From Macrostomum lignano (lineage: Eukaryota): 64,000 nucleotides of DNA. Positions within the stretch are counted from its first letter, which is position 1. Each line of letters opens with the position of its first letter. Location of the stretch: positions 347,158-411,157 of the forward strand of contig NIVC01000380.1 of NCBI GenBank assembly GCA_002269645.1. The letters run 5' to 3'. The position numbers were made by a program, and so were the translations under genes. Below are positions 1 through 64,000 of the stretch, piece after piece. The notes under the pieces were generated by a model. It was given only the letters and a program-made list of their open reading frames with translations. It did no database searches and was not told the DNA's origin.

Positions 1-199
1 CACTCGCGGGAAAATTGCACTGCGGGCAAATCTTGGCGGGCAATTCTCGGCGGGCAAATCTCCACGGGCAATTCGCTCACGGGCAAAATGCACTGCGGGC
101 AAATCTCCGCAGGAAAAGCTCGGTGGGCAAATCTCCACGGGCAAATCTCCTGCGGGCAAATCTTGGCAGGCAATTCGTCTGCGGGCAATTCTTATGGAC
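1..199. repeat. Degenerate CGGGCAAAT-motif array, probably the subterminal repeats of a non-autonomous DNA transposon inserted into the hAT transposase
   Basis: More than 10 copies of (G)CGGGCAAAT(CT); ends at GGACCC (~199), where transposase homology (LSPAVQNTLIDC) begins. Confidence 0.7.
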
Positions 200-1891
200 C
201 CTTTCACCTGCCGTACAAAATACGCTGATAGACTGCATTAACACTGTAATGACTCGCGCAGTTGTTCAGCCAATTAAATTGTTCTATGCCATTATTGTCG
301 ATGGAACAAGTGATATTGCACGTTCTGAGCAACTCTCAATCACAATTCGCTATGTCAACAACGATGAAGATGTTCAAGAGCACTTTGTTGGCTTTGTAGA
401 ACTAAAGGAACAAGATGCTCCTGCAATCGTTGATACCATTGATGCAAAGCTGGAGCTTTTGCAACTGGACAAGTCACTTCTTGTTGCGCAAGGCTACGAC
501 GGTGCTTCGGTTATGAGTGCTGAAGGTGGTGTTCAAGGTCAAATTCGAAGAACATGCCCTAATGCTATCTACATCCACTGCTCCAGTCACTGTCTCAACC
601 TGTGTACCAGGGCAACAGTAGACAGCAAGCGAGGCATTCGGGAACTGAAGAGTGTCTATGCCACACTTGATGCTGCATCCAAGCACTTCTTGCATTCAGC
701 AGTCAGGACAAAGAAGTTTGCTGAACTTGTTGCAGCTAAGCAGTGATGCCACAGACAGAGCGCCTCAAGATGCGATTGAAGCCATTCTGCCCAACACGGT
801 TCGTGGACAGTATAGATTGTGTCTCTGACTTCCTGGCTGTCTTTGATGTGGCTGCAGAGTACTTTTATTCCGCGGACCTGTCTGTGTACAACAACGTCAA
901 CTCAGTGACTATCGTTGGCATTCATGTCCTTCAATCACTGCTCGGTTCAATGAGTGGTCTTTCAGTCGTACTTCAGGCAAGTGCTTCTATCAGATTAATG
1001 TGATGATATGCCTGAAACGATGTCAAGTTCATGTCATATTAATATTTATGATTTTTTGTGCATGTGCGGTCGGCTAATCTAATCTCATTTTAAACCTTTT
1101 TCATCGAAGGGGAAGGCCATGGACCTCATCGTTGCTAGTGAGGAGGCTGATCGAGTTCTCCAACTTCTAAGGACTTGGAGAAGTGACAGTTCGAATGCAA
1201 AATTCAGAGAGCTGTTTGAAGCTGCCGACAGACTTCACAAGCGACATAATGACGATCAGTCAATTCCCAATAAGTACAAAGCACTTCCTTCGCAGCGCAG
1301 CCAACATCGCAGCAATTCACATAGTGGTGATACTTTTGAGAACTTTAAAGTGAATGTCTGGTATCTTACACTAGATCTCGTAATTTCCGAGCTCAGTGAG
1401 CGCTTTTCAAGATCAGCCAAGATTGTCATGAAAATGACCAAGCTTTTACCTGCTAACTGTGTCAATGCAGAGGCCACTCTGGCTGCAATGGAGGCATTCA
1501 ATGAGTACAGCTTCTTTCTGGAGCCAGTCGCAATATGCGCTTAGCTGAATTTGAATGCTGGCAAGCATTCTGTAGGAGCCTGCCATCAGCTGAGCAAAGT
1601 ACCATGACCATCTCCAACAGGACCAACATAATCAAGCACTGCAATAAGGGTCTTTGGCCAAACATCCATGACCTACTGACGATCTTTCTCACCATCCCAG
1701 TGGCAACCTGCACAGCTGAAAGATCATTTAGTATGCTTTGTTTTTTGAAGACACATACCAGGTCAACCATGGGCAAGAGCCGGCTGAATGGACTTGCAAT
1801 GCTGTAAGTGCACAAAGACATTCAACTGCCATACAAGCGTGTGGTTGAGGAATATTCACAGCATTTCGACTTGCGCCTGCGGCTGTTGTAA
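200..1891 (+). pseudogene. hAT (ZMYM1/DUF4371-like) transposase pseudogene with one intron (977-1109, GC-AG)
   Basis: Motifs IVDGTSD, GYDGA, HCSSHCLNL, PTRF and TAERSFS (dimerisation domain); frameshifts near 745 and 1540, stop at 1805; colinear with 33037-35859. Confidence 0.9.
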
Positions 1892-2317
1892 TTGTGAGCT
1901 ATCTACCTTTATTGTGTCAGACTACCATGAGTCTCCTATTATAACTCCTTTGAGTATAGTCACTCATTGTTGTTTTTATTTTGCATATATTGCACTAAAA
2001 ATATATTGGTTCTGACTATGGAAAGCATAGTGCATGCTAGTGCATGCTACGCTCATAGTGCAATTCAAAAACAATTTTCATTTACTAAAGCATTTAGTAG
2101 AAAGATTTTTTTTTTTTTTTTCATTAAATTATGAATTTGAATATGTATTTTCATAGAATTGGAAACTTGACTAGCCATTCAAAGCTATCAAGCACTTATG
2201 TATTTGATTTATAGCACTTAATTTTCCTGTGACCTGCCCATTAGGCCAGCAAATACAAGTAGCAACAGCTACTCACATCCCTGCATCCCCCATGAGAAAT
2301 TCCTGGCTATGCCCCTG
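200..2317 (+). mobile_element. hAT DNA transposon, degenerate copy 1, 5' part missing
   Basis: Transposase remnant plus right TIR CTGGCTATGCCCCTG (2303-2317), nearly identical to the right TIR of the complete copy at 36352-36366. Confidence 0.85.
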
Positions 2318-2449
2318 ACTTATATATTACAGAAAAACTTACATAGGTCCTAGGGTCTAGTCTATTATATTTTGCACGTATTGTCTATATATGTATATAT
2401 CCTTTGATATATATGCCTATAATATATATATATAGGCATATATGAAGGG

Positions 2450-2451
<2 letters not shown>

Positions 2452-2513
<62 letters not shown>
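2452..2513. repeat. (TA)n microsatellite
   Basis: Pure TA run. Confidence 0.95.
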
Positions 2514-2518
<5 letters not shown>

Positions 2519-3244
2519 ATTAAGAATATATATTCAATTGACAATTTTATCTATACCTCTAGTTCCACAACCAATACCAAAAAATAAAGGTAAAAAGTAT
2601 AGAGGATAATCAAGAAAAAAGTCTAAAACACTAATATAAAATAGTACAAATTCACATCTAGAAATTATTATGCATTAATAAGCTTACTAAGCCTAAGGTT
2701 TAGTTAGTTAGGGTTAGGCCCTATTGTTAGGAAGGTGTCTAGTATATGCTAGAATTTTTTGGGCAAAATTTTAAGTAAATATGCCAAATATGCCAAAAAT
2801 TAGAAATGTTATTGTTACAATAAAGCACTTTTTTCCATTGTTACATTAATATTTATATGTATATTATAACAAAAAAGTGTCATGTTTAATACTCCTATAT
2901 AAAAACTTGCAATTACTTAAAGTTATAATAGGCCTACCTGAATTCTCTAAAATAATACTATCATGTTCAATAACTTTTTATTTGCATTTTAATTACCTCT
3001 TAACCCTTTGTCTTTTTTGAAATGTTCTATGTTTTATCTTTGTTACAGAAACTAGAAACTAGATTTCCACTTCTACCTATTTTAAATTTTTTTATATCAC
3101 TTTTCATATGCCAAATACAACTTCTTTAAGATTCAAGCATACAAAATATGTAGGGGCCTATACCAATAAGCTATGTCTAGCCTATGAAGGGCTAGGCCTA
3201 ATGCATGCCAAAAAATGTTAGCATATTACTAACATTACTAGCAA

Positions 3245-3440
3245 GACTGCAGCGCTAAAATGAGTGTCTGCAGCACTAAAATGAGTGCCTGCAGCGCAAA
3301 AATGAGTGCTTATGCCTTATGGTGCCAAAATTAGTGCTTGCAGGCTGCAGCACTAAAATGAGTGCCTGCAGCGCAAAAATGAATGCTTGCGGCGCAAAAA
3401 TGAGTGCCTGTGGCACTTTATAAAATGAGTGCTGACAATA
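3245..3440. repeat. ~21-bp minisatellite GCAGCACTAAAATGAGTGCCT
   Basis: About 7 imperfect copies visible. Confidence 0.85.
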
Positions 3441-4507
3441 TGGATTCTGAAAATAATTGGTACATGATAATGTGCATTTTCCATATAAAAAAATCTAACT
3501 CAACAGGGGCATGTGCCGCGTGCCCCCCCTTTAAATCCGTCACTGAACCTGCTACCTGCCCCCCCCCCCAGTTTTTGAAACGTTCCTACGCCTATGCCTA
3601 CTTATTGTACATCCGATGTATTGTACATGTATTGTAAATAGCCTACTAACATACTCTGCTACGAGCGCGTAGCAGAAGTACTATTGCTTTACTGTATGTT
3701 GAGTCCTATCGTATTTCAAACGCAAATGCGCTGTTTTTGGTGATAGGCTTCGTGCTCGTTGTCGTGGTAGCCGTTAGATTAGCGTAGCCATCCCATTCCT
3801 TAATTTACTTATCGAGTTAGTTAATAGTTAGTTAAGATAGTCCATCCGCATCCAGTATAAATAATATCAGGAAATAATTCCGCATCCAGGCCTAGTCTTA
3901 TAGGCTTTAATTATACACAAAGACAAAAAATATACAATTATACGAATCAAATAAAGGCAAATTACACCCACTAAAGGTGCATTTGTTTATCAATCATTAC
4001 AATGAAGTTAATTTAAATTATTCGATTTCAAGGAACTAATATGATCGATCGACATTCGACACTGACGGCCGCCCGCACGCGATCATGTTATTGTTATTTT
4101 AAACCCTAATTTTAATTGTGTAACTAGTATTTAGGATTTATAAATTATTTCAATACTTAACTCATATATATATTTCTTTTAATATTACTTAATATTTTTA
4201 ATTTGTGATGAATATTAAAGGCTGTTTTCTTTTAAAAACTTCCTAACATTGTTGTTAAATTGCGTTAGTTACCTGCTTCCGGCAAAAATTAAACTTTACT
4301 TTTTATTAATTACGCACTGTTTATATATGTTAGGATGAACATCAAGTCAAAGATTCTTATAGAACTAAAATGATTGATATCTAAATTTTCTATTAATTTG
4401 GTCTTTTATGGGGTGCACATAAATAAAAAATCTTCGATAGAATAGAATATAATGACTACCAATCGCGGTGTCACTTTTTCTGCTTTCACTTTAATCTCTG
4501 AGTTTGA

Positions 4508-7794
<3,287 letters not shown>

Positions 7795-8709
7795 TTGACT
7801 ACTGTCTGTGCCGTAGGCTTACATGTAGGTTAGACCAACACAAAACTAACCTGAATAGAAAGTAACTCACTTCCCAACCTTGAATACCACTGCTGTTCGT
7901 TGCAAAAGTCATAAAAATACTGTAAGATGTCGCTTCGCAGTTTTGTTTAACATGTAGGAGCATCTCTAACGTCTCATTTGGATATGGCGCAAGTCTCGTT
8001 TACATATAGCCAAAAGCGATACTGTATGTATGTGGTGCCTATTAGTTGTGTACCGATCAAGTTTGAGCCGAGACCATCCGCTGGCCGGTCATGCAGATTT
8101 TTCTGCAAATTCCCACAGCGACCGTCTATCTTCCCTAAGGAAGAATATTCTATTAAGCAAAAAAACAAAAAACTTTGTTTAGCCAGTCAAGCGTGGGACA
8201 ATGTCACAGGGCGCGTCTTCAAGGCCTAGGCGCAAACGTAGGCCGCAACGCCGGCAGTTTCCGGGGCCAGGGGTGTCGGAACCGGGGGCACATGGGGGGG
8301 GGCTGGAGCCCCCGACCCCCCGACTTTTTAGCAATGTTCCTGCAAGTGCCCTTTTTGAATTTCAAGCAAGTGTCGGCCGGTTTTCGGCTTTGGCTTTTCT
8401 GAGTCTTGGAAGCTAACTGCTAAAGGTATACCAGCTGATTTAATGTTGTTCTCAATCCCATTCCACTACAGTTTTTAACTAATGCGGCTAAGCCTAGTGC
8501 TTTTAGTGCAGGGGTCAGCAAACTTTTTACCTCAAGGGCCAGATTGAGAACAGCGCAGGACTGCCCTTCTTGGTCCGCTTTGCTGGGCCCCCTAAGAAGA
8601 CTGCGGGCTATAGGGAGACAGGATAAGGAATAGAGAAGAGAAATACGAGCGCAGGAGAAAGGAGAGGCGAAGGATTAAATGAGAAGAGAGTAGACGAGAA
8701 GAGAGATAA

Positions 8710-9750
8710 AATAGGAGAGGAGAGAGGAGAGGGGAGATGAATGAGGAGAGGAGAGTCGAAATATAAGAGAGAGGAGGGAGAAGAGAATGGAGATGAAACG
8801 GGAGATGAGAGGAGAGGAGAGAGGAGAGGAGAGGAGAGGAGAAGAGAGGAGAGGAGAGGAGAGGAGAGGAGAGGAGAGGAGAGGAGAGGAGAGGAGAGGA
8901 GAGGAGAGGAGAGGAGAGGAGAGAGGACAGGACAGGAGAGGAGAGGAGAGAACAGGACAGGAGAGGAGAGGAGAGGAGAGGACAGGAGAGGAGAGGACAG
9001 GAGAGGAGAGGAGAGGAGAGGAGAGAGAGGAGAGGAGAGGAGAGGAGAGGAGAGGAGAGGAGAGGAGAGGAGAGGAGAGGAGAGGAGAGGAGAGGAGAAG
9101 AGAGGAGAGGAGAGGAGAGGAGAGGAGAGGAGAGGAGAGGAGAGGAGAGGAGAGGAGAGGAGAGGAGAGGAGAGGAGAGGAGAGGAGAGGAGAGGAGAGG
9201 ACAGGAGAGGAGAGGAGAGGACAGGAGAGGAGAGGAGAGGACAGGAGAGGAGAGGAGAGGAGAGGAGAGGAGAGGAGAGGAGAGGAGAAGAGAGGAGAGG
9301 AGAGGAGAGGAGAGGAGAGGACAGGAGAGGAGAGGAGAGGACAGGAGAGGAGAGGAGAGGAGAGGAGAGGAGAGGAGAGGAGAGGAGAAGAGAGGAGAGG
9401 AGAGGAGAGGAGAGGAGAGGAGAGGAGAGGAGAGGAGAGGAGAGGAGAGGAGAGGAGAGGAGAGGAGAGGAGAGGAGAGGACAGGAGAGGAGAGGAGAGG
9501 AGAGGAGAGGAGAGGAGAGGAGAGGACAGGAGAGGAGAGGAGAGGAGAGGAGAGGAGAGGAGAGGAGAGGAGAGGAGAGGACAGGAGAGGAGAGGAGAGG
9601 ACAGGAGAGAACAGGAGAGGAGAGGAGAGGAGAAGAGAGGAGAGGAGAGGAGAGGAGAGGAGAGGAGAGGAGAGGAGAGGAGAGGAGAGGAGAGGAGAGG
9701 ACAGGAAAGGACAGGAGAGGACAGGAGAGGAGAGGAGAGGAGAGGAGTTT
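8710..9750. repeat. (GGAGA)n pentanucleotide satellite with GGACA variants
   Basis: About 1 kb of AGAGG; the SSPLL/RRGEE ORFs are its translations. Confidence 0.97.
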
Positions 9751-10339
9751 ATGAGCAGAGAGAGGGGAGGGAAGAGTGCTGAGAAGAGACGCGAACATCG
9801 AGCGGGATGGATTGTTGCTATTGATAGCGGAAGATTCAAATTAAGGACCCAAGTGCCGGATAGAGAGGCTTTGCGGGCCACATTTGGTCTTCAGGCCGGA
9901 GTTCGCCAAACCCCTGTTTTAGTATTCAGCCCTTTTACTTTGGCATCTCTGATCGAAATTCCGAGTCCGCCGCAATCCCAAGACTTAAATAACCGCTGCT
10001 GGCGCTTTAAGTCTAGCTTAGAATAAAGAGACAGCGCCAAGAGGAACTGAGAAGGAGGCAGCCAAGAGATCCAGAAAATTACTGGTCTTGCCCTGGCAAT
10101 TTTCATTCATTTGAGATATTTACTAAATACATGTAAATTGATAGTGCACTGCAGTTGCGCAATGTTTGAATTAGTTGAAAATTCGAACATTTTTCAAACT
10201 TTTGGCCACTTCCAACACAGAATTGAATATCGGCCTGGTTGTCACAATTAATGTCACAAACTGACATAACAGCAGGAGTTTGGGTGCCCTTGGATTGAAA
10301 AAAAATCATGTGCAATGTGCGCTCCCACCATAGCCCCCC

Positions 10340-10680
10340 CACTTTGAAATATGTTCAGACACCGCTGTCCGGGGCCGTCAGCAGCCGCACCTCCTGCACC
10401 GGCTGCGGGCAAGTACGACTCGGCTCAGATGAAATGGCCTGCCAGCTAGAGTCGCCGACGGCGCAACAGTTCGCTGGGACGGTGCGGCGATAGAGTGCCG
10501 CATTGGTAACTCGCTCGATAGCCGATCTTGAAGGCGGCACGCAGCAGGCCAGCGTGCGCCGCATCGACCAGCTGTTCGAGCGATTCCGTCAGCGTCCAGG
10601 TCAAGGACCTGAAGTACATGTATAGGATGCTTCTCGTTTGGGGTTGTCTTGAGGTGGCCTGGCAGGTTTTCAAACCCCAC
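10340..10680 (-). pseudogene. Decayed C-terminal fragment of an RTE-like LINE ORF2
   Basis: Frameshifted pieces join to LTWTLTESLEQLVDAAHAGLLRAAF, ERVTNAALY, RPSELLRRRRL.LAGH and CPQPVQEV; resembles the post-RT region of RTE-like elements. Confidence 0.6.
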
Positions 10681-11189
10681 CGCTGCCACCAGTGTTGTAC
10701 CTGTGATTCTCAGGTTGTGCTAGCACAGAGCCCTTGGGTTGTCTCAGGCTCTCTCTTGCCAGGAGCCTACTTATTAGAGGCTCTCAGAACGGAAAGCACC
10801 CAGTCAAGCAAATTATGAAATGCCCAGGCGCGGTGAAGGGCGATGCAGAAAAGCACAATGGAACGCCTAGAGCTATTTGAAGGGCAAATAGAAGCAGCAT
10901 TAAGACAATTAATAAACTGTCAAGTCAAATTTGAATGACCGAATCTAATAAAGCCTCTTTCCATTCCAGTGAGTAGCAACACCCCACCGCAGGCACAATG
11001 GCGCTCAAACCGGCCGGGAGAAGCAAACCGAGGAGAGGCCCGAATTAGACAGCAATGACGTCAAAGAGATCAATCGGCCTGTCAGAACCTGGCGAACATT
11101 GGAGGAGAATCGCACGGCCCGCCCGCGGACTTCTATCCAACCTGAAGCTGCTCAAGAAGGCGAGATCAACCCCAAGTAGCTTGACAACC

Positions 11190-11360
11190 TAGGGGTTTCG
11201 GGGTTCGGGGTCGGTTCGGGGTTCGGGTCGGGTTTTGGTACCGGGTTCGGGATTCGGGGTAGGGTACGTATTCTGGTCGGTATCGGGTTCGGGGTTAGGT
11301 GTTCGGGTTCGGGTTTTCGGGTGGGGTTTAGGGTCGGGTTTTCGGGGTTTTCGGGTTCAA
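11190..11360 (+). repeat. Degenerate (GGGTTC/GGGTTA)-like G-rich tract
   Basis: Repeated GGGTTCGGG; a similar tract lies at 15660-15790. Confidence 0.7.
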
Positions 11361-11739
11361 ATTAGAAAAAAACTTAAGCTATTTTTAAAAAAAGTTCATA
11401 ATTTTCTTCTAATCTCGTAATGTAACGATTTTAAGTATAAAAAGGGGAATATTTAAACTTCGAAAACAGAAATAACTAGCAATCTAGTGCGGCCCCCCTT
11501 CGGGGCGCCCAATAAGAAAGGAGCAAAAATAGTTCATGGAAAACAATAAAAAACACATTTTCTTAAACACTAATTCCTTCTTCACATTTTAAAAATCACC
11601 TTATTCGTGTAAAATTGTCACGGACTAAGATGTTTGCAAAATTAAAAAATCACTTTTTCTCTAAAATTAACAAACAGTCAACAAAATATCGTTTCACTAA
11701 ATAGAAAATATTCCCAAGACAGCAAGCAACCCCCTCCAA

Positions 11740-12035
11740 AAGTGAACAATCGCAGATAGCAAGCATCCTCTAATGCTCATAGCAAGAATCACCACAGATA
11801 GCAAGCATCTGCAGATTAGCAAGCACCCCCCAGATATTATAGAAGCATCCACCCAGATAGCAAGCATCCTGCAGATAGCAAGAATCCCTAAATAGCAAGC
11901 ATCCTGCAGATAGCAAGAATCCCTGAATAGCAAGCATCCCTGGATAGAAAGAATCCCATGCATGTAGCCAGTACCCCCTCTCCCAAATAGCAAGTATCCC
12001 CCCTCGAGAGCAAGCATCCACGAGACAGCAAGTAG
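11740..12035. repeat. ~21-bp minisatellite (GATAGCAAGCATCC core)
   Basis: About 13 copies of the ATAGCAAG motif. Confidence 0.85.
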
Positions 12036-12149
12036 CTAGTGCAAATGTTACTTCCGCTAATGCAATAATCGCTTTCTCAGGTTGTGCAACAATCCACGTC
12101 TCAGCGAGCGCAATAATCTCTTTTTTAGACAGCGCAGTAATCAGCTTCT

Positions 12150-14560
12150 CAGCTAGTGCAATAATCCTTGGTTTATTAATAGCAATAATCCTTGATTAAT
12201 CAAGTGCAATAATCCTTGGTTTATCAAGTGCAATAATCCTTGGTTTATCAAGTGCAGTAATCTTTGGCTTATCAAGTGCAATAATCCTTGGTTTATCAAG
12301 TGCAATAATCCTTTGTTTATCAAGTGCAATAATCCTTGGTTTATCAAGTGCAATAATCCTTGGTTTATTAAGTGCAATAATCCTTGGTTTATCAAGTGCA
12401 ATAATCCTTGGTTTATCTAGCGCAGTAATCCTTGGCTTATCAGGTGCAAAAATCCTTGGTTTATCAAGTGCAATATTTGTTTATCAAGTGCAATAATCCT
12501 TGGTTTATCAAGTGAAATAATCCTTGGTTTATCAAATGCAATAATCCTTGGCTTATCAACTGCAATAATCCTTGGTTTATCAAGTGCAATAGTCCTTGGT
12601 TTATCAAGCGCAGTAATCCTTGGCCTATCAAGTGCAATAATCCTTGGCTTATCAAGTGCAATAATCCTTGGTTTATCAAGTGCAATAGTCCTTGGTTTAT
12701 CAAGCGCAGTAATCCTTGGCCTATCAAGTGCAATAATCCTTGGCTTATCAAGTGCAATAATCCTTGGTTTATCAAGTGCAATAATCCTTGGTTTATCAAG
12801 TGCAGTAATCCTTGGCCTATCAAGTGCAATAATCCTTGGTTTGCCAAGAGCAATAATCCTTAGTTTATCGAGTGCAGTAATCCTTAGTTTTCCAAGTGCA
12901 GTAATCCTTGGTTTATTAAGAGCAATAATCCTTGGCTTATCGAGTGCAGTAATCCTTGGTTTGCCAAGAGCAATAATCCTTGGTTTATCAAGTGCAATAA
13001 TCCTTGGTTTATCAAGTGCAATAATCCTTGGTTTATCAAGTGCAATAATCCTTGGTTTATCAGATGCAATAATCCTTGGCTTATCAACTGCAATAATCCT
13101 TGGTTTATCAGATGCAATAATCCTTGGCTTATCAACTGCAATAATCCTTGGTTTATCAAGTGCAATAATCCTTGGTTTATCAAGCGCAGTAATCTTTGGC
13201 CTATCAAGTGCAATAATCCTTGGTTTATCAAGTGCAATAATCCTTGGTTTATCAAGTGCAATAATCTTTGGTTTATCAGATGCAATAATCCTTGGCTTAT
13301 CAACTGCAATAATCCTTGGTTTATCAAGTGCAATAATCCTTGGCTTATCAAGTGCAATAATCCTTGTTTTATCAAGCGCAGTAATCTTTGGCCTATCAAG
13401 TGCAATAATCCTTGGTTTATCAAGTGCAGTAATCCTTGGCCTATCAAGTGCAATAATCCTTGGTTTATCAAGTGCAATAGTCTTTGGTTTATCGAGTGCA
13501 GTAATCCTTAGTTTTCCAAGTGCAGTAATCCTTGGTTTATTAAGAGCAATAATCCTTGGTTTATCGAGTGCAGTAGTCCTTGGTTTATTAATATCAATAA
13601 TCCTTGAATAATCCAGTGCATTAATCCTTGGCTTATCAAGTGCAACATTCTTTACTATCAAGTGCAATAATCCATGGCTTATCAAGTGCAATAATCCTTG
13701 GCTTATCAAGTGCAATAATCCTTGGTTTATCAAGTGCAATAATCCTTTGTTTATCAAGTGCAATAATCCTTTGTTTATCAAGTGCAATAATCCTTTGTTT
13801 ATCAAGTGCAATAATCCTTTGTTTATCAAGTGCGATAATCCTTGGTTTATCAAGCGCAATAATCCTTGGTTTATCAAGTGCGATAATCCTTGGTTTATCA
13901 AGCGCGATAATCCTTGGTTTATCAAGTGCGATAATCCTTGGTTTATCAAGCGCAGTAATCCTTGGCTTATCAAGTGCAATAATCCTTGGTTTATCAAGTG
14001 CAATAATCCTTGGTTTATCAAGCGCAGTAATCTTTGGCCTATCAAGTGCAATAGTCCTTGGTTTATCGAGTGCAGTAATTCTTGGTTTTCCAAGTGCAAT
14101 AATCCTTGGCTTCTTGAGTGCAGTAATCCTTGGTTTGCCAAGAGCAATAGTCCTTGGTTTATCGAGTGCAGTAATCCTTGGTTTTCCAAGTGCAGTAATC
14201 CTTGGTTTATTAATAGCAATAATCCTTGGCTTCTTGAGTGCAGTAATCCTTGGTTTGCCAAGAGCAATAGTCCTTGGTTTATCGAGTGCATTAATCCTTG
14301 GTTTTCCAAGTGCAATAATTCTTGGCTTCTTGAGTGCAGTAATCCTTGGTTTGCCAAGAGCAATAGTCCTTGGTTTATCGAGTGCAGTAATCCTTGGTTT
14401 TCCAAGTGCCGTAATCCTTGGTTTATTAATAGCAATAATCCTTGATTAATCAAGTGCAGTAATCTTTGGTTTGCCAAGAGCAATAGTCCTTGGTTTATCG
14501 AGTGCAGTAGTCCTTGGTTTATTAATAGCAATAATCCTTGGCTTATCGAGTGCAGTAATC
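12150..14560. repeat. 24-bp minisatellite TTATCAAGTGCAATAATCCTTGGT, about 100 copies
   Basis: 8-aa periodic translations (LLHLINQG / ALDKPRII) in several frames. Confidence 0.97.
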
Positions 14561-15659
14561 TAAGTGTTTTTATTTAGTCCTTTAATAAAACCTTTTAATA
14601 AAAAATTTTACACTACTACTTTTAAACTACTTAGATTCGAACCTAGGTCGCTGCATTAGCAGTCTGGTCTGTTCAGCTCTAGGCTAGCTCTCATCGAAGT
14701 TATCAGTGATGTTGTACCACTTATATAATTCAACACTCACACCAAGTCAGGTAGAGTAAAAAGTCTCACGAAGCAGTTATGACATAATCAATTTCTTAGG
14801 CAAGTCAGTACCAGTGTCTATGAAAGTTTACAATATGGTTACGTAATATAAATTCAGTACTGCGCTATGCTTTCACACTCAAAGCTGTGACGCAATTCAA
14901 TTGAGTGTCAAATTCAGCCAGTACACAGACGATAAATAAAGTGTATTGTGATGCAATCTATTTCAGAATCAGAATTCAACCAGTCAGTTTTTCTGCTAGC
15001 ATTCTTACGATGCATTTCAAGTCAAAAGAGCTGCTTGACCTTTGCAAAAAAGCATGTTTTTCGAATATTTAATCCCTTTAGCATCAAGCAATTTCTTAGC
15101 CACGATGCATGTACTGTCACGGGAAAATTTCTGATCGAACAGTGCAAGTTCGAAGAAAATCGGTTGAGCCGTTTTTGCTAAAATCGATCACACACACACA
15201 CATACACACACACATACCGACAGACCATTTTTAGTATATTGGAGGATGCTTGAATTTAAGCTTTCAATTACAAATTTAGGGTTCTACGGATGAAATCTAT
15301 GAATCTATATGGATTCTGGCTGGCCGCTGGACTATGCTTGTGGCTTTAAAAATCCCTTTTAATTATAATTGCATACATTTTTATTAAACACATGAATTGC
15401 TGATGCCAATGGCTATAGCACATCGACCAGTGACATTTCTGCTTTCAAAGATGTCAGAGGAGTCAAATTATAGGGAGGAGAGGAGTGAAGACTTGAAATT
15501 GCTAACTGATGACCAGAAATAGGAGTTGTGGAGTCAGGACTGCAAAGAGAACGAGAAGTAGACTGCTAGAGGTACCTCAGGACGAGTAACTCCCTTCAGT
15601 CGTCACTTTTGGAAAAAAAGATCATCACAGAAAGCCTGAGATGAAGCGTTCTCCTTTCA

Positions 15660-15790
15660 CGGAAATTTCGGGGTCGGGTACATATAGGGTCGGGTTTCGA
15701 GTTGTGGGTACAGGGTCCGGGTCAGGTTTCAGGTTCGGGGTCAGTGTTTCAGATTTGGGGCTTACCCCGAACCCGGAAAAAGTGGAAACC
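15660..15790 (+). repeat. Second GGGTTC-like tract followed by complementary CCCGAACCC motifs
   Basis: Seen directly; related to 11190-11360. Confidence 0.6.
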
Positions 15791-17027
15791 CAAACACCCC
15801 TACTATGGACAGAGCTTTTTCTTTACTTTTTCTGTAATCTCTCTATCCCAAAATTTATCCAACTCAACACATAGATTTGCAAAACCCCAAAAAATCTCTA
15901 ACCCACACACTTAGCAACCTAAATTCGTGTACAACTAGGGCACTGAGTCCCAGATTTTTAGTGCTTAAAAGCCCCCGCCGTTGCTAACCACGCGTCGGTT
16001 TTATCTGACTGTCTGATAGAAGAATTATAGGAGCTGTAAGAACCTTCGATCGCTAGACCCACATCATAGAAAGTGAGAACACAAACGATAAGGTAACCAG
16101 AAGAAATAGAGATAAACTGAAGTGATAGTGTGCCAGCAGATCCCTTTTAGATTCCTTTGGGATGCCAAAGCAAATTATCCGTTTATTTTTTTATTGAAGC
16201 TTGTACTACATTACTGTAATGCAAGAAGATGAGCTCCTGGAAAGAACCGTAAAGCGAGTCTTATTAAGGAAGTAGCTGCAATCTGCACAAAATAATTTCG
16301 AGTATTGTTTGCATTGAATCCTGGCTTATGACTATGACCGACGAGGCTTAGTCTACAGCGAAGTACACCATGAAATACTTGGCTCCAAATGCCTTTCTCC
16401 GTCTGGACCTTCGCAGGCTGAATTCCCTCCTTAAACTTTGCAGCTTACTTGCTAATTAGGATATATTTGTTTTACCACCTACAAAGCAGCGGTTTTAACC
16501 CATAACTAAAAAGATACCATTCCCTTATGGCAATGTCGCTAGACTCTGTACTCTGAGAATGGGCGTACCTTAAACAATGCTTTATCCACGACTTTACATA
16601 AAATTTTTCTGTTATATAAAATTACATAAAAATCTATTTACATCATCTGTTCCTTTTGTCATTGGCATTGATTTCTTAAGCAAGACATCATGCTCGACAA
16701 TTTTCATCTAAAAGTCTTTCCTTACTTTTAAAAAGTAATGAAAGTTACTAAAAATACAAACGTAAATCTCATATAAATGAAATAATGACTCCAAAGTTCT
16801 AAATACGAGTGGGGTGGTCACAAAAGTAGTGTCGCTTTGCTTTCCATCATGATTCTGATGGGCTGCTAGAAATGAATTATGTTAGCTCTCTAGGGTTAAA
16901 AGTCCCATTGTTTCGTGTGCTAAAGATTTACACAGACGTAAAGTCCACTACGACTCTGGGTAGAAGCAAGTATTGGTGGAGATGAGGCAGCACAGACTTG
17001 TAGAGCACAAGCGACTGAGATTTATTA

Positions 17028-18555
17028 ATGTCACGGACGCGAGTATTAATTCACTCTGCAGAAGGGCAACGACACGCCACATTCACCCTTAGGAATCTTG
17101 GTCAAAAGTGCCCAGAGACCCATGGGAATCTGATTTGCGTCCAACCAGAACAAGAACGGTCTACCGGTGGATGGAGCAGTTTGAGGCTGGTCGACAAAGT
17201 GTGTGTGAGGCCATCTTGCCCGAGTGGACGCCCCAGGACATCCGCATCAAAAGACCTGCCTGACAGCATTTTGGATTTGCTGGAAAAGGATCCCCGCTAC
17301 ACAATCAGGCAGATTGCTGGCAGACTGGATGCCACCAGGTCCTGCGTACACCGCTGCATAACAGACAGCATGGGACAGGTGAAGTTGAGTGCCCGTTGCG
17401 TCCCGCGGCTCCTGACTGAGGACCTGAAAGCACAACGTGTAGAGGTCTGCAAGTCAAACAAGCATCAGGCCGAGCACCATGAGCTTTAGGGAGCAAATTG
17501 TCACTGGTGACGAGACGTGGATTCCCCACTTCGCTCCTCTCACCAAGTCGCAATCAATGGTCTGGACAATCAAGGGATCCGATCCGATAGAAGCACGGCC
17601 ACAATTCCAGAAGGTAATGGCTTTGGTCTTCTTCGACTGTCCTGGTCCATTGATGATTGACTTCCAGGAGCCCAACACGGCAGTGAAATCTGACCGTTAC
17701 ATGCAAGCCCTTACCAGACTGCGTCGCGACATCAGTAATAGGAGACGCTCTGGTCGACAGCCCTGCTGTTGCTCCATGACGTAAAGTCCACATATATTGT
17801 CACAAACTCGACAAAGATGGATGATTGACAAGGAGCGCTGGCGGGTCTTGCAGGCTTCGATGACAGAGCGGATGGTGGCAATCTGCTCGGTGGTGGACCT
17901 GCCCGGGCGGAAGCCGCTTTGGTCCTGTGCTCGCCTGCAGTGATGGGGCCGGTGTTGAAGGCTGGAGCGAAGTCCGGGATCGGCAGAAGAAAGAGGCGCA
18001 GTTGGAGCAGGCGCGTTGAGCACCTCGCGGTAGTGGGTGGCCAGCAGGGCCTTGCGTTGCTCGGTGGAATCAGCGCCGACGATGGTGTTGGGCCTGGGCT
18101 TCCTGCCACTCAGCTGGTTGATGGCCCTCCAGGCAGCACTATGGCGGCAGTTGTCAGTAACGAGTTGGATTTAGGTCACAGCCTCTTCGATGAAGGCTTC
18201 AGTCCGCTGCAGCGCATCTACGCTCCATTGACAATGCCAGACCACATACCGCCAAGAGGACCCAGGAGGCCGTAGAGAAGTTGCATTACAACATGTTGCC
18301 ACACCTGCCCTACTCACCAGATTTGGCTCCATCGGATTACGCCTTGTTTCCTCATCTGAAGCAATTGCTGCGCGGGGTCGCGTTTATGAGGTGAGGATCG
18401 GGACTGCAGCATGGACGCTGTTCGCCACATCCTGGTCTACGAGATTTCTCCATAATTCTACGATCGATGCACTCCGCCCCCGATGGCAGAAGTGTGTCCA
18501 GCTGAATGGAAACTACGTTGAGAAGAGGACAACGCCCATGGATGAGGATGAGTAG
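17028..18555 (+). pseudogene. Mariner transposase pseudogene
   Basis: Motifs KLSARCVPRLLT, IVTGDETW, HDNARPH, YSPDLAPSD (34 residues between the 2nd and 3rd D) and RWQKCV..NGNYVEK; frameshifted and interrupted. Confidence 0.92.
17781..18221 (-). mobile_element. Internal RTE-like LINE ORF2 fragment inserted in the mariner
   Basis: AWRAINQLSGRK and QSGFRPGRSTTEQIATIRSVIEACK; flanked by GCTCCATGAC (17771-17780) and GCTCCATTGAC (18222-18232). Confidence 0.8.
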
Positions 18556-19175
18556 TTATGTACCTCGCACTGTATAAAACTATGTCCTTGGCCCAATGCT
18601 AAATCCTTCATCACTTTTTCACTTTTTTCAATTGCAAAAGTTTTGGTGACATTTTGTTAAAGCCGCTATTCAGTAATTATTCCCTGTGTTTCAATTTATG
18701 ATCATGGAAGGTAGTGCAAGCAAATGTGACAATACTTTTTCGAACACCCTTCGTAGTTGCTGTCGATACTTCGTTTTCATTTTTTTCTGAATTTTTTGCA
18801 TTTTTGAATTTCTGAAGACGTTCTGAATTTTTTTAAGAACGCAGAAAATAAAATTCTAGTATTGGAATTGGAGTTTCAACTTCATGAAATTTAAAATAAA
18901 AATGAATTGAAAAACTTCGGAGAAAAACGAAAATTTTAAAATAGAAATGAATTGAAAAACTTGAACGAAAACTTTTAGCCACTCACATTCTAAAATTCAA
19001 TTTCTACGTGGTAGTTGATGTAGGAATTTGCAACGTGGCACAAATTTATTTCAAGAATTTGCATTCGAGCTCTATAAAAGAAAGAGAGGCTCGAGGCTGC
19101 CGAATCAAGTTTTCGACGATCACAGAGAAGTCTAGTAAAACAAACTCTCGAAGCAAAAAAGCAATTGAAGCAATC

Positions 19176-20777
19176 ATGCAGTTTGCAACTCTTGCTCTGT
19201 TCCTTCTTGTTGCGGTTTCAAGCGTCTTCGGAGGTAAGTCTCTATACCCTGGATGGATTAGTATGAATTTAATTGAAATAGTATTAGTCTTATCTTATGT
19301 GTATTTGTATTAAAAATTATACCGGGCTCTGCCTTTACTTTCAGGCTACGTCAGTAAGTGCCTACGCGTCATTCCAAAGCAAAATTGATATTTATTCATA
19401 GATTAATTACTAGCTGAGAGTAAAAATTTACGCATTTATTCAATTTTGGCTTTGCAATTAGGATGTATTTCACTGATTTCGTATTTTAATTCTGGGTATT
19501 TAGTGTGCTATTTTACCAACAATAATCGAGTTCCCATATCTCAATTTCAGATATACCAGGTAAGTATCTACGACTACGAGTATTAACCCCAAAACCTATA
19601 AACAGCTAGGCTAAATAGGCTAGATGTTAAATAGGTGTACGCATTTATAAAGCAAGCATTCTCCAGCTAATTAGATTGAATGCATCTTAATTTGGTCCGT
19701 TATGCCAGGTGACATTTTGACTCGACTCGCTGACTTCCTTGTCCTTTTGAGTCTGTTGTGCATTTGTGCGCTACTTCAGCTTCTCTCTCGTGTTGACCAT
19801 TATCTTCCTCACGCCTTTGCGAGAGTGCCTTACCTTCATAATGCGTCTTGCTTTCTGATGACCATAATTTGTTTCATAGTGAAGCTGCAAAACCAATGCA
19901 TATGCCTGACTATTCGAATCAATAGTTAGCCGCCACAGCGACCACTCCCTGGGCTTCGCAGCGACTAACACTACCTGATATGCGGCCAAGTTGATCTGCT
20001 TGCAGATGTGTTGTGACTCGGTAGCCTTGGAAATTGTATTCATATGTATTTATAATGCACTGGCGTACATTTCCTACCAACAATAATTGAATTTTTACTA
20101 AAAAATTTCAGGAACATATTATAAGGGTTGTTTTTTGCATTTTGAGCATGAAAGTGCTCTAATTAGATTCGCCAAAGAGGACTCCAACATGTTTCTTCGT
20201 TCATGCATTTGGGCATGTCGAGACAGTAAAAAAATATATTTTGGAGTACAAGAAACAAACTGCTATTGCGGAGACCAGATCATATCAGAGCCGATTTTGC
20301 CATCACAGTGCGATCGCAGGTGTCCGGGAAACAACCGGGAAACTTGTGGTGGCAATTTTGGTATGAGTATCTACGAAGTGCCACCTACTACGGCTGTAAT
20401 AGTGCCGGGTAAGTGGACAGCCGTAGCCGTATGATTTATTAGCTGTCAAAAATTTACAGAGTCACACTTTTGTCGTTTTTTCAGCACCGTCAAAGGGATG
20501 TTATTATTATAAAAAAGATTTAGTCTTGGACTTCAAGTTGAAAAAAAATTTTGCGGCTATGAACCAAAGAATGTGTGCTGAAGGCTGCTTGCAATGGTCA
20601 TACAAATATTTTGGTCTAGCAAATGGCAACGAGTGCCACTGTGGCAATAGAATACTGCAAGGAAAAGCAGCGCCTAACAGGCTCTGTAACGCTCGATGCA
20701 AGAAAGGCATGGAAAATGAAACGTGTGGTGGCGCTAAGGCAATGGAAGTATTCAATTTGCTTACTACACATATCTGA
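19176..20777 (+). CDS. Secreted protein with two WSC domains; exons 19176-19233, 19345-19353, 19551-19559, 20112-20408, 20485-20777
   Basis: Signal peptide MQFATLALFLLVAVSSVFG; four GTAAGT...TTCAG phase-1 introns join in frame; two WSC patterns (GC...C..C....YFG....C.CG....C...C.G...TCGG). Confidence 0.85.
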
Positions 20778-22139
20778 GCCGAACAGCTACTGACTAGCTG
20801 GAATTTGACCAAAACTTTAAACACACTATCTAACAGCAGAATGTAAAAGTTCAAGCTCAATAAACATTGTTTAGTGAAAAATCTAAGATCTGCATAAAAA
20901 TTGATGCAATGAAAACTGACTCTGTCATTTCTTACATATTTTGCAACTTACATATCATTACGCCAGGGATAATATGAATTCATTAATGCACAAGAGTTAA
21001 AAACATCAAAATCATCAAACAATTTTCTCGTGCGAGGGAAAGATGAAATGTAAAAGTTTTATAGCAAATTCGGAAGTGGTTGCAAACAAACCGAAGCACA
21101 TTTCTTCTTTCTGAATAACTTAAATCTCGTATATTAACCATCGCCTCGCACTGATAGTCTTTAAGTGAAAGTGGCAGAATATTCAAAGAGGCGCTTTGTC
21201 CATATGGGAAGAAATTGATGTCATTATTATATTCAGAAGCCTTCGAAGCAGCCTTCTCATCACAGTCTTCACTCGCAGCAACACACTTCTCCCATGGCTT
21301 AAGCATTCTTTCATCTTCCCCTGTTGCAACTAACTTGCGATCTTCTGATCTCCGTCGAGCTTTTTTTGATCTGCGAGCTCTGGCCGGTTCTTTGAGCTTA
21401 GAGCTCGCAAGGTTCTCTTTGATCTACTGGCAAGGCCGGCATGTTTTCAGGTATCTTTAGTTTTATGGCTCCAGTTGGATCTGCAAGCAGACCCTGTCAG
21501 TTCTTGTTTTTTTCAGTTCTCCATGGTTGAGTCAGTCGGTTGGGATCTGCCCGTAGAGCCGGCCGGTCTTTCGGACCGAGGTTGGGTTTAGAAAGGTCCC
21601 CGTCCCTAGTTTGAGTGCATTATCCACAGTCGGCTCGAAGCCATGATACAAGTTGATGAGTTACCCACGAGGGCCACGATACCTATCTGGCCGCTCCACC
21701 TGACCAGGCAGGATGCCAAAAAAAGATTCCTCAAGGCTGGCTTGACACCAGAAGGTGGACCACTAGCGACCGGACTACTCCCCGGCCTTCCAGCCTAGCA
21801 GCGCAGAGAACGCCTCAGGCGTTAGAGGGCCGCGTACGTTGGGCAGAACCAAGGCCTGCAAGCCACATACCCCAGTTCGGCCGGAGCTACTGGATGGGTC
21901 GCCAGCACCAGAGACCGAGGGTCTGCCTTGCACACCAGTGGGGAAGAGTTCTCTAAGTTGGCTAACGAAACAGCTTGGGGGAGTCTGCGGCTGCCAGAGA
22001 CAAATAGATGGTGCAGATCTCTCACCAACCTTGACGTGCACAGTAGGGGGGGGGGCGTGAAACATCGCAGACCATAGCCCATAGGCCTAGTGTCTCGTAC
22101 TACAGGGACATTCTGAAACGCCATCAGGGGCCCTCTCAC

Positions 22140-22490
22140 CGATCACCAACCATGAGTCACTTGTGCCCCTCACCGATCACCAACCATGAGTCACATGTGC
22201 CTCTCATCGATCACCAACCATGAGTCACTTGTGCCCCTCACCGATCACCAACCATGAGCTACATGTGCCTCTCACCGATCACAAACCATTAGTCACTTGT
22301 GCCTCTCACCGATCACAAATCATGAGCTACATGTGCCTCTCACCGATCACAAACCATGAGCTACATGTGCCTCTCACCGATCACAAACCATTAGTCACTT
22401 GTGCCTCTAACCGATCACAAACCATAAGTCACTTGTGCCTCTCACCGATCACCAACCATGAGTCACTTTGTGCCTCTCACCGATCACCTA
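22140..22490. repeat. 33-34-bp minisatellite CTCACCGATCACAAACCATGAGCTACATGTGCCT
   Basis: About 10 copies. Confidence 0.92.
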
Positions 22491-22534
22491 CCAAGAGGCG
22501 CTTGTAATTTGGATGCAGAAGGTACCTTGCTATG

Positions 22535-23088
22535 TGTGCAGGTGTTTCAGTGGGTGTCTGCCATGTGTGCAGGTGTTTCAGCGGGTGTCTGCCATGTTTC
22601 CAGGTGTTTCAGCGGGTGTCTGCCATGTGTGCAGGTGTTTCAGTGGGTGTCTGCCATGTGTGCAGGTGTTTCAGCGGGTGTCTGCCATGTTTCCAGGTGT
22701 TTCAGCGGGTGTCTGCCATGTGTGCAGGTGTTTCAGCGGGTGTCTGCCATGTTTCCAGGTGTTTCAGCGGGTGTATGCCATGTGTGCAGGTGTTTCAGCG
22801 GGTGTCTGCCATGTGTGCAGGTGTTTCAGCGGGTGTCTGCCATGTGTACAGGTGTTTCAGCGGGTGTCTGCCATGTGTGCAGGTGTTTCAGCGAGTGTCT
22901 ACACCATGTGTGCAGGTGTTTCAGCGGGTGTCTGCCATGTGTGCAGGTGTTTCAGCGGGTGTCTGCCATGTGTGCAGGTGTTTCAGCGGGTGTATGCCAT
23001 GTGTGCAAGTGTTTCAGCGGGTGTATGCCATGTGTGCAGGTGTTTTAGCGGGTGTATGCCATGTATGCAGGTGTTTCAGCGGGTGTCA
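22535..23088. repeat. 31-bp minisatellite GTGTGCAGGTGTTTCAGCGGGTGTCTGCCAT
   Basis: About 18 copies. Confidence 0.95.
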
Positions 23089-24164
23089 ATCCGGTGTGCA
23101 GTTTACTTTATTTTAAAATGTATCTAGCTATTAGCTCGTAATGAGCACAATAGACCGTTAAACAATAATTAAATTTTGAATTGGATCCATTGCAATTTTT
23201 TTATTTTTGGAATTTGTTTTACGTAAAAGACTTTGGATTCGAAAGTTTTCAAATGATTTGAATGTTTCAACCAAGAGAATGAGAGGTCGGATTACATTTT
23301 TTTCTGAGCGATTTCTTGGAGGTTTTGTCAATGCCCTGAGTGCTTTGAAAATTCAAAAAAGTGAAATGGTAAATACTACCTTTATGGAATTAAAAAAATT
23401 AAAATAAAAACTTTTCAATTTGTAAAGACATTCCTGCGATTCCTGTGATTCCTGCCGTCAATGTGGTCCGCCGACTGCTTGCTTTACTTTTTCATCATTC
23501 CAATATTCACTACCCCCTTGAGGACCCCCTCTTTATTCTGGTTTCCCCTCTATGAACCAGTGCGAGTATTTTATCACCCAAATGCACACACCAAAACCTC
23601 ATTTCGAATTCACAATCTTTTTATTCTTCGCTAATCCAATATTTTCGCTGATACGAGTATATTATAAGCCCGGGCTGACCCGAGGGTCCCTTCCAGACCT
23701 AATCGTTTAAAAAACAGAAAAGACATTCCTAACTGAGTGCAAAAATAGTAAGTTTTTGTCTCTTGATAGTGAAAACAAAACTCAAATAGCTCGTATTATT
23801 CTCACAACTTTCATATGAAGAGATTGGATATGTGAGGGCTCTGCCCCTGCAAAAAAGGGCTAACCCATAGATCTTATATTCCCTAGATAGGCCACTTGTA
23901 TGGCGGCAATAGGGAAAGTGCGACCGCTGTTTTTCGTCCCTTGTGCGAAAAAAGCCGACATGGGTTGCTTCAATTTTGAGTTCAGTAGCTTAGGGACAGG
24001 GACGCTATTTTGAGAATTGAATAAAACTTCTCATGAATTTATTAAACAGCTACTCAATTAAACTAAGAATGATGCAATTCACATGAATTCACTGCAGAGA
24101 CTACTGACTAAATTGAGTTCAGTAGTTGATTTTCGCGCTGTTGCGAGATGAAAAAATTTTCATC

Positions 24165-24611
24165 TCGCCGATTCCTGGTTCGCCGGAATTCCTGATTTGC
24201 CGAAGTTCCTGATTTGCCGAATTCACTATTCGGCCAATTCGTACTACGTCGAATATCTGGTAATGCCTGTAGCCTGTGCTAGCTAATACAATAGATAGGC
24301 CATTCTTTGTTTGAACTTTTTGTACATTTTTGCTTGTTATTTGACTCGGGAATTACGGCGAATCAGGAATCGGCGAATCGGGATTCGGCAAAAGAGGAAT
24401 TTCGGCAAATCGGGAATAGGCAACTCGGGAATTCCGGCGAACCAGGAATCGGCGAATCGGGATTCGGCAAAAGAGGAATTTCCGCAAATAAGGAATTTCG
24501 GCAAATCGGGAATAGGCGACTCGGGAATTCCGGCGAACCAGGAATCAGCGAATCAGGATTCGGCGAGCTGGGAATCGGCAAATCGGGATTCGGCGAATCG
24601 GGGGTAGACCC
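24165..24611. repeat. GAATCGGCGAAT-motif arrays in inverted orientation, MITE-like
   Basis: 24165-24240 is complementary to motifs in 24345-24605; ends in GTAGACCC. Confidence 0.55.
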
Positions 24612-24936
24612 TTGCTAATTGGTTCGGCAATAATGTACATTGGCCAGTCCACTGAAATGTACATGGCCGCTTTAGGCTGGAATTTCCGATAAAGGCAATT
24701 AAAATTGGGGTGGGGCGGGGCTGGGCGGGGTGGGGTGGGACGGGGATGAGCGGGGTGGGGATGGAGTGGAAAGAAAGGCGCGGTTGGTTTTATTGGGGTC
24801 GGGGGGCAAGAGCCAATAAATGAACCTTGACTTTAAAATTAAAAATACATTAAAATGCTTCCGTTTAACTTGCTACTGAACTGAAAGTAGCTTACACGCA
24901 AATGTGCTGAGTGGCCCATCTAGTCTAGTTATTCTA
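24611..24936 (+). repeat. ~300-bp dispersed repeat, copy A
   Basis: CTTGCTAATTGGTTCGGCAATAATGTACATTGG...GAGTGGCCCATCTAGT also occurs at 30050-30330. Confidence 0.85.
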
Positions 24937-25994
24937 GAATCTATGATACAGATCAAATGCTATCAACCTAAAAGTGCCTCTCAGTCTCAACTTAAGCTCA
25001 AAAAGTGGAGCCCGAATAACCAATGTACACAAATGATACGTCATTCTGCTCACAGTGACACCAGGAAGCTGGGTTGGGCAAAAATATTACAAAAAGTTGG
25101 ACCTGGGATAGTTAGGGACAATTAGGGACTGCTCGAAAAAGGAAAAAAAGATAGTAATAACTACTTTTCCCTTTGAAAAATATTAGCTAATTATTTTGGG
25201 AGATAGTCGATTGTAAGTCAACAGCACAAGATTTTAATTTTTATAGGCATAGATATAAGCTAACAACAGAATAATTCAGTTTATTTGTTGGCCAGGTGAG
25301 TTAAATTAATAGCGTCAAAAGTAACCTTATGTGCGCACTTTAATGTTCGTAAATGGACCTAATGCAAAATGTTTTTACAATTGTTGATACAAACCAGCTA
25401 TAGATAATTAATAGATATAGATAGTTAATCTATGAAGTTCGCGTGGAAATGATTGAAAGCGTTTAAATATTAACTGACGCAATATGAAGCTTTTCTGCAA
25501 TTTAATATTTGAAAAGGACTTAACAAAATTGAAATAGTCGAAGGGACAAGACTAATAATATTAACATGTACAAATCTGAAGATAAGCGCTTAATTCATTA
25601 TCTAAGCTAACACATGATATGATAATGACAATACGTGCTAATGTCTATACAATAATACTCAATACTAATGAACAACTCAAAATTTTTTTTATAAAGTTCT
25701 TCACTACTGAAAAATAGCAAAACAATTTAATAACAGGAAAGACAAACAAAATGTTCAACGTGCAGACAGAGAAGTCAACACCTCCATTAAAATCTGCAAT
25801 TAAGTCGACCAACAACAATGAATCTTATTTTAGCAGTGATTTATCCTACGGAGATAGCAATTTCTTTTTTAACGTTAACGAAACAAAGCTAACAGACCTA
25901 AAGACTAGTTCATATTTGTTAGTTGCGACCAAGTTATTAGATAGTCAATAGACAGAACTAGTTATATATTGACTATCTATTAGGACTGCTTGTT

Positions 25995-27020
25995 AGACAG
26001 AGGACCCACTTTCTAAACGCAGGGGCCACTGTTAGACACAGAGGACCACTTTCTAGACACAGAGGACCACTGTTAGACACAGAGGACCACTTTCTAGACA
26101 CAGGGGACCACTGTTAGACACAGATGACCCGATTGTTAGACACAGATGATCCACTTGTTGGACACAGATGACCCGATTGTTAGACACAGATGACCCACTT
26201 GTTGGACACAGATGACCCGATTGTTAGACACAGATGACCCACTTGTTGGACACAGAGGACCCACTTGTTGGACACAGAGGACCCACTTGTTGGACACAGA
26301 TGACCCGATTGTTAGACACAGATGACCCACTTGTTGGACACAGAGGACCCGATTGTTAGACACAGATGACCCACTTGTTGGACACAGAGGACCCGATTGT
26401 TAGACACAGATGACCCGATTGTTAGACACAGATGACCCACTTGTTGGACACAGAGGACCCACTTGTTAGACACAGATGACCCGATTGTTAGACACAGATG
26501 ACCCGATTGTTAGACACAGATGACCCGATTGTTAGACACAGATGACCTGATTGTTAGACACAAAGGACCCCCTTGTTGGACACAGAGGACCACTTTCTAG
26601 ACACAGAGGACCCGATTGTTAGACACAGAGGACCCACTTGTTGGACACAGAGGACCCACTTGTTGGACACAGATGACCCGATTGTTAGACACAGATGACC
26701 CACTTGTTGGACACAGAGGACCCGATTGTTAGACACAGATGACCCACTTGTTGGACACAGAGGACCCGATTGTTAGACACAGATGACCCACTTGTTGGAC
26801 ACAGAGGACCCGATTGTTAGACACAGATGACCCACTTGTTGGACACAGAGGACCCGATTGTTAGACACAGATGACCCACTTGTTGGACACAGAGGACCCG
26901 ATTGTTAGACACAGATGACCCACTTGTTGGACACAGAGGACCCGATTGTTAGACACAGATGACCCACTTGTTGGACACAGAGGACCACTTTCTAGACACA
27001 GAGGCCCAAGTGTCAGACAA
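25995..27020. repeat. 22-bp minisatellite with two alternating variants (GACACAGAGGACCCACTTGTTG / GACACAGATGACCCGATTGTTA)
   Basis: About 45 copies just downstream of SIN1. Confidence 0.95.
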
Positions 27021-27110
27021 AAAAGGACCACTCGCAAGACAACACCCAATTTGAAGATAAGACAAGCGTCTTAGATAAACCACAAGTGTTAGACCAGATA
27101 ATCCCAGTTG

Positions 27111-30100
27111 TCACTTCACAGTCAGCTCCAGAAACAACTTTCTAGCCGAGCCGCCGCGCAACAAAAGTACATTATTAACCTGAGCGTGCAGCTCTTTAAC
27201 CAGCCTAGCATCAGAGCTCTCCAGCGATAGGCAGTGAAAATTTGTACTCAAACTGCCACCGAAAGCGACTCCAGGCGAGGTGGCATTTCGATAGAACAAT
27301 TGAACCGTAGCTTTAGAACTGCCAGATCGTTCTTCTAATTGGCATCCGCCGATGGCTTCCCAGCTGTAGGTGCTGGGACTTCGCTTAGAGAACAGCTTAG
27401 CCTTGCCACCCAGATGGTCCAATACAACGCAGTCGCCGCTAACGCTGAGCATCACGTCGCGATTAATAACGCTGCGCAGTTGCAATCGGTACTGTCTGAG
27501 AGCCAGGCTGTCTAATAGGTCCGGTTGGTGACTGTGCGGAGGCGATAGAAGCATCAGCTGGTGCTGTTGCTGCTGATAATGACTGGCCTGCTGACTAGCT
27601 AGATGGCCAGTTGAAGAGGCCGCTGGGTCCACCACTTGACCGGATTTCAATGCAACAGCCGCGGCATCGGCGCCAGCTTCGGCGGCCGACTGGGCGGTGC
27701 CCTGAGCCGGCGTGCTGTTGTCGCGAACCTGCAAGAATATTGAAGCGATTAGCGATTTCTAATAGCTTTGACCTTAATTGACACTGTGCTCAAATTAGTC
27801 CAAAAATGAGGTTCCGTAAAAACTCTATTTAGCTTTCAAATTACACTGTTCAAATTGATTTGACCTTCATTACACCTTTTTGTTTTCATTTGACCTTAAA
27901 CTTGGATGTTCTCATTTGACCTTAATCAAACCTGACTTGTCCTCATTTGACCTTAATCAAGCCTGACTTGTCCTCATTTGACCTTAATCACACCTGACTG
28001 TCCTCATTTGACCTTAATCAAGCCTGACTGTCCTCATTTGACCTTAAATCAAGCCTGACTATCCTTATTTGACCTTAATCACACCTGACTGTCCTCGTTT
28101 GACCTTAATCAAGCCTGACTTGTCCTTATTAGACCTTTACAGCTACAATTTCTACATCGTATCGAGGCGCTCACCAGAATGAACTCCGTACTCCCGGCAT
28201 CGCCTAGTGGCGTGTCCAACGGAACCTGCACACTAACATCGTCAGCCCGACGCAAGGCGTACTTATGCCCTCGATGCTCTTTCAACTTACGCCGGCGGAC
28301 AATTTTTTCTAACAGACTGGACACGGGCAGAGACCGATCCAGTTGCATAGTGGTGAAGCCCTGAGGCAGGCTGACATGTACAATTAGCTGATTAGACTGG
28401 CGCCTCTGCTGCTGAGTCAGCTGTTGCTGCTGAGACTGCTGCTGAACCGGGTGCCTCTGTACAACAGCCAGAGTGCTAAAATCGTATTTATAGATCCGAT
28501 CTCGCTTCTCTAACGGTGGAAAATCCGAATCCAGATCGTCGGCCTCTTCGTACATGAACAAGTCCAACTCGTCGATGCCAACATGCGGCGGCAGAGGCGG
28601 CTGCCTGCCCTCGAGGGTGTACTTGTAACAGGCCAGCCCGGTGAACTGTTCCACAGTAGTGTCGCGAATTGGCACCACTTCAACTGGGCGGGACCGGTCA
28701 AAGTCGTAAAAAAACACTCGTATCCGGCGAAGCCCCTGGCGACTGACGCTCACCTCGAACTGGGAGAACTCGGTAAACGGATTCTGAACCGCCGATTCTG
28801 AGTTCTCGGCCAGGCGCCTAGGGGATGTTGAATTTATATTTGATATTATAATAATCTGTCCTCATTTGACCCTATAAACCAATCTGTCCTCATTTGACCC
28901 TATAAACCAATCTGTCCTCATTTGAGCCTATAAACCAATCTGTCCTCATTTGACCCTATAAACCAATCTGTCCTCATTTGACCCTATAAACCAATTTGTC
29001 CTCATTGACCCTACAAACCAATCTGTCCTCATTTGACCCTACAAACCAATCTGTCCTCATTTGACCCTACAAACCAATTTGTATTCATTTGACCCTACAA
29101 ACCAATTTGTATTCATTTGACCCTAAACAAAACTGTCCTTATTTGACCTTGAATCTGGTTGACTGGTTGTTCCAATTTAATCAGGGATTGGTTAACCTTA
29201 TTTGACCTTTCAATTCAAATGCATTCAGAATGCAAAGAATAAAGCCACAACTTTAATCAAAATATTTTTCGCCGAAACAAACTAACTTAGCCAATAGAGA
29301 CTGCCGTTTCGCGGGCACTCGGCTGGAGCCGCCATTCTGACGCGGCGTTTTGTTCAATCGAATCTCCACCGATTCAGCCGGAGAAAAATTCGAATCGTCA
29401 GTTTTCGTTGGCGCCGACGGTGCAACGGCAGCGTCAGGGGCGGGAAACAGATAGTCGAGATCGCTGTCAGTAACGCCAGAAACGTCGTCGCTCCATTCGA
29501 CAGCTACGGCAGTTTTTTTCTCTCTCTGACGCTCCTCACGGGCAGCGGAGACGCGCATTTGAGTGGCAGATTTTTTTCGAGACGGCGCCTGCCCAGACTC
29601 CAGCTTGGGCGGTATGATGTCCGGCGAATGCGCCTCGCCTGCTAGGGAGGCCTAAGACCGGTAAGGTAGATGTTTTTGTTAAGGATGCAACAATAAAATC
29701 TGCTAAATCGTCTACTTTAATAATAAAAAATAAATAAAAATAGCAGCATTTTTAAAGAACTAAACAGGCTACTGAATTCTTTAAAAGTAGTAATGAAAGC
29801 ATTATGGTGCAATTCTAGCATTTTCTCTTCTAAATGTATTTGACGATTGCAGGCATGTCAAAATAATGTACACTATTCTTGACGCTACTCAAAAATGGAG
29901 ATATAACTCATTGATTACAACTACAGATTCTAGAATAACTTTTACTTTCAGTTCAGTAGCAAAGAAGAATACATATGCTATTTTATAAGAATAAAGGCAG
30001 CTGAGATGACTCTGATAAGGTTAGAAGCCAAGCTTGCAGGCGTAAACAGCTTGCTAATTGGTTCGGCAATAATGTACATTGGCCAGTCCACTGAAATGTA

Positions 30101-30693
30101 CATGGCAGCTTTAGGCTGGACTGAGAAAGGCAATTAAAATTGGGGCGGGGCGGGGCGGGGCGGGGTAGAGTGGAAAGAAAGGCGCTGTCGGAGGTTTTAT
30201 TGGGGGCGGGGGGTAAGAGCCAATAAATGAACCTTGCCTTGAAAATACAAAAATATTTCAGTTTAACTTACTACTGAACTGAAAGTAGCTTGCATGAAAA
30301 TTTGCCGAGTGGCCCATCTAGTTATTCTAGTGTCTGTCTGTACTTTAAATCACAAATAGCTGACGAGGCCTTCAACACACATGCTACAGTCATAGCTACT
30401 CGTACTTTTTACCCAGTAATGACCAAAAAATTAAAAGTACAAACCTGCGAATCTGTCGCCGATTGCTGTCCCGCAGCTCCAGCCGGCGGACCAAACGGGT
30501 CCGGCTGTTCAGTAAGCGAAGTCTGCGACTCTCCTCTGCCAGCGCCGCATGGAGGACTCAGCAGGGCCAGGACCTCTTCGTCGCAGACTCGAATTCGATC
30601 GATGAGCAGTTCGCAGACGCCAGTGTCGTCGCCACCGACAAACGCAGCTCGAAGTTGGGTCAATAGGAATGCGGTATTATCGCAGGATACCAT
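27111..30693 (-). CDS. MAPKAP1: TORC2 subunit SIN1; exons 30693-30445, 29651-29287, 28817-28175, 27728-27111 (624 aa)
   Basis: N-terminus DNTAFLLTQLRAAFVGGDDTGVCELLID; QSLLAKRL...NPFTEFSQF; CRIM motif DLDSDFPPLEKRD.IYKYDFSTLAVV; RBD; EFILVRDNS; C-terminal PH. Exon phases 0/2/0 join to 1875 nt. Confidence 0.92.
27900..28130. repeat. ~30-bp intronic minisatellite (TGTCCTCATTTGACCTTAATCAAGCCTGAC)
   Basis: About 7 copies in SIN1 intron 3. Confidence 0.9.
28855..29150. repeat. 28-bp intronic minisatellite (TGTCCTCATTTGACCCTATAAACCAATC)
   Basis: About 10 copies in SIN1 intron 2. Confidence 0.9.
30050..30330 (+). repeat. ~300-bp dispersed repeat, copy B (SIN1 intron 1)
   Basis: Matches 24611-24936. 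Confidence 0.85.
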
Positions 30694-32333
30694 GATGCTT
30701 TAGCTAAGCATTTAACTAACCTGCGCAATTAGTATCCAGGAAGTTACAAAGGTCCACTAGATATTGTGCTTGTCATTAAGCATCAAATTTAAATTAGATA
30801 ATCATCAAATTACCGATTTAATGTTTAGTATATGGAAGTTACATAATAAGTAGTTAGGGAGGCCGTAGCCCAGTGGTCTGGCATGACACGCTCTGATATG
30901 CCAGCGGCCCAGGCTCAATTCCAAGTGCAGTCGCATTGACTTGAGGGCTAAATTGGAATCTTGGCTTGGCTCTGTTTGTGCAATTAACATCTTTGAGGGG
31001 GTTGTTTTCAAAAATGCAAAAATTCACTACCACTAAGACTGCTGCTTATGAAAGTGACTGCGAAAAATTTAGTGGTCGTGAAGTTTCAGTTTATGAAATT
31101 TAGTGCTTAATATAATGCCTAATGCCTAACGATAAATATAGTTAGGGCCACTGTACATTCCTGTGAGTGTGTGCCTATGCATATAACTGCATACATATCT
31201 GCATGCTTGTGTGCCTGCTCAGAAGAGTTATTGGAATGGGCAGTAATGCCTCTTGCTAGTTGTGAAACAATGTTGCTTTAAGTGAACAAGGATGCACACA
31301 GCCCCCTGCTTTTAATAAAAGATTATATTCCAATGCCTGATGCTAATGGTATACTACAACCATAGCAAGAAAGTTATTAAAATTTTACTAGCTAGCTATG
31401 CACATTATGGATATAGATAGGCCATGGGAAAAATTTGAGATGTGGCTACAAATATGAATTTGGGAAAATTTAGGCTTTGGCAGAAATCTATATTCTATAA
31501 TATAGCCTATAGTATATAAACTTTCATGGCTTTGAAAATGATAAAAGATTTTATTTATGTTAGGCCTAACTTTAGCAAATTGATATATGCCCTATTCAGT
31601 GTTTGGGGGTAAATTTTTGGCATTTCCAGCACTTTCAGTTCACTCAAAATTTAGATCCATATTATTATTATATTACATTATATTATATTATAATATTACA
31701 TTTTTATTTAAAAAGAATATCTACATTTCAAATTCTAGACCAATATATGTTTTCATTTTTTACAAAGAAATATTTAAGCACTTTTTAATTGGTATTTCAT
31801 TAGAATTATAGAAGACTTTAAAAAGATACTTTAAAAAATACTAGTTAATAATTAAATATATAATATAAGGAAAAGAACTAAAATATCTAAATTGTCATTA
31901 TCTCAGTATTGGACAGTGCTATATTTACTAAATCATCATGTTGCATTGTATTGGCTATGCAAAGATCTCTTGGAATTCTAGGATAACTAATTAATTAAGA
32001 TCAAAATAGGAATGAGAAAAAGATTGCATGGTAATAATTAGATAATTACATAATTATAAGCAAATATATTTCTTTAAACTTTAGTCAAGATACTAATTAG
32101 TAATATAGCTATTAAAATAGTATATATAAATTTATTCTTCTAAGGTGCTAAAGATGTTATTTTGGTTAATTGGATTATATTTCCTAAAAAAGTTAAATTA
32201 ATTATTTAAAATATAAGTAAACTCATTCTTCAATATTTGACTCATTGTAGTGTTTTGCCATAAGGGGGCTCCATATGCCATAGCTGTAGCCGTAAACAAA
32301 ACTATGGCTTCTTCCAATTCTCCATATTAAATA

Positions 32334-35300
32334 CAATGGCGTAGCCAGGGGGGGGGATGAGGGGGATGTATCCCCCCCGAAAATCTGATCCAATTTTTTT
32401 CCTTACTTTTCAATAAAAATTTACTTTGAGACAGTAACTTAACATTTCATGTCATAACCTGAAGCAGTTCGTAAATAAAAGCTGTAAAAAGCATAACAGA
32501 ACAGAATGGAGCAGCATGGGCGGCATGACAAAGTGGAGCGGCGCTCCCTAAATAGTCACGCAGCTTAAAGAGTAAAAAAACACAAGTCCAACGGAGCAGC
32601 CAAAACCCCGGGGTCGGCCTCAACAAAAAACAACACCCTCTCAGCCAATAGCTGGCTGAGACTGAGAGGCGAGAGAGAGAGAAAAAGGAAGGGGTATGGA
32701 GGAAAGAATGTACACACGCATGCGGAGGAAGGGGGGAGAAAATCAATGCACGCGCACGCTAAGAAGTTAGAGGCAGGGAGGGGTATCAATGTGATCAAGA
32801 GACACGTGATCACTGAAGGCGGAATAACAAGATAGGGCAGAGAGAAGAGTGGAGGTGGAATGCATTTCTTTACTGCGTTGAATCAACTTGAATGTTTCTT
32901 TACTTATATTTTTGTTGCAAATAGCGACTTTGTTTAAGCAAAGCCAATTAACAGACAACAACTAAGATAGCTGAGAGGCGATCGTTACAGTGTACTGCTG
33001 CATCACTGCATTGAGTGCATACATCACTTCACTGCTATGGGTCCTCCTGCCGCCAAGCAGCAGAAGATCGATCGTTTTTTCTGTCCTCGTACTGAAAATA
33101 CAGTTTTGAATGAGGCAAATACTGCAGCAACAGCAACTGCTCCCGAGCCAAGTACCGATGGACAGCCAAATGCATCCGAGCCACATGCTGATTGTAGTCA
33201 ACTGCCCCCTGCACCAGCGTCTGCAGCGAAGATTGACATTGAACATGCTGTCCAGCTGAGGATTCAGGGAAAGATGACAATGGAAGAACGCCAGCGATTT
33301 ATGAAGTACACTCTCAAGGTGCCGAGCGACTACGAGCTTCCCTTCATGATGGGTAAAACACAAAAGTTCAGGCTGCTGCCTCATCATCTGACTGGCAAGA
33401 ATGATTGTTTTTATTTTTCGCCTATTAGCCAAGGTGTGTACTGTTTGCCGTGTGTCCTTTTTGCTCCGACAACTGGTCATGGCCAAAAAAACAATCAAGA
33501 ACTTGGTCACTTTGTGACCATGCCAGTAAAGAACTATAAGAAAATATTGGAGTTTTACACAAAGCACTGTGATAGCCAATACCACAAGCATGCCTGCGAC
33601 ACCTTTCGCCAAGTGCAACGGAATGAAACTGAGGGCGACGTATCATCCAAGTTAAAAACAGCCACTGACGCAGTCTTACGTGACAATTGCTACATCTTTG
33701 AGGCTGTGGTCAGTGGTATTGAATACTTAGGCCGAACAAACCAGGGCATTCGAGGTCATCGCGAAGCTGCTGGTCGCCTGTCAGTGCCAGACGAATCAGA
33801 CTCTGTCGACTATACGCAAGGCAATCTTCGGGCTCTTCTTCAACGAGATGCCATCAAGGATAGCAAATTAGCTCACCTTATTCAGACAAGTCCACTTAAC
33901 TCTACGGGCCTCTCTCCCATGGTTCAGAACCGTCTAATAGAGTGCATTGAGACTGTAATGACGAGAGAGATCATTCTTCCTATAACATCATTCTTTGCTA
34001 TCATTGCTGACGGAACAAGTGACATTGGACGGGTGGAGCAACTGTCAATCAATATCCGTTATATTGCCCAAGACTACGGCGCAGAAGAACGGTTCATCGG
34101 CTTTGTTGAGTTAAAACAGCAAGACTCTGCTTCGATTGTGGAAGCCATCAACCAGAAGTTGGAGCAGCTCCACCTTTCGAAGGAGTTTCTAGTTGCTCAA
34201 GGCTATGATGGTGCGTCTGTCATGAGTGCTGAGGGAGGTATACAGGGGCGGATTCGACAGACTTGCCCGAATGCAATTTACGTCCATTGCTTTAGTCATT
34301 GCCTCAACCTCTGCACCAGAGCATCCGTTGATAGCAAGCAAGGAATTAGAGAGCTTAAGGCGGCATATGCTACGCTGGATGTAGCCTACAACCATTTCGC
34401 CCACTCAACTGTCAGGACAAAGAGATTTGCAGACGTCGTTGCCGCACGAGAGACTGAAGCTGTGAAGACAAAAAGCGGAAAGACCAGGCTCAAGGCATTC
34501 TGTCCCACTCGCTTTGTTGAGAGCCATAATAACGTCTTTGACTTTCTGGCACTGTTTGACGAAGCAGCCAAGTACTTCTCTGATGCCGACCTCGCCGTGT
34601 ACAACAACATTGTCAATCCTGTGACAATAGTTTCGCTGCATGTACTCCAGGCCGTGCTTGGCCTATCGGTGGTCCTTCAGGTATGCACTAATATCATATT
34701 TTGCATTAAGACTTGTAGCTATTTAAATATACATTAGTTGACTGAACAAGTGTATAAATTATAGTGCAAATTTTAACTATCGCAACTGCGGCTTCGTATA
34801 ATACAGTATTCAGTAATCAGTATATTTTTCTATGCTTGGCTATTACTGACTAATTTGAATATACATATGGCTTTGACTTTAAAATGGAGGTTCATGTGTC
34901 TGAAGGTACTTCATTGCAAATTTTATGGCATAATTCAGTAGAAGTAGAAAGTGGTGCAGACTTGCAAGTAGCTACATTGTGCATATAATAATAAAGCTAC
35001 AAAGTCAAAAGTACTTTGTTTCCTATACCAATGTTATTGTTAAATTCCTGACAACGCTCATATGTGGCTTTACTTTTTTTCACTTCAGGGAAAGACCATC
35101 GATCTCATCACAGCTAGCGAGGAAGTCGATCGTGTTCTGAGCCGGCTACGTTTTTGGCGTCAGGACAACTCTGACACAAAATTCCGGGAAGTCTTTGAGA
35201 TGGCCGAAGTGGTCCACAAAAGACATAATGAAGATTGCCCAATACTGGACAAGTATCGTGCGACGGCATCCAAGCGCAGCATGCATCGAAGCAACGTACA

Positions 35301-36366
35301 GGGCGAGACTGCATTCAACAGTTTTAAGCTAAACCTTTGGTATCTCGCTCTGGATCTCATCATTAGCGAGATCAGTGAACGTTTCACGAAGTCGTCAAAG
35401 ATTGCTATGCGGATGGCAAAGCTGCTTCCAGAGCATTGTCTTGACGAAGATGCATCGACCGCTGCGGCAGAAGCCTTCACGGAGTACCATGATTTTTTAG
35501 ACCACGATGCCATCTGCCATGCTGAATTCGAAAGTTGGCAGGACTTTTGCCGCAGCCTTTCAGTAGAGGAGAGAACGGCGATGAGCGTTTCTAGTGCACT
35601 TCGATGCTGTAACCCTTGTTTGTGGCCAAACATAGCCAAGCTGCTCAGAATCTTTCTTACTACGCCCGTGACAACATGTACAGCCAAGAGGTCATTCAGC
35701 ACTCTACGGCTTCTGAAGACGCATTCCCGATCAACAATGGGCCAAGGGCATCTGAATGGTCTGGCGATGCTGGCGGTGCACAAGGACATCAAGTTGTCCT
35801 ACAAGAAGGTGATGGAAGAGTACTCCCGAAGGTTTGACACACGGCTTCGGCTGATGTAACTTTTATATTTTATGTCTGTTTAAACTACAAATGCATACAT
35901 GTAATACTATGAACTTGATGCTTATAAAGTTTCAATATAAACCAGCACAGTTAACTAGTTAACTATTGACTGTGCTTATTACTTCATGAAAAGAATGCAG
36001 TATTTTGTTTAAAATGCATATGCTGTCTGCTGTCCTACCCGCACCAAAATATTATTTGGCGCTAATTTTGTTTGTGCTTTATTTCATTTCTCGAGGTCAC
36101 AAAGGAACAAAGGAACTTTCGTACCTGGCAGTGCACAAACCTGTGAAACATTATAGTATTACGAATTAGTGTTTCATGAATCATGATTAAATAAGGATTA
36201 TGAGCAATCTACCAGGCTGAAAAGATTAAGTTTAGTTATACTTGCAATAGGTGGACGTCCATTAATCATGACGGGTTGGCTATTATTATCGCCAACTCGC
36301 CATCAGCCCATAGTCTGGGAAACTAGGATCTATCCCCCCCGACAGAAATTTCTGGCTACGCCCCTG
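32334..36366 (+). mobile_element. Complete hAT transposon, 4033 bp
   Basis: 15-bp TIRs CAATGGCGTAGCCAG / CTGGCTACGCCCCTG (13/15 match); 8-bp TSD ATTAAATA at 32326-32333 and 36367-36374. Confidence 0.95.
33037..35859 (+). CDS. hAT transposase, exons 33037-34680 and 35089-35859 (804 aa); catalytic E replaced by K
   Basis: CLPC...YHKHA zinc motif, IADGTSD, GYDGA, HCFSHCLNL, TAKRSFS; phase-0 GT-AG intron at the same position as in copy 1. Confidence 0.9.
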
Positions 36367-36622
36367 ATTAAATAGCCATATGGACCCCAATATTACCATA
36401 TTTCTGTAGTTCCAGTAGCCATAGCCATAGTTTTATAACAAAAAGTCTAGGAAATAAAGTAGTTTGAATTAAGAGGATAACTTAAAAAATTACAAATAAA
36501 GGAAAAAGTCAAACTAATACTTAATTGCATACATGCGCAACTTCTTAAATTACGCTGGCCGTGCGACTTAGTTTTCGATAAAAAATGCGACTTACCTATG
36601 AAAGAGCCAAGCAAAAACTTTA

Positions 36623-36696
36623 GGTAAACGGCAGGAGTAACTATGACTATATTTTTAAAGCTAAATGCCTCGCCAGCTAATTAGTGCTGCGTGCAG
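36623..36696 (+). other. Short diverged 28S rRNA-like fragment (not a functional rRNA gene)
   Basis: GGTAAACGGCAGGAGTAACTATGACTATATTTTTAAAGCTAAATGCCTCGCCAGCTAATTAGTG versus the recalled conserved 28S GGTAAACGGCGGGAGTAACTATGACTCTCTTAAGGTAGCCAAATGCCTCGTCATCTAATTAGTG. Confidence 0.8.
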
Positions 36697-37099
36697 ATTC
36701 CGCGTTTTTATAACAGCTAATCAGTATGTCATCTAGTGGCGGCATGAAGCAATTAGTAAATTATCAGTACAGTGTAGTGAGCATACTACAAAAGTCATGA
36801 TTCATGAATGTCCAGAAGTAAGTGAAGTGAATACAGTGTGACCTATAGCTCAAGAACGATTTGCTAGACGATTTGGCATGGAAGATGAGAGCCCTGATTC
36901 AGATGGCTCATCAGATGCAGAATACGAATCCAGTAGAGATACAAGCTGTGAAAACCCACAGATTTTTAAACCACTGAATTCTAATTCCCGGAACTATTTT
37001 TGCATAGATTCTAAATTTGAAGTCATGCTCAAACAAAAACTTGTTAACAGTTAGGAAAAAGGCAAAGATGGGAGTAATGCATGTTAAACTAAGATTTGA

Positions 37100-37790
37100 G
37101 GCCTTTGCAAATTCTCTCCATTCCTCAATCTTCTCATCCTCTTTTTCTTTTCTCTCTCATCCCTTATCCCTTCTCTCTTTCCTCTCCTCTCTCCTCTCTT
37201 TCCTCTCCTCTCCTATCTCTTCTGTCTCCTCTCTACATTCTTATCTCTCCTCTCGTCTCTCTCCAGTCCACTCTACTCTCTCATCTTATCTTCCCTCTCG
37301 TCTCTCTCCACTCTACTCTCTCATCTTATCTCTCCTCTCTTTTCTACTCTCTCATCTCTCCTCTCTTCACTCTCCTCTCATCTCCTCTTTATCCTCTCTT
37401 CTCTCATCTACTCTCTCCTCTTTCCTCTTTCCTCTCTTCTGATCTCATTCATCATCTTTTCTTTCCTCTTTCCTCTCATCTCCTCTTCTCTCTCATCTCT
37501 TTTTCCTCCCTCAGCTTTTCTCTCCTCTTCTATCTTTTCTCCCATCGCATCGCTCGCCTCTCCTCTGTTTGCTTATCTCTAATCTTCTATTCCCTCTACT
37601 TTGAAGTAAGAAAATATGCACATATTTTTGCTGAAGATAAGAGAGAAGAGGGCATTGAGGAAAAAGGGTAGAGAGAAAGGGGGAGAAGAGAGGAGAGTAA
37701 AAATGAGAGGAGAGAGAAGAGGGAAAAGGGGGGAGAGAGAATAGGGGAGGCAAGGTAGAGAAGAAGAGAGAGATGAGAGTTGAAGAGACA
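37100..37790. repeat. TC-rich then GA-rich low-complexity tract
   Basis: Seen directly. Confidence 0.9.
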
Positions 37791-38029
37791 CCAACCTTGC
37801 TACGAGTAGTTAGTAAGTTAGGAAGTTTCAAAGAACCCGAGGGGCGAGGGCCAGATAGAGGGGCTTCGCGAGCCGGAGTTTGCCAACCCCTGCTCCAGAG
37901 TTTAAGAAATCAATGGGAAACTGTTGACGCGGGCTTCTGATTTCAAAGATCTTGTCTGTGGTTGAAGGCTTCTATTCTGTTTTTGCTCTTCTGCCACACT
38001 TGCACCTACTACCCCCTGATTGCCTCTGA

Positions 38030-38670
38030 TTGTGACTTACTTCCCTCTTATTGCGACTTAGTTGCTTCTTTTTGCGACTTACCTGATCCTTTTTGCGACT
38101 TACCTAACCCTTTTGCGACTTACCTGATCCTTTTGCGACTTACCTGATCCTTTTGCGACTTACCTGATCCTTTTGCGACTTACCTAACCCTTTTGCGACT
38201 TACCTAACCCTTTTGCGACTTACCTAACCCTTTTGCGACTTACCTGATCCTTTTGCGACTTAGCTGATCCTTTTGCAACTTACCTGATTCTTTTTGCGAC
38301 TTACCTGATCCTTTTTGCGACTTACCTAACCCTTTTGCGACTTACCTAATCCTTTTTGCGACTTACCTAACCCTTTTGCGACTTACCTGATCCTTTTTGC
38401 GACTTACTCATAGTTTGCTTCTTTTGCGACTTACCTGATTCCTGTTGCGACTTACCTGATCCTTTTTGCGACTTGGTTTGCTTCTTTTGCGACTTACCTG
38501 ATCCTTTTTGCGACTTACCTGATTATTTTTACAACTTAGTTTGCTTCTTTTGCGAATAGTTTTTCTTTTGCTTCACCATTTTCCCTGAACTGCACTTTCT
38601 TTCGCTTTCCTCTTGCCTTTCTTGGTTCTTGTGTTTTTCTGTTTTTGGTTGACTCAATTTTGCGACTTAC
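38030..38670. repeat. ~19-20-bp minisatellite TTTTGCGACTTACCTGATCC
   Basis: About 25 copies. Confidence 0.93.
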
Positions 38671-41297
38671 CCCTGGTCAGCCACGATTTACGGTGGCCAG
38701 ATCGGCCAGGTCGGCCAGCAGTTGCGCATGTATGCTTAATTGCCTATTATAAGATTATATTTTAATCTATCTAATACTGAAAGTACCACTACTAAACTTT
38801 TTAACATTAATAAAAGTAAGAATTTATTAGCGTTTTATTGTACTATATTCATTTCATACATGCCCAACACCTATCCAACCTAGACTATCCAAACTGGACT
38901 AGTAAAATGGCCGCCAGCCTGGGTTTTTTCTAAGGTTGGAAATCCAGTTGCCAGCTAGCCTTTGGGGCTCAAAATCTGGTTGCCAATGGCTATTTTTGGT
39001 TGCCTATTGGCAACTAGCCAAATTCTTGAAGATGGATTTTTTTATTAGAGGCAAGGGGATTGTGTGTACCCTAGCACACTTTAATTGACATAGGCACACA
39101 ACTGGCAAGAGGCATTACTACCTATTCCGCCAACTCCCCTGAGCAAGCACATACTCACACAGGAGTGTATAGTGGCCCTAACTTTATTTATTGTTAGGCA
39201 TGTACACTTCATTGCACCTTGGGGGGTTGGCTCTCAAGGCCATTAATTGCACAAGCAGAGGCTAGGGCCTATGGCCCCCCTTTTGAGGATGGGAATTTCC
39301 AAGGCTATGTTTGAAAAGTAGAAATTTGTTCTTTTAACTATAGGCCCTAATTGCTATCTATGCTGCAAATAATAACAAACTAACAATTGTATCATATGAT
39401 CATATCAATTTACATGGCACTTTTATTACACTTAAAAAATGGCAACTGGTAGGCCTACAGGGAAAATGAAGTTGCCAGATTGGCCTCTAATACCTAAAAT
39501 CCAGTTGCCAATGAAATTTTCAAGGGGCCAAAAAACCTATATAGCCCAAAAAACTAGACTATGCACCAGAACTATTCCTATCAAATAAGTCTGCTTGTGC
39601 TGTATGTTGGAACCTTTTTAAAAAAAGCACAAAAACACGAAAAACAGTATGCAAGTAAAAAATGCAAGTAAGTTGTTTTAATTATAGAAATAAAAATATT
39701 ATTAGGCAATGTAGCATTGTAGCATAAGGTAAAATTGAAGTTTAATTGAATACTAGTTAGTCCTCGCTTCTCCATTATTCTTTGAATTCAAATAATCATT
39801 GTCCTGATAGTTAAACAAGTACAAAATGATGTTTTAACTTTTAAATTGTAATTGAAGCAAAAAAGAAATTTTCTGTTGTGATAGCATGCAGTTCAATTTC
39901 TCGCGCTTAAATACTTTAAATTAAAACGTTTGAGGATAGGGCGCAAAACCAGGAATTTGCTGAGTGGTGCTTTCAGAATCAGAGCTTAGGTAAAATTCAT
40001 GGTTCTATTTTGGTTTTAATGAGATCAAAAACGGATTAGTTAGTAGTTAGTTACTAACTACTGAATTCACCGGCACTTGGGTTCACCGGATTTTTAACTT
40101 TATTTTTAAGGCTTAAAAATATACATAATCGATAGCGCAAGTAAAACTAGAGATGCGCCTAGATTTTTGGCTCTGCGCGTTGCCCCTGGACATCAGGAGG
40201 GCGATTTTTGTTATTTTTTGGGGGGTGAAACCGGCGGTGAACCCAATAAATCCTTCCAGAGAGCTGAAAACCTGTCATGCAATATTTCAAAGCAAAATAT
40301 AGGCAGATTTCGACGTGCGCATAAAATTTCAGCGTTGCGCGTTGCTCCTGAACTGCAGGAGAACGTTTTTTTGTTAAATTCCGGTGTTGAATGACTGCCG
40401 CTGAACTCCGCGGTGAACGAAATTAAGTGCGTTTCCCGAGTCAAAAAATAGTAAATTTTCCTATTAAAAAAGTTATCAAATTAAAGTTTTATCACTTTCA
40501 TCAGCATTTTTGCACTCAATTTTGTGTTGACTGTTAAGCTATTTATTTTAATGCAAAGCGAAAACATTAAAAAATATTTCGAACTGCGAGTCTTTATTGC
40601 GCAACGTGGCAGCAGGCAGTTACAGCGCACTTGCGCATAAAAAATACATTATATTTATACGCCGTGTGGTATTTTTGTGGCCATACTTAATAATGAAGCC
40701 TTTTATGCTGTTTTACTTCCTATATTTTTAGATTTATTTTTCAATTACGTCTTGAAACATGCAGTCAAAGTGTTAATATCAGTATAGGCAATAAAATAAA
40801 ATTGGCATTTCTTGGCTTGATGCTTTTTACAACTTGTTAAAACCTCTATTTTAATATTTCTTCTCTTCTAATAAGTCAAATTATAAACATAATATCTATT
40901 TAAGATTCCATAGTGCTTTTCCATTAAGTATAAATTCAATTATATCAGGCAGGCACTTAGTATACTTTTATAAAATAATAACTATAACATGCAATAAAAA
41001 TATTGACTATACTAGCCTATTTAATTACTTGTAATTTTATGTAATATTACTAGCCAATAAATATTTTTATATTTGATTTCATTGTAATTATAAAAAATTT
41101 AAAAAATTCTGTATATTTATAACATTGTTGACTCATAAAATTCTTTCTTGTTTTTTCTCCTAACCATAATTATTATTTCAAAAAATATACATCAAGAATT
41201 ATTAATTTTTCTTGATTTGTAAATAAAAATATTACCCTGCAATTTCAATATTTTTCATGTATTTTATATAAAATGCGCAATTTCATGTGCTTTTGTG

Positions 41298-41700
41298 TTT
41301 CCATCAGTTTAGCTTGGGCTAACTAGAAACTGCAGACTGACAGAATGCATTTCTTTCTCCGGGATATTGCTTCTTTCTAAGTTAAAGAGACCAATATGCT
41401 CATTAGGAGTAGCTTTATGCCCAGAAGCACAGTACACACAATAAATTGTGTTTTTTGTGTTTCCATCAGTTTAGCCTGTTATTGGGCTTTCTAGAAACTG
41501 CAGACTGACAGAATGTATTCCTTTTTCAGGGATACTGTTTCTTTCCAAGTTAAAGAGACCAATATGCTCATTAGGAGTAGCTTTATGCCCAGAAGCACAG
41601 TACGCACAATAAATTGTGTTTTTTGTGTTTCCATCAGTTTAGCCTGTTATTGGGCTATCTAGAAACTGCAGACTGACAGAATGTATTCCTTTTTCCGGAT
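41298..41700. repeat. ~165-bp tandem repeat, about 2.5 copies, inside the palindrome arm (mirror ~45250-45652)
   Basis: TTTCCATCAGTTTAGC starts at 41298, 41460 and 41628. Confidence 0.85.
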
Positions 41701-42014
41701 ATTCCTCGTGTTGCTGAATTGTTGACATCAATGTTGTCACAAGAGATTTTTTGTCGTGCCATTGTCAAAATTGGCAATGTTGTTGCAACAACATTGATAC
41801 ATCTTTACTACTTTACTATGAGTAGTGCAGCGAGAGTTGTGAATGAAATAAAGTAAGGCATAAAATTGTTAAACCAGAATTATTTTAGCTCTGAACATAC
41901 CTGCTATTCTAATTCAAAAGAATGGAAACGTGTTTTAAAATTTTAAATTAGTAATATATTTGAGGTTTACAATTCGAAGTTTTTCTCACGAATCAACCTC
42001 AACCAGTCGTATCT

Positions 42015-42520
42015 ACAGCTGCCTCTGCACGATGACGCCAAGAATCTGACCTGCTTCCACACCGAATTCGGCCTCTACCGTTTCAGACGCATGCCGTTCG
42101 GCATCAGCTCGGATCCGGCGGCCTTCCAGAAGCTCGTCGGCAAGATCCTCCAAGGCATCAGAGGCGTCGTTCACTATCAAGACGACATCGCCGTTCACGC
42201 CGGTACTGAAGCTGAGCACGAAAGTCGCGTACTTCAGGTACTGGACAAGCTGCTGCAGCATCGAGTAACCGTCAACCTCAAGAAGTGCAACCTTCAAGGC
42301 GTCGGAGATCGAGTTCGTTGGACACCGCGTCAGCGCAGCGGGAATTCAACCTCTCCAGTCGCACACCGAGTCCGTATCGGGACTCAAGGCACCCACCAAT
42401 ACGGCAAAGTTAGCCTCATTCCTTGGCTTTGCAAAGTTCTTCCAGTTCTACATCAAGAACCTGTCTCACGTCGCCGAGCCGCTAACAGCGCTCCTGCGCA
42501 AGGACACGCCATGGAGACGA
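42015..42520 (+). pseudogene. Ty3/Gypsy reverse transcriptase fragment (mirror ~44430-44935, -)
   Basis: FHTEFGLYRFRRMPFGISSDPAAFQ...YQDDIAV...NLKKC, then frameshift to EFVGH...FLG. Confidence 0.9.
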
Positions 42521-42639
42521 ATCTGCTTCATACCAACGTCTTAATCGCTAAAATCACAGTAACACAATAAATTCGGAACCCACTTTCCCTTTTTACTTGC
42601 GTTTATTAACGATGCGTACACTGTTTTCGAAGCGCAAGG

Positions 42640-42975
42640 TCCTCTACCTGCGAATGCTGCTTTTTGTCGGCGTTTGAGTTGAGGCTACTGATGTTCAAGA
42701 AGCGACAGCTCTAGGACCAGATGGACAAGATGTCTATGCCACGTTTCCTACTGCGGAAGTGAAAAAGTACGAGGATTTGATCAAGAAGTTTGATGTCTAC
42801 TGCCAGCCTCTCTCCAACGAGACATTTGAAAGCTATCAGCTGCGCACCAGAATGCAAGGAGAAGCGGAGGACTTCGACCAGTTCATGGGTTCTCTACGCC
42901 AGCTCGTGAAGCGCTGCAACTACAGCAAACCTGACAACGACGAGATCAAGAACAGCATCTTCGATAGCTTACAGC
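42640..42975 (+). pseudogene. Ty3/Gypsy gag fragment (mirror ~43975-44310, -)
   Basis: LGPDGQDVYATF...FDVYCQPLSNETFESYQLRTRMQGEAEDFDQFMGSLRQLVKRCNY. Confidence 0.75.
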
Positions 42976-43514
42976 CTGTCCTTCTGGCTGTTGGGGTGAA
43001 GCGCGAGAAGCGCGGGCCCGCTCACGATACGCCCGAAGGTTCTTGGCTTGGTCCAGCGCGCGCTGGATCAGGCCGGACCTCCGGGTGCTCCTGGCGGGTC
43101 TGCGATTGGGATTTCCGGTTTCAGCAGCGCGAACTGCCCTACCAGGCATAGGATCGGCCGTTTGCCTCGGCTTCTTTGCCGGAGGAGCCTAGGCCCCAGT
43201 TCCGGTTTCGGAAGCCTTGGCATTCTTGGCTTCATCAGCTTTCCGCTCCTCGCAACGGAGGATGGTCAGCTGAGTCAGACCAAGAGCCTCTTCACGGCAA
43301 TCGATTCTCGAACCAGAATCGGTTCGGATTTCCAAGAAAAAAAGCAGTATAACTATTTAACTTTGTTGAATGTTTGACTGCCTTAACAGCCTCAATTCGC
43401 ACTATTTTTCACTTTCTTCTTGGCTATTGCCATTTAATAATCACAATTTTAAAGCACTAATATCCCTCTAGTTTAGGAGACAAAAAGTTATACTTTACAA
43501 ATTGGTTCTGGTTC

Positions 43515-43890
43515 TAGAACCAGAACAAGCAATATGAAGAGCCTTCAATATGGATTGTGGACTTAGGCGGCAAGTGCTCAGCCCAGTCATTAGAGAGCCC
43601 TAGGATCACCGTAGCCCCCTTCTCCTTGCGGGAAGTGGCGTGGTGTAGGAGCCCGTTGACCTCAAGGTCAGGGTGCAGCTTTAGCAATATTTGCCTAAGC
43701 TGATCTCCGGACTTAATGGCACTGCCGGCCGGGATCCAGACGCGAAAGCGCTGGCGAAGACGAGCTTGCCGAGCTTCTTGGGCCAGTTCAGCTTTGGCAG
43801 AAGCTCGCGTAGACTGCGGCTGCTCTCCTCCGAGCTGCACCAGATGAAGATGCAGCCGTCGGTCTTGGCGGACTTGACCACGCTCACAGG
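43515..43890 (-). pseudogene. Possible LOA-type LINE ORF1 remnant in the palindrome spacer
   Basis: GCIFIWCSSEES..., RFRVWIPAG...ILLKLHPDL...GATVILGL; resemblance to DUF4780-like ORF1 is from memory only. Confidence 0.4.
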
Positions 43891-46800
43891 GCGCTGGACC
43901 AAGCCAAGAACCTTCGGGCGTATCGTGAGCGGGCCCGCGCTTCTCGCGCTTCACCCCAACAGCCAGAAGGACAGGCTGTAAGCTATCGAAGATGCTGTTC
44001 TTGATCTCGTCGTTGTCAGGTTTGCTGTAGTTGCAGCGCTTCACGAGCTGGCGTAGAGAACCCATGAACTGGTCGAAGTCCTCCGCTTCTCCTTGCATTC
44101 TGGTGCGCAGCTGATAGCTTTCAAATGTCTCGTTGGAGAGAGGCTGGCAGTAGACATCAAACTTCTTGATCAAATCCTCGTACTTTTTCACTTCCGCAGT
44201 AGGAAACGTGGCATAGACATCTTGTCCATCTGGTCCTAGAGCTGTCGCTTCTTGAACATCAGTAGCCTCAACTCAAACGCCGACAAAAAGCAGCATTCGC
44301 AGGTAGAGGACCTTGCGCTTCGAAAACAGTGTACGCATCGTTAATAAACGCAAGTAAAAAGGGAAAGTGGGTTCCGAATTTATTGTGTTACTGTGATTTT
44401 AGCGATTAAGACGTTGGTATGAAGCAGATTCGTCTCCATGGCGTGTCCTTGCGCAGGAGCGCTGTTAGCGGCTCGGCGACGTGAGACAGGTTCTTGATGT
44501 AGAACTGGAAGAACTTTGCAAAGCCAAGGAATGAGGCTAACTTTGCCGTATTGGTGGGTGCCTTGAGTCCCGATACGGACTCGGTGTGCGACTGGAGAGG
44601 TTGAATTCCCGCTGCGCTGACGCGGTGTCCAACGAACTCGATCTCCGACGCCTTGAAGGTTGCACTTCTTGAGGTTGACGGTTACTCGATGCTGCAGCAG
44701 CTTGTCCAGTACCTGAAGTACGCGACTTTCGTGCTCAGCTTCAGTACCGGCGTGAACGGCGATGTCGTCTTGATAGTGAACGACGCCTCTGATGCCTTGG
44801 AGGATCTTGCCGACGAGCTTCTGGAAGGCCGCCGGATCCGAGCTGATGCCGAACGGCATGCGTCTGAAACGGTAGAGGCCGAATTCGGTGTGGAAGCAGG
44901 TCAGATTCTTGGCGTCATCGTGCAGAGGCAGCTGTAGATACGACTGGTTGAGGTTGATTCGTGAGAAAAACTTCGAATTGTAAACCTCAAATATATTACT
45001 AATTTAAAATTTTAAAACACGTTTCCATTCTTTTGAATTAGAATAGCAGGTATGTTCAGAGCTAAAATAATTCTGGTTTAACAATTTTATGCCTTACTTT
45101 ATTTCATTCACAACTCTCGCTGCACTACTCATAGTAAAGTAGTAAAGATGTATCAATGTTGTTGCAACAACATTGCCAATTTTGACAATGGCACGACAAA
45201 AAATCTCTTGTGACAACATTGATGTCAACAATTCAGCAACACGAGGAATATCCGGAAAAAGGAATACATTCTGTCAGTCTGCAGTTTCTAGATAGCCCAA
45301 TAACAGGCTAAACTGATGGAAACACAAAAAACACAATTTATTGTGCGTACTGTGCTTCTGGGCATAAAGCTACTCCTAATGAGCATATTGGTCTCTTTAA
45401 CTTGGAAAGAAACAGTATCCCTGAAAAAGGAATACATTCTGTCAGTCTGCAGTTTCTAGAAAGCCCAATAACAGGCTAAACTGATGGAAACACAAAAAAC
45501 ACAATTTATTGTGCGTACTGTGCTTCTGGGCATAAAGCTACTCCTAATGAGCATATTGGTCTCTTTAACTTAGAAAGAAGCAATATCCCGGAGAAAGAAA
45601 TGCATTCTGTCAGTCTGCAGTTTCTAGTTAGCCCAAGCTAAACTGATGGAAACACAAAAGCACATGAAATTGCGCATTTTATATAAAATACATGAAAAAT
45701 ATTGAAATTGCAGGGTAATATTTTTATTTACAAATCAAGAAAAATTAATAATTCTTGATGTATATTTTTTGAAATAATAATTATGGTTAGGAGAAAAAAC
45801 AAGAAAGAATTTTATGAGTCAACAATGTTATAAATATACAGAATTTTTTAAATTTTTTATAATTACAATGAAATCAAATATAAAAATATTTATTGGCTAG
45901 TAATATTACATAAAATTACAAGTAATTAAATAGGCTAGTATAGTCAATATTTTTATTGCATGTTATAGTTATTATTTTATAAAAGTATACTAAGTGCCTG
46001 CCTGATATAATTGAATTTATACTTAATGGAAAAGCACTATGGAATCTTAAATAGATATTATGTTTATAATTTGACTTATTAGAAGAGAAGAAATATTAAA
46101 ATAGAGGTTTTAACAAGTTGTAAAAAGCATCAAGCCAAGAAATGCCAATTTTATTTTATTGCCTATACTGATATTAACACTTTGACTGCATGTTTCAAGA
46201 CGTAATTGAAAAATAAATCTAAAAATATAGGAAGTAAAACAGCATAAAAGGCTTCATTATTAAGTATGGCCACAAAAATACCACACGGCGTATAAATATA
46301 ATGTATTTTTTATGCGCAAGTGCGCTGTAACTGCCTGCTGCCACGTTGCGCAATAAAGACTCGCAGTTCGAAATATTTTTTAATGTTTTCGCTTTGCATT
46401 AAAATAAATAGCTTAACAGTCAACACAAAATTGAGTGCAAAAATGCTGATGAAAGTGATAAAACTTTAATTTGATAACTTTTTTAATAGGAAAATTTACT
46501 ATTTTTTGACTCGGGAAACGCACTTAATTTCGTTCACCGCGGAGTTCAGCGGCAGTCATTCAACACCGGAATTTAACAAAAAAACGTTCTCCTGCAGTTC
46601 AGGAGCAACGCGCAACGCTGAAATTTTATGCGCACGTCGAAATCTGCCTATATTTTGCTTTGAAATATTGCATGACAGGTTTTCAGCTCTCTGGAAGGAT
46701 TTATTGGGTTCACCGCCGGTTTCACCCCCCAAAAAATAACAAAAATCGCCCTCCTGATGTCCAGGGGCAACGCGCAGAGCCAAAAATCTAGGCGCATCTC

Positions 46801-48142
46801 TAGTTTTACTTGCGCTATCGATTATGTATATTTTTAAGCCTTAAAAATAAAGTTAAAAATCCGGTGAACCCAAGTGCCGGTGAATTCAGTAGTTAGTTTA
46901 GTAGTTACGAGCTCAGTGAATTTTCGGCTGCTTTCAAATCGACGCCGGAATTTCCGGGAATTCGAGTCGATTTAACAAAACTATGGGTGCGGTGGGAGCT
47001 CCAACAGCTGAGTACCTCCGGCTCAGGGGAGGGTAGCTGTCATCGTGGCTGCACGGTCGATTTTTTCGTCCTTCAGAATGCTAGGAGGACAGGATGGGCC
47101 GATACGGAAACTGTAGTCAAATGGTAGTAGATTTATCTAACATTACTTTAATTTTAGTGGATTGCTGTCAACACCGTGGTAATTCACGAAGCAAATCCCT
47201 GAGACTTGATTATAGCTAGAACTTAGTTTAAGAACTCTTGATTCTAGATCACTAATCCGAGGTCAGAAGTCTTGGAGAACAATTTGATTTTTTAAACAGC
47301 GCCTTAATTAAAATACGCTCGTCCAAGGGCGTTGACTACTATGGCAAAATATTTTTAAATATTAGAAAAAATGCTAAATAATTAAACGCAACTATTTGTA
47401 TGTCGAGAAGTTCTGGATTTGGGCAATTCGGACTCAGTAGTATGGACCTCGGGTCGTATTGAAATTTTAGAAAAATGTACAGTACATTCCCGTGCAGGTA
47501 TTTCCTTTCTGCGAGGCTGTTTTACATGTAAGTATTCCACTCGAGTCTGGCCAAGGCGGGGCGAGCCCAGACTCGTTTATTAGATTCTCATGAGCTTACC
47601 ACGGTTGGAAGGAGGGGTTTACCCCGGGTGGAAGGTTACACTGAACGGAAAATTAAAAAAGGAGGTTCACACTGTGCGCGTCTAAATAGATTGAAATTTG
47701 TCGGAATTGATTGGAAATTTCGCAGTATGAGCCATAGATAGGAGGACAGAAAAAGCCAATTCATAGCCAACTGTCGGAATTGATTGCAAATTGTTTGAAT
47801 TGATTGCAATTGAATGCACGTCCGGCCAAGAACTACCATAAACTGTCTGAATTAAATGAAAAGATTTTTACTTTGATTGCACGATTGCCAAAATAGAATG
47901 GAAAATGTGTAGAACGCAAAAAGCCATAATATTAGTAATAAAATAATATAATACTCTGCAAAGACACTTGTGGCAGCTCTTCTCGTATATGGTTATGTAT
48001 GCATGCAGCATTGATAGCCATTGCTCAATTCTCCTCTGCCCGAGCTAGCCCCCTGCCTGCCAGTTAGTCTGTCCTTGAACGCATTCGCTCCCTGCTATGT
48101 TTGGCCGCACAAGCCGCATTATAGCGTCTACTCTTGGCCATC

Positions 48143-48456
48143 ATGTCGTCCTACATACGGTTTGATTCTGCTGCCGCTGTCAACTCTCGGGTCCGGAGTG
48201 GCTCATCTGGTGGGAGCCAGCAGACACTGACTTCGGCGGCGGCGGCGGCGGCGGCAGCTAGGATACCAGCAGCTGGCACAAATGTTTCGCAGCCTAAAAT
48301 CCGTGTGCCGGCAACAATGACCATACAAGTGACAGCACCTCCGTCGGCAGCCTCATCTGTGACAGAGGCAACCGCTGCGGTTGACGAATGGAACGACGAC
48401 GCGGCATTGGCTGAGCTGGACTTTGCCGCCATCGACGAGCTGGAAAAATCGGCGAA
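48143..48456 (+). CDS. Host gene exon or 5' part interrupted by the Polinton; product unknown
   Basis: GC-rich ORF MSSYIRFDS...DEWNDDAALAELDFAAIDELEKSAK; runs into AGTAGTATAG at 48457 and stops at 48464-48466. Confidence 0.6.
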
Positions 48457-48723
48457 AGTAGTATAGAAAAAGACGCTTCTAGACCCAGAGCACTTTTTTA
48501 ATGACCGTTTTAAGGGTCTAGAGGGGGGACACGGGGGGTAAATAAAAAAACACATCTAAACACCCTTAACACATCTAATCACCCATAATCACCCCTGACA
48601 ATAAAAATCATTCCCAACACTTCCAAACACTCCCCAACACTCCCCTCGCGTCCCCCCTCTTAAGACCTTACAAACGGTCATTAAAATAAGGTCTGATCTA
48701 GAAGCGTCTTTTTCTATACTACT
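48457..48723. repeat. Left-terminal inverted repeat (fold-back): ~75-bp arms, first 27 nt perfect
   Basis: AGTAGTATAGAAAAAGACGCTTCTAGA at 48457 and its reverse complement ending at 48723. Confidence 0.9.
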
Positions 48724-49137
48724 ACTCTATAACCCCTTGCCCGCGCCGCAGGCGCGAAGGGTCACAAAAGAGTTTAAACTGAGTCATGGTAATAGTAACA
48801 CTCAACAAAAAATTACTCTCATAGCCACTATTGGCTAGCTTGCAAAATCTTGCCGTAGCAGGAATTGAACGCCCACTCAGCCATCCAACTCTATAAAAAC
48901 CACAGCCATCAACCCAGTTCTAGCTCATCTCTCAGGAAGAAGAAGACAGGCTCCGCGCGTCACAAGTAAAATGGGGTGCCCACCATCAATGAATAAGTTT
49001 TTAACAAATCGTCCAGAAAAATTCTGGACGTCCAGAAAAAAATGACTCAATGCAGTATATACACCATCTTGGGTTGAAAAATATTCTTTTGTGTGTTCTC
49101 GTATTCTTTTTTTCTGTTACTAAAAATAGAACAAAAA

Positions 49138-49536
49138 ATGACACACGTTACACATGTGCAAAATATAAATGAGTATCAGGTAGGAGATCCAATTGAATAC
49201 CGAGGTGAGGGACTTTTTGATTTGGTTGGAACAGCAGCAAATTTTGTTAAAGACAATATGGGGCTTATAGGGCAAGCTGGCTCTGCAGCAGGCTCTATAA
49301 CAAATGCTGTAAAAGGAGGAATTGAAGCAGCTAGAGCGGCAGAAGAACTAAAGAAATTGAGAGATTTTAACGACACCCTCTCACAAATAAATGCAATAAA
49401 AGATTTAAAGCTGGCACAAGCCGCACAACCAACAGAAACCCCCACGAAAACCACGCCAATAAGTAATAAAGATATTCAGGATTTTAATAAAATGTTAAAT
49501 ACTATTAAAGGTGGAAAAGGATTAAAGAAATTTTAA
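49138..49536 (+). CDS. Putative virion core/minor structural protein with GxGL motifs
   Basis: RGEGLFD and KGGKGLKKF; AAAAAATG start context. Confidence 0.6.
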   Translation: MTHVTHVQNINEYQVGDPIEYRGEGLFDLVGTAANFVKDNMGLIGQAGSAAGSITNAVKGGIEAARAAEELKKLRDFNDTLSQINAIKDLKLAQAAQPTETPTKTTPISNKDIQDFNKMLNTIKGGKGLKKF

Positions 49537-49546
49537 CAATATAAAA

Positions 49547-50542
49547 ATGGACTCAGTTAATGATGATGAAAACCGGTTATATTTTATAGGAGAAATTGTA
49601 GATACCTTAAATCTTGATGATAATAAGCAAACCCACACAATGTTAAAAAGATTGGATCGATTAGGTAAAAAGTTTGACTACGACATCGATACATTTAAAC
49701 TCGCAGCAAAATATGCACAAGAAGGAAGGCCAATATCCTTTAAGAATCGCGGCAGAAATTATAGGTTGACAGACTCCGATGTGAAATTTTTAATGGAGAC
49801 TCACACTAAAAAGGACGGCGGATTACTACCCATTCTACCGCTTCTTTTAGGACTTGGCGCAGCTGGAGCAGTCGGTTTAGCCGGAAAAAGAATTCATGAT
49901 AATGTAAAACAGCTAGGAGAGTTAAGAGCGAAACAGGGGGGAATCTTGCCCCTTGCAGCTTTGCTCCCAATAATTTTTGCAGGAATTGGAGCAGCTGGAG
50001 GAGTTGCTGGCGGAGCAGCTGGAATTGCAAAAGCAGTAAATGACAAAAAAGCTGCGGACGAAAAAGCTAAAAGAGAGGCCGAATTTCAAAGACAGCAAAT
50101 AACGCAGGACGCACAATTCAAACAGAAACTTATTGATACCATTAATAGTAGTTCAGCAACAGCAGAGCAAAAAAGAAATGCAGAAGCTAGGTTAGCAGCC
50201 GGAAAAGGTTTACTCTTGCAAGGAACAAATCACGGGAATGGTTTGGTACTAAAAGGAACAACCCAAGGAAGTGGAGTTGTCGCAGATAAACTACATGAAT
50301 TTGGCCAAACTTTAGAAAAAACGGGTGAGAAAGCTAAAGGATTTTTTGACAATATTGGATCCAATTTTAGGCCAGCAGTTCAGAAGATTTTTACTAAGTT
50401 AGGAAAAGATTTTAACATCATTGAAAAACACGACGGAAGCGGATTATATCTCGAAATGCGACCAAAAGCAGGTTCAGGAATTTTCTTAAATTCAAATGTT
50501 ATGGGCAATGGATTGCTATTACCAAAAGCAGATCTCGAATAG
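49547..50542 (+). CDS. Adenovirus pX-like core protein precursor, 331 aa
   Basis: Two GG-[LI]LP-hydrophobic segments (GGLLPILPLLLGLGAAG, GGILPLAALLPIIFAGIGAAG) resembling adenoviral pX; six GxG-[LVI] motifs in the C-terminal part. Confidence 0.7.
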   Translation: MDSVNDDENRLYFIGEIVDTLNLDDNKQTHTMLKRLDRLGKKFDYDIDTFKLAAKYAQEGRPISFKNRGRNYRLTDSDVKFLMETHTKKDGGLLPILPLLLGLGAAGAVGLAGKRIHDNVKQLGELRAKQGGILPLAALLPIIFAGIGAAGGVAGGAAGIAKAVNDKKAADEKAKREAEFQRQQITQDAQFKQKLIDTINSSSATAEQKRNAEARLAAGKGLLLQGTNHGNGLVLKGTTQGSGVVADKLHEFGQTLEKTGEKAKGFFDNIGSNFRPAVQKIFTKLGKDFNIIEKHDGSGLYLEMRPKAGSGIFLNSNVMGNGLLLPKADLE

Positions 50543-50625
50543 ACTCCTGGGGGGTGGGTCAAGACACCAAAAACGCAAATTAAAAAATCAATAATTCAAA
50601 CATTATATAAATTTTATTCTATAAA

Positions 50626-53600
50626 ATGGAAGCAATTTTAGCTCAAATCGACAACCCTGAACTTAGAGCACAATTAATAGCTCAAATCGATGCACAACGA
50701 ATTGCCGATAGGGCTGAAATAGAAGCAAGAATTAGGGCAGAAAATGAGATACGTTTAGAAAGACAATTAAATGATATTAATAACCCCCAACCACAAGGAC
50801 AAAATGGAGCTGAAGTAATATATATAGATATAGATATAAATACAAATTATAAAGAATATTTTAAACAAATGAAAGATAAATTAAAGACTATATTAAACAA
50901 TTATACTATAAGGCCAAATAACAAACGACAGCCAATTAAGTATAAAATAGAAGTTGAAACAGAATTTAAAAAACCAAATATTCTTAATGCAAATTCAGAA
51001 ATTGAAGTAATAAATAACTTTTCACAAGAATCATATAAAACATTATTATCAATGGGAAATTACAACAATCAATTCGATCAAATAGAAGCTGAGTTTGATG
51101 AATGGATAGATAAGATGACAGAAAACGGATCTGGGTTTATATTTGTATCTTGTAATTCAGCAATAGTAAAGATTGCACCTATAGAAATTCTTAAAGGACG
51201 ATCACATATGAAGCTCAAATTTAAATCACCTATGATTATAAATCCAGACAATAAAGATAATAAATGTTTATTATGGTGTTTATTAATTCATAAATATCAC
51301 AATCAAGTAGAATCACACATTAATAAAATATATAATTATAGACAATATGAGGATGAAATAATAATGAAAAACATATCATACCCAGTAGCAATAGATGATA
51401 TATATAAGATTGAAAAAATGAATGGTTTAAATATTAATGTTTTTACAATTGAAGAACCAGAAGATCTAGAAGAAATTCAGCAGGTCGATCCAGAATGGTA
51501 TAAGAAAAGGTGTTATCTTGTTAAGCCAGCAACTGATATAACAGCACCAGATCAAATCGATCTTTTGTACATGCAGCGCGAAAATGAAACACATTATATA
51601 TACATAAAAGATATTAGTTCTTTTTTAAGAGAAAATAGAAATAGATATCCACTATGTAGAAATTGTTTTACATTTAAAAAGGATGAAACAGCTCTTAAAA
51701 ACCACCAACGATTTTGTTTAGATCACAAATTTACTAATGCTATAATGCCAGCATCTTCAGATGCAACCCTAAAGTTCCAACAACATTATATGGCAGTTAA
51801 AAAACCAATAGTAATATATGCTGATTTTGAAGCAACAAATGTTCCCTTAAAAGAATCACAGACGGCATCTGATGACGGTCATGCAAAGCATGCGACCCTA
51901 CGGGACGGTGAATGCACAAAAAAATTAGCACAACAGTTTCCTAATAGTTATTGTTATATGTACACTCCGTAGCTGATCATATATTTAAATCAAGGATGAT
52001 TACTTACCACGGTAATGATGCAGCTAAGCACATGGCAGAATCATTAGTAAATGTATTTGAATATATTCAAAATCAATATGATAAATTATCAAAAAATATT
52101 AATATGACAAATAAGGATAGAGACAATTATAAAAATGCAACAAATTGTTTTATGTGCAAAAGATATTTAAGTAAGAAAAATAAGATACGAGAACATTGTC
52201 ATCTAACGGAAATATCGAGGGGCAGCATGTAGATCATGTAATGCAAAAGAAGGAAAAGGATGTAAGGAAATACCAGTATTTTTTCATAATGGTTCCGGAT
52301 ATGATTTTCATTTCTTAGTTCGAGAATTGCTTCATTTAGGAAAGGATGAATATGAAATAAATATATTACCTAAAACATCAGAAAATTACATATCAATAAC
52401 ATATGGTAAGAAATACTCCCATCTAGTTTTTCTAGATTCCTTGAGATTCTTATCAACATCTTTAGCAAATGTTGTTTCATCATTAGTTCCAAAACCATGG
52501 GATTTAGAAATAGTAAAGAAAAACTTTCCAATACTATTGAATCGTTTCAAAAAGGAAAAACTATCCGAGGAAGAACTAATGCTATTAACTCGTAAGGGCA
52601 TCTACCCATATGAATATGTAACATCTGAAGACGTATTTTTTCATACCGAATTACCCCCAATTGAAAAGTTTTATTCAACATTATCACAAACAAACATAAG
52701 TGAATCGGATTATGAACACGCTCAAAAAGTATGGAAATACTTTAATTGTAAAACATTTAAAGATTATCATAATCTATATCTTAAAGCAGATGTTCTCCTA
52801 TTAGCTGATGCATTTGAAAACTTTAGGAATCATACATATGAGAATTTTAAAATTGATCCCGCATATTGTTTCAGTGCACCGGGATTAACATGGGCTTGTG
52901 GTTTGAAACATACAGATGTTAAGATTGATTTACTAACTGATCATGATATGTTGTTAATGATTGAGAGAGGAATTCGCGGCGGATTCTCGGGTGTACTAGG
53001 AGATAGATATACTAAAGTAAATAATAAATATCTACCAAATTATAATAAAAAAGAAAAATCATCATATGTATTATATCTAGATGCAAACAATTTATACGGT
53101 GGTTGTATGAAACAAAAATTACCAATAGCTGATTTCCAATGGGAAGATGACCCCGATTATTACAAAAATATTCCCGAAGGAAGGGGCTGTATTGTAGAGG
53201 TGGATTTGCAATATACTCGGGAAGCAAAAGCAAAAACATATAAATATCCTTTAGCTCCAGAGCATTGTTCAGTTAATGAAGATGATTTATCACAAACACA
53301 AAAAGATTATCTTAAAGTAGATAATGCAAAACATCTAGCAACAAAAAAATTAATATTAAATTTACATGATAAGAAAAACTATGTAGTGCATTATAAGCTT
53401 CTACAATTTTATGAAAAGCAGGGATTAAAAGTGTCTAAAGTACATCGAACAATATCGTTTATTGAGGAAGATTGGTTAGCTAAATATATTGACTTTAATT
53501 CAAATCAGAGACAGATGTCAAAAACAAATTTTGAGAAAGATTATTGGAAATTAATGAATAATGCTTTTTATGGAAAAACGGTTGAAAATATTAGAGATAG

Positions 53601-54609
53601 AACCCAATTCCATTTAGAAAAGGATATTGATAAAGCAAAGAAATATTTCTCAAAACCTAACTTTAAAGACTTTATAAAATTTGATGATAACTTTATGGGT
53701 ATTCATATGAGAAATAAAACAACAAAATTTCTTAAACCAATATTTATTGGAATGGTTGTTTTAGATTATGCAAAGCTGGTAATGTATGAATATTATTATG
53801 ATGTTATAAATAAAACATGGCCAGATAACTATCCAATATATGCAGACACCGACAGTTTGGTATTTAAGGTTGAAACAGAGGATCGGGCAAAGCCCGCGAA
53901 CCAAAGGTTCGATGTCTATAAAGATATGGAAAAAATTAAGGATACATTGGACACATCAGACTATCCGGATAACCATCCTTTAAAATCAGATCAAAATAAA
54001 AAAGTTGTACTTAAAATGAAAGATGAATTAAATAGCAAAATCATAACCGAGTTTATAGCAATAAGATCAAAATGCTATGCATTTAAGGTTTTAGGACAGG
54101 AGGGAGAGGTAAAAAAAATAAAAGGGGTATCAAGAGCAGCAGTAAAAAAGATAACATTTGATGATTATAAAAACGTACTTTTAGATTACCTTAATACAAT
54201 TGAAAATTATCATGCTCCACAATATCGATTAAATTCAGATAAGCATCAGATGTTTGTCATCGAGACAGATAAAAAAACATTAAGTCCATTTGATGATAAA
54301 AGATATTTAGATGATAAAATTAAAACATATCCATATGGTTTAAAAGAAGAGATAAAAAATATGATAAAAGATAAAAAACAAAAAGAAGATATAATAAGTA
54401 AATATAATGAATACAAAGCGGCAATAAATAATTATTATTACGATTGTGATTGTGAATCCGAATGTGATTGTGAATATAATACATTTCTAGAATATGAAAA
54501 AGATATAGATAATTATTATTCAACATTTCCAAAAGAACTTAAAAAATTAAATAAGGAAAAAGTCTTGAATAACTGGAAGAGATTAACAGAAAAATTACTT
54601 ATCGGATAA
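50626..54609 (+). CDS. polB: Protein-primed family B DNA polymerase with N-terminal extension, zinc finger and endoVII-like insert; two frameshifts (~51960, ~52210)
   Basis: IYADFE (ExoI), HNGSGYD (ExoII), LDSLRFL, YLDANNLYG, KLMNNAFYGKT, YADTDS; CFMC...REHCHLT..YRGAAC..CN. Confidence 0.95.
53884..53911. other. GC-rich double-hairpin element (type example), in-frame insert in polB
   Basis: CGGGC-AAA-GCCCG directly followed by CGAACC-AAA-GGTTCG; relatives at 51880, 54603, 60301, 60757 and 63909. Confidence 0.85.
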
Positions 54610-54974
54610 AATCCGCGACCCTTCGGGCGGAAAAAAACTAAAGCATGTAATTGTTTAAGCATAATATCCATTTCGATTTCATATAATATTGAAGGCCAAT
54701 TTTCCTCGCAGTCGTCAGGGTAACTTAAACAATCCTTTATTTTTTTCCTAAGTTTTTTTATTTTTCTAACCAATCTATCTATTTCAATTTCAATTACTAT
54801 TTCAGCATAAACAATATCTTGTCTTAAAAAACGTTTTCTTTTATCTATCTCATATCGGATGGGAAACATATCGTCCCCATACTCATGATATTTCTGAGAT
54901 ATAATTATATTTATTTTTTTATTAATATCATTAAGTTCACGCTCTTTAGTGATAAGGATTTTTATCGTATCCAT
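54516..54974 (-). CDS. Hypothetical viral protein (coiled, charged)
   Basis: 152-aa ORF with AAAATG start; converges on the polB end. Confidence 0.55.
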   Translation of the reverse strand: MDTIKILITKERELNDINKKINIIISQKYHEYGDDMFPIRYEIDKRKRFLRQDIVYAEIVIEIEIDRLVRKIKKLRKKIKDCLSYPDDCEENWPSILYEIEMDIMLKQLHALVFFRPKGRGFYPISNFSVNLFQLFKTFSLFNFLSSFGNVE

Positions 54975-54989
54975 TTTCTTATAAAAAAT

Positions 54990-55322
54990 TTAGTCTTCGT
55001 CGTCATCCTCCCAAACAGCCGCCAATTTTACAGTCCTATCACTCTTTTTATTATTTGTTTGTTTTAGTTTAAATTGCAATCCACCCTCGTTGCAGTATTT
55101 CATAACAAACGCTTTAGGTTTATTAATAACTAAAACAGGAAAATTTTTAACATCATCTCCGCTTAGACATAAAATTTTTTGCCCATCTAATTGTAAAAAT
55201 ATTGATTGAAGCCCAATAAATTTAACCTGTCTCAAACATATAATATTATATTCTTTATTCTCCAACATATTGGGTGTGAGATAATTAATCACATTAGAAT
55301 CGGTTTTGAACCAGCTCTCCAT
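54990..55322 (-). CDS. Hypothetical viral protein, 110 aa, acidic tail
   Basis: TTAAAAATG start; tight gene packing. Confidence 0.6.
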   Translation of the reverse strand: MESWFKTDSNVINYLTPNMLENKEYNIICLRQVKFIGLQSIFLQLDGQKILCLSGDDVKNFPVLVINKPKAFVMKYCNEGGLQFKLKQTNNKKSDRTVKLAAVWEDDDED

Positions 55323-55348
55323 TTTTAATCTAAAAAAATAACAAAAAA

Positions 55349-55861
55349 ATGAAAGACATTTATGTTTGTAATAAATGTAATGTGACTATGCACAGAGGGC
55401 AAACAGCAAACGGAGATATATATCATATGTGTTATTCATGTTCTAAAATATATCAATTTGAAAAAACAAAAAAGATTGAAAACTCATATTACTATTTTAA
55501 AAATACAATTTTAAGAAATCTTACAAGAGACATTTCTGATCCAATTTTAATTCCCGGAAATAATGTTTATTTATATAATAACTTTTTCCATTTAAATAAA
55601 GGAAAGGGATTAAGTTCGAAAGACTCCGAAAGGATTTTAATTTTAGTTGGATATTATTTCAATTTTCTTATTCGAGAGAATACAAAGTTTATAAGGATAG
55701 GTAACATACCTAACGAAATGTTATTGAAAAAGTCATTGGAATTTTTATGTATTGATAAAAAATTTAAACCTAGAATCAGAAGAGAGTTACCACTTTGGGA
55801 AGAATATATAACATATGCATTAGAAAAACTAAACAACCTGAAGTTCTACAGTACTTCCTGA
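55349..55861 (+). CDS. Hypothetical protein with N-terminal zinc ribbon (CNKC...CYSC)
   Basis: ORF track; AAAAAATG start. Confidence 0.65.
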   Translation: MKDIYVCNKCNVTMHRGQTANGDIYHMCYSCSKIYQFEKTKKIENSYYYFKNTILRNLTRDISDPILIPGNNVYLYNNFFHLNKGKGLSSKDSERILILVGYYFNFLIRENTKFIRIGNIPNEMLLKKSLEFLCIDKKFKPRIRRELPLWEEYITYALEKLNNLKFYSTS

Positions 55862-56484
55862 CCGCGGGCTTTGTGCCCCAGTAGCAATAGTTTCAGGTTC
55901 GTAAATGCCTAATGTTTCTATAGGTGGAGCTTTGGGTTTATCGAGTCTCAACTCTTTTAATTCCATATCGGTAAAAGTTTCAACATCTAAAATTCTATTT
56001 CTATCTTTTAAATATTTTTCATATAATTCAACCGCGGTTGATAATTCATGAATCGTTATCTCTCCGTCATCCAATATTTTTTGCACATATAAATATAATT
56101 GATTTTTATATTGCTTGCAACATCTCTTAAAGATTTATATTTTTCCTTTCTTTTTTTAAGATATAATTTAATTGCTAAAAGTATTGATAAGTTCCTGATC
56201 AATTCAAAACCTGATATTGAGCCAATTGAAATACCTAAAAATAATTGAGATAAATTAAGAGTTGGAATAGATTGTAAAATACCTAAAACGATTACACATA
56301 ACATTGATAAGCTTCCAAATCCAATATTGAAAAAGTCCATATTTCTTATATGGTTTGAAACTCTTCTTACTTTTTTAGCATATAAATCATAATCATAGTT
56401 AATACGATCAACATTACTTAACATCTGACCTTTACGTTGGTTGAACCGGTCGCGTTCCCATTTATCTGCTTCAGATACCGACAT
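55829..56484 (-). CDS. Two-transmembrane viral protein, one frameshift near 56085
   Basis: Two hydrophobic helices, then KKRKEKY...KILDDGEITIHE; resembles a small ORF I recall as common in Mavericks. Confidence 0.6.
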
Positions 56485-56797
56485 TCTCGTCTATTTTTAA
56501 TAGCACCAAAATGAATTCCCCACGCTCTTTGGGGATTTGCCCGGAGCTTAATAGGTATTGTATTGGAGTTATTCTTTCTTTTTTCTCCCATTTAAATCCT
56601 ATTTTCCAAAACTCTTGAAGTATAATATGATTTTTTAATAACTTAATTAATTCTTGAAGCTTCTTATTATCCTGAACATTTACAGTACTAAATAAAAATT
56701 TGGTATGAGATTTGAATGTTTTTATATTTGATTCTTGTTTAGGAATAGGAATATAGACATTATTTTGCCGAATCGATGGAGTTCTACTAAAAGCCAT
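56471..56797 (-). CDS. Hypothetical viral protein, ~108 aa (MAFSRTPSIRQ...)
   Basis: TATAAAATG start at 56797. Confidence 0.55.
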   Translation of the reverse strand: MAFSRTPSIRQNNVYIPIPKQESNIKTFKSHTKFLFSTVNVQDNKKLQELIKLLKNHIILQEFWKIGFKWEKKERITPIQYLLSSGQIPKERGEFILVLLKIDENVGI

Positions 56798-56813
56798 TTT
56801 ATATAGAAATATT

Positions 56814-58859
56814 TTATATTTGAGTAGGAGGTTTTTCCAAATAACCAGTAGATGGAAAAACATAACCAAAAGATGTGCTACCACAAACGGCTGCGCCACG
56901 AATAAAATGTGCAGCATCCGATCCTCCAGTTCGAGCACCAAAACCCATAAGAGTTCCACTTTTATCCAAAGTTCCCCAAGTTCCACTATCATATGTGAAA
57001 ACGTTCTGCCCCAATGAGGGTATAAGAATCACCAGCAACATTGTATGTATGAATTCTATACCAAACCCTTTGATTTAAAATATTAATTTCAAACAGATGC
57101 CAATCACCGTTATCAATATTTGCATAGGCTACAGTTTGATCCGCGTCAGTATTAACATCCGCGCGGCTTGATCCGTCTGATTTTTTTGAACTCCAAAGTA
57201 GGCCAAATTTATCATGCCACTCACTAGCAAAAACTATCAATCCGGCGTCGGTTGATAATCCAGATCCAAATTCCGATGTTGGACGTTGGTGACAGTATGC
57301 ATAAAACCAAACCGCATCTGCACCATCTCCTGTAGCATTAGCAACTCGGAAAAAGAAAGACGCAGATATATTTTGAAAATGTGTGAAATTGAATTGTAAA
57401 GCACCACTTACTCCAGAAGTTTCACGAGTAATTCTAGCGCCGTTTTGATAATCGATATAAGAAGCGTCACCAATTAAAGAACCGACTGGATATATATCTC
57501 CGGCGGTTGTTGGATTTTGATATCCAGACCAATTACAAATTACTGGTTCGAACAAGGCCGCATCAATAGCAGGTATTCCATCCAATTTATTTTTATCGCT
57601 TCCAGACATTCTACCATTTGATGTTGGAGTAGCTAGCTGATCTACGTACGCTCGCGGAACTGCAGAAAGTATTTGAGTTGGCCAATTAAGATCTTGAATT
57701 TCAACACGGTGTTCAAATAATTGTATTTGACGAACCTCGATAGGTTGTGTACCGGTACCACCAGTTGGGAAGAATACGCTATAATATTTCCAAAAATTAG
57801 TCGTTAAATTAGATAGAGCAAATGATGTTGCTTGAACTGGTGATCCCGACGTAGTTAATGTCGTCCATGAATCGGTAGCAACATTTTTTGCGCGAACCGA
57901 CCACCCGAGGGTATCTCAATTGTTTCACTGCCTGTAATTCTTAATTCAAATATTCTTCTATTATAACCTAAAAATTCAAATTGAATTTCCATATTGGTTG
58001 TGGTTCCGGTATTTGGTGACCATTGTGTCGCAAGGCTTCCATCTCCAACTCGAAAAGCTGTGTTGCCATTTTCAGATGCTGTAAGAACAACATCAGGATT
58101 TGAAGTATTTGATGTAAGCGGCGTGGTAAAAATATCGGCGTCGGTTGCATTAGCTCGCTCGTTTACTTGGCCTAGAGTTATCGAGTCTGCGTTATCTGTT
58201 CCAAATAATAAATTTGTTAATTTAAAATTATTCATATTAATATTACCACTACGAGTGGCAACTTGATTATCGACATAGTTCTTATCAACCACTGAATCAC
58301 TAGTTGTAATTGAAACATTTATAATTCGGTTGTTGCTCATATCTAGGTTTCCGGTTGCGGTGGTTTGAACATAACGTGAATCAGAATCAGTTCGAGAATA
58401 AGAATCAGTTACATCTCTTTTTAAATTTAATCCATTATCAACTTCGGTTTTGGTATAAGAATCGGCTACGTTCCGTTTCAAATTTAATGAATTATCAACT
58501 TCGGTTTTGTTATAAGAATCAGTTATATCTCTTTTTAAATTTAATGAATTATCAACCTCTGTTTTGGTATAAGAATCGGCTGTATTGCGTTTTAAATTTA
58601 ATGAATTATCAACTTCGGTTTTGGTATAGGAATCGGCTACGTTCCGTTTCAGATTTAGTGAATCATCTATTTGAGTTTTGGTATAGGAATCTGCAACATT
58701 TCTTTTTAAATTTAATTTATTATCAATTTCAGTTTTTTTATAACCTTCATCCTCATTAATATATCGATTATCTCCAAATGTAACACTTATTCCACCAGAT
58801 GTGCCACCACCACCACTACTTGTTGTTCCGTTCCATGAGGGTGTTCCAGAAAATAACAT
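56814..58859 (-). CDS. Fibre-like protein: 19-aa repeats, stalk motifs, F5/8C (discoidin)-like domain, L-type-lectin-like tip; frameshifts ~57920 and ~57050
   Basis: 6x YTKTEVDNSLNLKRNVADS; GNINMNNFKLTNL...DSITLGQV; NGRMSGSDKNKLDGI; GADAVWF...GFGARTGG...HFI. Confidence 0.75.
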
Positions 58860-58908
58860 TTTTTACTGTCTATTTTATAGAGTCTAAATCGCCCTAAAGT
58901 CTTCGGGT

Positions 58909-59307
58909 TTACACGAGCTTCATTCGAAAGTCGATATAAAAATACAACGCAGCCTGCCCGCAATAACTTTTATCAAAGGTTTGAAATTGTTCGTGATGAT
59001 CTCCACATAAACGATTTTTAGTATGATTAAATTTGTCTTTTATTTCCTGTAACGGAGGAAGCGCGTATGAATCAAAAAAATAAACAAGTTTAGGTTTGGA
59101 ATAAACTGCCGACCAATGAACACCATTTTCTTTTGTTGTTTCAATATTAACAATGAAAGATCCATATTGTGGTAAGTCTTTGATCTCATCTCGCATAACA
59201 CATCTGAATGGTTTTATTTTTAACTGCCTCGCCCAATTTGTTAATTCGATATTGCTTGTTGTGTCCGTTCCATATCTTTGTTTAAAATCATCCCACGTCA
59301 TGGTCAT
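58909..59307 (-). CDS. Adenain-like maturation cysteine protease
   Basis: TTSNIEL, GVHW (His), FFDSY (Asp), QFQ....YCG (Gln, Cys). Confidence 0.9.
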   Translation of the reverse strand: MTMTWDDFKQRYGTDTTSNIELTNWARQLKIKPFRCVMRDEIKDLPQYGSFIVNIETTKENGVHWSAVYSKPKLVYFFDSYALPPLQEIKDKFNHTKNRLCGDHHEQFQTFDKSYCGQAALYFYIDFRMKLV

Positions 59308-59499
59308 TTTATGTTCTGAAAAACTCTTGGTTTTAGTTAGTTTCGTAGGTGTGGGTTTTAACAATTCCTTTCTTATTTTATCAGCTTGTAACTGCTTAAT
59401 TTTGCTAGTTCTAGTTCGTAATTATCTTCAGCTTTTTTAACTTTTTCTGATTGTTTTTTTATTAAATTATTATTATTATTATTACCCATTTTTACTATA

Positions 59500-60285
59500 G
59501 GATTAACCTGTTTTATACGTAAAATTATTGTTATTGACTGCCCACCAAAACTTATTAATCTATCGCTTTCATCTACAATCCTAATATAAATTGATTGAAC
59601 ATATATTGATTTAATGGGTAATATATTGGGGTTTGGGTGAACAATCATTTTCTCTCCAATTGGAACAGCAAGAAATGGGATTGAATAAATAATTCCACGT
59701 TGAACCAAAACTCCATTATTATCTGTTATATAACCGCCGTTTGATATGTCGGTTGTTATATTAATTGTATTGACTCCCCCTCAATGTTTCCCACGTATCA
59801 CCGGTGCTTGATGTGGTAACTATTCGGGAATTAAATCCAAGTATGGTTCTGAGTGAATTTGCAATTGTGAAATCAACCTGATATCCGGATCCTAGTGATA
59901 GTGTGAATCTGCCAGACGGTAAATCAACACCTATAACAATTGCTCCTGCTACCCAATCACCATTAGTTGTTGTTAATTCTCCTTCTATATAAGCATTCAA
60001 ATCAGTATAGCTATACGCTCCTGGGTTAACGCTAAATGTTGTCCAATTGGCTCCGGAATCTTTAGAATATCTAAATTGATTATTTGTTGCATTAATTAAT
60101 TGAGGCATGTTGAAAACCGAAAATAGAATTAAACCTATTTGATAACTTAGGCTTTGATCAAGTTGTAATGGATCGCGCAATTGAATCCGTTGCTCGCTGG
60201 TTGTCATTATAAACTGTAATGTTGTACTAAATTTTGAATTAGTTCGATCTACCAATTGTTTTATAGTATTTAAATTTGTAGTCAT
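59500..60285 (-). CDS. Minor capsid protein (penton, single jelly roll); frameshift near 59785
   Basis: INATNNQFRY, PGAYSYTDLN, LRTILGF, VNTINITTDI, IRIVDESDRLISFGGQSITIILRIKQV. Confidence 0.85.
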
Positions 60286-60334
60286 TTTTTAGTGGGAAAT
60301 CGAACTTTGTTCGCGGACTCCGTCGATCGTGCTA

Positions 60335-61130
60335 TGTCTCTTCTTCCTCATTATCTTCTTTTATCAATTTGTTAAAATTCTATGTTTCCTTTTTCTAACC
60401 TCGGATTGATATAAATATGTTTGTATTGGCTATCATCCCAAATTTTTTTACACATACTTTTAAATGGTTTTGCATCCAATCCGGGATTAAATCTAGCGTG
60501 TATATTTTGTAAATCATAATTATCTAAATCAAACATTACACAACAGCTAGCATTCTTTTTTATAATCGATTCTAATTCTCTAAAGGATTGAGTAAGATAA
60601 AAAGCTCCAATTCCATCTCCTCTACCACTAACAAAAATTTCCTTTTGTAATTCTTGATCACCGTCATTAATACAATCAAAAATAATTAGTGTTTTATCAT
60701 GTTTTGGAATTTGATCATAGGCTAATCGGGTTGATACTCTAACAGTTGGGGGCGATCGGACGAAGTCCGCGACCCTTCGGGCGATTCGGTGATGTTTTCT
60801 GGCTGTTGTGCCATTGTTTTACATAAATCCTCAATGTCTGCTAGATTAAATCGCGGTTCGTCATCATCCTCATATTGCTCATATGCTCTTAACATTCTAA
60901 ACAAGACATCTTTTTTAATTTGTTTTTTAATCCATGTTTAAGAAATTCATAATATTTTATTCTAGGTTTATTAGTATAAATTATTAAATTATTATAGTCT
61001 AACATTCCATCTGTTGTTAATAATCGTAAACAAAGTGTGTTTTTCCTTTACCTGATCCTCCGATTACTAAACAAAGAAAGGATCATTTGGAAATATTTTA
61101 TTGTGTTTTGCTTTACCATTTTTAAAGAAA
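60335..61130 (-). CDS. A32/FtsK-like packaging ATPase, multiply frameshifted
   Basis: Walker A IGGSGKGKT (~61040-61070); Walker B TLIIFD; SGRG...FYLTQSF. Confidence 0.85.
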
Positions 61131-61214
61131 TAATTTAAATAGGCGCGACGGTCGGAGACCTGCACTCATTTTACAGGCGCGTCGAACAATCGTGCCATCA
61201 GCTTTAGCAATTGA

Positions 61215-62632
61215 CATATATTCCTCTAGAAACAATACGTGGCGTCATGCCTGATTACCGTTTTATTAATCTCTAACATATAATTAAGTCCAATATTGGC
61301 TACGTTTTCTTTCTGTGCGTTAGATCATAAACAACCACTGGATGAATGTTTAGAAACTCTGTGGGTGTGTACTGAGGGACGCATACGCTTCATTTTTAGC
61401 ATAATCTTGATAATATTTTATAAAATCATTAACATTATTATTTGCTATATTTAAATTTAGGGGTCTTTAACCGGATAATATTGATCATCACCTGCAGGCG
61501 GATATTCTGAACATTAAACTCGTTAATAGCTGCAGCCGCATTGTCTGTTGCGGTGGCTGCTTGTTCTGCTATGGCACCCGGATTGAAGCCAATATAAATC
61601 CCCATTTGCTCTTTTACTCCTTCTATTTGTTATCTTAAACCAAACAAAAATATATCTCACCCGACGTTTTGATGTCAGTATTTGCCACTGGAATGAATCC
61701 TGGTTATTATTAATGGTTCGCATAAAATGTCGACGATTCAAATAAAATATTTCCTGATCATGCGTTAACTGATTATCGATGTGTTTTAAAAGTGGGGCTG
61801 TTACCTCAATAGTTGGTACGACTAATTGAATTGAATCTATACGAACTGCTATATCGGTTGAAATTGAGGTTCCATAAAGTATCCTAGGCTGATATCCACC
61901 AGATATTTGCAACTGTATCCCAAATTTTAATCCTTTCCATACCCGATTTGGTGAAAGAACCCAAATAGTGGAAAGATTGAAAAGTCCTGCTCATATGCTG
62001 TTGCTGTGGTTAAAACCGCGACTGGGAATTTATTCTGACGATCTATAAAACCAGTATTAATATCTTTTGTATTAGTCATAGTGGTTACAACTGGAACTAT
62101 GTTTGTATTAAGGTAAACAATTAGCGCTGCAGTATCTGCACCGGCTGCGTTTTGTACATTAGGGAAAACTACTGCTTGACCGTTACCTTTATCCGGCATC
62201 CACCCAACATTATCACCAACTTGTTTTGATAAATAAGTATAATTTAAATGTTTCAAAACTCCATTAATCTCTGCGGGGTTTGATGATGTCTCAACCTCAG
62301 CACCATTAACAGTTAGTTGAGCTTGGGAAAAACATTTATAAAACCAATCATTTTCTATTATTATTCCGGATCGATCTGCGATATCTCCGGCTGCAAGAGC
62401 AGTTCCATCATTTCTAGTATACAACCATCTAACGCGGAAAAACGCATTTTTCATATCCAATATAGTGTTGGTTGCGCCGATGTCAAAAGTTACCGTTCCA
62501 GTAGTAAAGTTATTTGAATTATCACTTGTTGGTAGGGTATAATTTAAATCTCTTGCTCTGACCTCATTAATATACTGTCGGTGCTTTTTTGAAATGAAAT
62601 TTATCACTCCACATAGTTTTTGTTTCAGCCAT
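61215..62632 (-). CDS. Major capsid protein (double jelly roll), multiply frameshifted
   Basis: FSQAQLTVNGAEVETSSNP, IDSIQLVVPTIE, FQWQILT..RVRYIFVWF, VQNIRLQV..QYYP. Confidence 0.85.
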
Positions 62633-62666
62633 TTTTTTAAGTTAAAAAAGTTTTTTATGTTAAAAA

Positions 62667-63330
62667 ATGAGTCAATTTATGGACGTTGATGGAGAGTTAG
62701 CGATTTATAAAGAGAAGCAAAGATATTCTGATTTTGTTAGAAATTTACAAAAAAGAAAGTTAGGAATACAATTAGCGGGTGAAAGATTTGCTGCTCCTTT
62801 TGTTAATCCTATTACTGGGAAAATTAGTGAACTAGAAAAAACAGATAAAGATCTTCTGGAAAAAATTGCTAAAATACTGAGCCAAAAGAGGATGAAATTT
62901 TGGATGAGCCGCCTGCTTATGATGTTGATCAAGCTCAATTGAGATTGCAGAGATTAGACGTGCAGAGCGGGGCGATCGGAACAATATCCAAGAGTACCAG
63001 CTAGTATTGCTGCGACAGATTTAGGTAATAATAATTATCGAATTGGTGGAGTTGATAAAAATCGAAATGAACTATATAGAGAATTGGGTGGAGCATATAA
63101 TATTGTTATAACCCTAGGGTAAAATTTAACCCTGATTTATATACTAGGGATGAATTAATAAGTGCTAGAATTTTTTATGATGAGTTAGGAGGAGCTGTTA
63201 AAAATACCAGCTTGTATAAAAGGATTGTTAATTCTATAAATAACAAACCAGCTGTTGGTGATGGATTTAAAACACACGAAAACTTGTTTTAGCTGCTGCG
63301 AAAGCTGCTGGACATACTGGGTTTAATTAA
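62667..63330 (+). CDS. Hypothetical viral protein, frameshifted
   Basis: Starts 34 bp from the MCP ATG, divergently; reading continues in shifted frames. Confidence 0.5.
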
Positions 63331-63353
63331 TTGTTAAATTTATTTTTTATAAA

Positions 63354-63964
63354 ATGGAAACTAATAAGATTTGTACTAAGTGTAAACAAGAAAAACCGAT
63401 GACGAAAGAATTTTATTTTGGAGAAATGATTCAAAAAAATTTAGAAATGATTGTCGATCTTGTCATAATACCTCATCTGCTATTTGGATAAAAAACAATA
63501 AAGATAAATGGAATGAATATAAAAAAATAAGTATCACACTGATGATAATTACAAACATATTGTTTTAATTAGAAATAGAATAAATTGGCGTTGAAAAATT
63601 TTAATGACAAGGACTATATCTCATATCTTGGTTGCACAAAAGAATTCTTTTTTGATTGGTTAAATTTCACAAGAAATTATTATGTATCAAAAGATTATAC
63701 TGGAAAGTTAGATATTGATCATTTCATTCCCGCTTCTTCGTTTAGTTACAAAGATGAAGATCAGATGAAAAAGTCTGAAATTGGAGAAATAAAAGATACT
63801 TAACTAGCGTAGATAATAACTATAAAAAAGTTAAACAACCAACCATTGAAGAGTTTGCAAAACAATTGGTGCTATCATGTATTTTTAAGGCTATTAAAAA
63901 TGAGCAACCGACGAAGTTCGCGTTCCTTCGGAACGCATCAATAGTGTTGAAGGAGGATTGTTAG
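63354..63964 (+). CDS. HNH-like endonuclease with zinc ribbon, giant-virus type; frameshifted
   Basis: CTKC...CRSC; YLGCTKEFFFDWL; LDIDHFIPASSF; WRNKRYL...DNYKK. Confidence 0.7.
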
Positions 63965-64000
63965 ATGTTCAAAAAGGATTAACAAGCTTACACCAATCTT

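Follow-up and report, generated by a model that had tools for sequence, protein, structure and literature searches.

Positions 48457 to 64000 of the window (the whole 64,000-nt stretch of Macrostomum lignano DNA that was analyzed) are occupied by an AT-rich, gene-dense element of the Polinton/Maverick type. With a probability of about 0.8, it represents a single chromosomal copy from a Polinton/Maverick (endogenous polintovirus) family that occurs many times in M. lignano and combines an endonuclease VII-bearing ('Beta'/group 1-type) protein-primed B-family DNA polymerase (pPolB) with a divergent double jelly-roll (DJR) capsid protein. Gene content and order, the left terminus, the host, and the excess of depth over the flank were observed directly, and each of the five hallmark genes was backed by independent searches. 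The first-pass annotation had proposed an endogenous virus of the Polinton/adintovirus type with a near-complete virion module. Both gene layout and homology searches agreed with an element of this type, and the set of virion genes was full. The layout also reproduced the described arrangement, with the genes for major capsid protein (MCP), penton, ATPase, protease, and fibre co-oriented on the minus strand and those for pPolB and core proteins on the plus strand. The element adds a divergent member to an established group.

The GC content of the element was 32%, as compared with 43% in the remaining window, and the listed gene spans accounted for 95% of positions 49138 to 64000 (Table 1). The left boundary was exact, at the AGTAGT terminus at 48457, and in one 332-letter contig from the public runs, 276 letters matched flank positions 48181-48456, the match ending at the element start. 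The flanking host exon corresponded to SIN1 and was 98% identical to Macrostomum lignano. The open frame that runs from the flank into the terminus is possibly an interrupted exon; no scoring homolog was found for it among 8000 candidates, nor any longer homolog. The element continues past 64000, and accordingly neither a right terminus, with its (ACT)2 end, nor a target-site duplication was found within the window.

Table 1. Features of the element and its left flank (window positions).
Feature	Position	Strand	Basis or remark
Host flank, open frame running into element terminus	48143..48456	+	ORF list
Left terminus, AGTAGT end and inner inverted copy	48457..48723		267-nt fold-back
345-nt segment upstream of first gene, TATA- and CCAAT-like words	48764..49108		Motifs by eye
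132-aa ORF with G-x-G-L motifs	49138..49536	+	ORF list
331-aa pX-like core protein	49547..50542	+	Pfam Adeno_PX E 0.01, below curated cut-off
pPolB with endonuclease VII insert	50626..54609	+	Homology and motifs
Pair of short ORFs (152 aa and 110 aa)	54516..55322	-	ORF list
170-aa zinc-ribbon-like ORF, CxxC-x17-CxxC	55349..55861	+	Motif read directly
Transmembrane/coiled-coil ORF, two frames	55829..56484	-	Membrane-ORF profile
108-aa ORF	56471..56797	-	ORF list
Fibre-like protein, three frames	58859-56814	-	Repeats and PHROG
Adenain-type cysteine protease	59307-58909	-	Alignment and profile
Probable penton, or minor capsid protein; frame changes near 59770	60285 to about 59505	-	Co-located ORF profile
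A32/FtsK-type packaging ATPase, several frames	61119-60372	-	Pox_A32 E 0.018; profile E 2e-22
DJR MCP, divergent subfamily, several frames	62632 to about 61170	-	Homology and relative's model
Broken ORF	62667..63295	+	Frame analysis
Zinc-finger and HNH-like nuclease ORF, several frames	63355..63964	+	HNH_4 E 0.084

On the plus strand, the pPolB gene was distributed over three frames (switches near 51960 and 52210), and motifs Exo I-III, Pol A-C, and KxY were all present. Among 7999 candidates, 3289 homologs were found at E<=1e-10, most of them with PF02945 and the best 50-55% identical; the highest pPolB identity overall was 57%. The family profile matched T4 endonuclease VII (E 9e-4). No match was obtained against solved polymerase structures, to PF03175 or an OTU domain in Pfam, or to any relative in a single-protein scan of viral contigs; the family was assigned via homology to Polinton-type loci. 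The tree was built with FastTree after thinning, which removed 36 of 157 rows. The Alpha adintovirus markers, PF03175-type PolB and PLA2X, were not found in 28 pieces at E 0.1. In the pX-like protein, two hydrophobic stretches of GG-LLP type were present together with repeated G-x-G motifs, the latter being probable protease sites. The 132-aa ORF had no homolog in 110 related loci; judged by its motif and position, it probably encodes a virion protein that is either a small core component or membrane-active.

The minus-strand genes were arranged in the order MCP, ATPase, penton, protease, and fibre-like gene. The MCP was 52% identical to P0121 and 47% to P0122, and formed its own 3-member clade in the MCP tree (100/100). 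The predicted structure of P0121 (pTM 0.81) matched the MCPs of iridovirus, faustovirus, and mavirus at E ~1e-12 and showed an Atlas TM of 0.77 to a PF21738 cluster, so the window MCP is predicted, via this 52% relative, to adopt the double jelly-roll fold. The PF21738 HMM matched neither the window MCP nor P0121, and a single-protein scan of viral contigs with P0121 retrieved no relative. A family profile of the MCP matched PF21738-positive hexons. The MCP profile run against the window contained the window's own pieces, and its matches there are therefore circular. The ATPase carried the Walker A motif GGSGKGKT, and its relatives in L002 and L041 exceeded the Pox_A32 cut-off. The gene at 59505..60285, which from its position among the genes probably encodes the penton, was matched by a profile of nine co-located ORFs from related loci (E 3e-30 and 6e-15) and was 33-41% identical to ORFs of L002 and L041. 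The His, Asp, Gln, and Cys residues of the protease were invariant in all eight aligned sequences, and its profile matched adenovirus protease (E 4e-5) and ASFV pS273R (E 1e-5). The fibre-like protein contained 19-aa (57-nt) repeats, tail-fibre-like repeats, and a beta-rich C-terminal part; PHROG tail-fibre matches were obtained (E 4e-6 and 2e-5), and repeat homologs were present in L005 and L021. Its single-sequence fold model was unreliable (pLDDT 32.7). By eye, it may resemble motifs of discoidin and of L-type lectins.

With regard to the accessory genes, the HNH-like ORF was 42% identical over 50 aa to the ORF directly behind pPolB in L031. A membrane-ORF profile from five related loci matched 55832-56134 (E 0.0016, among 1400 pieces), and the ORF there appears to resemble the conserved membrane ORF of those loci, presumably of the 'GasderminX/PW' kind. 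The zinc-ribbon-like ORF was an orphan (no homolog in Pfam or the 110 related loci), and no notable match was found for the ORFs at 54516..55322 in Pfam, PHROG, or related loci. Neither the profile of a conserved 'PZ-like' ORF (six loci) at 62667..63295 nor a Cupiennin-like small-ORF profile in the window gave a match. Of the accessory labels given previously, HNH-like was upheld by homology and zinc ribbon only by two CxxC motifs read directly, and lectin found no match in Pfam, PDB sequences, phage records, or viral contigs. Calling the accessory content unusual was an overstatement: the HNH-like homolog adjoins pPolB in the closest relative, L031, and published maps of related MELD viruses already include fibre and lectin-like genes (PMC8502044).

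Among known systems, the element shared with Beta adintoviruses/group 1 Polintons (Starrett et al., PMC8502044) a non-PF03175 pPolB whose relatives carry PF02945, an MCP family linked to PF21738 hexons, the AGT terminus, and genes for penton, A32 ATPase, adenain, and putative pX-like and membrane proteins. It differed from them in that its MCP was missed by the PF21738 HMM and fell in a separate clade (in trees without named reference genomes), and that no integrase in the visible part and no Cupiennin-like or PZ-like match were found. Beta adintoviruses are characterized by a divergent PolB with an OTU-like domain at its N terminus, by hexon and penton of the Terrapene class, and by GasderminX and Cupiennin as accessory genes. 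The ICTV names for the group are Eupolintoviridae and Orthopolintovirales. None of the closest loci and proteins (L031/P0008, L039, L041, P0004, P0121, P0122) was near-identical: pPolB identity was 50-57% and MCP identity 47-52% (44% for L041). L041 shared the order MCP, ATPase, penton, and protease, followed by a membrane ORF that runs toward pPolB, and L031 shared the HNH-like ORF. None of them had a homolog of the fibre C-terminal part or the zinc-ribbon ORF. The protein collections contained nothing nearly identical to the element, the best matches being 57% for pPolB and 52% for MCP. The suggestion that the lineage is undescribed for its host held insofar as no Polinton described for Macrostomum was found in a literature search; flatworm Polintons have been described before (PMC8532177; bioRxiv 10.1101/2025.04.19.649669), among them those of the planarian Schmidtea (PMC8532177), likewise a flatworm with adult stem cells. 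Vertebrate Mavericks (Barreat and Katzourakis, PMC8097293) share the 5'-(AGT)2 end and core virion and replication genes and, like the present family, are multicopy, with tens of copies per genome. They differ from the element, which has fibre-like, HNH-like, and zinc-ribbon ORFs.

In four public runs, element contigs were about 8-59 times deeper than flank contigs, which points to a multicopy family, contig depth being a rough guide only. Single contigs had depths of 1527-3391 (element) and 57-77 (flank) in X6, 336-556 and 14.7 in X12, and 57-95 and 7.0 in X2. Few integrated copies would be needed if the excess came mainly from extrachromosomal replicating viral DNA, or from the virus of a co-cultured organism. 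The ratio indeed varied by run (about 8-13 in X2, 20-59 in X6), and free-ended adintovirus DNA has been reported in animal read sets (PMC8502044). We consider this highly improbable, given that two studies separated by seven years (X6, 2017; X12, 2024) gave similar ratios, that the copies were heterogeneous and partly deleted, that element and host DNA are contiguous in the window, and that eight studies of one organism contained it at nearly equal share (68-74% of sampled words in 20 runs). X1 contigs were spread fairly evenly along the element and left the flank uncovered; high-copy DNA would look alike, so this pattern is uninformative on transcription (RNA status of X1 and X2 was guessed).

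Nearly every gene was split over several frames in the window sequence, a feature absent from the first-pass annotation. Indels far exceeded substitutions between window and run contigs (one contig over MCP, about 1590 nt long, showed a single substitution against 11 gap letters), which suggests assembly error behind the breaks, and most of them are probably assembly indels. Element contigs were spread evenly over 99+, 95-99, and 90-95% identity; many copies are thus divergent, and part of the breaks may reflect true decay. A family decayed throughout, with real frame breaks and dead relics of an old burst that neither replicate nor form capsids today, would fit the broken state of nearly all genes in the window, the third or so of contigs with only 90-95% identity, and the internal deletion joints; most vertebrate Mavericks are degraded as well (PMC8097293). 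It is unlikely nonetheless: 12 listed indel rows (of 108) each recurred in 4 of 4 runs, every catalytic motif was intact, and a synonymous excess (15/19) was found in pX, pPolB, and the zinc-ribbon ORF.

The left terminus forms a fold-back with a stem of ~83 bp and a C/A-rich loop of ~103 nt, which the first-pass annotation had not recorded. The inverted arms comprised 27 terminal nt at 100% identity and 43 inner nt at 77%, and the single-stranded fold had an energy of -65.9 kcal/mol (z -14.4), equaled by none of 200 shuffles. Distances to contig ends imply that an X12 contig of body-level depth (566) extends from about 48503 to 48736 and thereby covers the inner ACTACT; most copies thus seem to share the 267-nt unit. 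A separately inserted miniature element was considered for this unit and rejected, as no flanking 6-bp duplication was seen on direct reading and run contigs appear to cross the inner end. The 345-nt segment downstream of it was present in a minority of copies: a joint skipping it occurred in 4 of 4 runs, and contigs over it were about 2-5 times shallower than pPolB contigs. Rfam gave 0 matches across 47000-64000.

The strong fold-back, with terminal nucleotides that stay identical while the inner arms differ, would also suit a polinton-like virus that lacks an integrase, in which the bottom-strand 3' end pairs with the inner copy as a self-priming hairpin or second pPolB origin and integration is passive or borrowed. 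No comparable terminal pair was present in the 110 related loci, a weak comparison since just 2 of them include the AGT terminus, and an inner inverted copy is not described for vertebrate Mavericks in the available part of PMC8097293. As stated in the first-pass annotation, no integrase was visible before 64000: a profile from 11 related loci found no match under E 0.35 in 1400 six-frame pieces of the window, its sole weak match (18694) lying outside the element, and no tyrosine recombinase was matched by Pfam or PHROG in 28 pieces, the right part of the element being outside the window. The absence across 15.5 kb is set against a window that ends inside the element, normal pPolB motifs, AGTAGT ends typical of integrase-using Polintons, and a fold-back that may have arisen when a short left-end/right-end derivative became fused to the body in the past. 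Integrase was present in 20 of 30 related loci of at least 11 kb, including L032 (pPolB 52% identical), and missing from the available portion of the other 10. The integrase-less virus is very unlikely.

For the multicopy polintovirus family favored here, a life cycle can be inferred from what is established for Polintons. The element would be excised and reinserted by an rve integrase, whose gene probably lies beyond 64000 or in another copy; pPolB, through protein priming, would copy the linear DNA starting at its AGTAGT ends; the A32 ATPase would package it into a shell of MCP, penton, and fibre; and the adenain-type protease would mature the shell by cutting the pX-like core protein. Particles may be made, although this is less likely than not. 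A still-active M. lignano polintovirus, with a conserved left fold-back as self-priming hairpin or second origin, possibly no integrase of its own, and particles with a divergent capsid, all in a genetically tractable animal, would be a long shot; a parvovirus-like self-priming hairpin or second origin is not known in Polintons. According to PMC8097293, no virions of animal Mavericks had been seen at that time. A family that is present in many copies, has all virion genes, and lives in a small laboratory flatworm for which many public data sets exist would be convenient for studies of expression, free DNA, and particles. Since its capsid protein escapes Pfam, profile surveys may miss the subfamily, and the fold-back, if conserved and functional, would bear on the start of Polinton replication. 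Otherwise, the element is one among many thousand Polinton families.

Of 550 differences, 32 substitutions were classified; 21 of these were in third position and 19 were synonymous. One difference scored as 'stop' was an artefact of single-site scoring in a codon with a neighbouring difference. In the ORF at 49138, 8 of 13 classified differences were non-synonymous.

The element starting at 48457 is a real, divergent, multicopy member of the known Polinton kind, and its left end shows one peculiarity. It opens with AGTAGT and continues beyond the right edge of the window (64000). From 49138 on, GC content was 32% versus 43% in 1-48456, and the listed gene spans covered 95% of the sequence. 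The protein-primed polymerase (pPolB) is encoded on the plus strand, and the major capsid protein (MCP), ATPase, penton, protease and a fibre-like gene follow one another in that order on the minus strand, confirming the Polinton-like virus with a co-oriented virion block proposed in the first-pass annotation. Gene order was identical at the related locus L041. The exon at 28112-28861, which shares 98% identity with a SIN1-domain protein of Macrostomum lignano, identifies this flatworm as the host. Of a 332-letter contig from sequencing run X6, 276 letters aligned to the flank (48181-48456) before stopping at the element start, which is the behaviour expected of an empty or different allele.

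Features of the element and of the remaining window
Feature	Position	Strand	Remarks
132-aa ORF		plus	
331-aa ORF		plus	adenovirus pX hit, weak and short of the cut-off (E 0.01)
pPolB	50626-54609	plus	three frames in the window sequence
GC-rich 29-nt motif	54601-54629; 60755-60783		90% alike; junction of pPolB with converging genes, and inside ATPase region; related word near 48745-48765; may serve as a terminator or processing signal
Promoter-like segment, 345 nt	48764-49108		skipped or replaced in most copies of four runs
Open frame	48143-48456		acidic, low-complexity-looking N-terminus; interrupted by the element; longer homolog sought, none found
Host SIN1 (TORC2 subunit) exons	27111-28861	minus	
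Inverted repeat	40053-46897		3007-nt arms, 100% perfect, 831-nt spacer; LTR-retrotransposon-like RT fragments (by eye); either assembly artefact or very recent fold-back
Non-LTR retrotransposon RT, RNase H likeness (by eye)	4508-7705		unbroken 1065-aa ORF
hAT-like transposase remnants (by eye)	32971-35859; 3-1544		related pair
Tandem satellite	11957-14570		24-nt unit, ~97 copies
(GAGAG)n-type run	about 8600-10000		

With the largest pPolB piece as query, 3289 of 7999 candidates scored as homologs at E<=1e-10. Among those listed, the best shared 50-55% identity, most of those listed contained PF02945, and a Mytilus edulis sequence (42%) was among the 120 matches listed. Motifs Exo I-III, Pol A-C and KxY were found, and the family profile matched T4 endonuclease VII; solved polymerase structures gave no match to pPolB. 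In a FastTree phylogeny (121 of 157 rows used), the window pPolB fell in a 59-row clade (support 98) and adjoined L031/P0008 (support 93, unstarred), with 57% as the highest identity in the tree set. Of ten close clusters, most had many members, and these sat on contigs ranging from hundreds of kb to Mb, a setting expected for endogenous elements. The closest clade (clusters P0004, P0022, P0028 and P0031) was itself multicopy on Mb-scale ENA contigs, which suggests an undescribed endogenous Polinton group in other eukaryote assemblies. At another locus (L035:7674-8936), a capsid-like ORF did not match the window MCP profile and its partner pPolB was clade-related (47%), a pairing that suggests polymerase/capsid module swapping.

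A search of 1.84 billion representatives with the N-terminal piece of MCP gave 26 relatives; two were close (52% and 47%), and most others stood at 26-36%. The predicted structure of the 52% relative, P0121 (pLDDT 74.7, pTM 0.81), matched capsid proteins of iridovirus, faustovirus, mavirus and PBCV-1, virophage and MELD capsids, and a PF21738 cluster (TM 0.77). The PF21738 HMM matched neither the window MCP pieces nor P0121, but did match seven of eight more distant family members tested. In a 31-row tree, where the window row occupies 45% of columns, the window, P0121 and P0122 formed a long-branched clade (support 100/100) that is separate from the hexons of L002, L003, L006, L014 and L023, which are PF21738-positive. 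The ATPase has a Walker A motif and matched a profile built from 12 relatives, and the predicted penton matched a profile of nine co-located ORFs. The protease kept His, Asp, Gln and Cys in 8/8 sequences, and its profile matched adenain.

The accessory genes were less unusual than first annotated. Repeats of 57 nt and matches to tail fibres mark the fibre-like gene, but its lectin label found no support in Pfam, PDB sequences, phage records or viral contigs. The HNH-like ORF was 42% identical over 50 aa to an ORF behind the pPolB of L031, the nearest polymerase relative, and is thus lineage content rather than an oddity. No homolog of the zinc-ribbon-like ORF was found (orphan).

The best explanation (probability about 0.8) is a multicopy Polinton that would spread by integrase-mediated excision and insertion and replicate via protein priming from its AGT ends, and that retains the genes for packaging of its DNA into a double jelly-roll capsid matured by its protease. 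Gene content, terminus, host and the excess depth were observed; the integrase, activity and particles are presumed. In 20 of 24 listed runs (eight studies of one organism), 68-74% of sampled words were present. Four runs from four studies were compared in detail, all as contigs. Single-contig depth over the element relative to the flank was ~20-59x (X6), 23-38x (X12) and 8-13x (X2); contig depth is not copy number, so this excess is read only as 'many copies'. That these are mainly extrachromosomal DNA seems very improbable; the rival readings overlap in part.

A dead fossil family is unlikely, though the least so of the rivals. Frame switches lie near 51960 and 52210 in pPolB, near 59770 in the penton, and near 57900 and 57050 in the fibre gene; MCP changes frame near 62590 and 61950 and many more times below 61600, and the ATPase and HNH-like ORF do so several times. 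Identities of run contigs were spread evenly over 90-100%. However, indels exceeded substitutions between window and run contigs (11 gap letters and one substitution over ~1590 nt of MCP in an X1 contig), and each of the 12 indel rows displayed (108 in total) recurred in 4/4 runs, so assembly error would fit better than decay. The 32 substitutions scored in ORFs, from 40 shown of 550, comprised 19 synonymous, 12 non-synonymous and one artefact, with 21 at third positions. Synonymous changes were in excess in pX, pPolB and the zinc-ribbon ORF (15/19) and not in ORF 49138 (4/13).

As first annotated, no integrase was detected before 64000, here with a profile of 11 related integrases. An integrase was present in 20 of 30 related loci of at least 11 kb (part of each locus covered), and L032 (pPolB 52%) carries an rve gene; one probably lies further right. 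An integrase-less virus using a hairpin is doubtful, less probable than a fossil. It would draw on the left end, where an inverted copy of the terminal ~83 nt lies at about 48640-48723 (outer 27 nt identical, inner part 77%) and the folding energy of 270 nt is -65.9 kcal/mol (z -14.4). On the bottom strand, this fold-back would set a paired 3' end before the element body. No 6-bp duplication flanks the unit, which seems to belong to most copies, since an X12 contig of body-level depth covers about 48503-48736, as judged from distances to contig ends. No comparable terminal pair occurred in 110 related loci, only two of which include an AGT end. The fold-back may have arisen by fusion of a short derivative of both ends, or it may work as a hairpin; the papers listed for Polinton hairpins were general ones.

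The suggestion that the lineage is undescribed for this host apparently holds: literature listings for Macrostomum and Platyhelminthes on Polintons, Mavericks and endogenous viruses (Repbase, Dfam and subscription journals lying outside their scope) gave no account of the family. In the accessible text of PMC8502044, which defines Alpha and Beta adintoviruses and whose maps of MELD viruses include genes for fibre and lectin, 'flatworm' and 'platyhelminth' are absent. Accessible parts of other works cover (AGT)2 ends and copy numbers (PMC8097293), group 2 pPolBs (bioRxiv 10.1101/2023.08.22.554363) and related literature (bioRxiv 10.1101/2023.10.06.561300; PMC6431247). Orthopolintovirales insertions are reported in Rhabditophora (bioRxiv 10.1101/2025.04.19.649669, whose figure 5e or supplements may include M. 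lignano), and planarian Polintons are described as silenced by piRNA (PMC8532177).

What the first reader, a model, noticed from the sequence alone, without database searches (positions are those of the whole stretch)
53881..53913. Double hairpins are clean inserts in conserved enzymes
Removing the 30 nt between the two GAT triplets (53881, 53911) turns VETED-RAKPANQRFD-VYKDM into VETEDVYKDM, the expected pPolB context after YxDTDS. The 51874 copy is also 30 nt, between GACGGT repeats, and in frame. Removing the 29 nt between GGCGAT repeats (60751, 60780) restores the ATPase frame through to Walker B. This points to insertion with short target duplication, with in-frame inserts tolerated in loops.
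Basis: partly seen in the sequence, partly recalled or inferred. Interest (0 to 1): 0.75.

Follow-up and report, generated by a model that had tools for sequence, protein, structure and literature searches.

The report
30-base double-hairpin parasite inside Maverick virus
An integrated Maverick virus carries a 30-base double-hairpin insert that is present or absent at many sites among its copies and adds ten amino acids inside viral genes without shifting the reading frame; it is likely a tiny selfish element, predicted to be copied to new sites by the virus's own polymerase.

Summary
The window ends in an ~18-kb Maverick/Polinton provirus with at least 40 near-identical genomic copies. The insert is a 28-nt core of two abutting triloop hairpins (13+15 nt) plus a 2-nt junction, mostly AT: 30 nt in all. 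Six copies lie in the window's provirus, none in 48 kb of host DNA. Across fetched copies it occupies 27 site clusters, in both orientations, singly or in tandem, as 62 sequence variants with compensatory stem changes and shuffled hairpins. Natural empty alleles exist at all three sites named; none of 48 polymerase homologues covering the 53881 site has the insert. The 29-nt ATPase insert is peculiar to the window copy (30 nt in 28 of 37 contigs), and the 'target duplication' is partly the element's own ends. Best reading: a selfish micro-element, likely spread by polymerase template switching on folded single-stranded DNA; the enzyme is not shown. It works like mitochondrial double-hairpin elements and GC clusters, but I found no report of one in Mavericks.

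The parts
53882..53913 (+). Double-hairpin unit in pPolB: AT (53882-53883), hairpin A 13 nt (53884-53896), hairpin B 15 nt (53897-53911), AT (53912-53913); adds ten residues 12 residues after the catalytic DTD
   Evidence: (51 bits)
51878..51909 (+). Double-hairpin unit in the pPolB exonuclease region, GT at both junctions, in frame; present/absent among provirus copies
60755..60785 (+). Double-hairpin unit in the packaging-ATPase gene (gene on the - strand), between Walker A and Walker B; this copy has a small indel relative to the 30-nt family state
54600..54632 (+). Unit at the 3' end of pPolB; its first hairpin holds the stop codon; absent in some copies
60298..60328 (.). Decayed unit at the ATPase 3' end; other copies carry arrays of 1-4 units in mixed orientation here
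63906..63938 (+). Decayed unit near the end of the HNH/endonuclease-VII-like gene; 0, 1 or 2 units in other copies
48457..48763 (+). Left terminal inverted repeat (~307 bp, begins AGTAGT) of the Maverick provirus
50626..54609 (+). Protein-primed DNA polymerase B gene (in pieces in this copy), with an endonuclease VII domain near 52130-52260
   Evidence: phi29 polymerase, E 1.3e-14; PF02945, E 5.1e-09 on a natural copy
60340..61120 (-). A32-like packaging ATPase gene, approximate bounds, broken at several places in this copy
   Evidence: Pox_A32 E 0.0038, below the curated cut-off, on part of a natural copy
61523..62607 (-). Likely major capsid protein gene, in pieces in this copy
   Evidence: Atlas look-alikes 0.96-0.97 in Preplasmiviricota clusters, 10-15% of members with capsid Pfams; recognition score low
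63356..63950 (+). Stand-alone HNH/endonuclease-VII-like gene, approximate bounds, broken in this copy, replaced or missing in some copies
   Evidence: phrog_1035, E 8.6e-08 on a natural copy

Best explanation
This is a 30-nt double-hairpin insert that is present or absent at many sites of one Maverick provirus family and is likely a selfish micro-element, predicted to be copied into new sites when the virus's strand-displacing polymerase switches template onto a folded copy. Shown: a 28-nt core of two abutting triloop hairpins (5-bp and 6-bp stems) plus a 2-nt junction; at least 27 site clusters; filled and empty alleles; tandem units; both orientations; confinement to the provirus; ten-residue in-frame inserts in pPolB, ATPase and other genes. 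Inferred: on displaced single-stranded DNA the two hairpins fold and bring the two junctions together (or the unit is released as a 30-nt dumbbell with the junction as a 2-nt bulge); a nascent 3' end that finishes in T, AT or GAT pairs with that junction, copies once round the unit and returns to its own template in the same register, so the gain is always core plus two; ordinary recombination between the highly mosaic provirus genomes then spreads and removes alleles; selection keeps 30-nt units in tolerant loops and lets 26/28/32-nt units survive only at gene ends.
For: Multi-site presence/absence: 46 of 101 flank pairs have a natural empty allele; 14 filled vs 18 empty of 32 at 51874, with a filled and an empty copy identical over ~950 nt of flank; short-read contigs show both states. 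Structure kept while sequence drifts: 62 cores from 25 A and 38 B hairpins, loops flipped in place for 3 A and 5 B hairpins; 95.9% of cells paired, 8 of 11 pairs with changes on both sides, 0 of 500 shuffles as high. Junction rule: T at -1 in 44 of 46 and 36 of 44 outer flanks, A at -2 in 39 of 46 and 38 of 44, G at -3 in 20 of 46 and 19 of 44 against 17% background, i.e. targets resemble the element's own ends over up to 3 nt on either strand. Asymmetric junctions (AT on one side, the target's AA, GT or TT on the other) and one GT/GT case all fit entry and exit by microhomology. Confinement: 30 of 30, 30 of 30 and 21 of 23 sampled genome hits lie in provirus DNA; 0 model hits below E 0.98 in 48.4 kb of host DNA of the window. 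The polymerase is phi29-like; that such enzymes displace strands and re-prime on short terminal repeats is recalled knowledge.
Against: No enzyme, intermediate or new insertion was observed. The covariation count leans towards the structure because the detector required pairing. A single 13-nt hairpin plus AT would also be in frame yet was not seen as a mobile unit (not searched for systematically), which hints at a junction-specific enzyme. Copies recombine everywhere (four-gamete failures in 55-74% of SNP pairs, no clear excess across elements), so scattered presence on the tree does not prove directed homing. Empty alleles often have a dinucleotide other than AT. The frame filter is p = 0.065 as classed automatically and 0.007 only after one site is re-classed. 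Flank clusters are not fully independent sites.
Confidence: 0.55

Rival explanations
1. Same selfish element, but moved by cut-and-join at a four-way junction. A filled strand paired with an empty strand forms a perfect Holliday-like junction (left flank, hairpin A, hairpin B, right flank). A junction nuclease (the endonuclease VII domain inside pPolB, the stand-alone HNH gene, or a host type IB topoisomerase) would excise a dumbbell, insert it by one strand exchange completed by replication, convert empty alleles, and reassort A and B.
For: Two hairpins always abut with no spacer and the junction-proximal pairs are the most conserved. A and B reassort freely. pPolB carries PF02945 above its cut-off and lines up with the catalytic stretch of T4 endonuclease VII (weak, E 0.44). 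A second such nuclease gene is flanked by two element sites. One-strand exchange plus replication is the published route for CTXphi (PMC3442271, abstract).
Against: PF02945 is also in 15 of the 52 homologues listed, and none of 94 related loci has a model hit at E 1 or below, so the domain does not predict the element. No recombination excess across elements. The GT/GT junction needs an extra assumption. No recombinase gene was identified in the provirus other than the rve integrase, whose 6-bp duplication does not fit.
Confidence: 0.3
2. The hairpins are useful viral signals (transcription end, RNA processing, packaging or replication pause sites) that are kept at gene ends and only occasionally misplaced into genes.
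For: Several sites coincide with gene ends and supply stop codons. Stems are under constraint. The closest outside relative (L137) has its two double hairpins at gene ends.
Against: 19 of 27 site clusters are inside reading frames by the automatic class (18 after re-classing one), both orientations occur, and most sites have empty alleles in near-identical copies. Contigs from runs guessed to be RNA cross the 53881 unit without a gap.
Confidence: 0.1
3. The inserts arise independently by local fold-back errors, or are assembly artefacts.
For: The assembly has many 1-3-nt indels inside units; fold-back insertions of 5-34 bp are known at DNA breaks (PMC11724301, search listing only).
Against: One grammar and shared hairpins at unrelated sites; 91, 182 and 154 exact pattern hits against 0 for each control; both alleles and a compensatory variant in independent short-read contigs.
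Confidence: 0.03

Closest known systems
Double-hairpin elements (DHEs) of chytrid and fission-yeast mitochondria
   Same: Short, GC-rich, two adjacent hairpins, dispersed, thought to be mobile with no known enzyme (PMC10085805 passages).
   Different: Here in a nuclear-integrated DNA virus; near-fixed 30-nt unit; mostly inside protein-coding genes in frame (fission-yeast DHEs are intergenic or in rRNA genes, PMC10085805); a 2-nt junction, whereas Allomyces elements are reported to lack flanking duplications (PMC2800124 passage). Sequence kinship not tested.
Yeast mitochondrial GC clusters (GC42 and kin)
   Same: GC-rich palindromes in AT-rich DNA, presence/absence among strains, 2-nt (AG) target repeat, merger and shuffling of units, insertion into the var1/rps3 gene (PMC4478555, PMC4464245 passages).
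   Different: Organelle versus virus; AT junction; strict 13+15 two-hairpin grammar; in-frame inserts in several essential viral enzymes.
Rickettsia palindromic elements (RPE)
   Same: Repeated in-frame insertion into unrelated protein genes, compatible with the fold (PMC10969869 passage).
   Different: RPEs are ~150 bp and encode a conserved peptide; this unit is 30 nt and is read in different frames and strands, giving unrelated decapeptides.
MITEs in viral genomes
   Same: Non-coding, multi-copy, short target repeat, inside a virus (PMC6004678 passages).
   Different: Those are 116-422 bp with terminal inverted repeats, transposase partners and relatives in host DNA; this one is 28-30 nt, has 1-2 bp of terminal symmetry and was not found in host DNA.
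Maverick/Polinton proviruses (the carrier)
   Same: Terminal inverted repeats starting AGTAGT, 6-bp target duplication, pPolB, rve integrase, ATPase, likely capsid genes (PMC8097293 passages).
   Different: No internal mobile hairpin family turned up for Mavericks in the ten literature searches made.

Membership tests
Maverick/Polinton (carrier) | Terminal inverted repeats with (AGT)2 ends and 6-bp target duplication | tested here: met
   ~307-bp repeat at both ends; 6-bp duplication around the one copy checked, on C326; criteria from PMC8097293 passages
Maverick/Polinton (carrier) | Protein-primed PolB and retroviral-type integrase | tested here: met
   phi29 fold match E 1.3e-14; rve E 8.4e-07, just under the curated cut-off, in a copy that extends past the window
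Maverick/Polinton (carrier) | Capsid module (major and minor capsid, ATPase, protease) | tested here: inconclusive
   ATPase: Walker motifs, Pox_A32 below cut-off; capsid: Atlas look-alikes only; protease and minor capsid had no Pfam or PHROG hit and are named from motifs and gene order (recalled)
Mitochondrial DHE | Two adjacent GC-rich hairpins conserved by structure | tested here: met
Mitochondrial DHE | Dispersed and optional between close relatives | tested here: met
Mitochondrial DHE | Resides in mitochondrial DNA | tested here: not met
   inside a provirus flanked by nuclear host DNA
Mitochondrial DHE | No flanking duplication (Allomyces, as cited in PMC2800124) | tested here: not met
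   AT on both sides with a single AT in the empty allele at many sites
Mitochondrial DHE | Sequence kinship to described DHEs | not testable with these tools
   the original papers are not held; no Rfam family matches 48000-64000
MITE | Terminal inverted repeats matching an autonomous transposase partner; length above ~100 bp in viruses | tested here: not met
   28-nt core, 1-2 bp terminal symmetry; no partner identified
Rickettsia palindromic element | ~150 bp, conserved encoded peptide | tested here: not met
   30 nt; different peptides by frame and strand
Translational bypass elements (byps) | Insert breaks the frame or holds a stop and is skipped by the ribosome between matched codons (recalled) | tested here: not met
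   units inside genes are 30 nt and read through in natural copies; skipping itself cannot be tested here

The most novel reading that the evidence does not exclude
A 30-nt hyperparasite of a eukaryotic DNA virus that is a Holliday-junction mimic: it travels as a closed DNA dumbbell or four-way junction, is handled by the virus's own polymerase-endonuclease VII protein, reassorts its two arms, and is sized to stay in frame, so that it invades essential viral enzymes as a ten-residue loop. Related forms would exist in other Polinton-like viruses (L137), and the same route would explain the unexplained mobility of organellar double-hairpin elements.
Probability: 0.3. Interest if true: 0.88.

Novelty: new variant of a known kind. 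Interest (0 to 1): 0.7.

Why it matters
How ultra-short hairpin elements (mitochondrial DHEs, GC clusters) move has stayed open; the papers read here list only guesses. This case gives dozens of near-identical virus copies in one genome with filled and empty alleles at 27 or more sites, clear junction rules, and only a handful of candidate enzymes on an 18-kb genome, so the mechanism becomes directly testable. It also shows a parasite of a virus that is among the smallest mobile units proposed, is the right length to keep reading frames, and repeatedly adds ten-residue loops to a polymerase and a packaging ATPase.

Tried and rejected
Strict detectors missed decayed copies (1 and 2 hits), so a covariance model was built; its two best window hits are training sequences. 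Pattern scans of viral contigs gave 5, 1, 16 and 3 hits, none with the double-hairpin context. The model found nothing at E 1 or below in 94 related loci, 540 kb. A closing stem between the two AT junctions shows no covariation. No recombination excess across elements. A search for longer homologues of the 51874 region returned none, so that site rests on empty alleles. Pfam and PHROGs did not name pPolB, capsid or protease. No RNA holder is on record among the runs; only contigs, not raw reads, could be laid, so 29 versus 30 nt was judged from assembled copies. DNA for homologue P0009 could not be obtained, which leaves its ten-residue insert a lead. Earlier findings of the scan: none. Ribosomal bypassing was considered and dropped because in-gene units are in frame in most copies. 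The host lineage was not determined (eukaryote only). The 51874 and ATPase inserts were not modelled.

Full report
Setting. The window is G000:C380:347158-411157 in a 764-Mb eukaryote assembly of 5,269 contigs. Bases 1-48,400 are host DNA with transposon remnants and Sin1 exons; the lineage was not determined. From 48457 the DNA becomes AT-rich and is a Maverick/Polinton provirus: a ~307-bp terminal repeat recurs inverted about 18 kb away in other copies, one copy checked has a 6-bp target duplication, pPolB folds like phi29 polymerase, and an rve integrase lies beyond the window end. At least 40 copies match the pPolB stretch at 93-100% (40 of 132 candidates scored).

The observation. The three repeats named are at the stated places. 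The 53881 unit folds as two abutting hairpins (z -4.3). In an alignment with 52 homologues, 48 cover the site and none has a comparable insert (41 none, 7 two residues). The model puts the ten residues in a turn after the strand that follows the catalytic motif, with low confidence in the insert itself. The 51874 unit follows the first exonuclease motif, where an outside relative has a much longer insertion; it was not modelled.

Anatomy. The unit is hairpin A (5-bp stem, 3-nt loop), hairpin B (6-bp stem, 3-nt loop), no spacer, and a 2-nt junction. Of 281 units detected in fetched loci (overlapping loci counted more than once), 262 are 13+15; the rest are 15+15 (9), 13+13 (7), 11+13 (2), 11+15 (1) (one chance hit in host DNA, L107, was dropped first). 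There are 62 distinct 13+15 cores built from 25 A and 38 B hairpins; seven of each have three or more partners, and 3 A and 5 B hairpins occur with the loop in both directions. Pairs covary: 95.9% paired, 8 of 11 pairs changed on both sides, 0 of 500 shuffles as high, slid controls 20-33%; the detector demanded pairing, so this is biased upward. A closing stem between the junctions has no such support.

Distribution. A model built on those cores finds six places in the window's 15.6 kb of provirus (E 2.6e-11 to 0.006) and none below E 0.98 in the host part. Three exact patterns give 91, 182 and 154 genome hits against 0 for each reversed control. Sampled hits lie in provirus DNA in 30 of 30 and 30 of 30 loci (first 30 listed each time) and 21 of 23 hits in 20 stretches picked from contigs not yet tied to the provirus; of the other two, one is in a 1,050-codon frame beside provirus DNA and one is a lone hairpin. 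The remaining hits were not examined. Arrays fall into 27 site clusters (321 arrays), a lower bound because nearby positions were merged; the ATPase linker alone has four or more positions in both orientations. Tandems of up to four units, identical or mixed, are spaced by the junction. A family only 64% identical in the integrase region carries a unit at the same site near 64,200.

Filled and empty alleles. At 51874, 14 of 32 copies are filled, at two positions 3 nt apart, and 18 are empty; filled copies are scattered on a tree of the downstream 950 nt and one filled/empty pair is identical there. At 53881, 1 of 34 loci is empty, 26 have one unit, 2 have two, 5 have small indels. At the ATPase site 28 of 37 contigs have the 30-nt span and 9, the window among them, have small indels (these loci were selected by likeness to a filled copy); empty alleles occur in more divergent copies. 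Overall 46 of 101 flank pairs have an empty allele among the fetched loci. Short-read contigs confirm both states at 51874 and a compensatory variant, and cross 53881 without a gap in two runs guessed to be RNA. The window's ATPase and polymerase are broken at further places, where short-read contigs of four runs often read otherwise, which points to assembly error or decay of this copy.

Junctions. Reading towards the element, outer flanks end in T (44 of 46 on the A side, 36 of 44 on the B side), preceded by A (39, 38) and often G (20, 19; background 17%) (clusters not fully independent). Many sites show AT on both sides and a single AT when empty; others show AT on one side and the empty target's AA, GT or TT on the other; one shows GT on both; at some the common empty allele differs from AT. 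So the repeat is not a classical staggered-cut duplication; it looks like entry and exit through 1-3 nt of shared sequence.

Frame. Units inside genes are 30 nt and read through in natural copies, in different frames and strands. Units of 26, 28 or 32 nt occur at four clusters, each at a gene end where a hairpin usually supplies the stop. The contrast is p = 0.065 with the automatic classes and 0.007 when the cluster near 60,300 is classed as a gene end, as one search shows for nearly all copies. Only 2-13 of 62 cores carry a stop in any given frame.

Mechanism. Shown: structure, dispersal, polymorphism, junction rule, confinement. Inferred: confinement to the provirus suggests movement during virus replication, where a phi29-type polymerase displaces single strands (recalled). 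I favour template switching onto a folded or dumbbell donor because it explains the constant 30 nt, the microhomology on both strands, all junction types including GT/GT, tandems and loop flips with one enzyme. The main rival is strand exchange at a four-way junction: a filled strand paired with an empty one is geometrically a Holliday junction, pPolB holds an endonuclease VII domain, and a second nuclease gene lies between two element sites. But the domain is common in relatives without the element, nuclease inserts in Polinton polymerases are known and read as homing-endonuclease or intein invasions (PMC11161782 and 10.1101/2023.08.22.554363, passages), and recombination is high everywhere, not especially at elements.

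Outside this genome. Of 94 related loci (best 80 of 470 in metagenomes, all 14 in viral contigs) none matches the model. A sequence-blind detector gave 5 hits, two of them in L137, the closest relative (55% in pPolB, 24% GC): both are abutting hairpins at gene ends, one with the same 13+15 layout; 398 of 400 shuffles had none and 2 had one. Homologue P0009 has a ten-residue insert elsewhere in pPolB, DNA unseen.

Known kinds. It works like mitochondrial DHEs and yeast GC clusters, and shares in-frame invasion with Rickettsia palindromic elements, but fails membership of each (see tests). Ten full-text searches (listings and abstract starts) showed no such element in Mavericks, Polintons or their kin; subscription journals and Repbase notes are not covered. 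Passages read: PMC10085805, PMC4478555, PMC6004678, PMC11161782, PMC2800124, 10.1101/2023.08.22.554363, PMC5910586, PMC10969869, PMC7218506, PMC4464245, PMC8097293; abstract and outline only: PMC3442271. No supplements were read; DHE alignments in figures or supplements could bear on sequence kinship.

Verdict. Real, well beyond chance, and a family rather than three oddities. That it is a mobile insert is about 85% likely; the polymerase route about 55%, the junction-nuclease route about 30%. New variant of a known kind; interest 0.7.

Noticed in passing
window 61128-61200: A second, different modular hairpin insert system upstream of the ATPase: spans of 41 to 113 nt among 80 loci (77 and 110 commonest), built from nested hairpin units between short GC-rich repeats; found only at this site.
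   Followed up: partly
L137:645-680 and 4395-4425: Two abutting-hairpin pairs at gene ends in the closest metagenomic relative, one with the 13+15 layout and similar loops; not matched by the model.
   Followed up: partly
L136:4798, 5013, 5482, 7648, 8978; L202:1340: Other GC-rich short repeats or hairpins between genes of related Polinton-like contigs; L202 has a hairpin identical in stem to a B variant.
   Followed up: no
P0009: Ten extra residues rich in Pro, Gly, Trp, Ala and Arg shortly after the DTS-Y motif of a homologous pPolB; may be a similar insert in another virus.
   Followed up: no
window 63356-63950: Stand-alone endonuclease-VII-like gene that is swapped or missing in some copies and has element sites at both ends.
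   Followed up: partly
window 48457-48723: The terminal repeat holds its own inner inverted repeat (27 bp perfect, 43 bp at 77%), so each end could fold back on itself.
   Followed up: no
window 48764-49108: Stretch next to the left terminal repeat that is replaced by unrelated, shorter DNA in most copies.
   Followed up: no
window 40053-43059 and 43891-46897: A 3,007-bp perfect inverted repeat in host DNA holding reverse-transcriptase fragments and 168-bp tandem repeats.
   Followed up: no
window 53880-53893: Two runs guessed to be RNA show one hairpin-A variant at full depth here while the two other runs show a mixture; contig data only, a weak hint that few copies are transcribed.
   Followed up: no
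L254, L255, L259, L260: Other Maverick types in the genome with a different polymerase gene; L259 and L260 carry the element, the stretches L250-L257 do not.
   Followed up: partly
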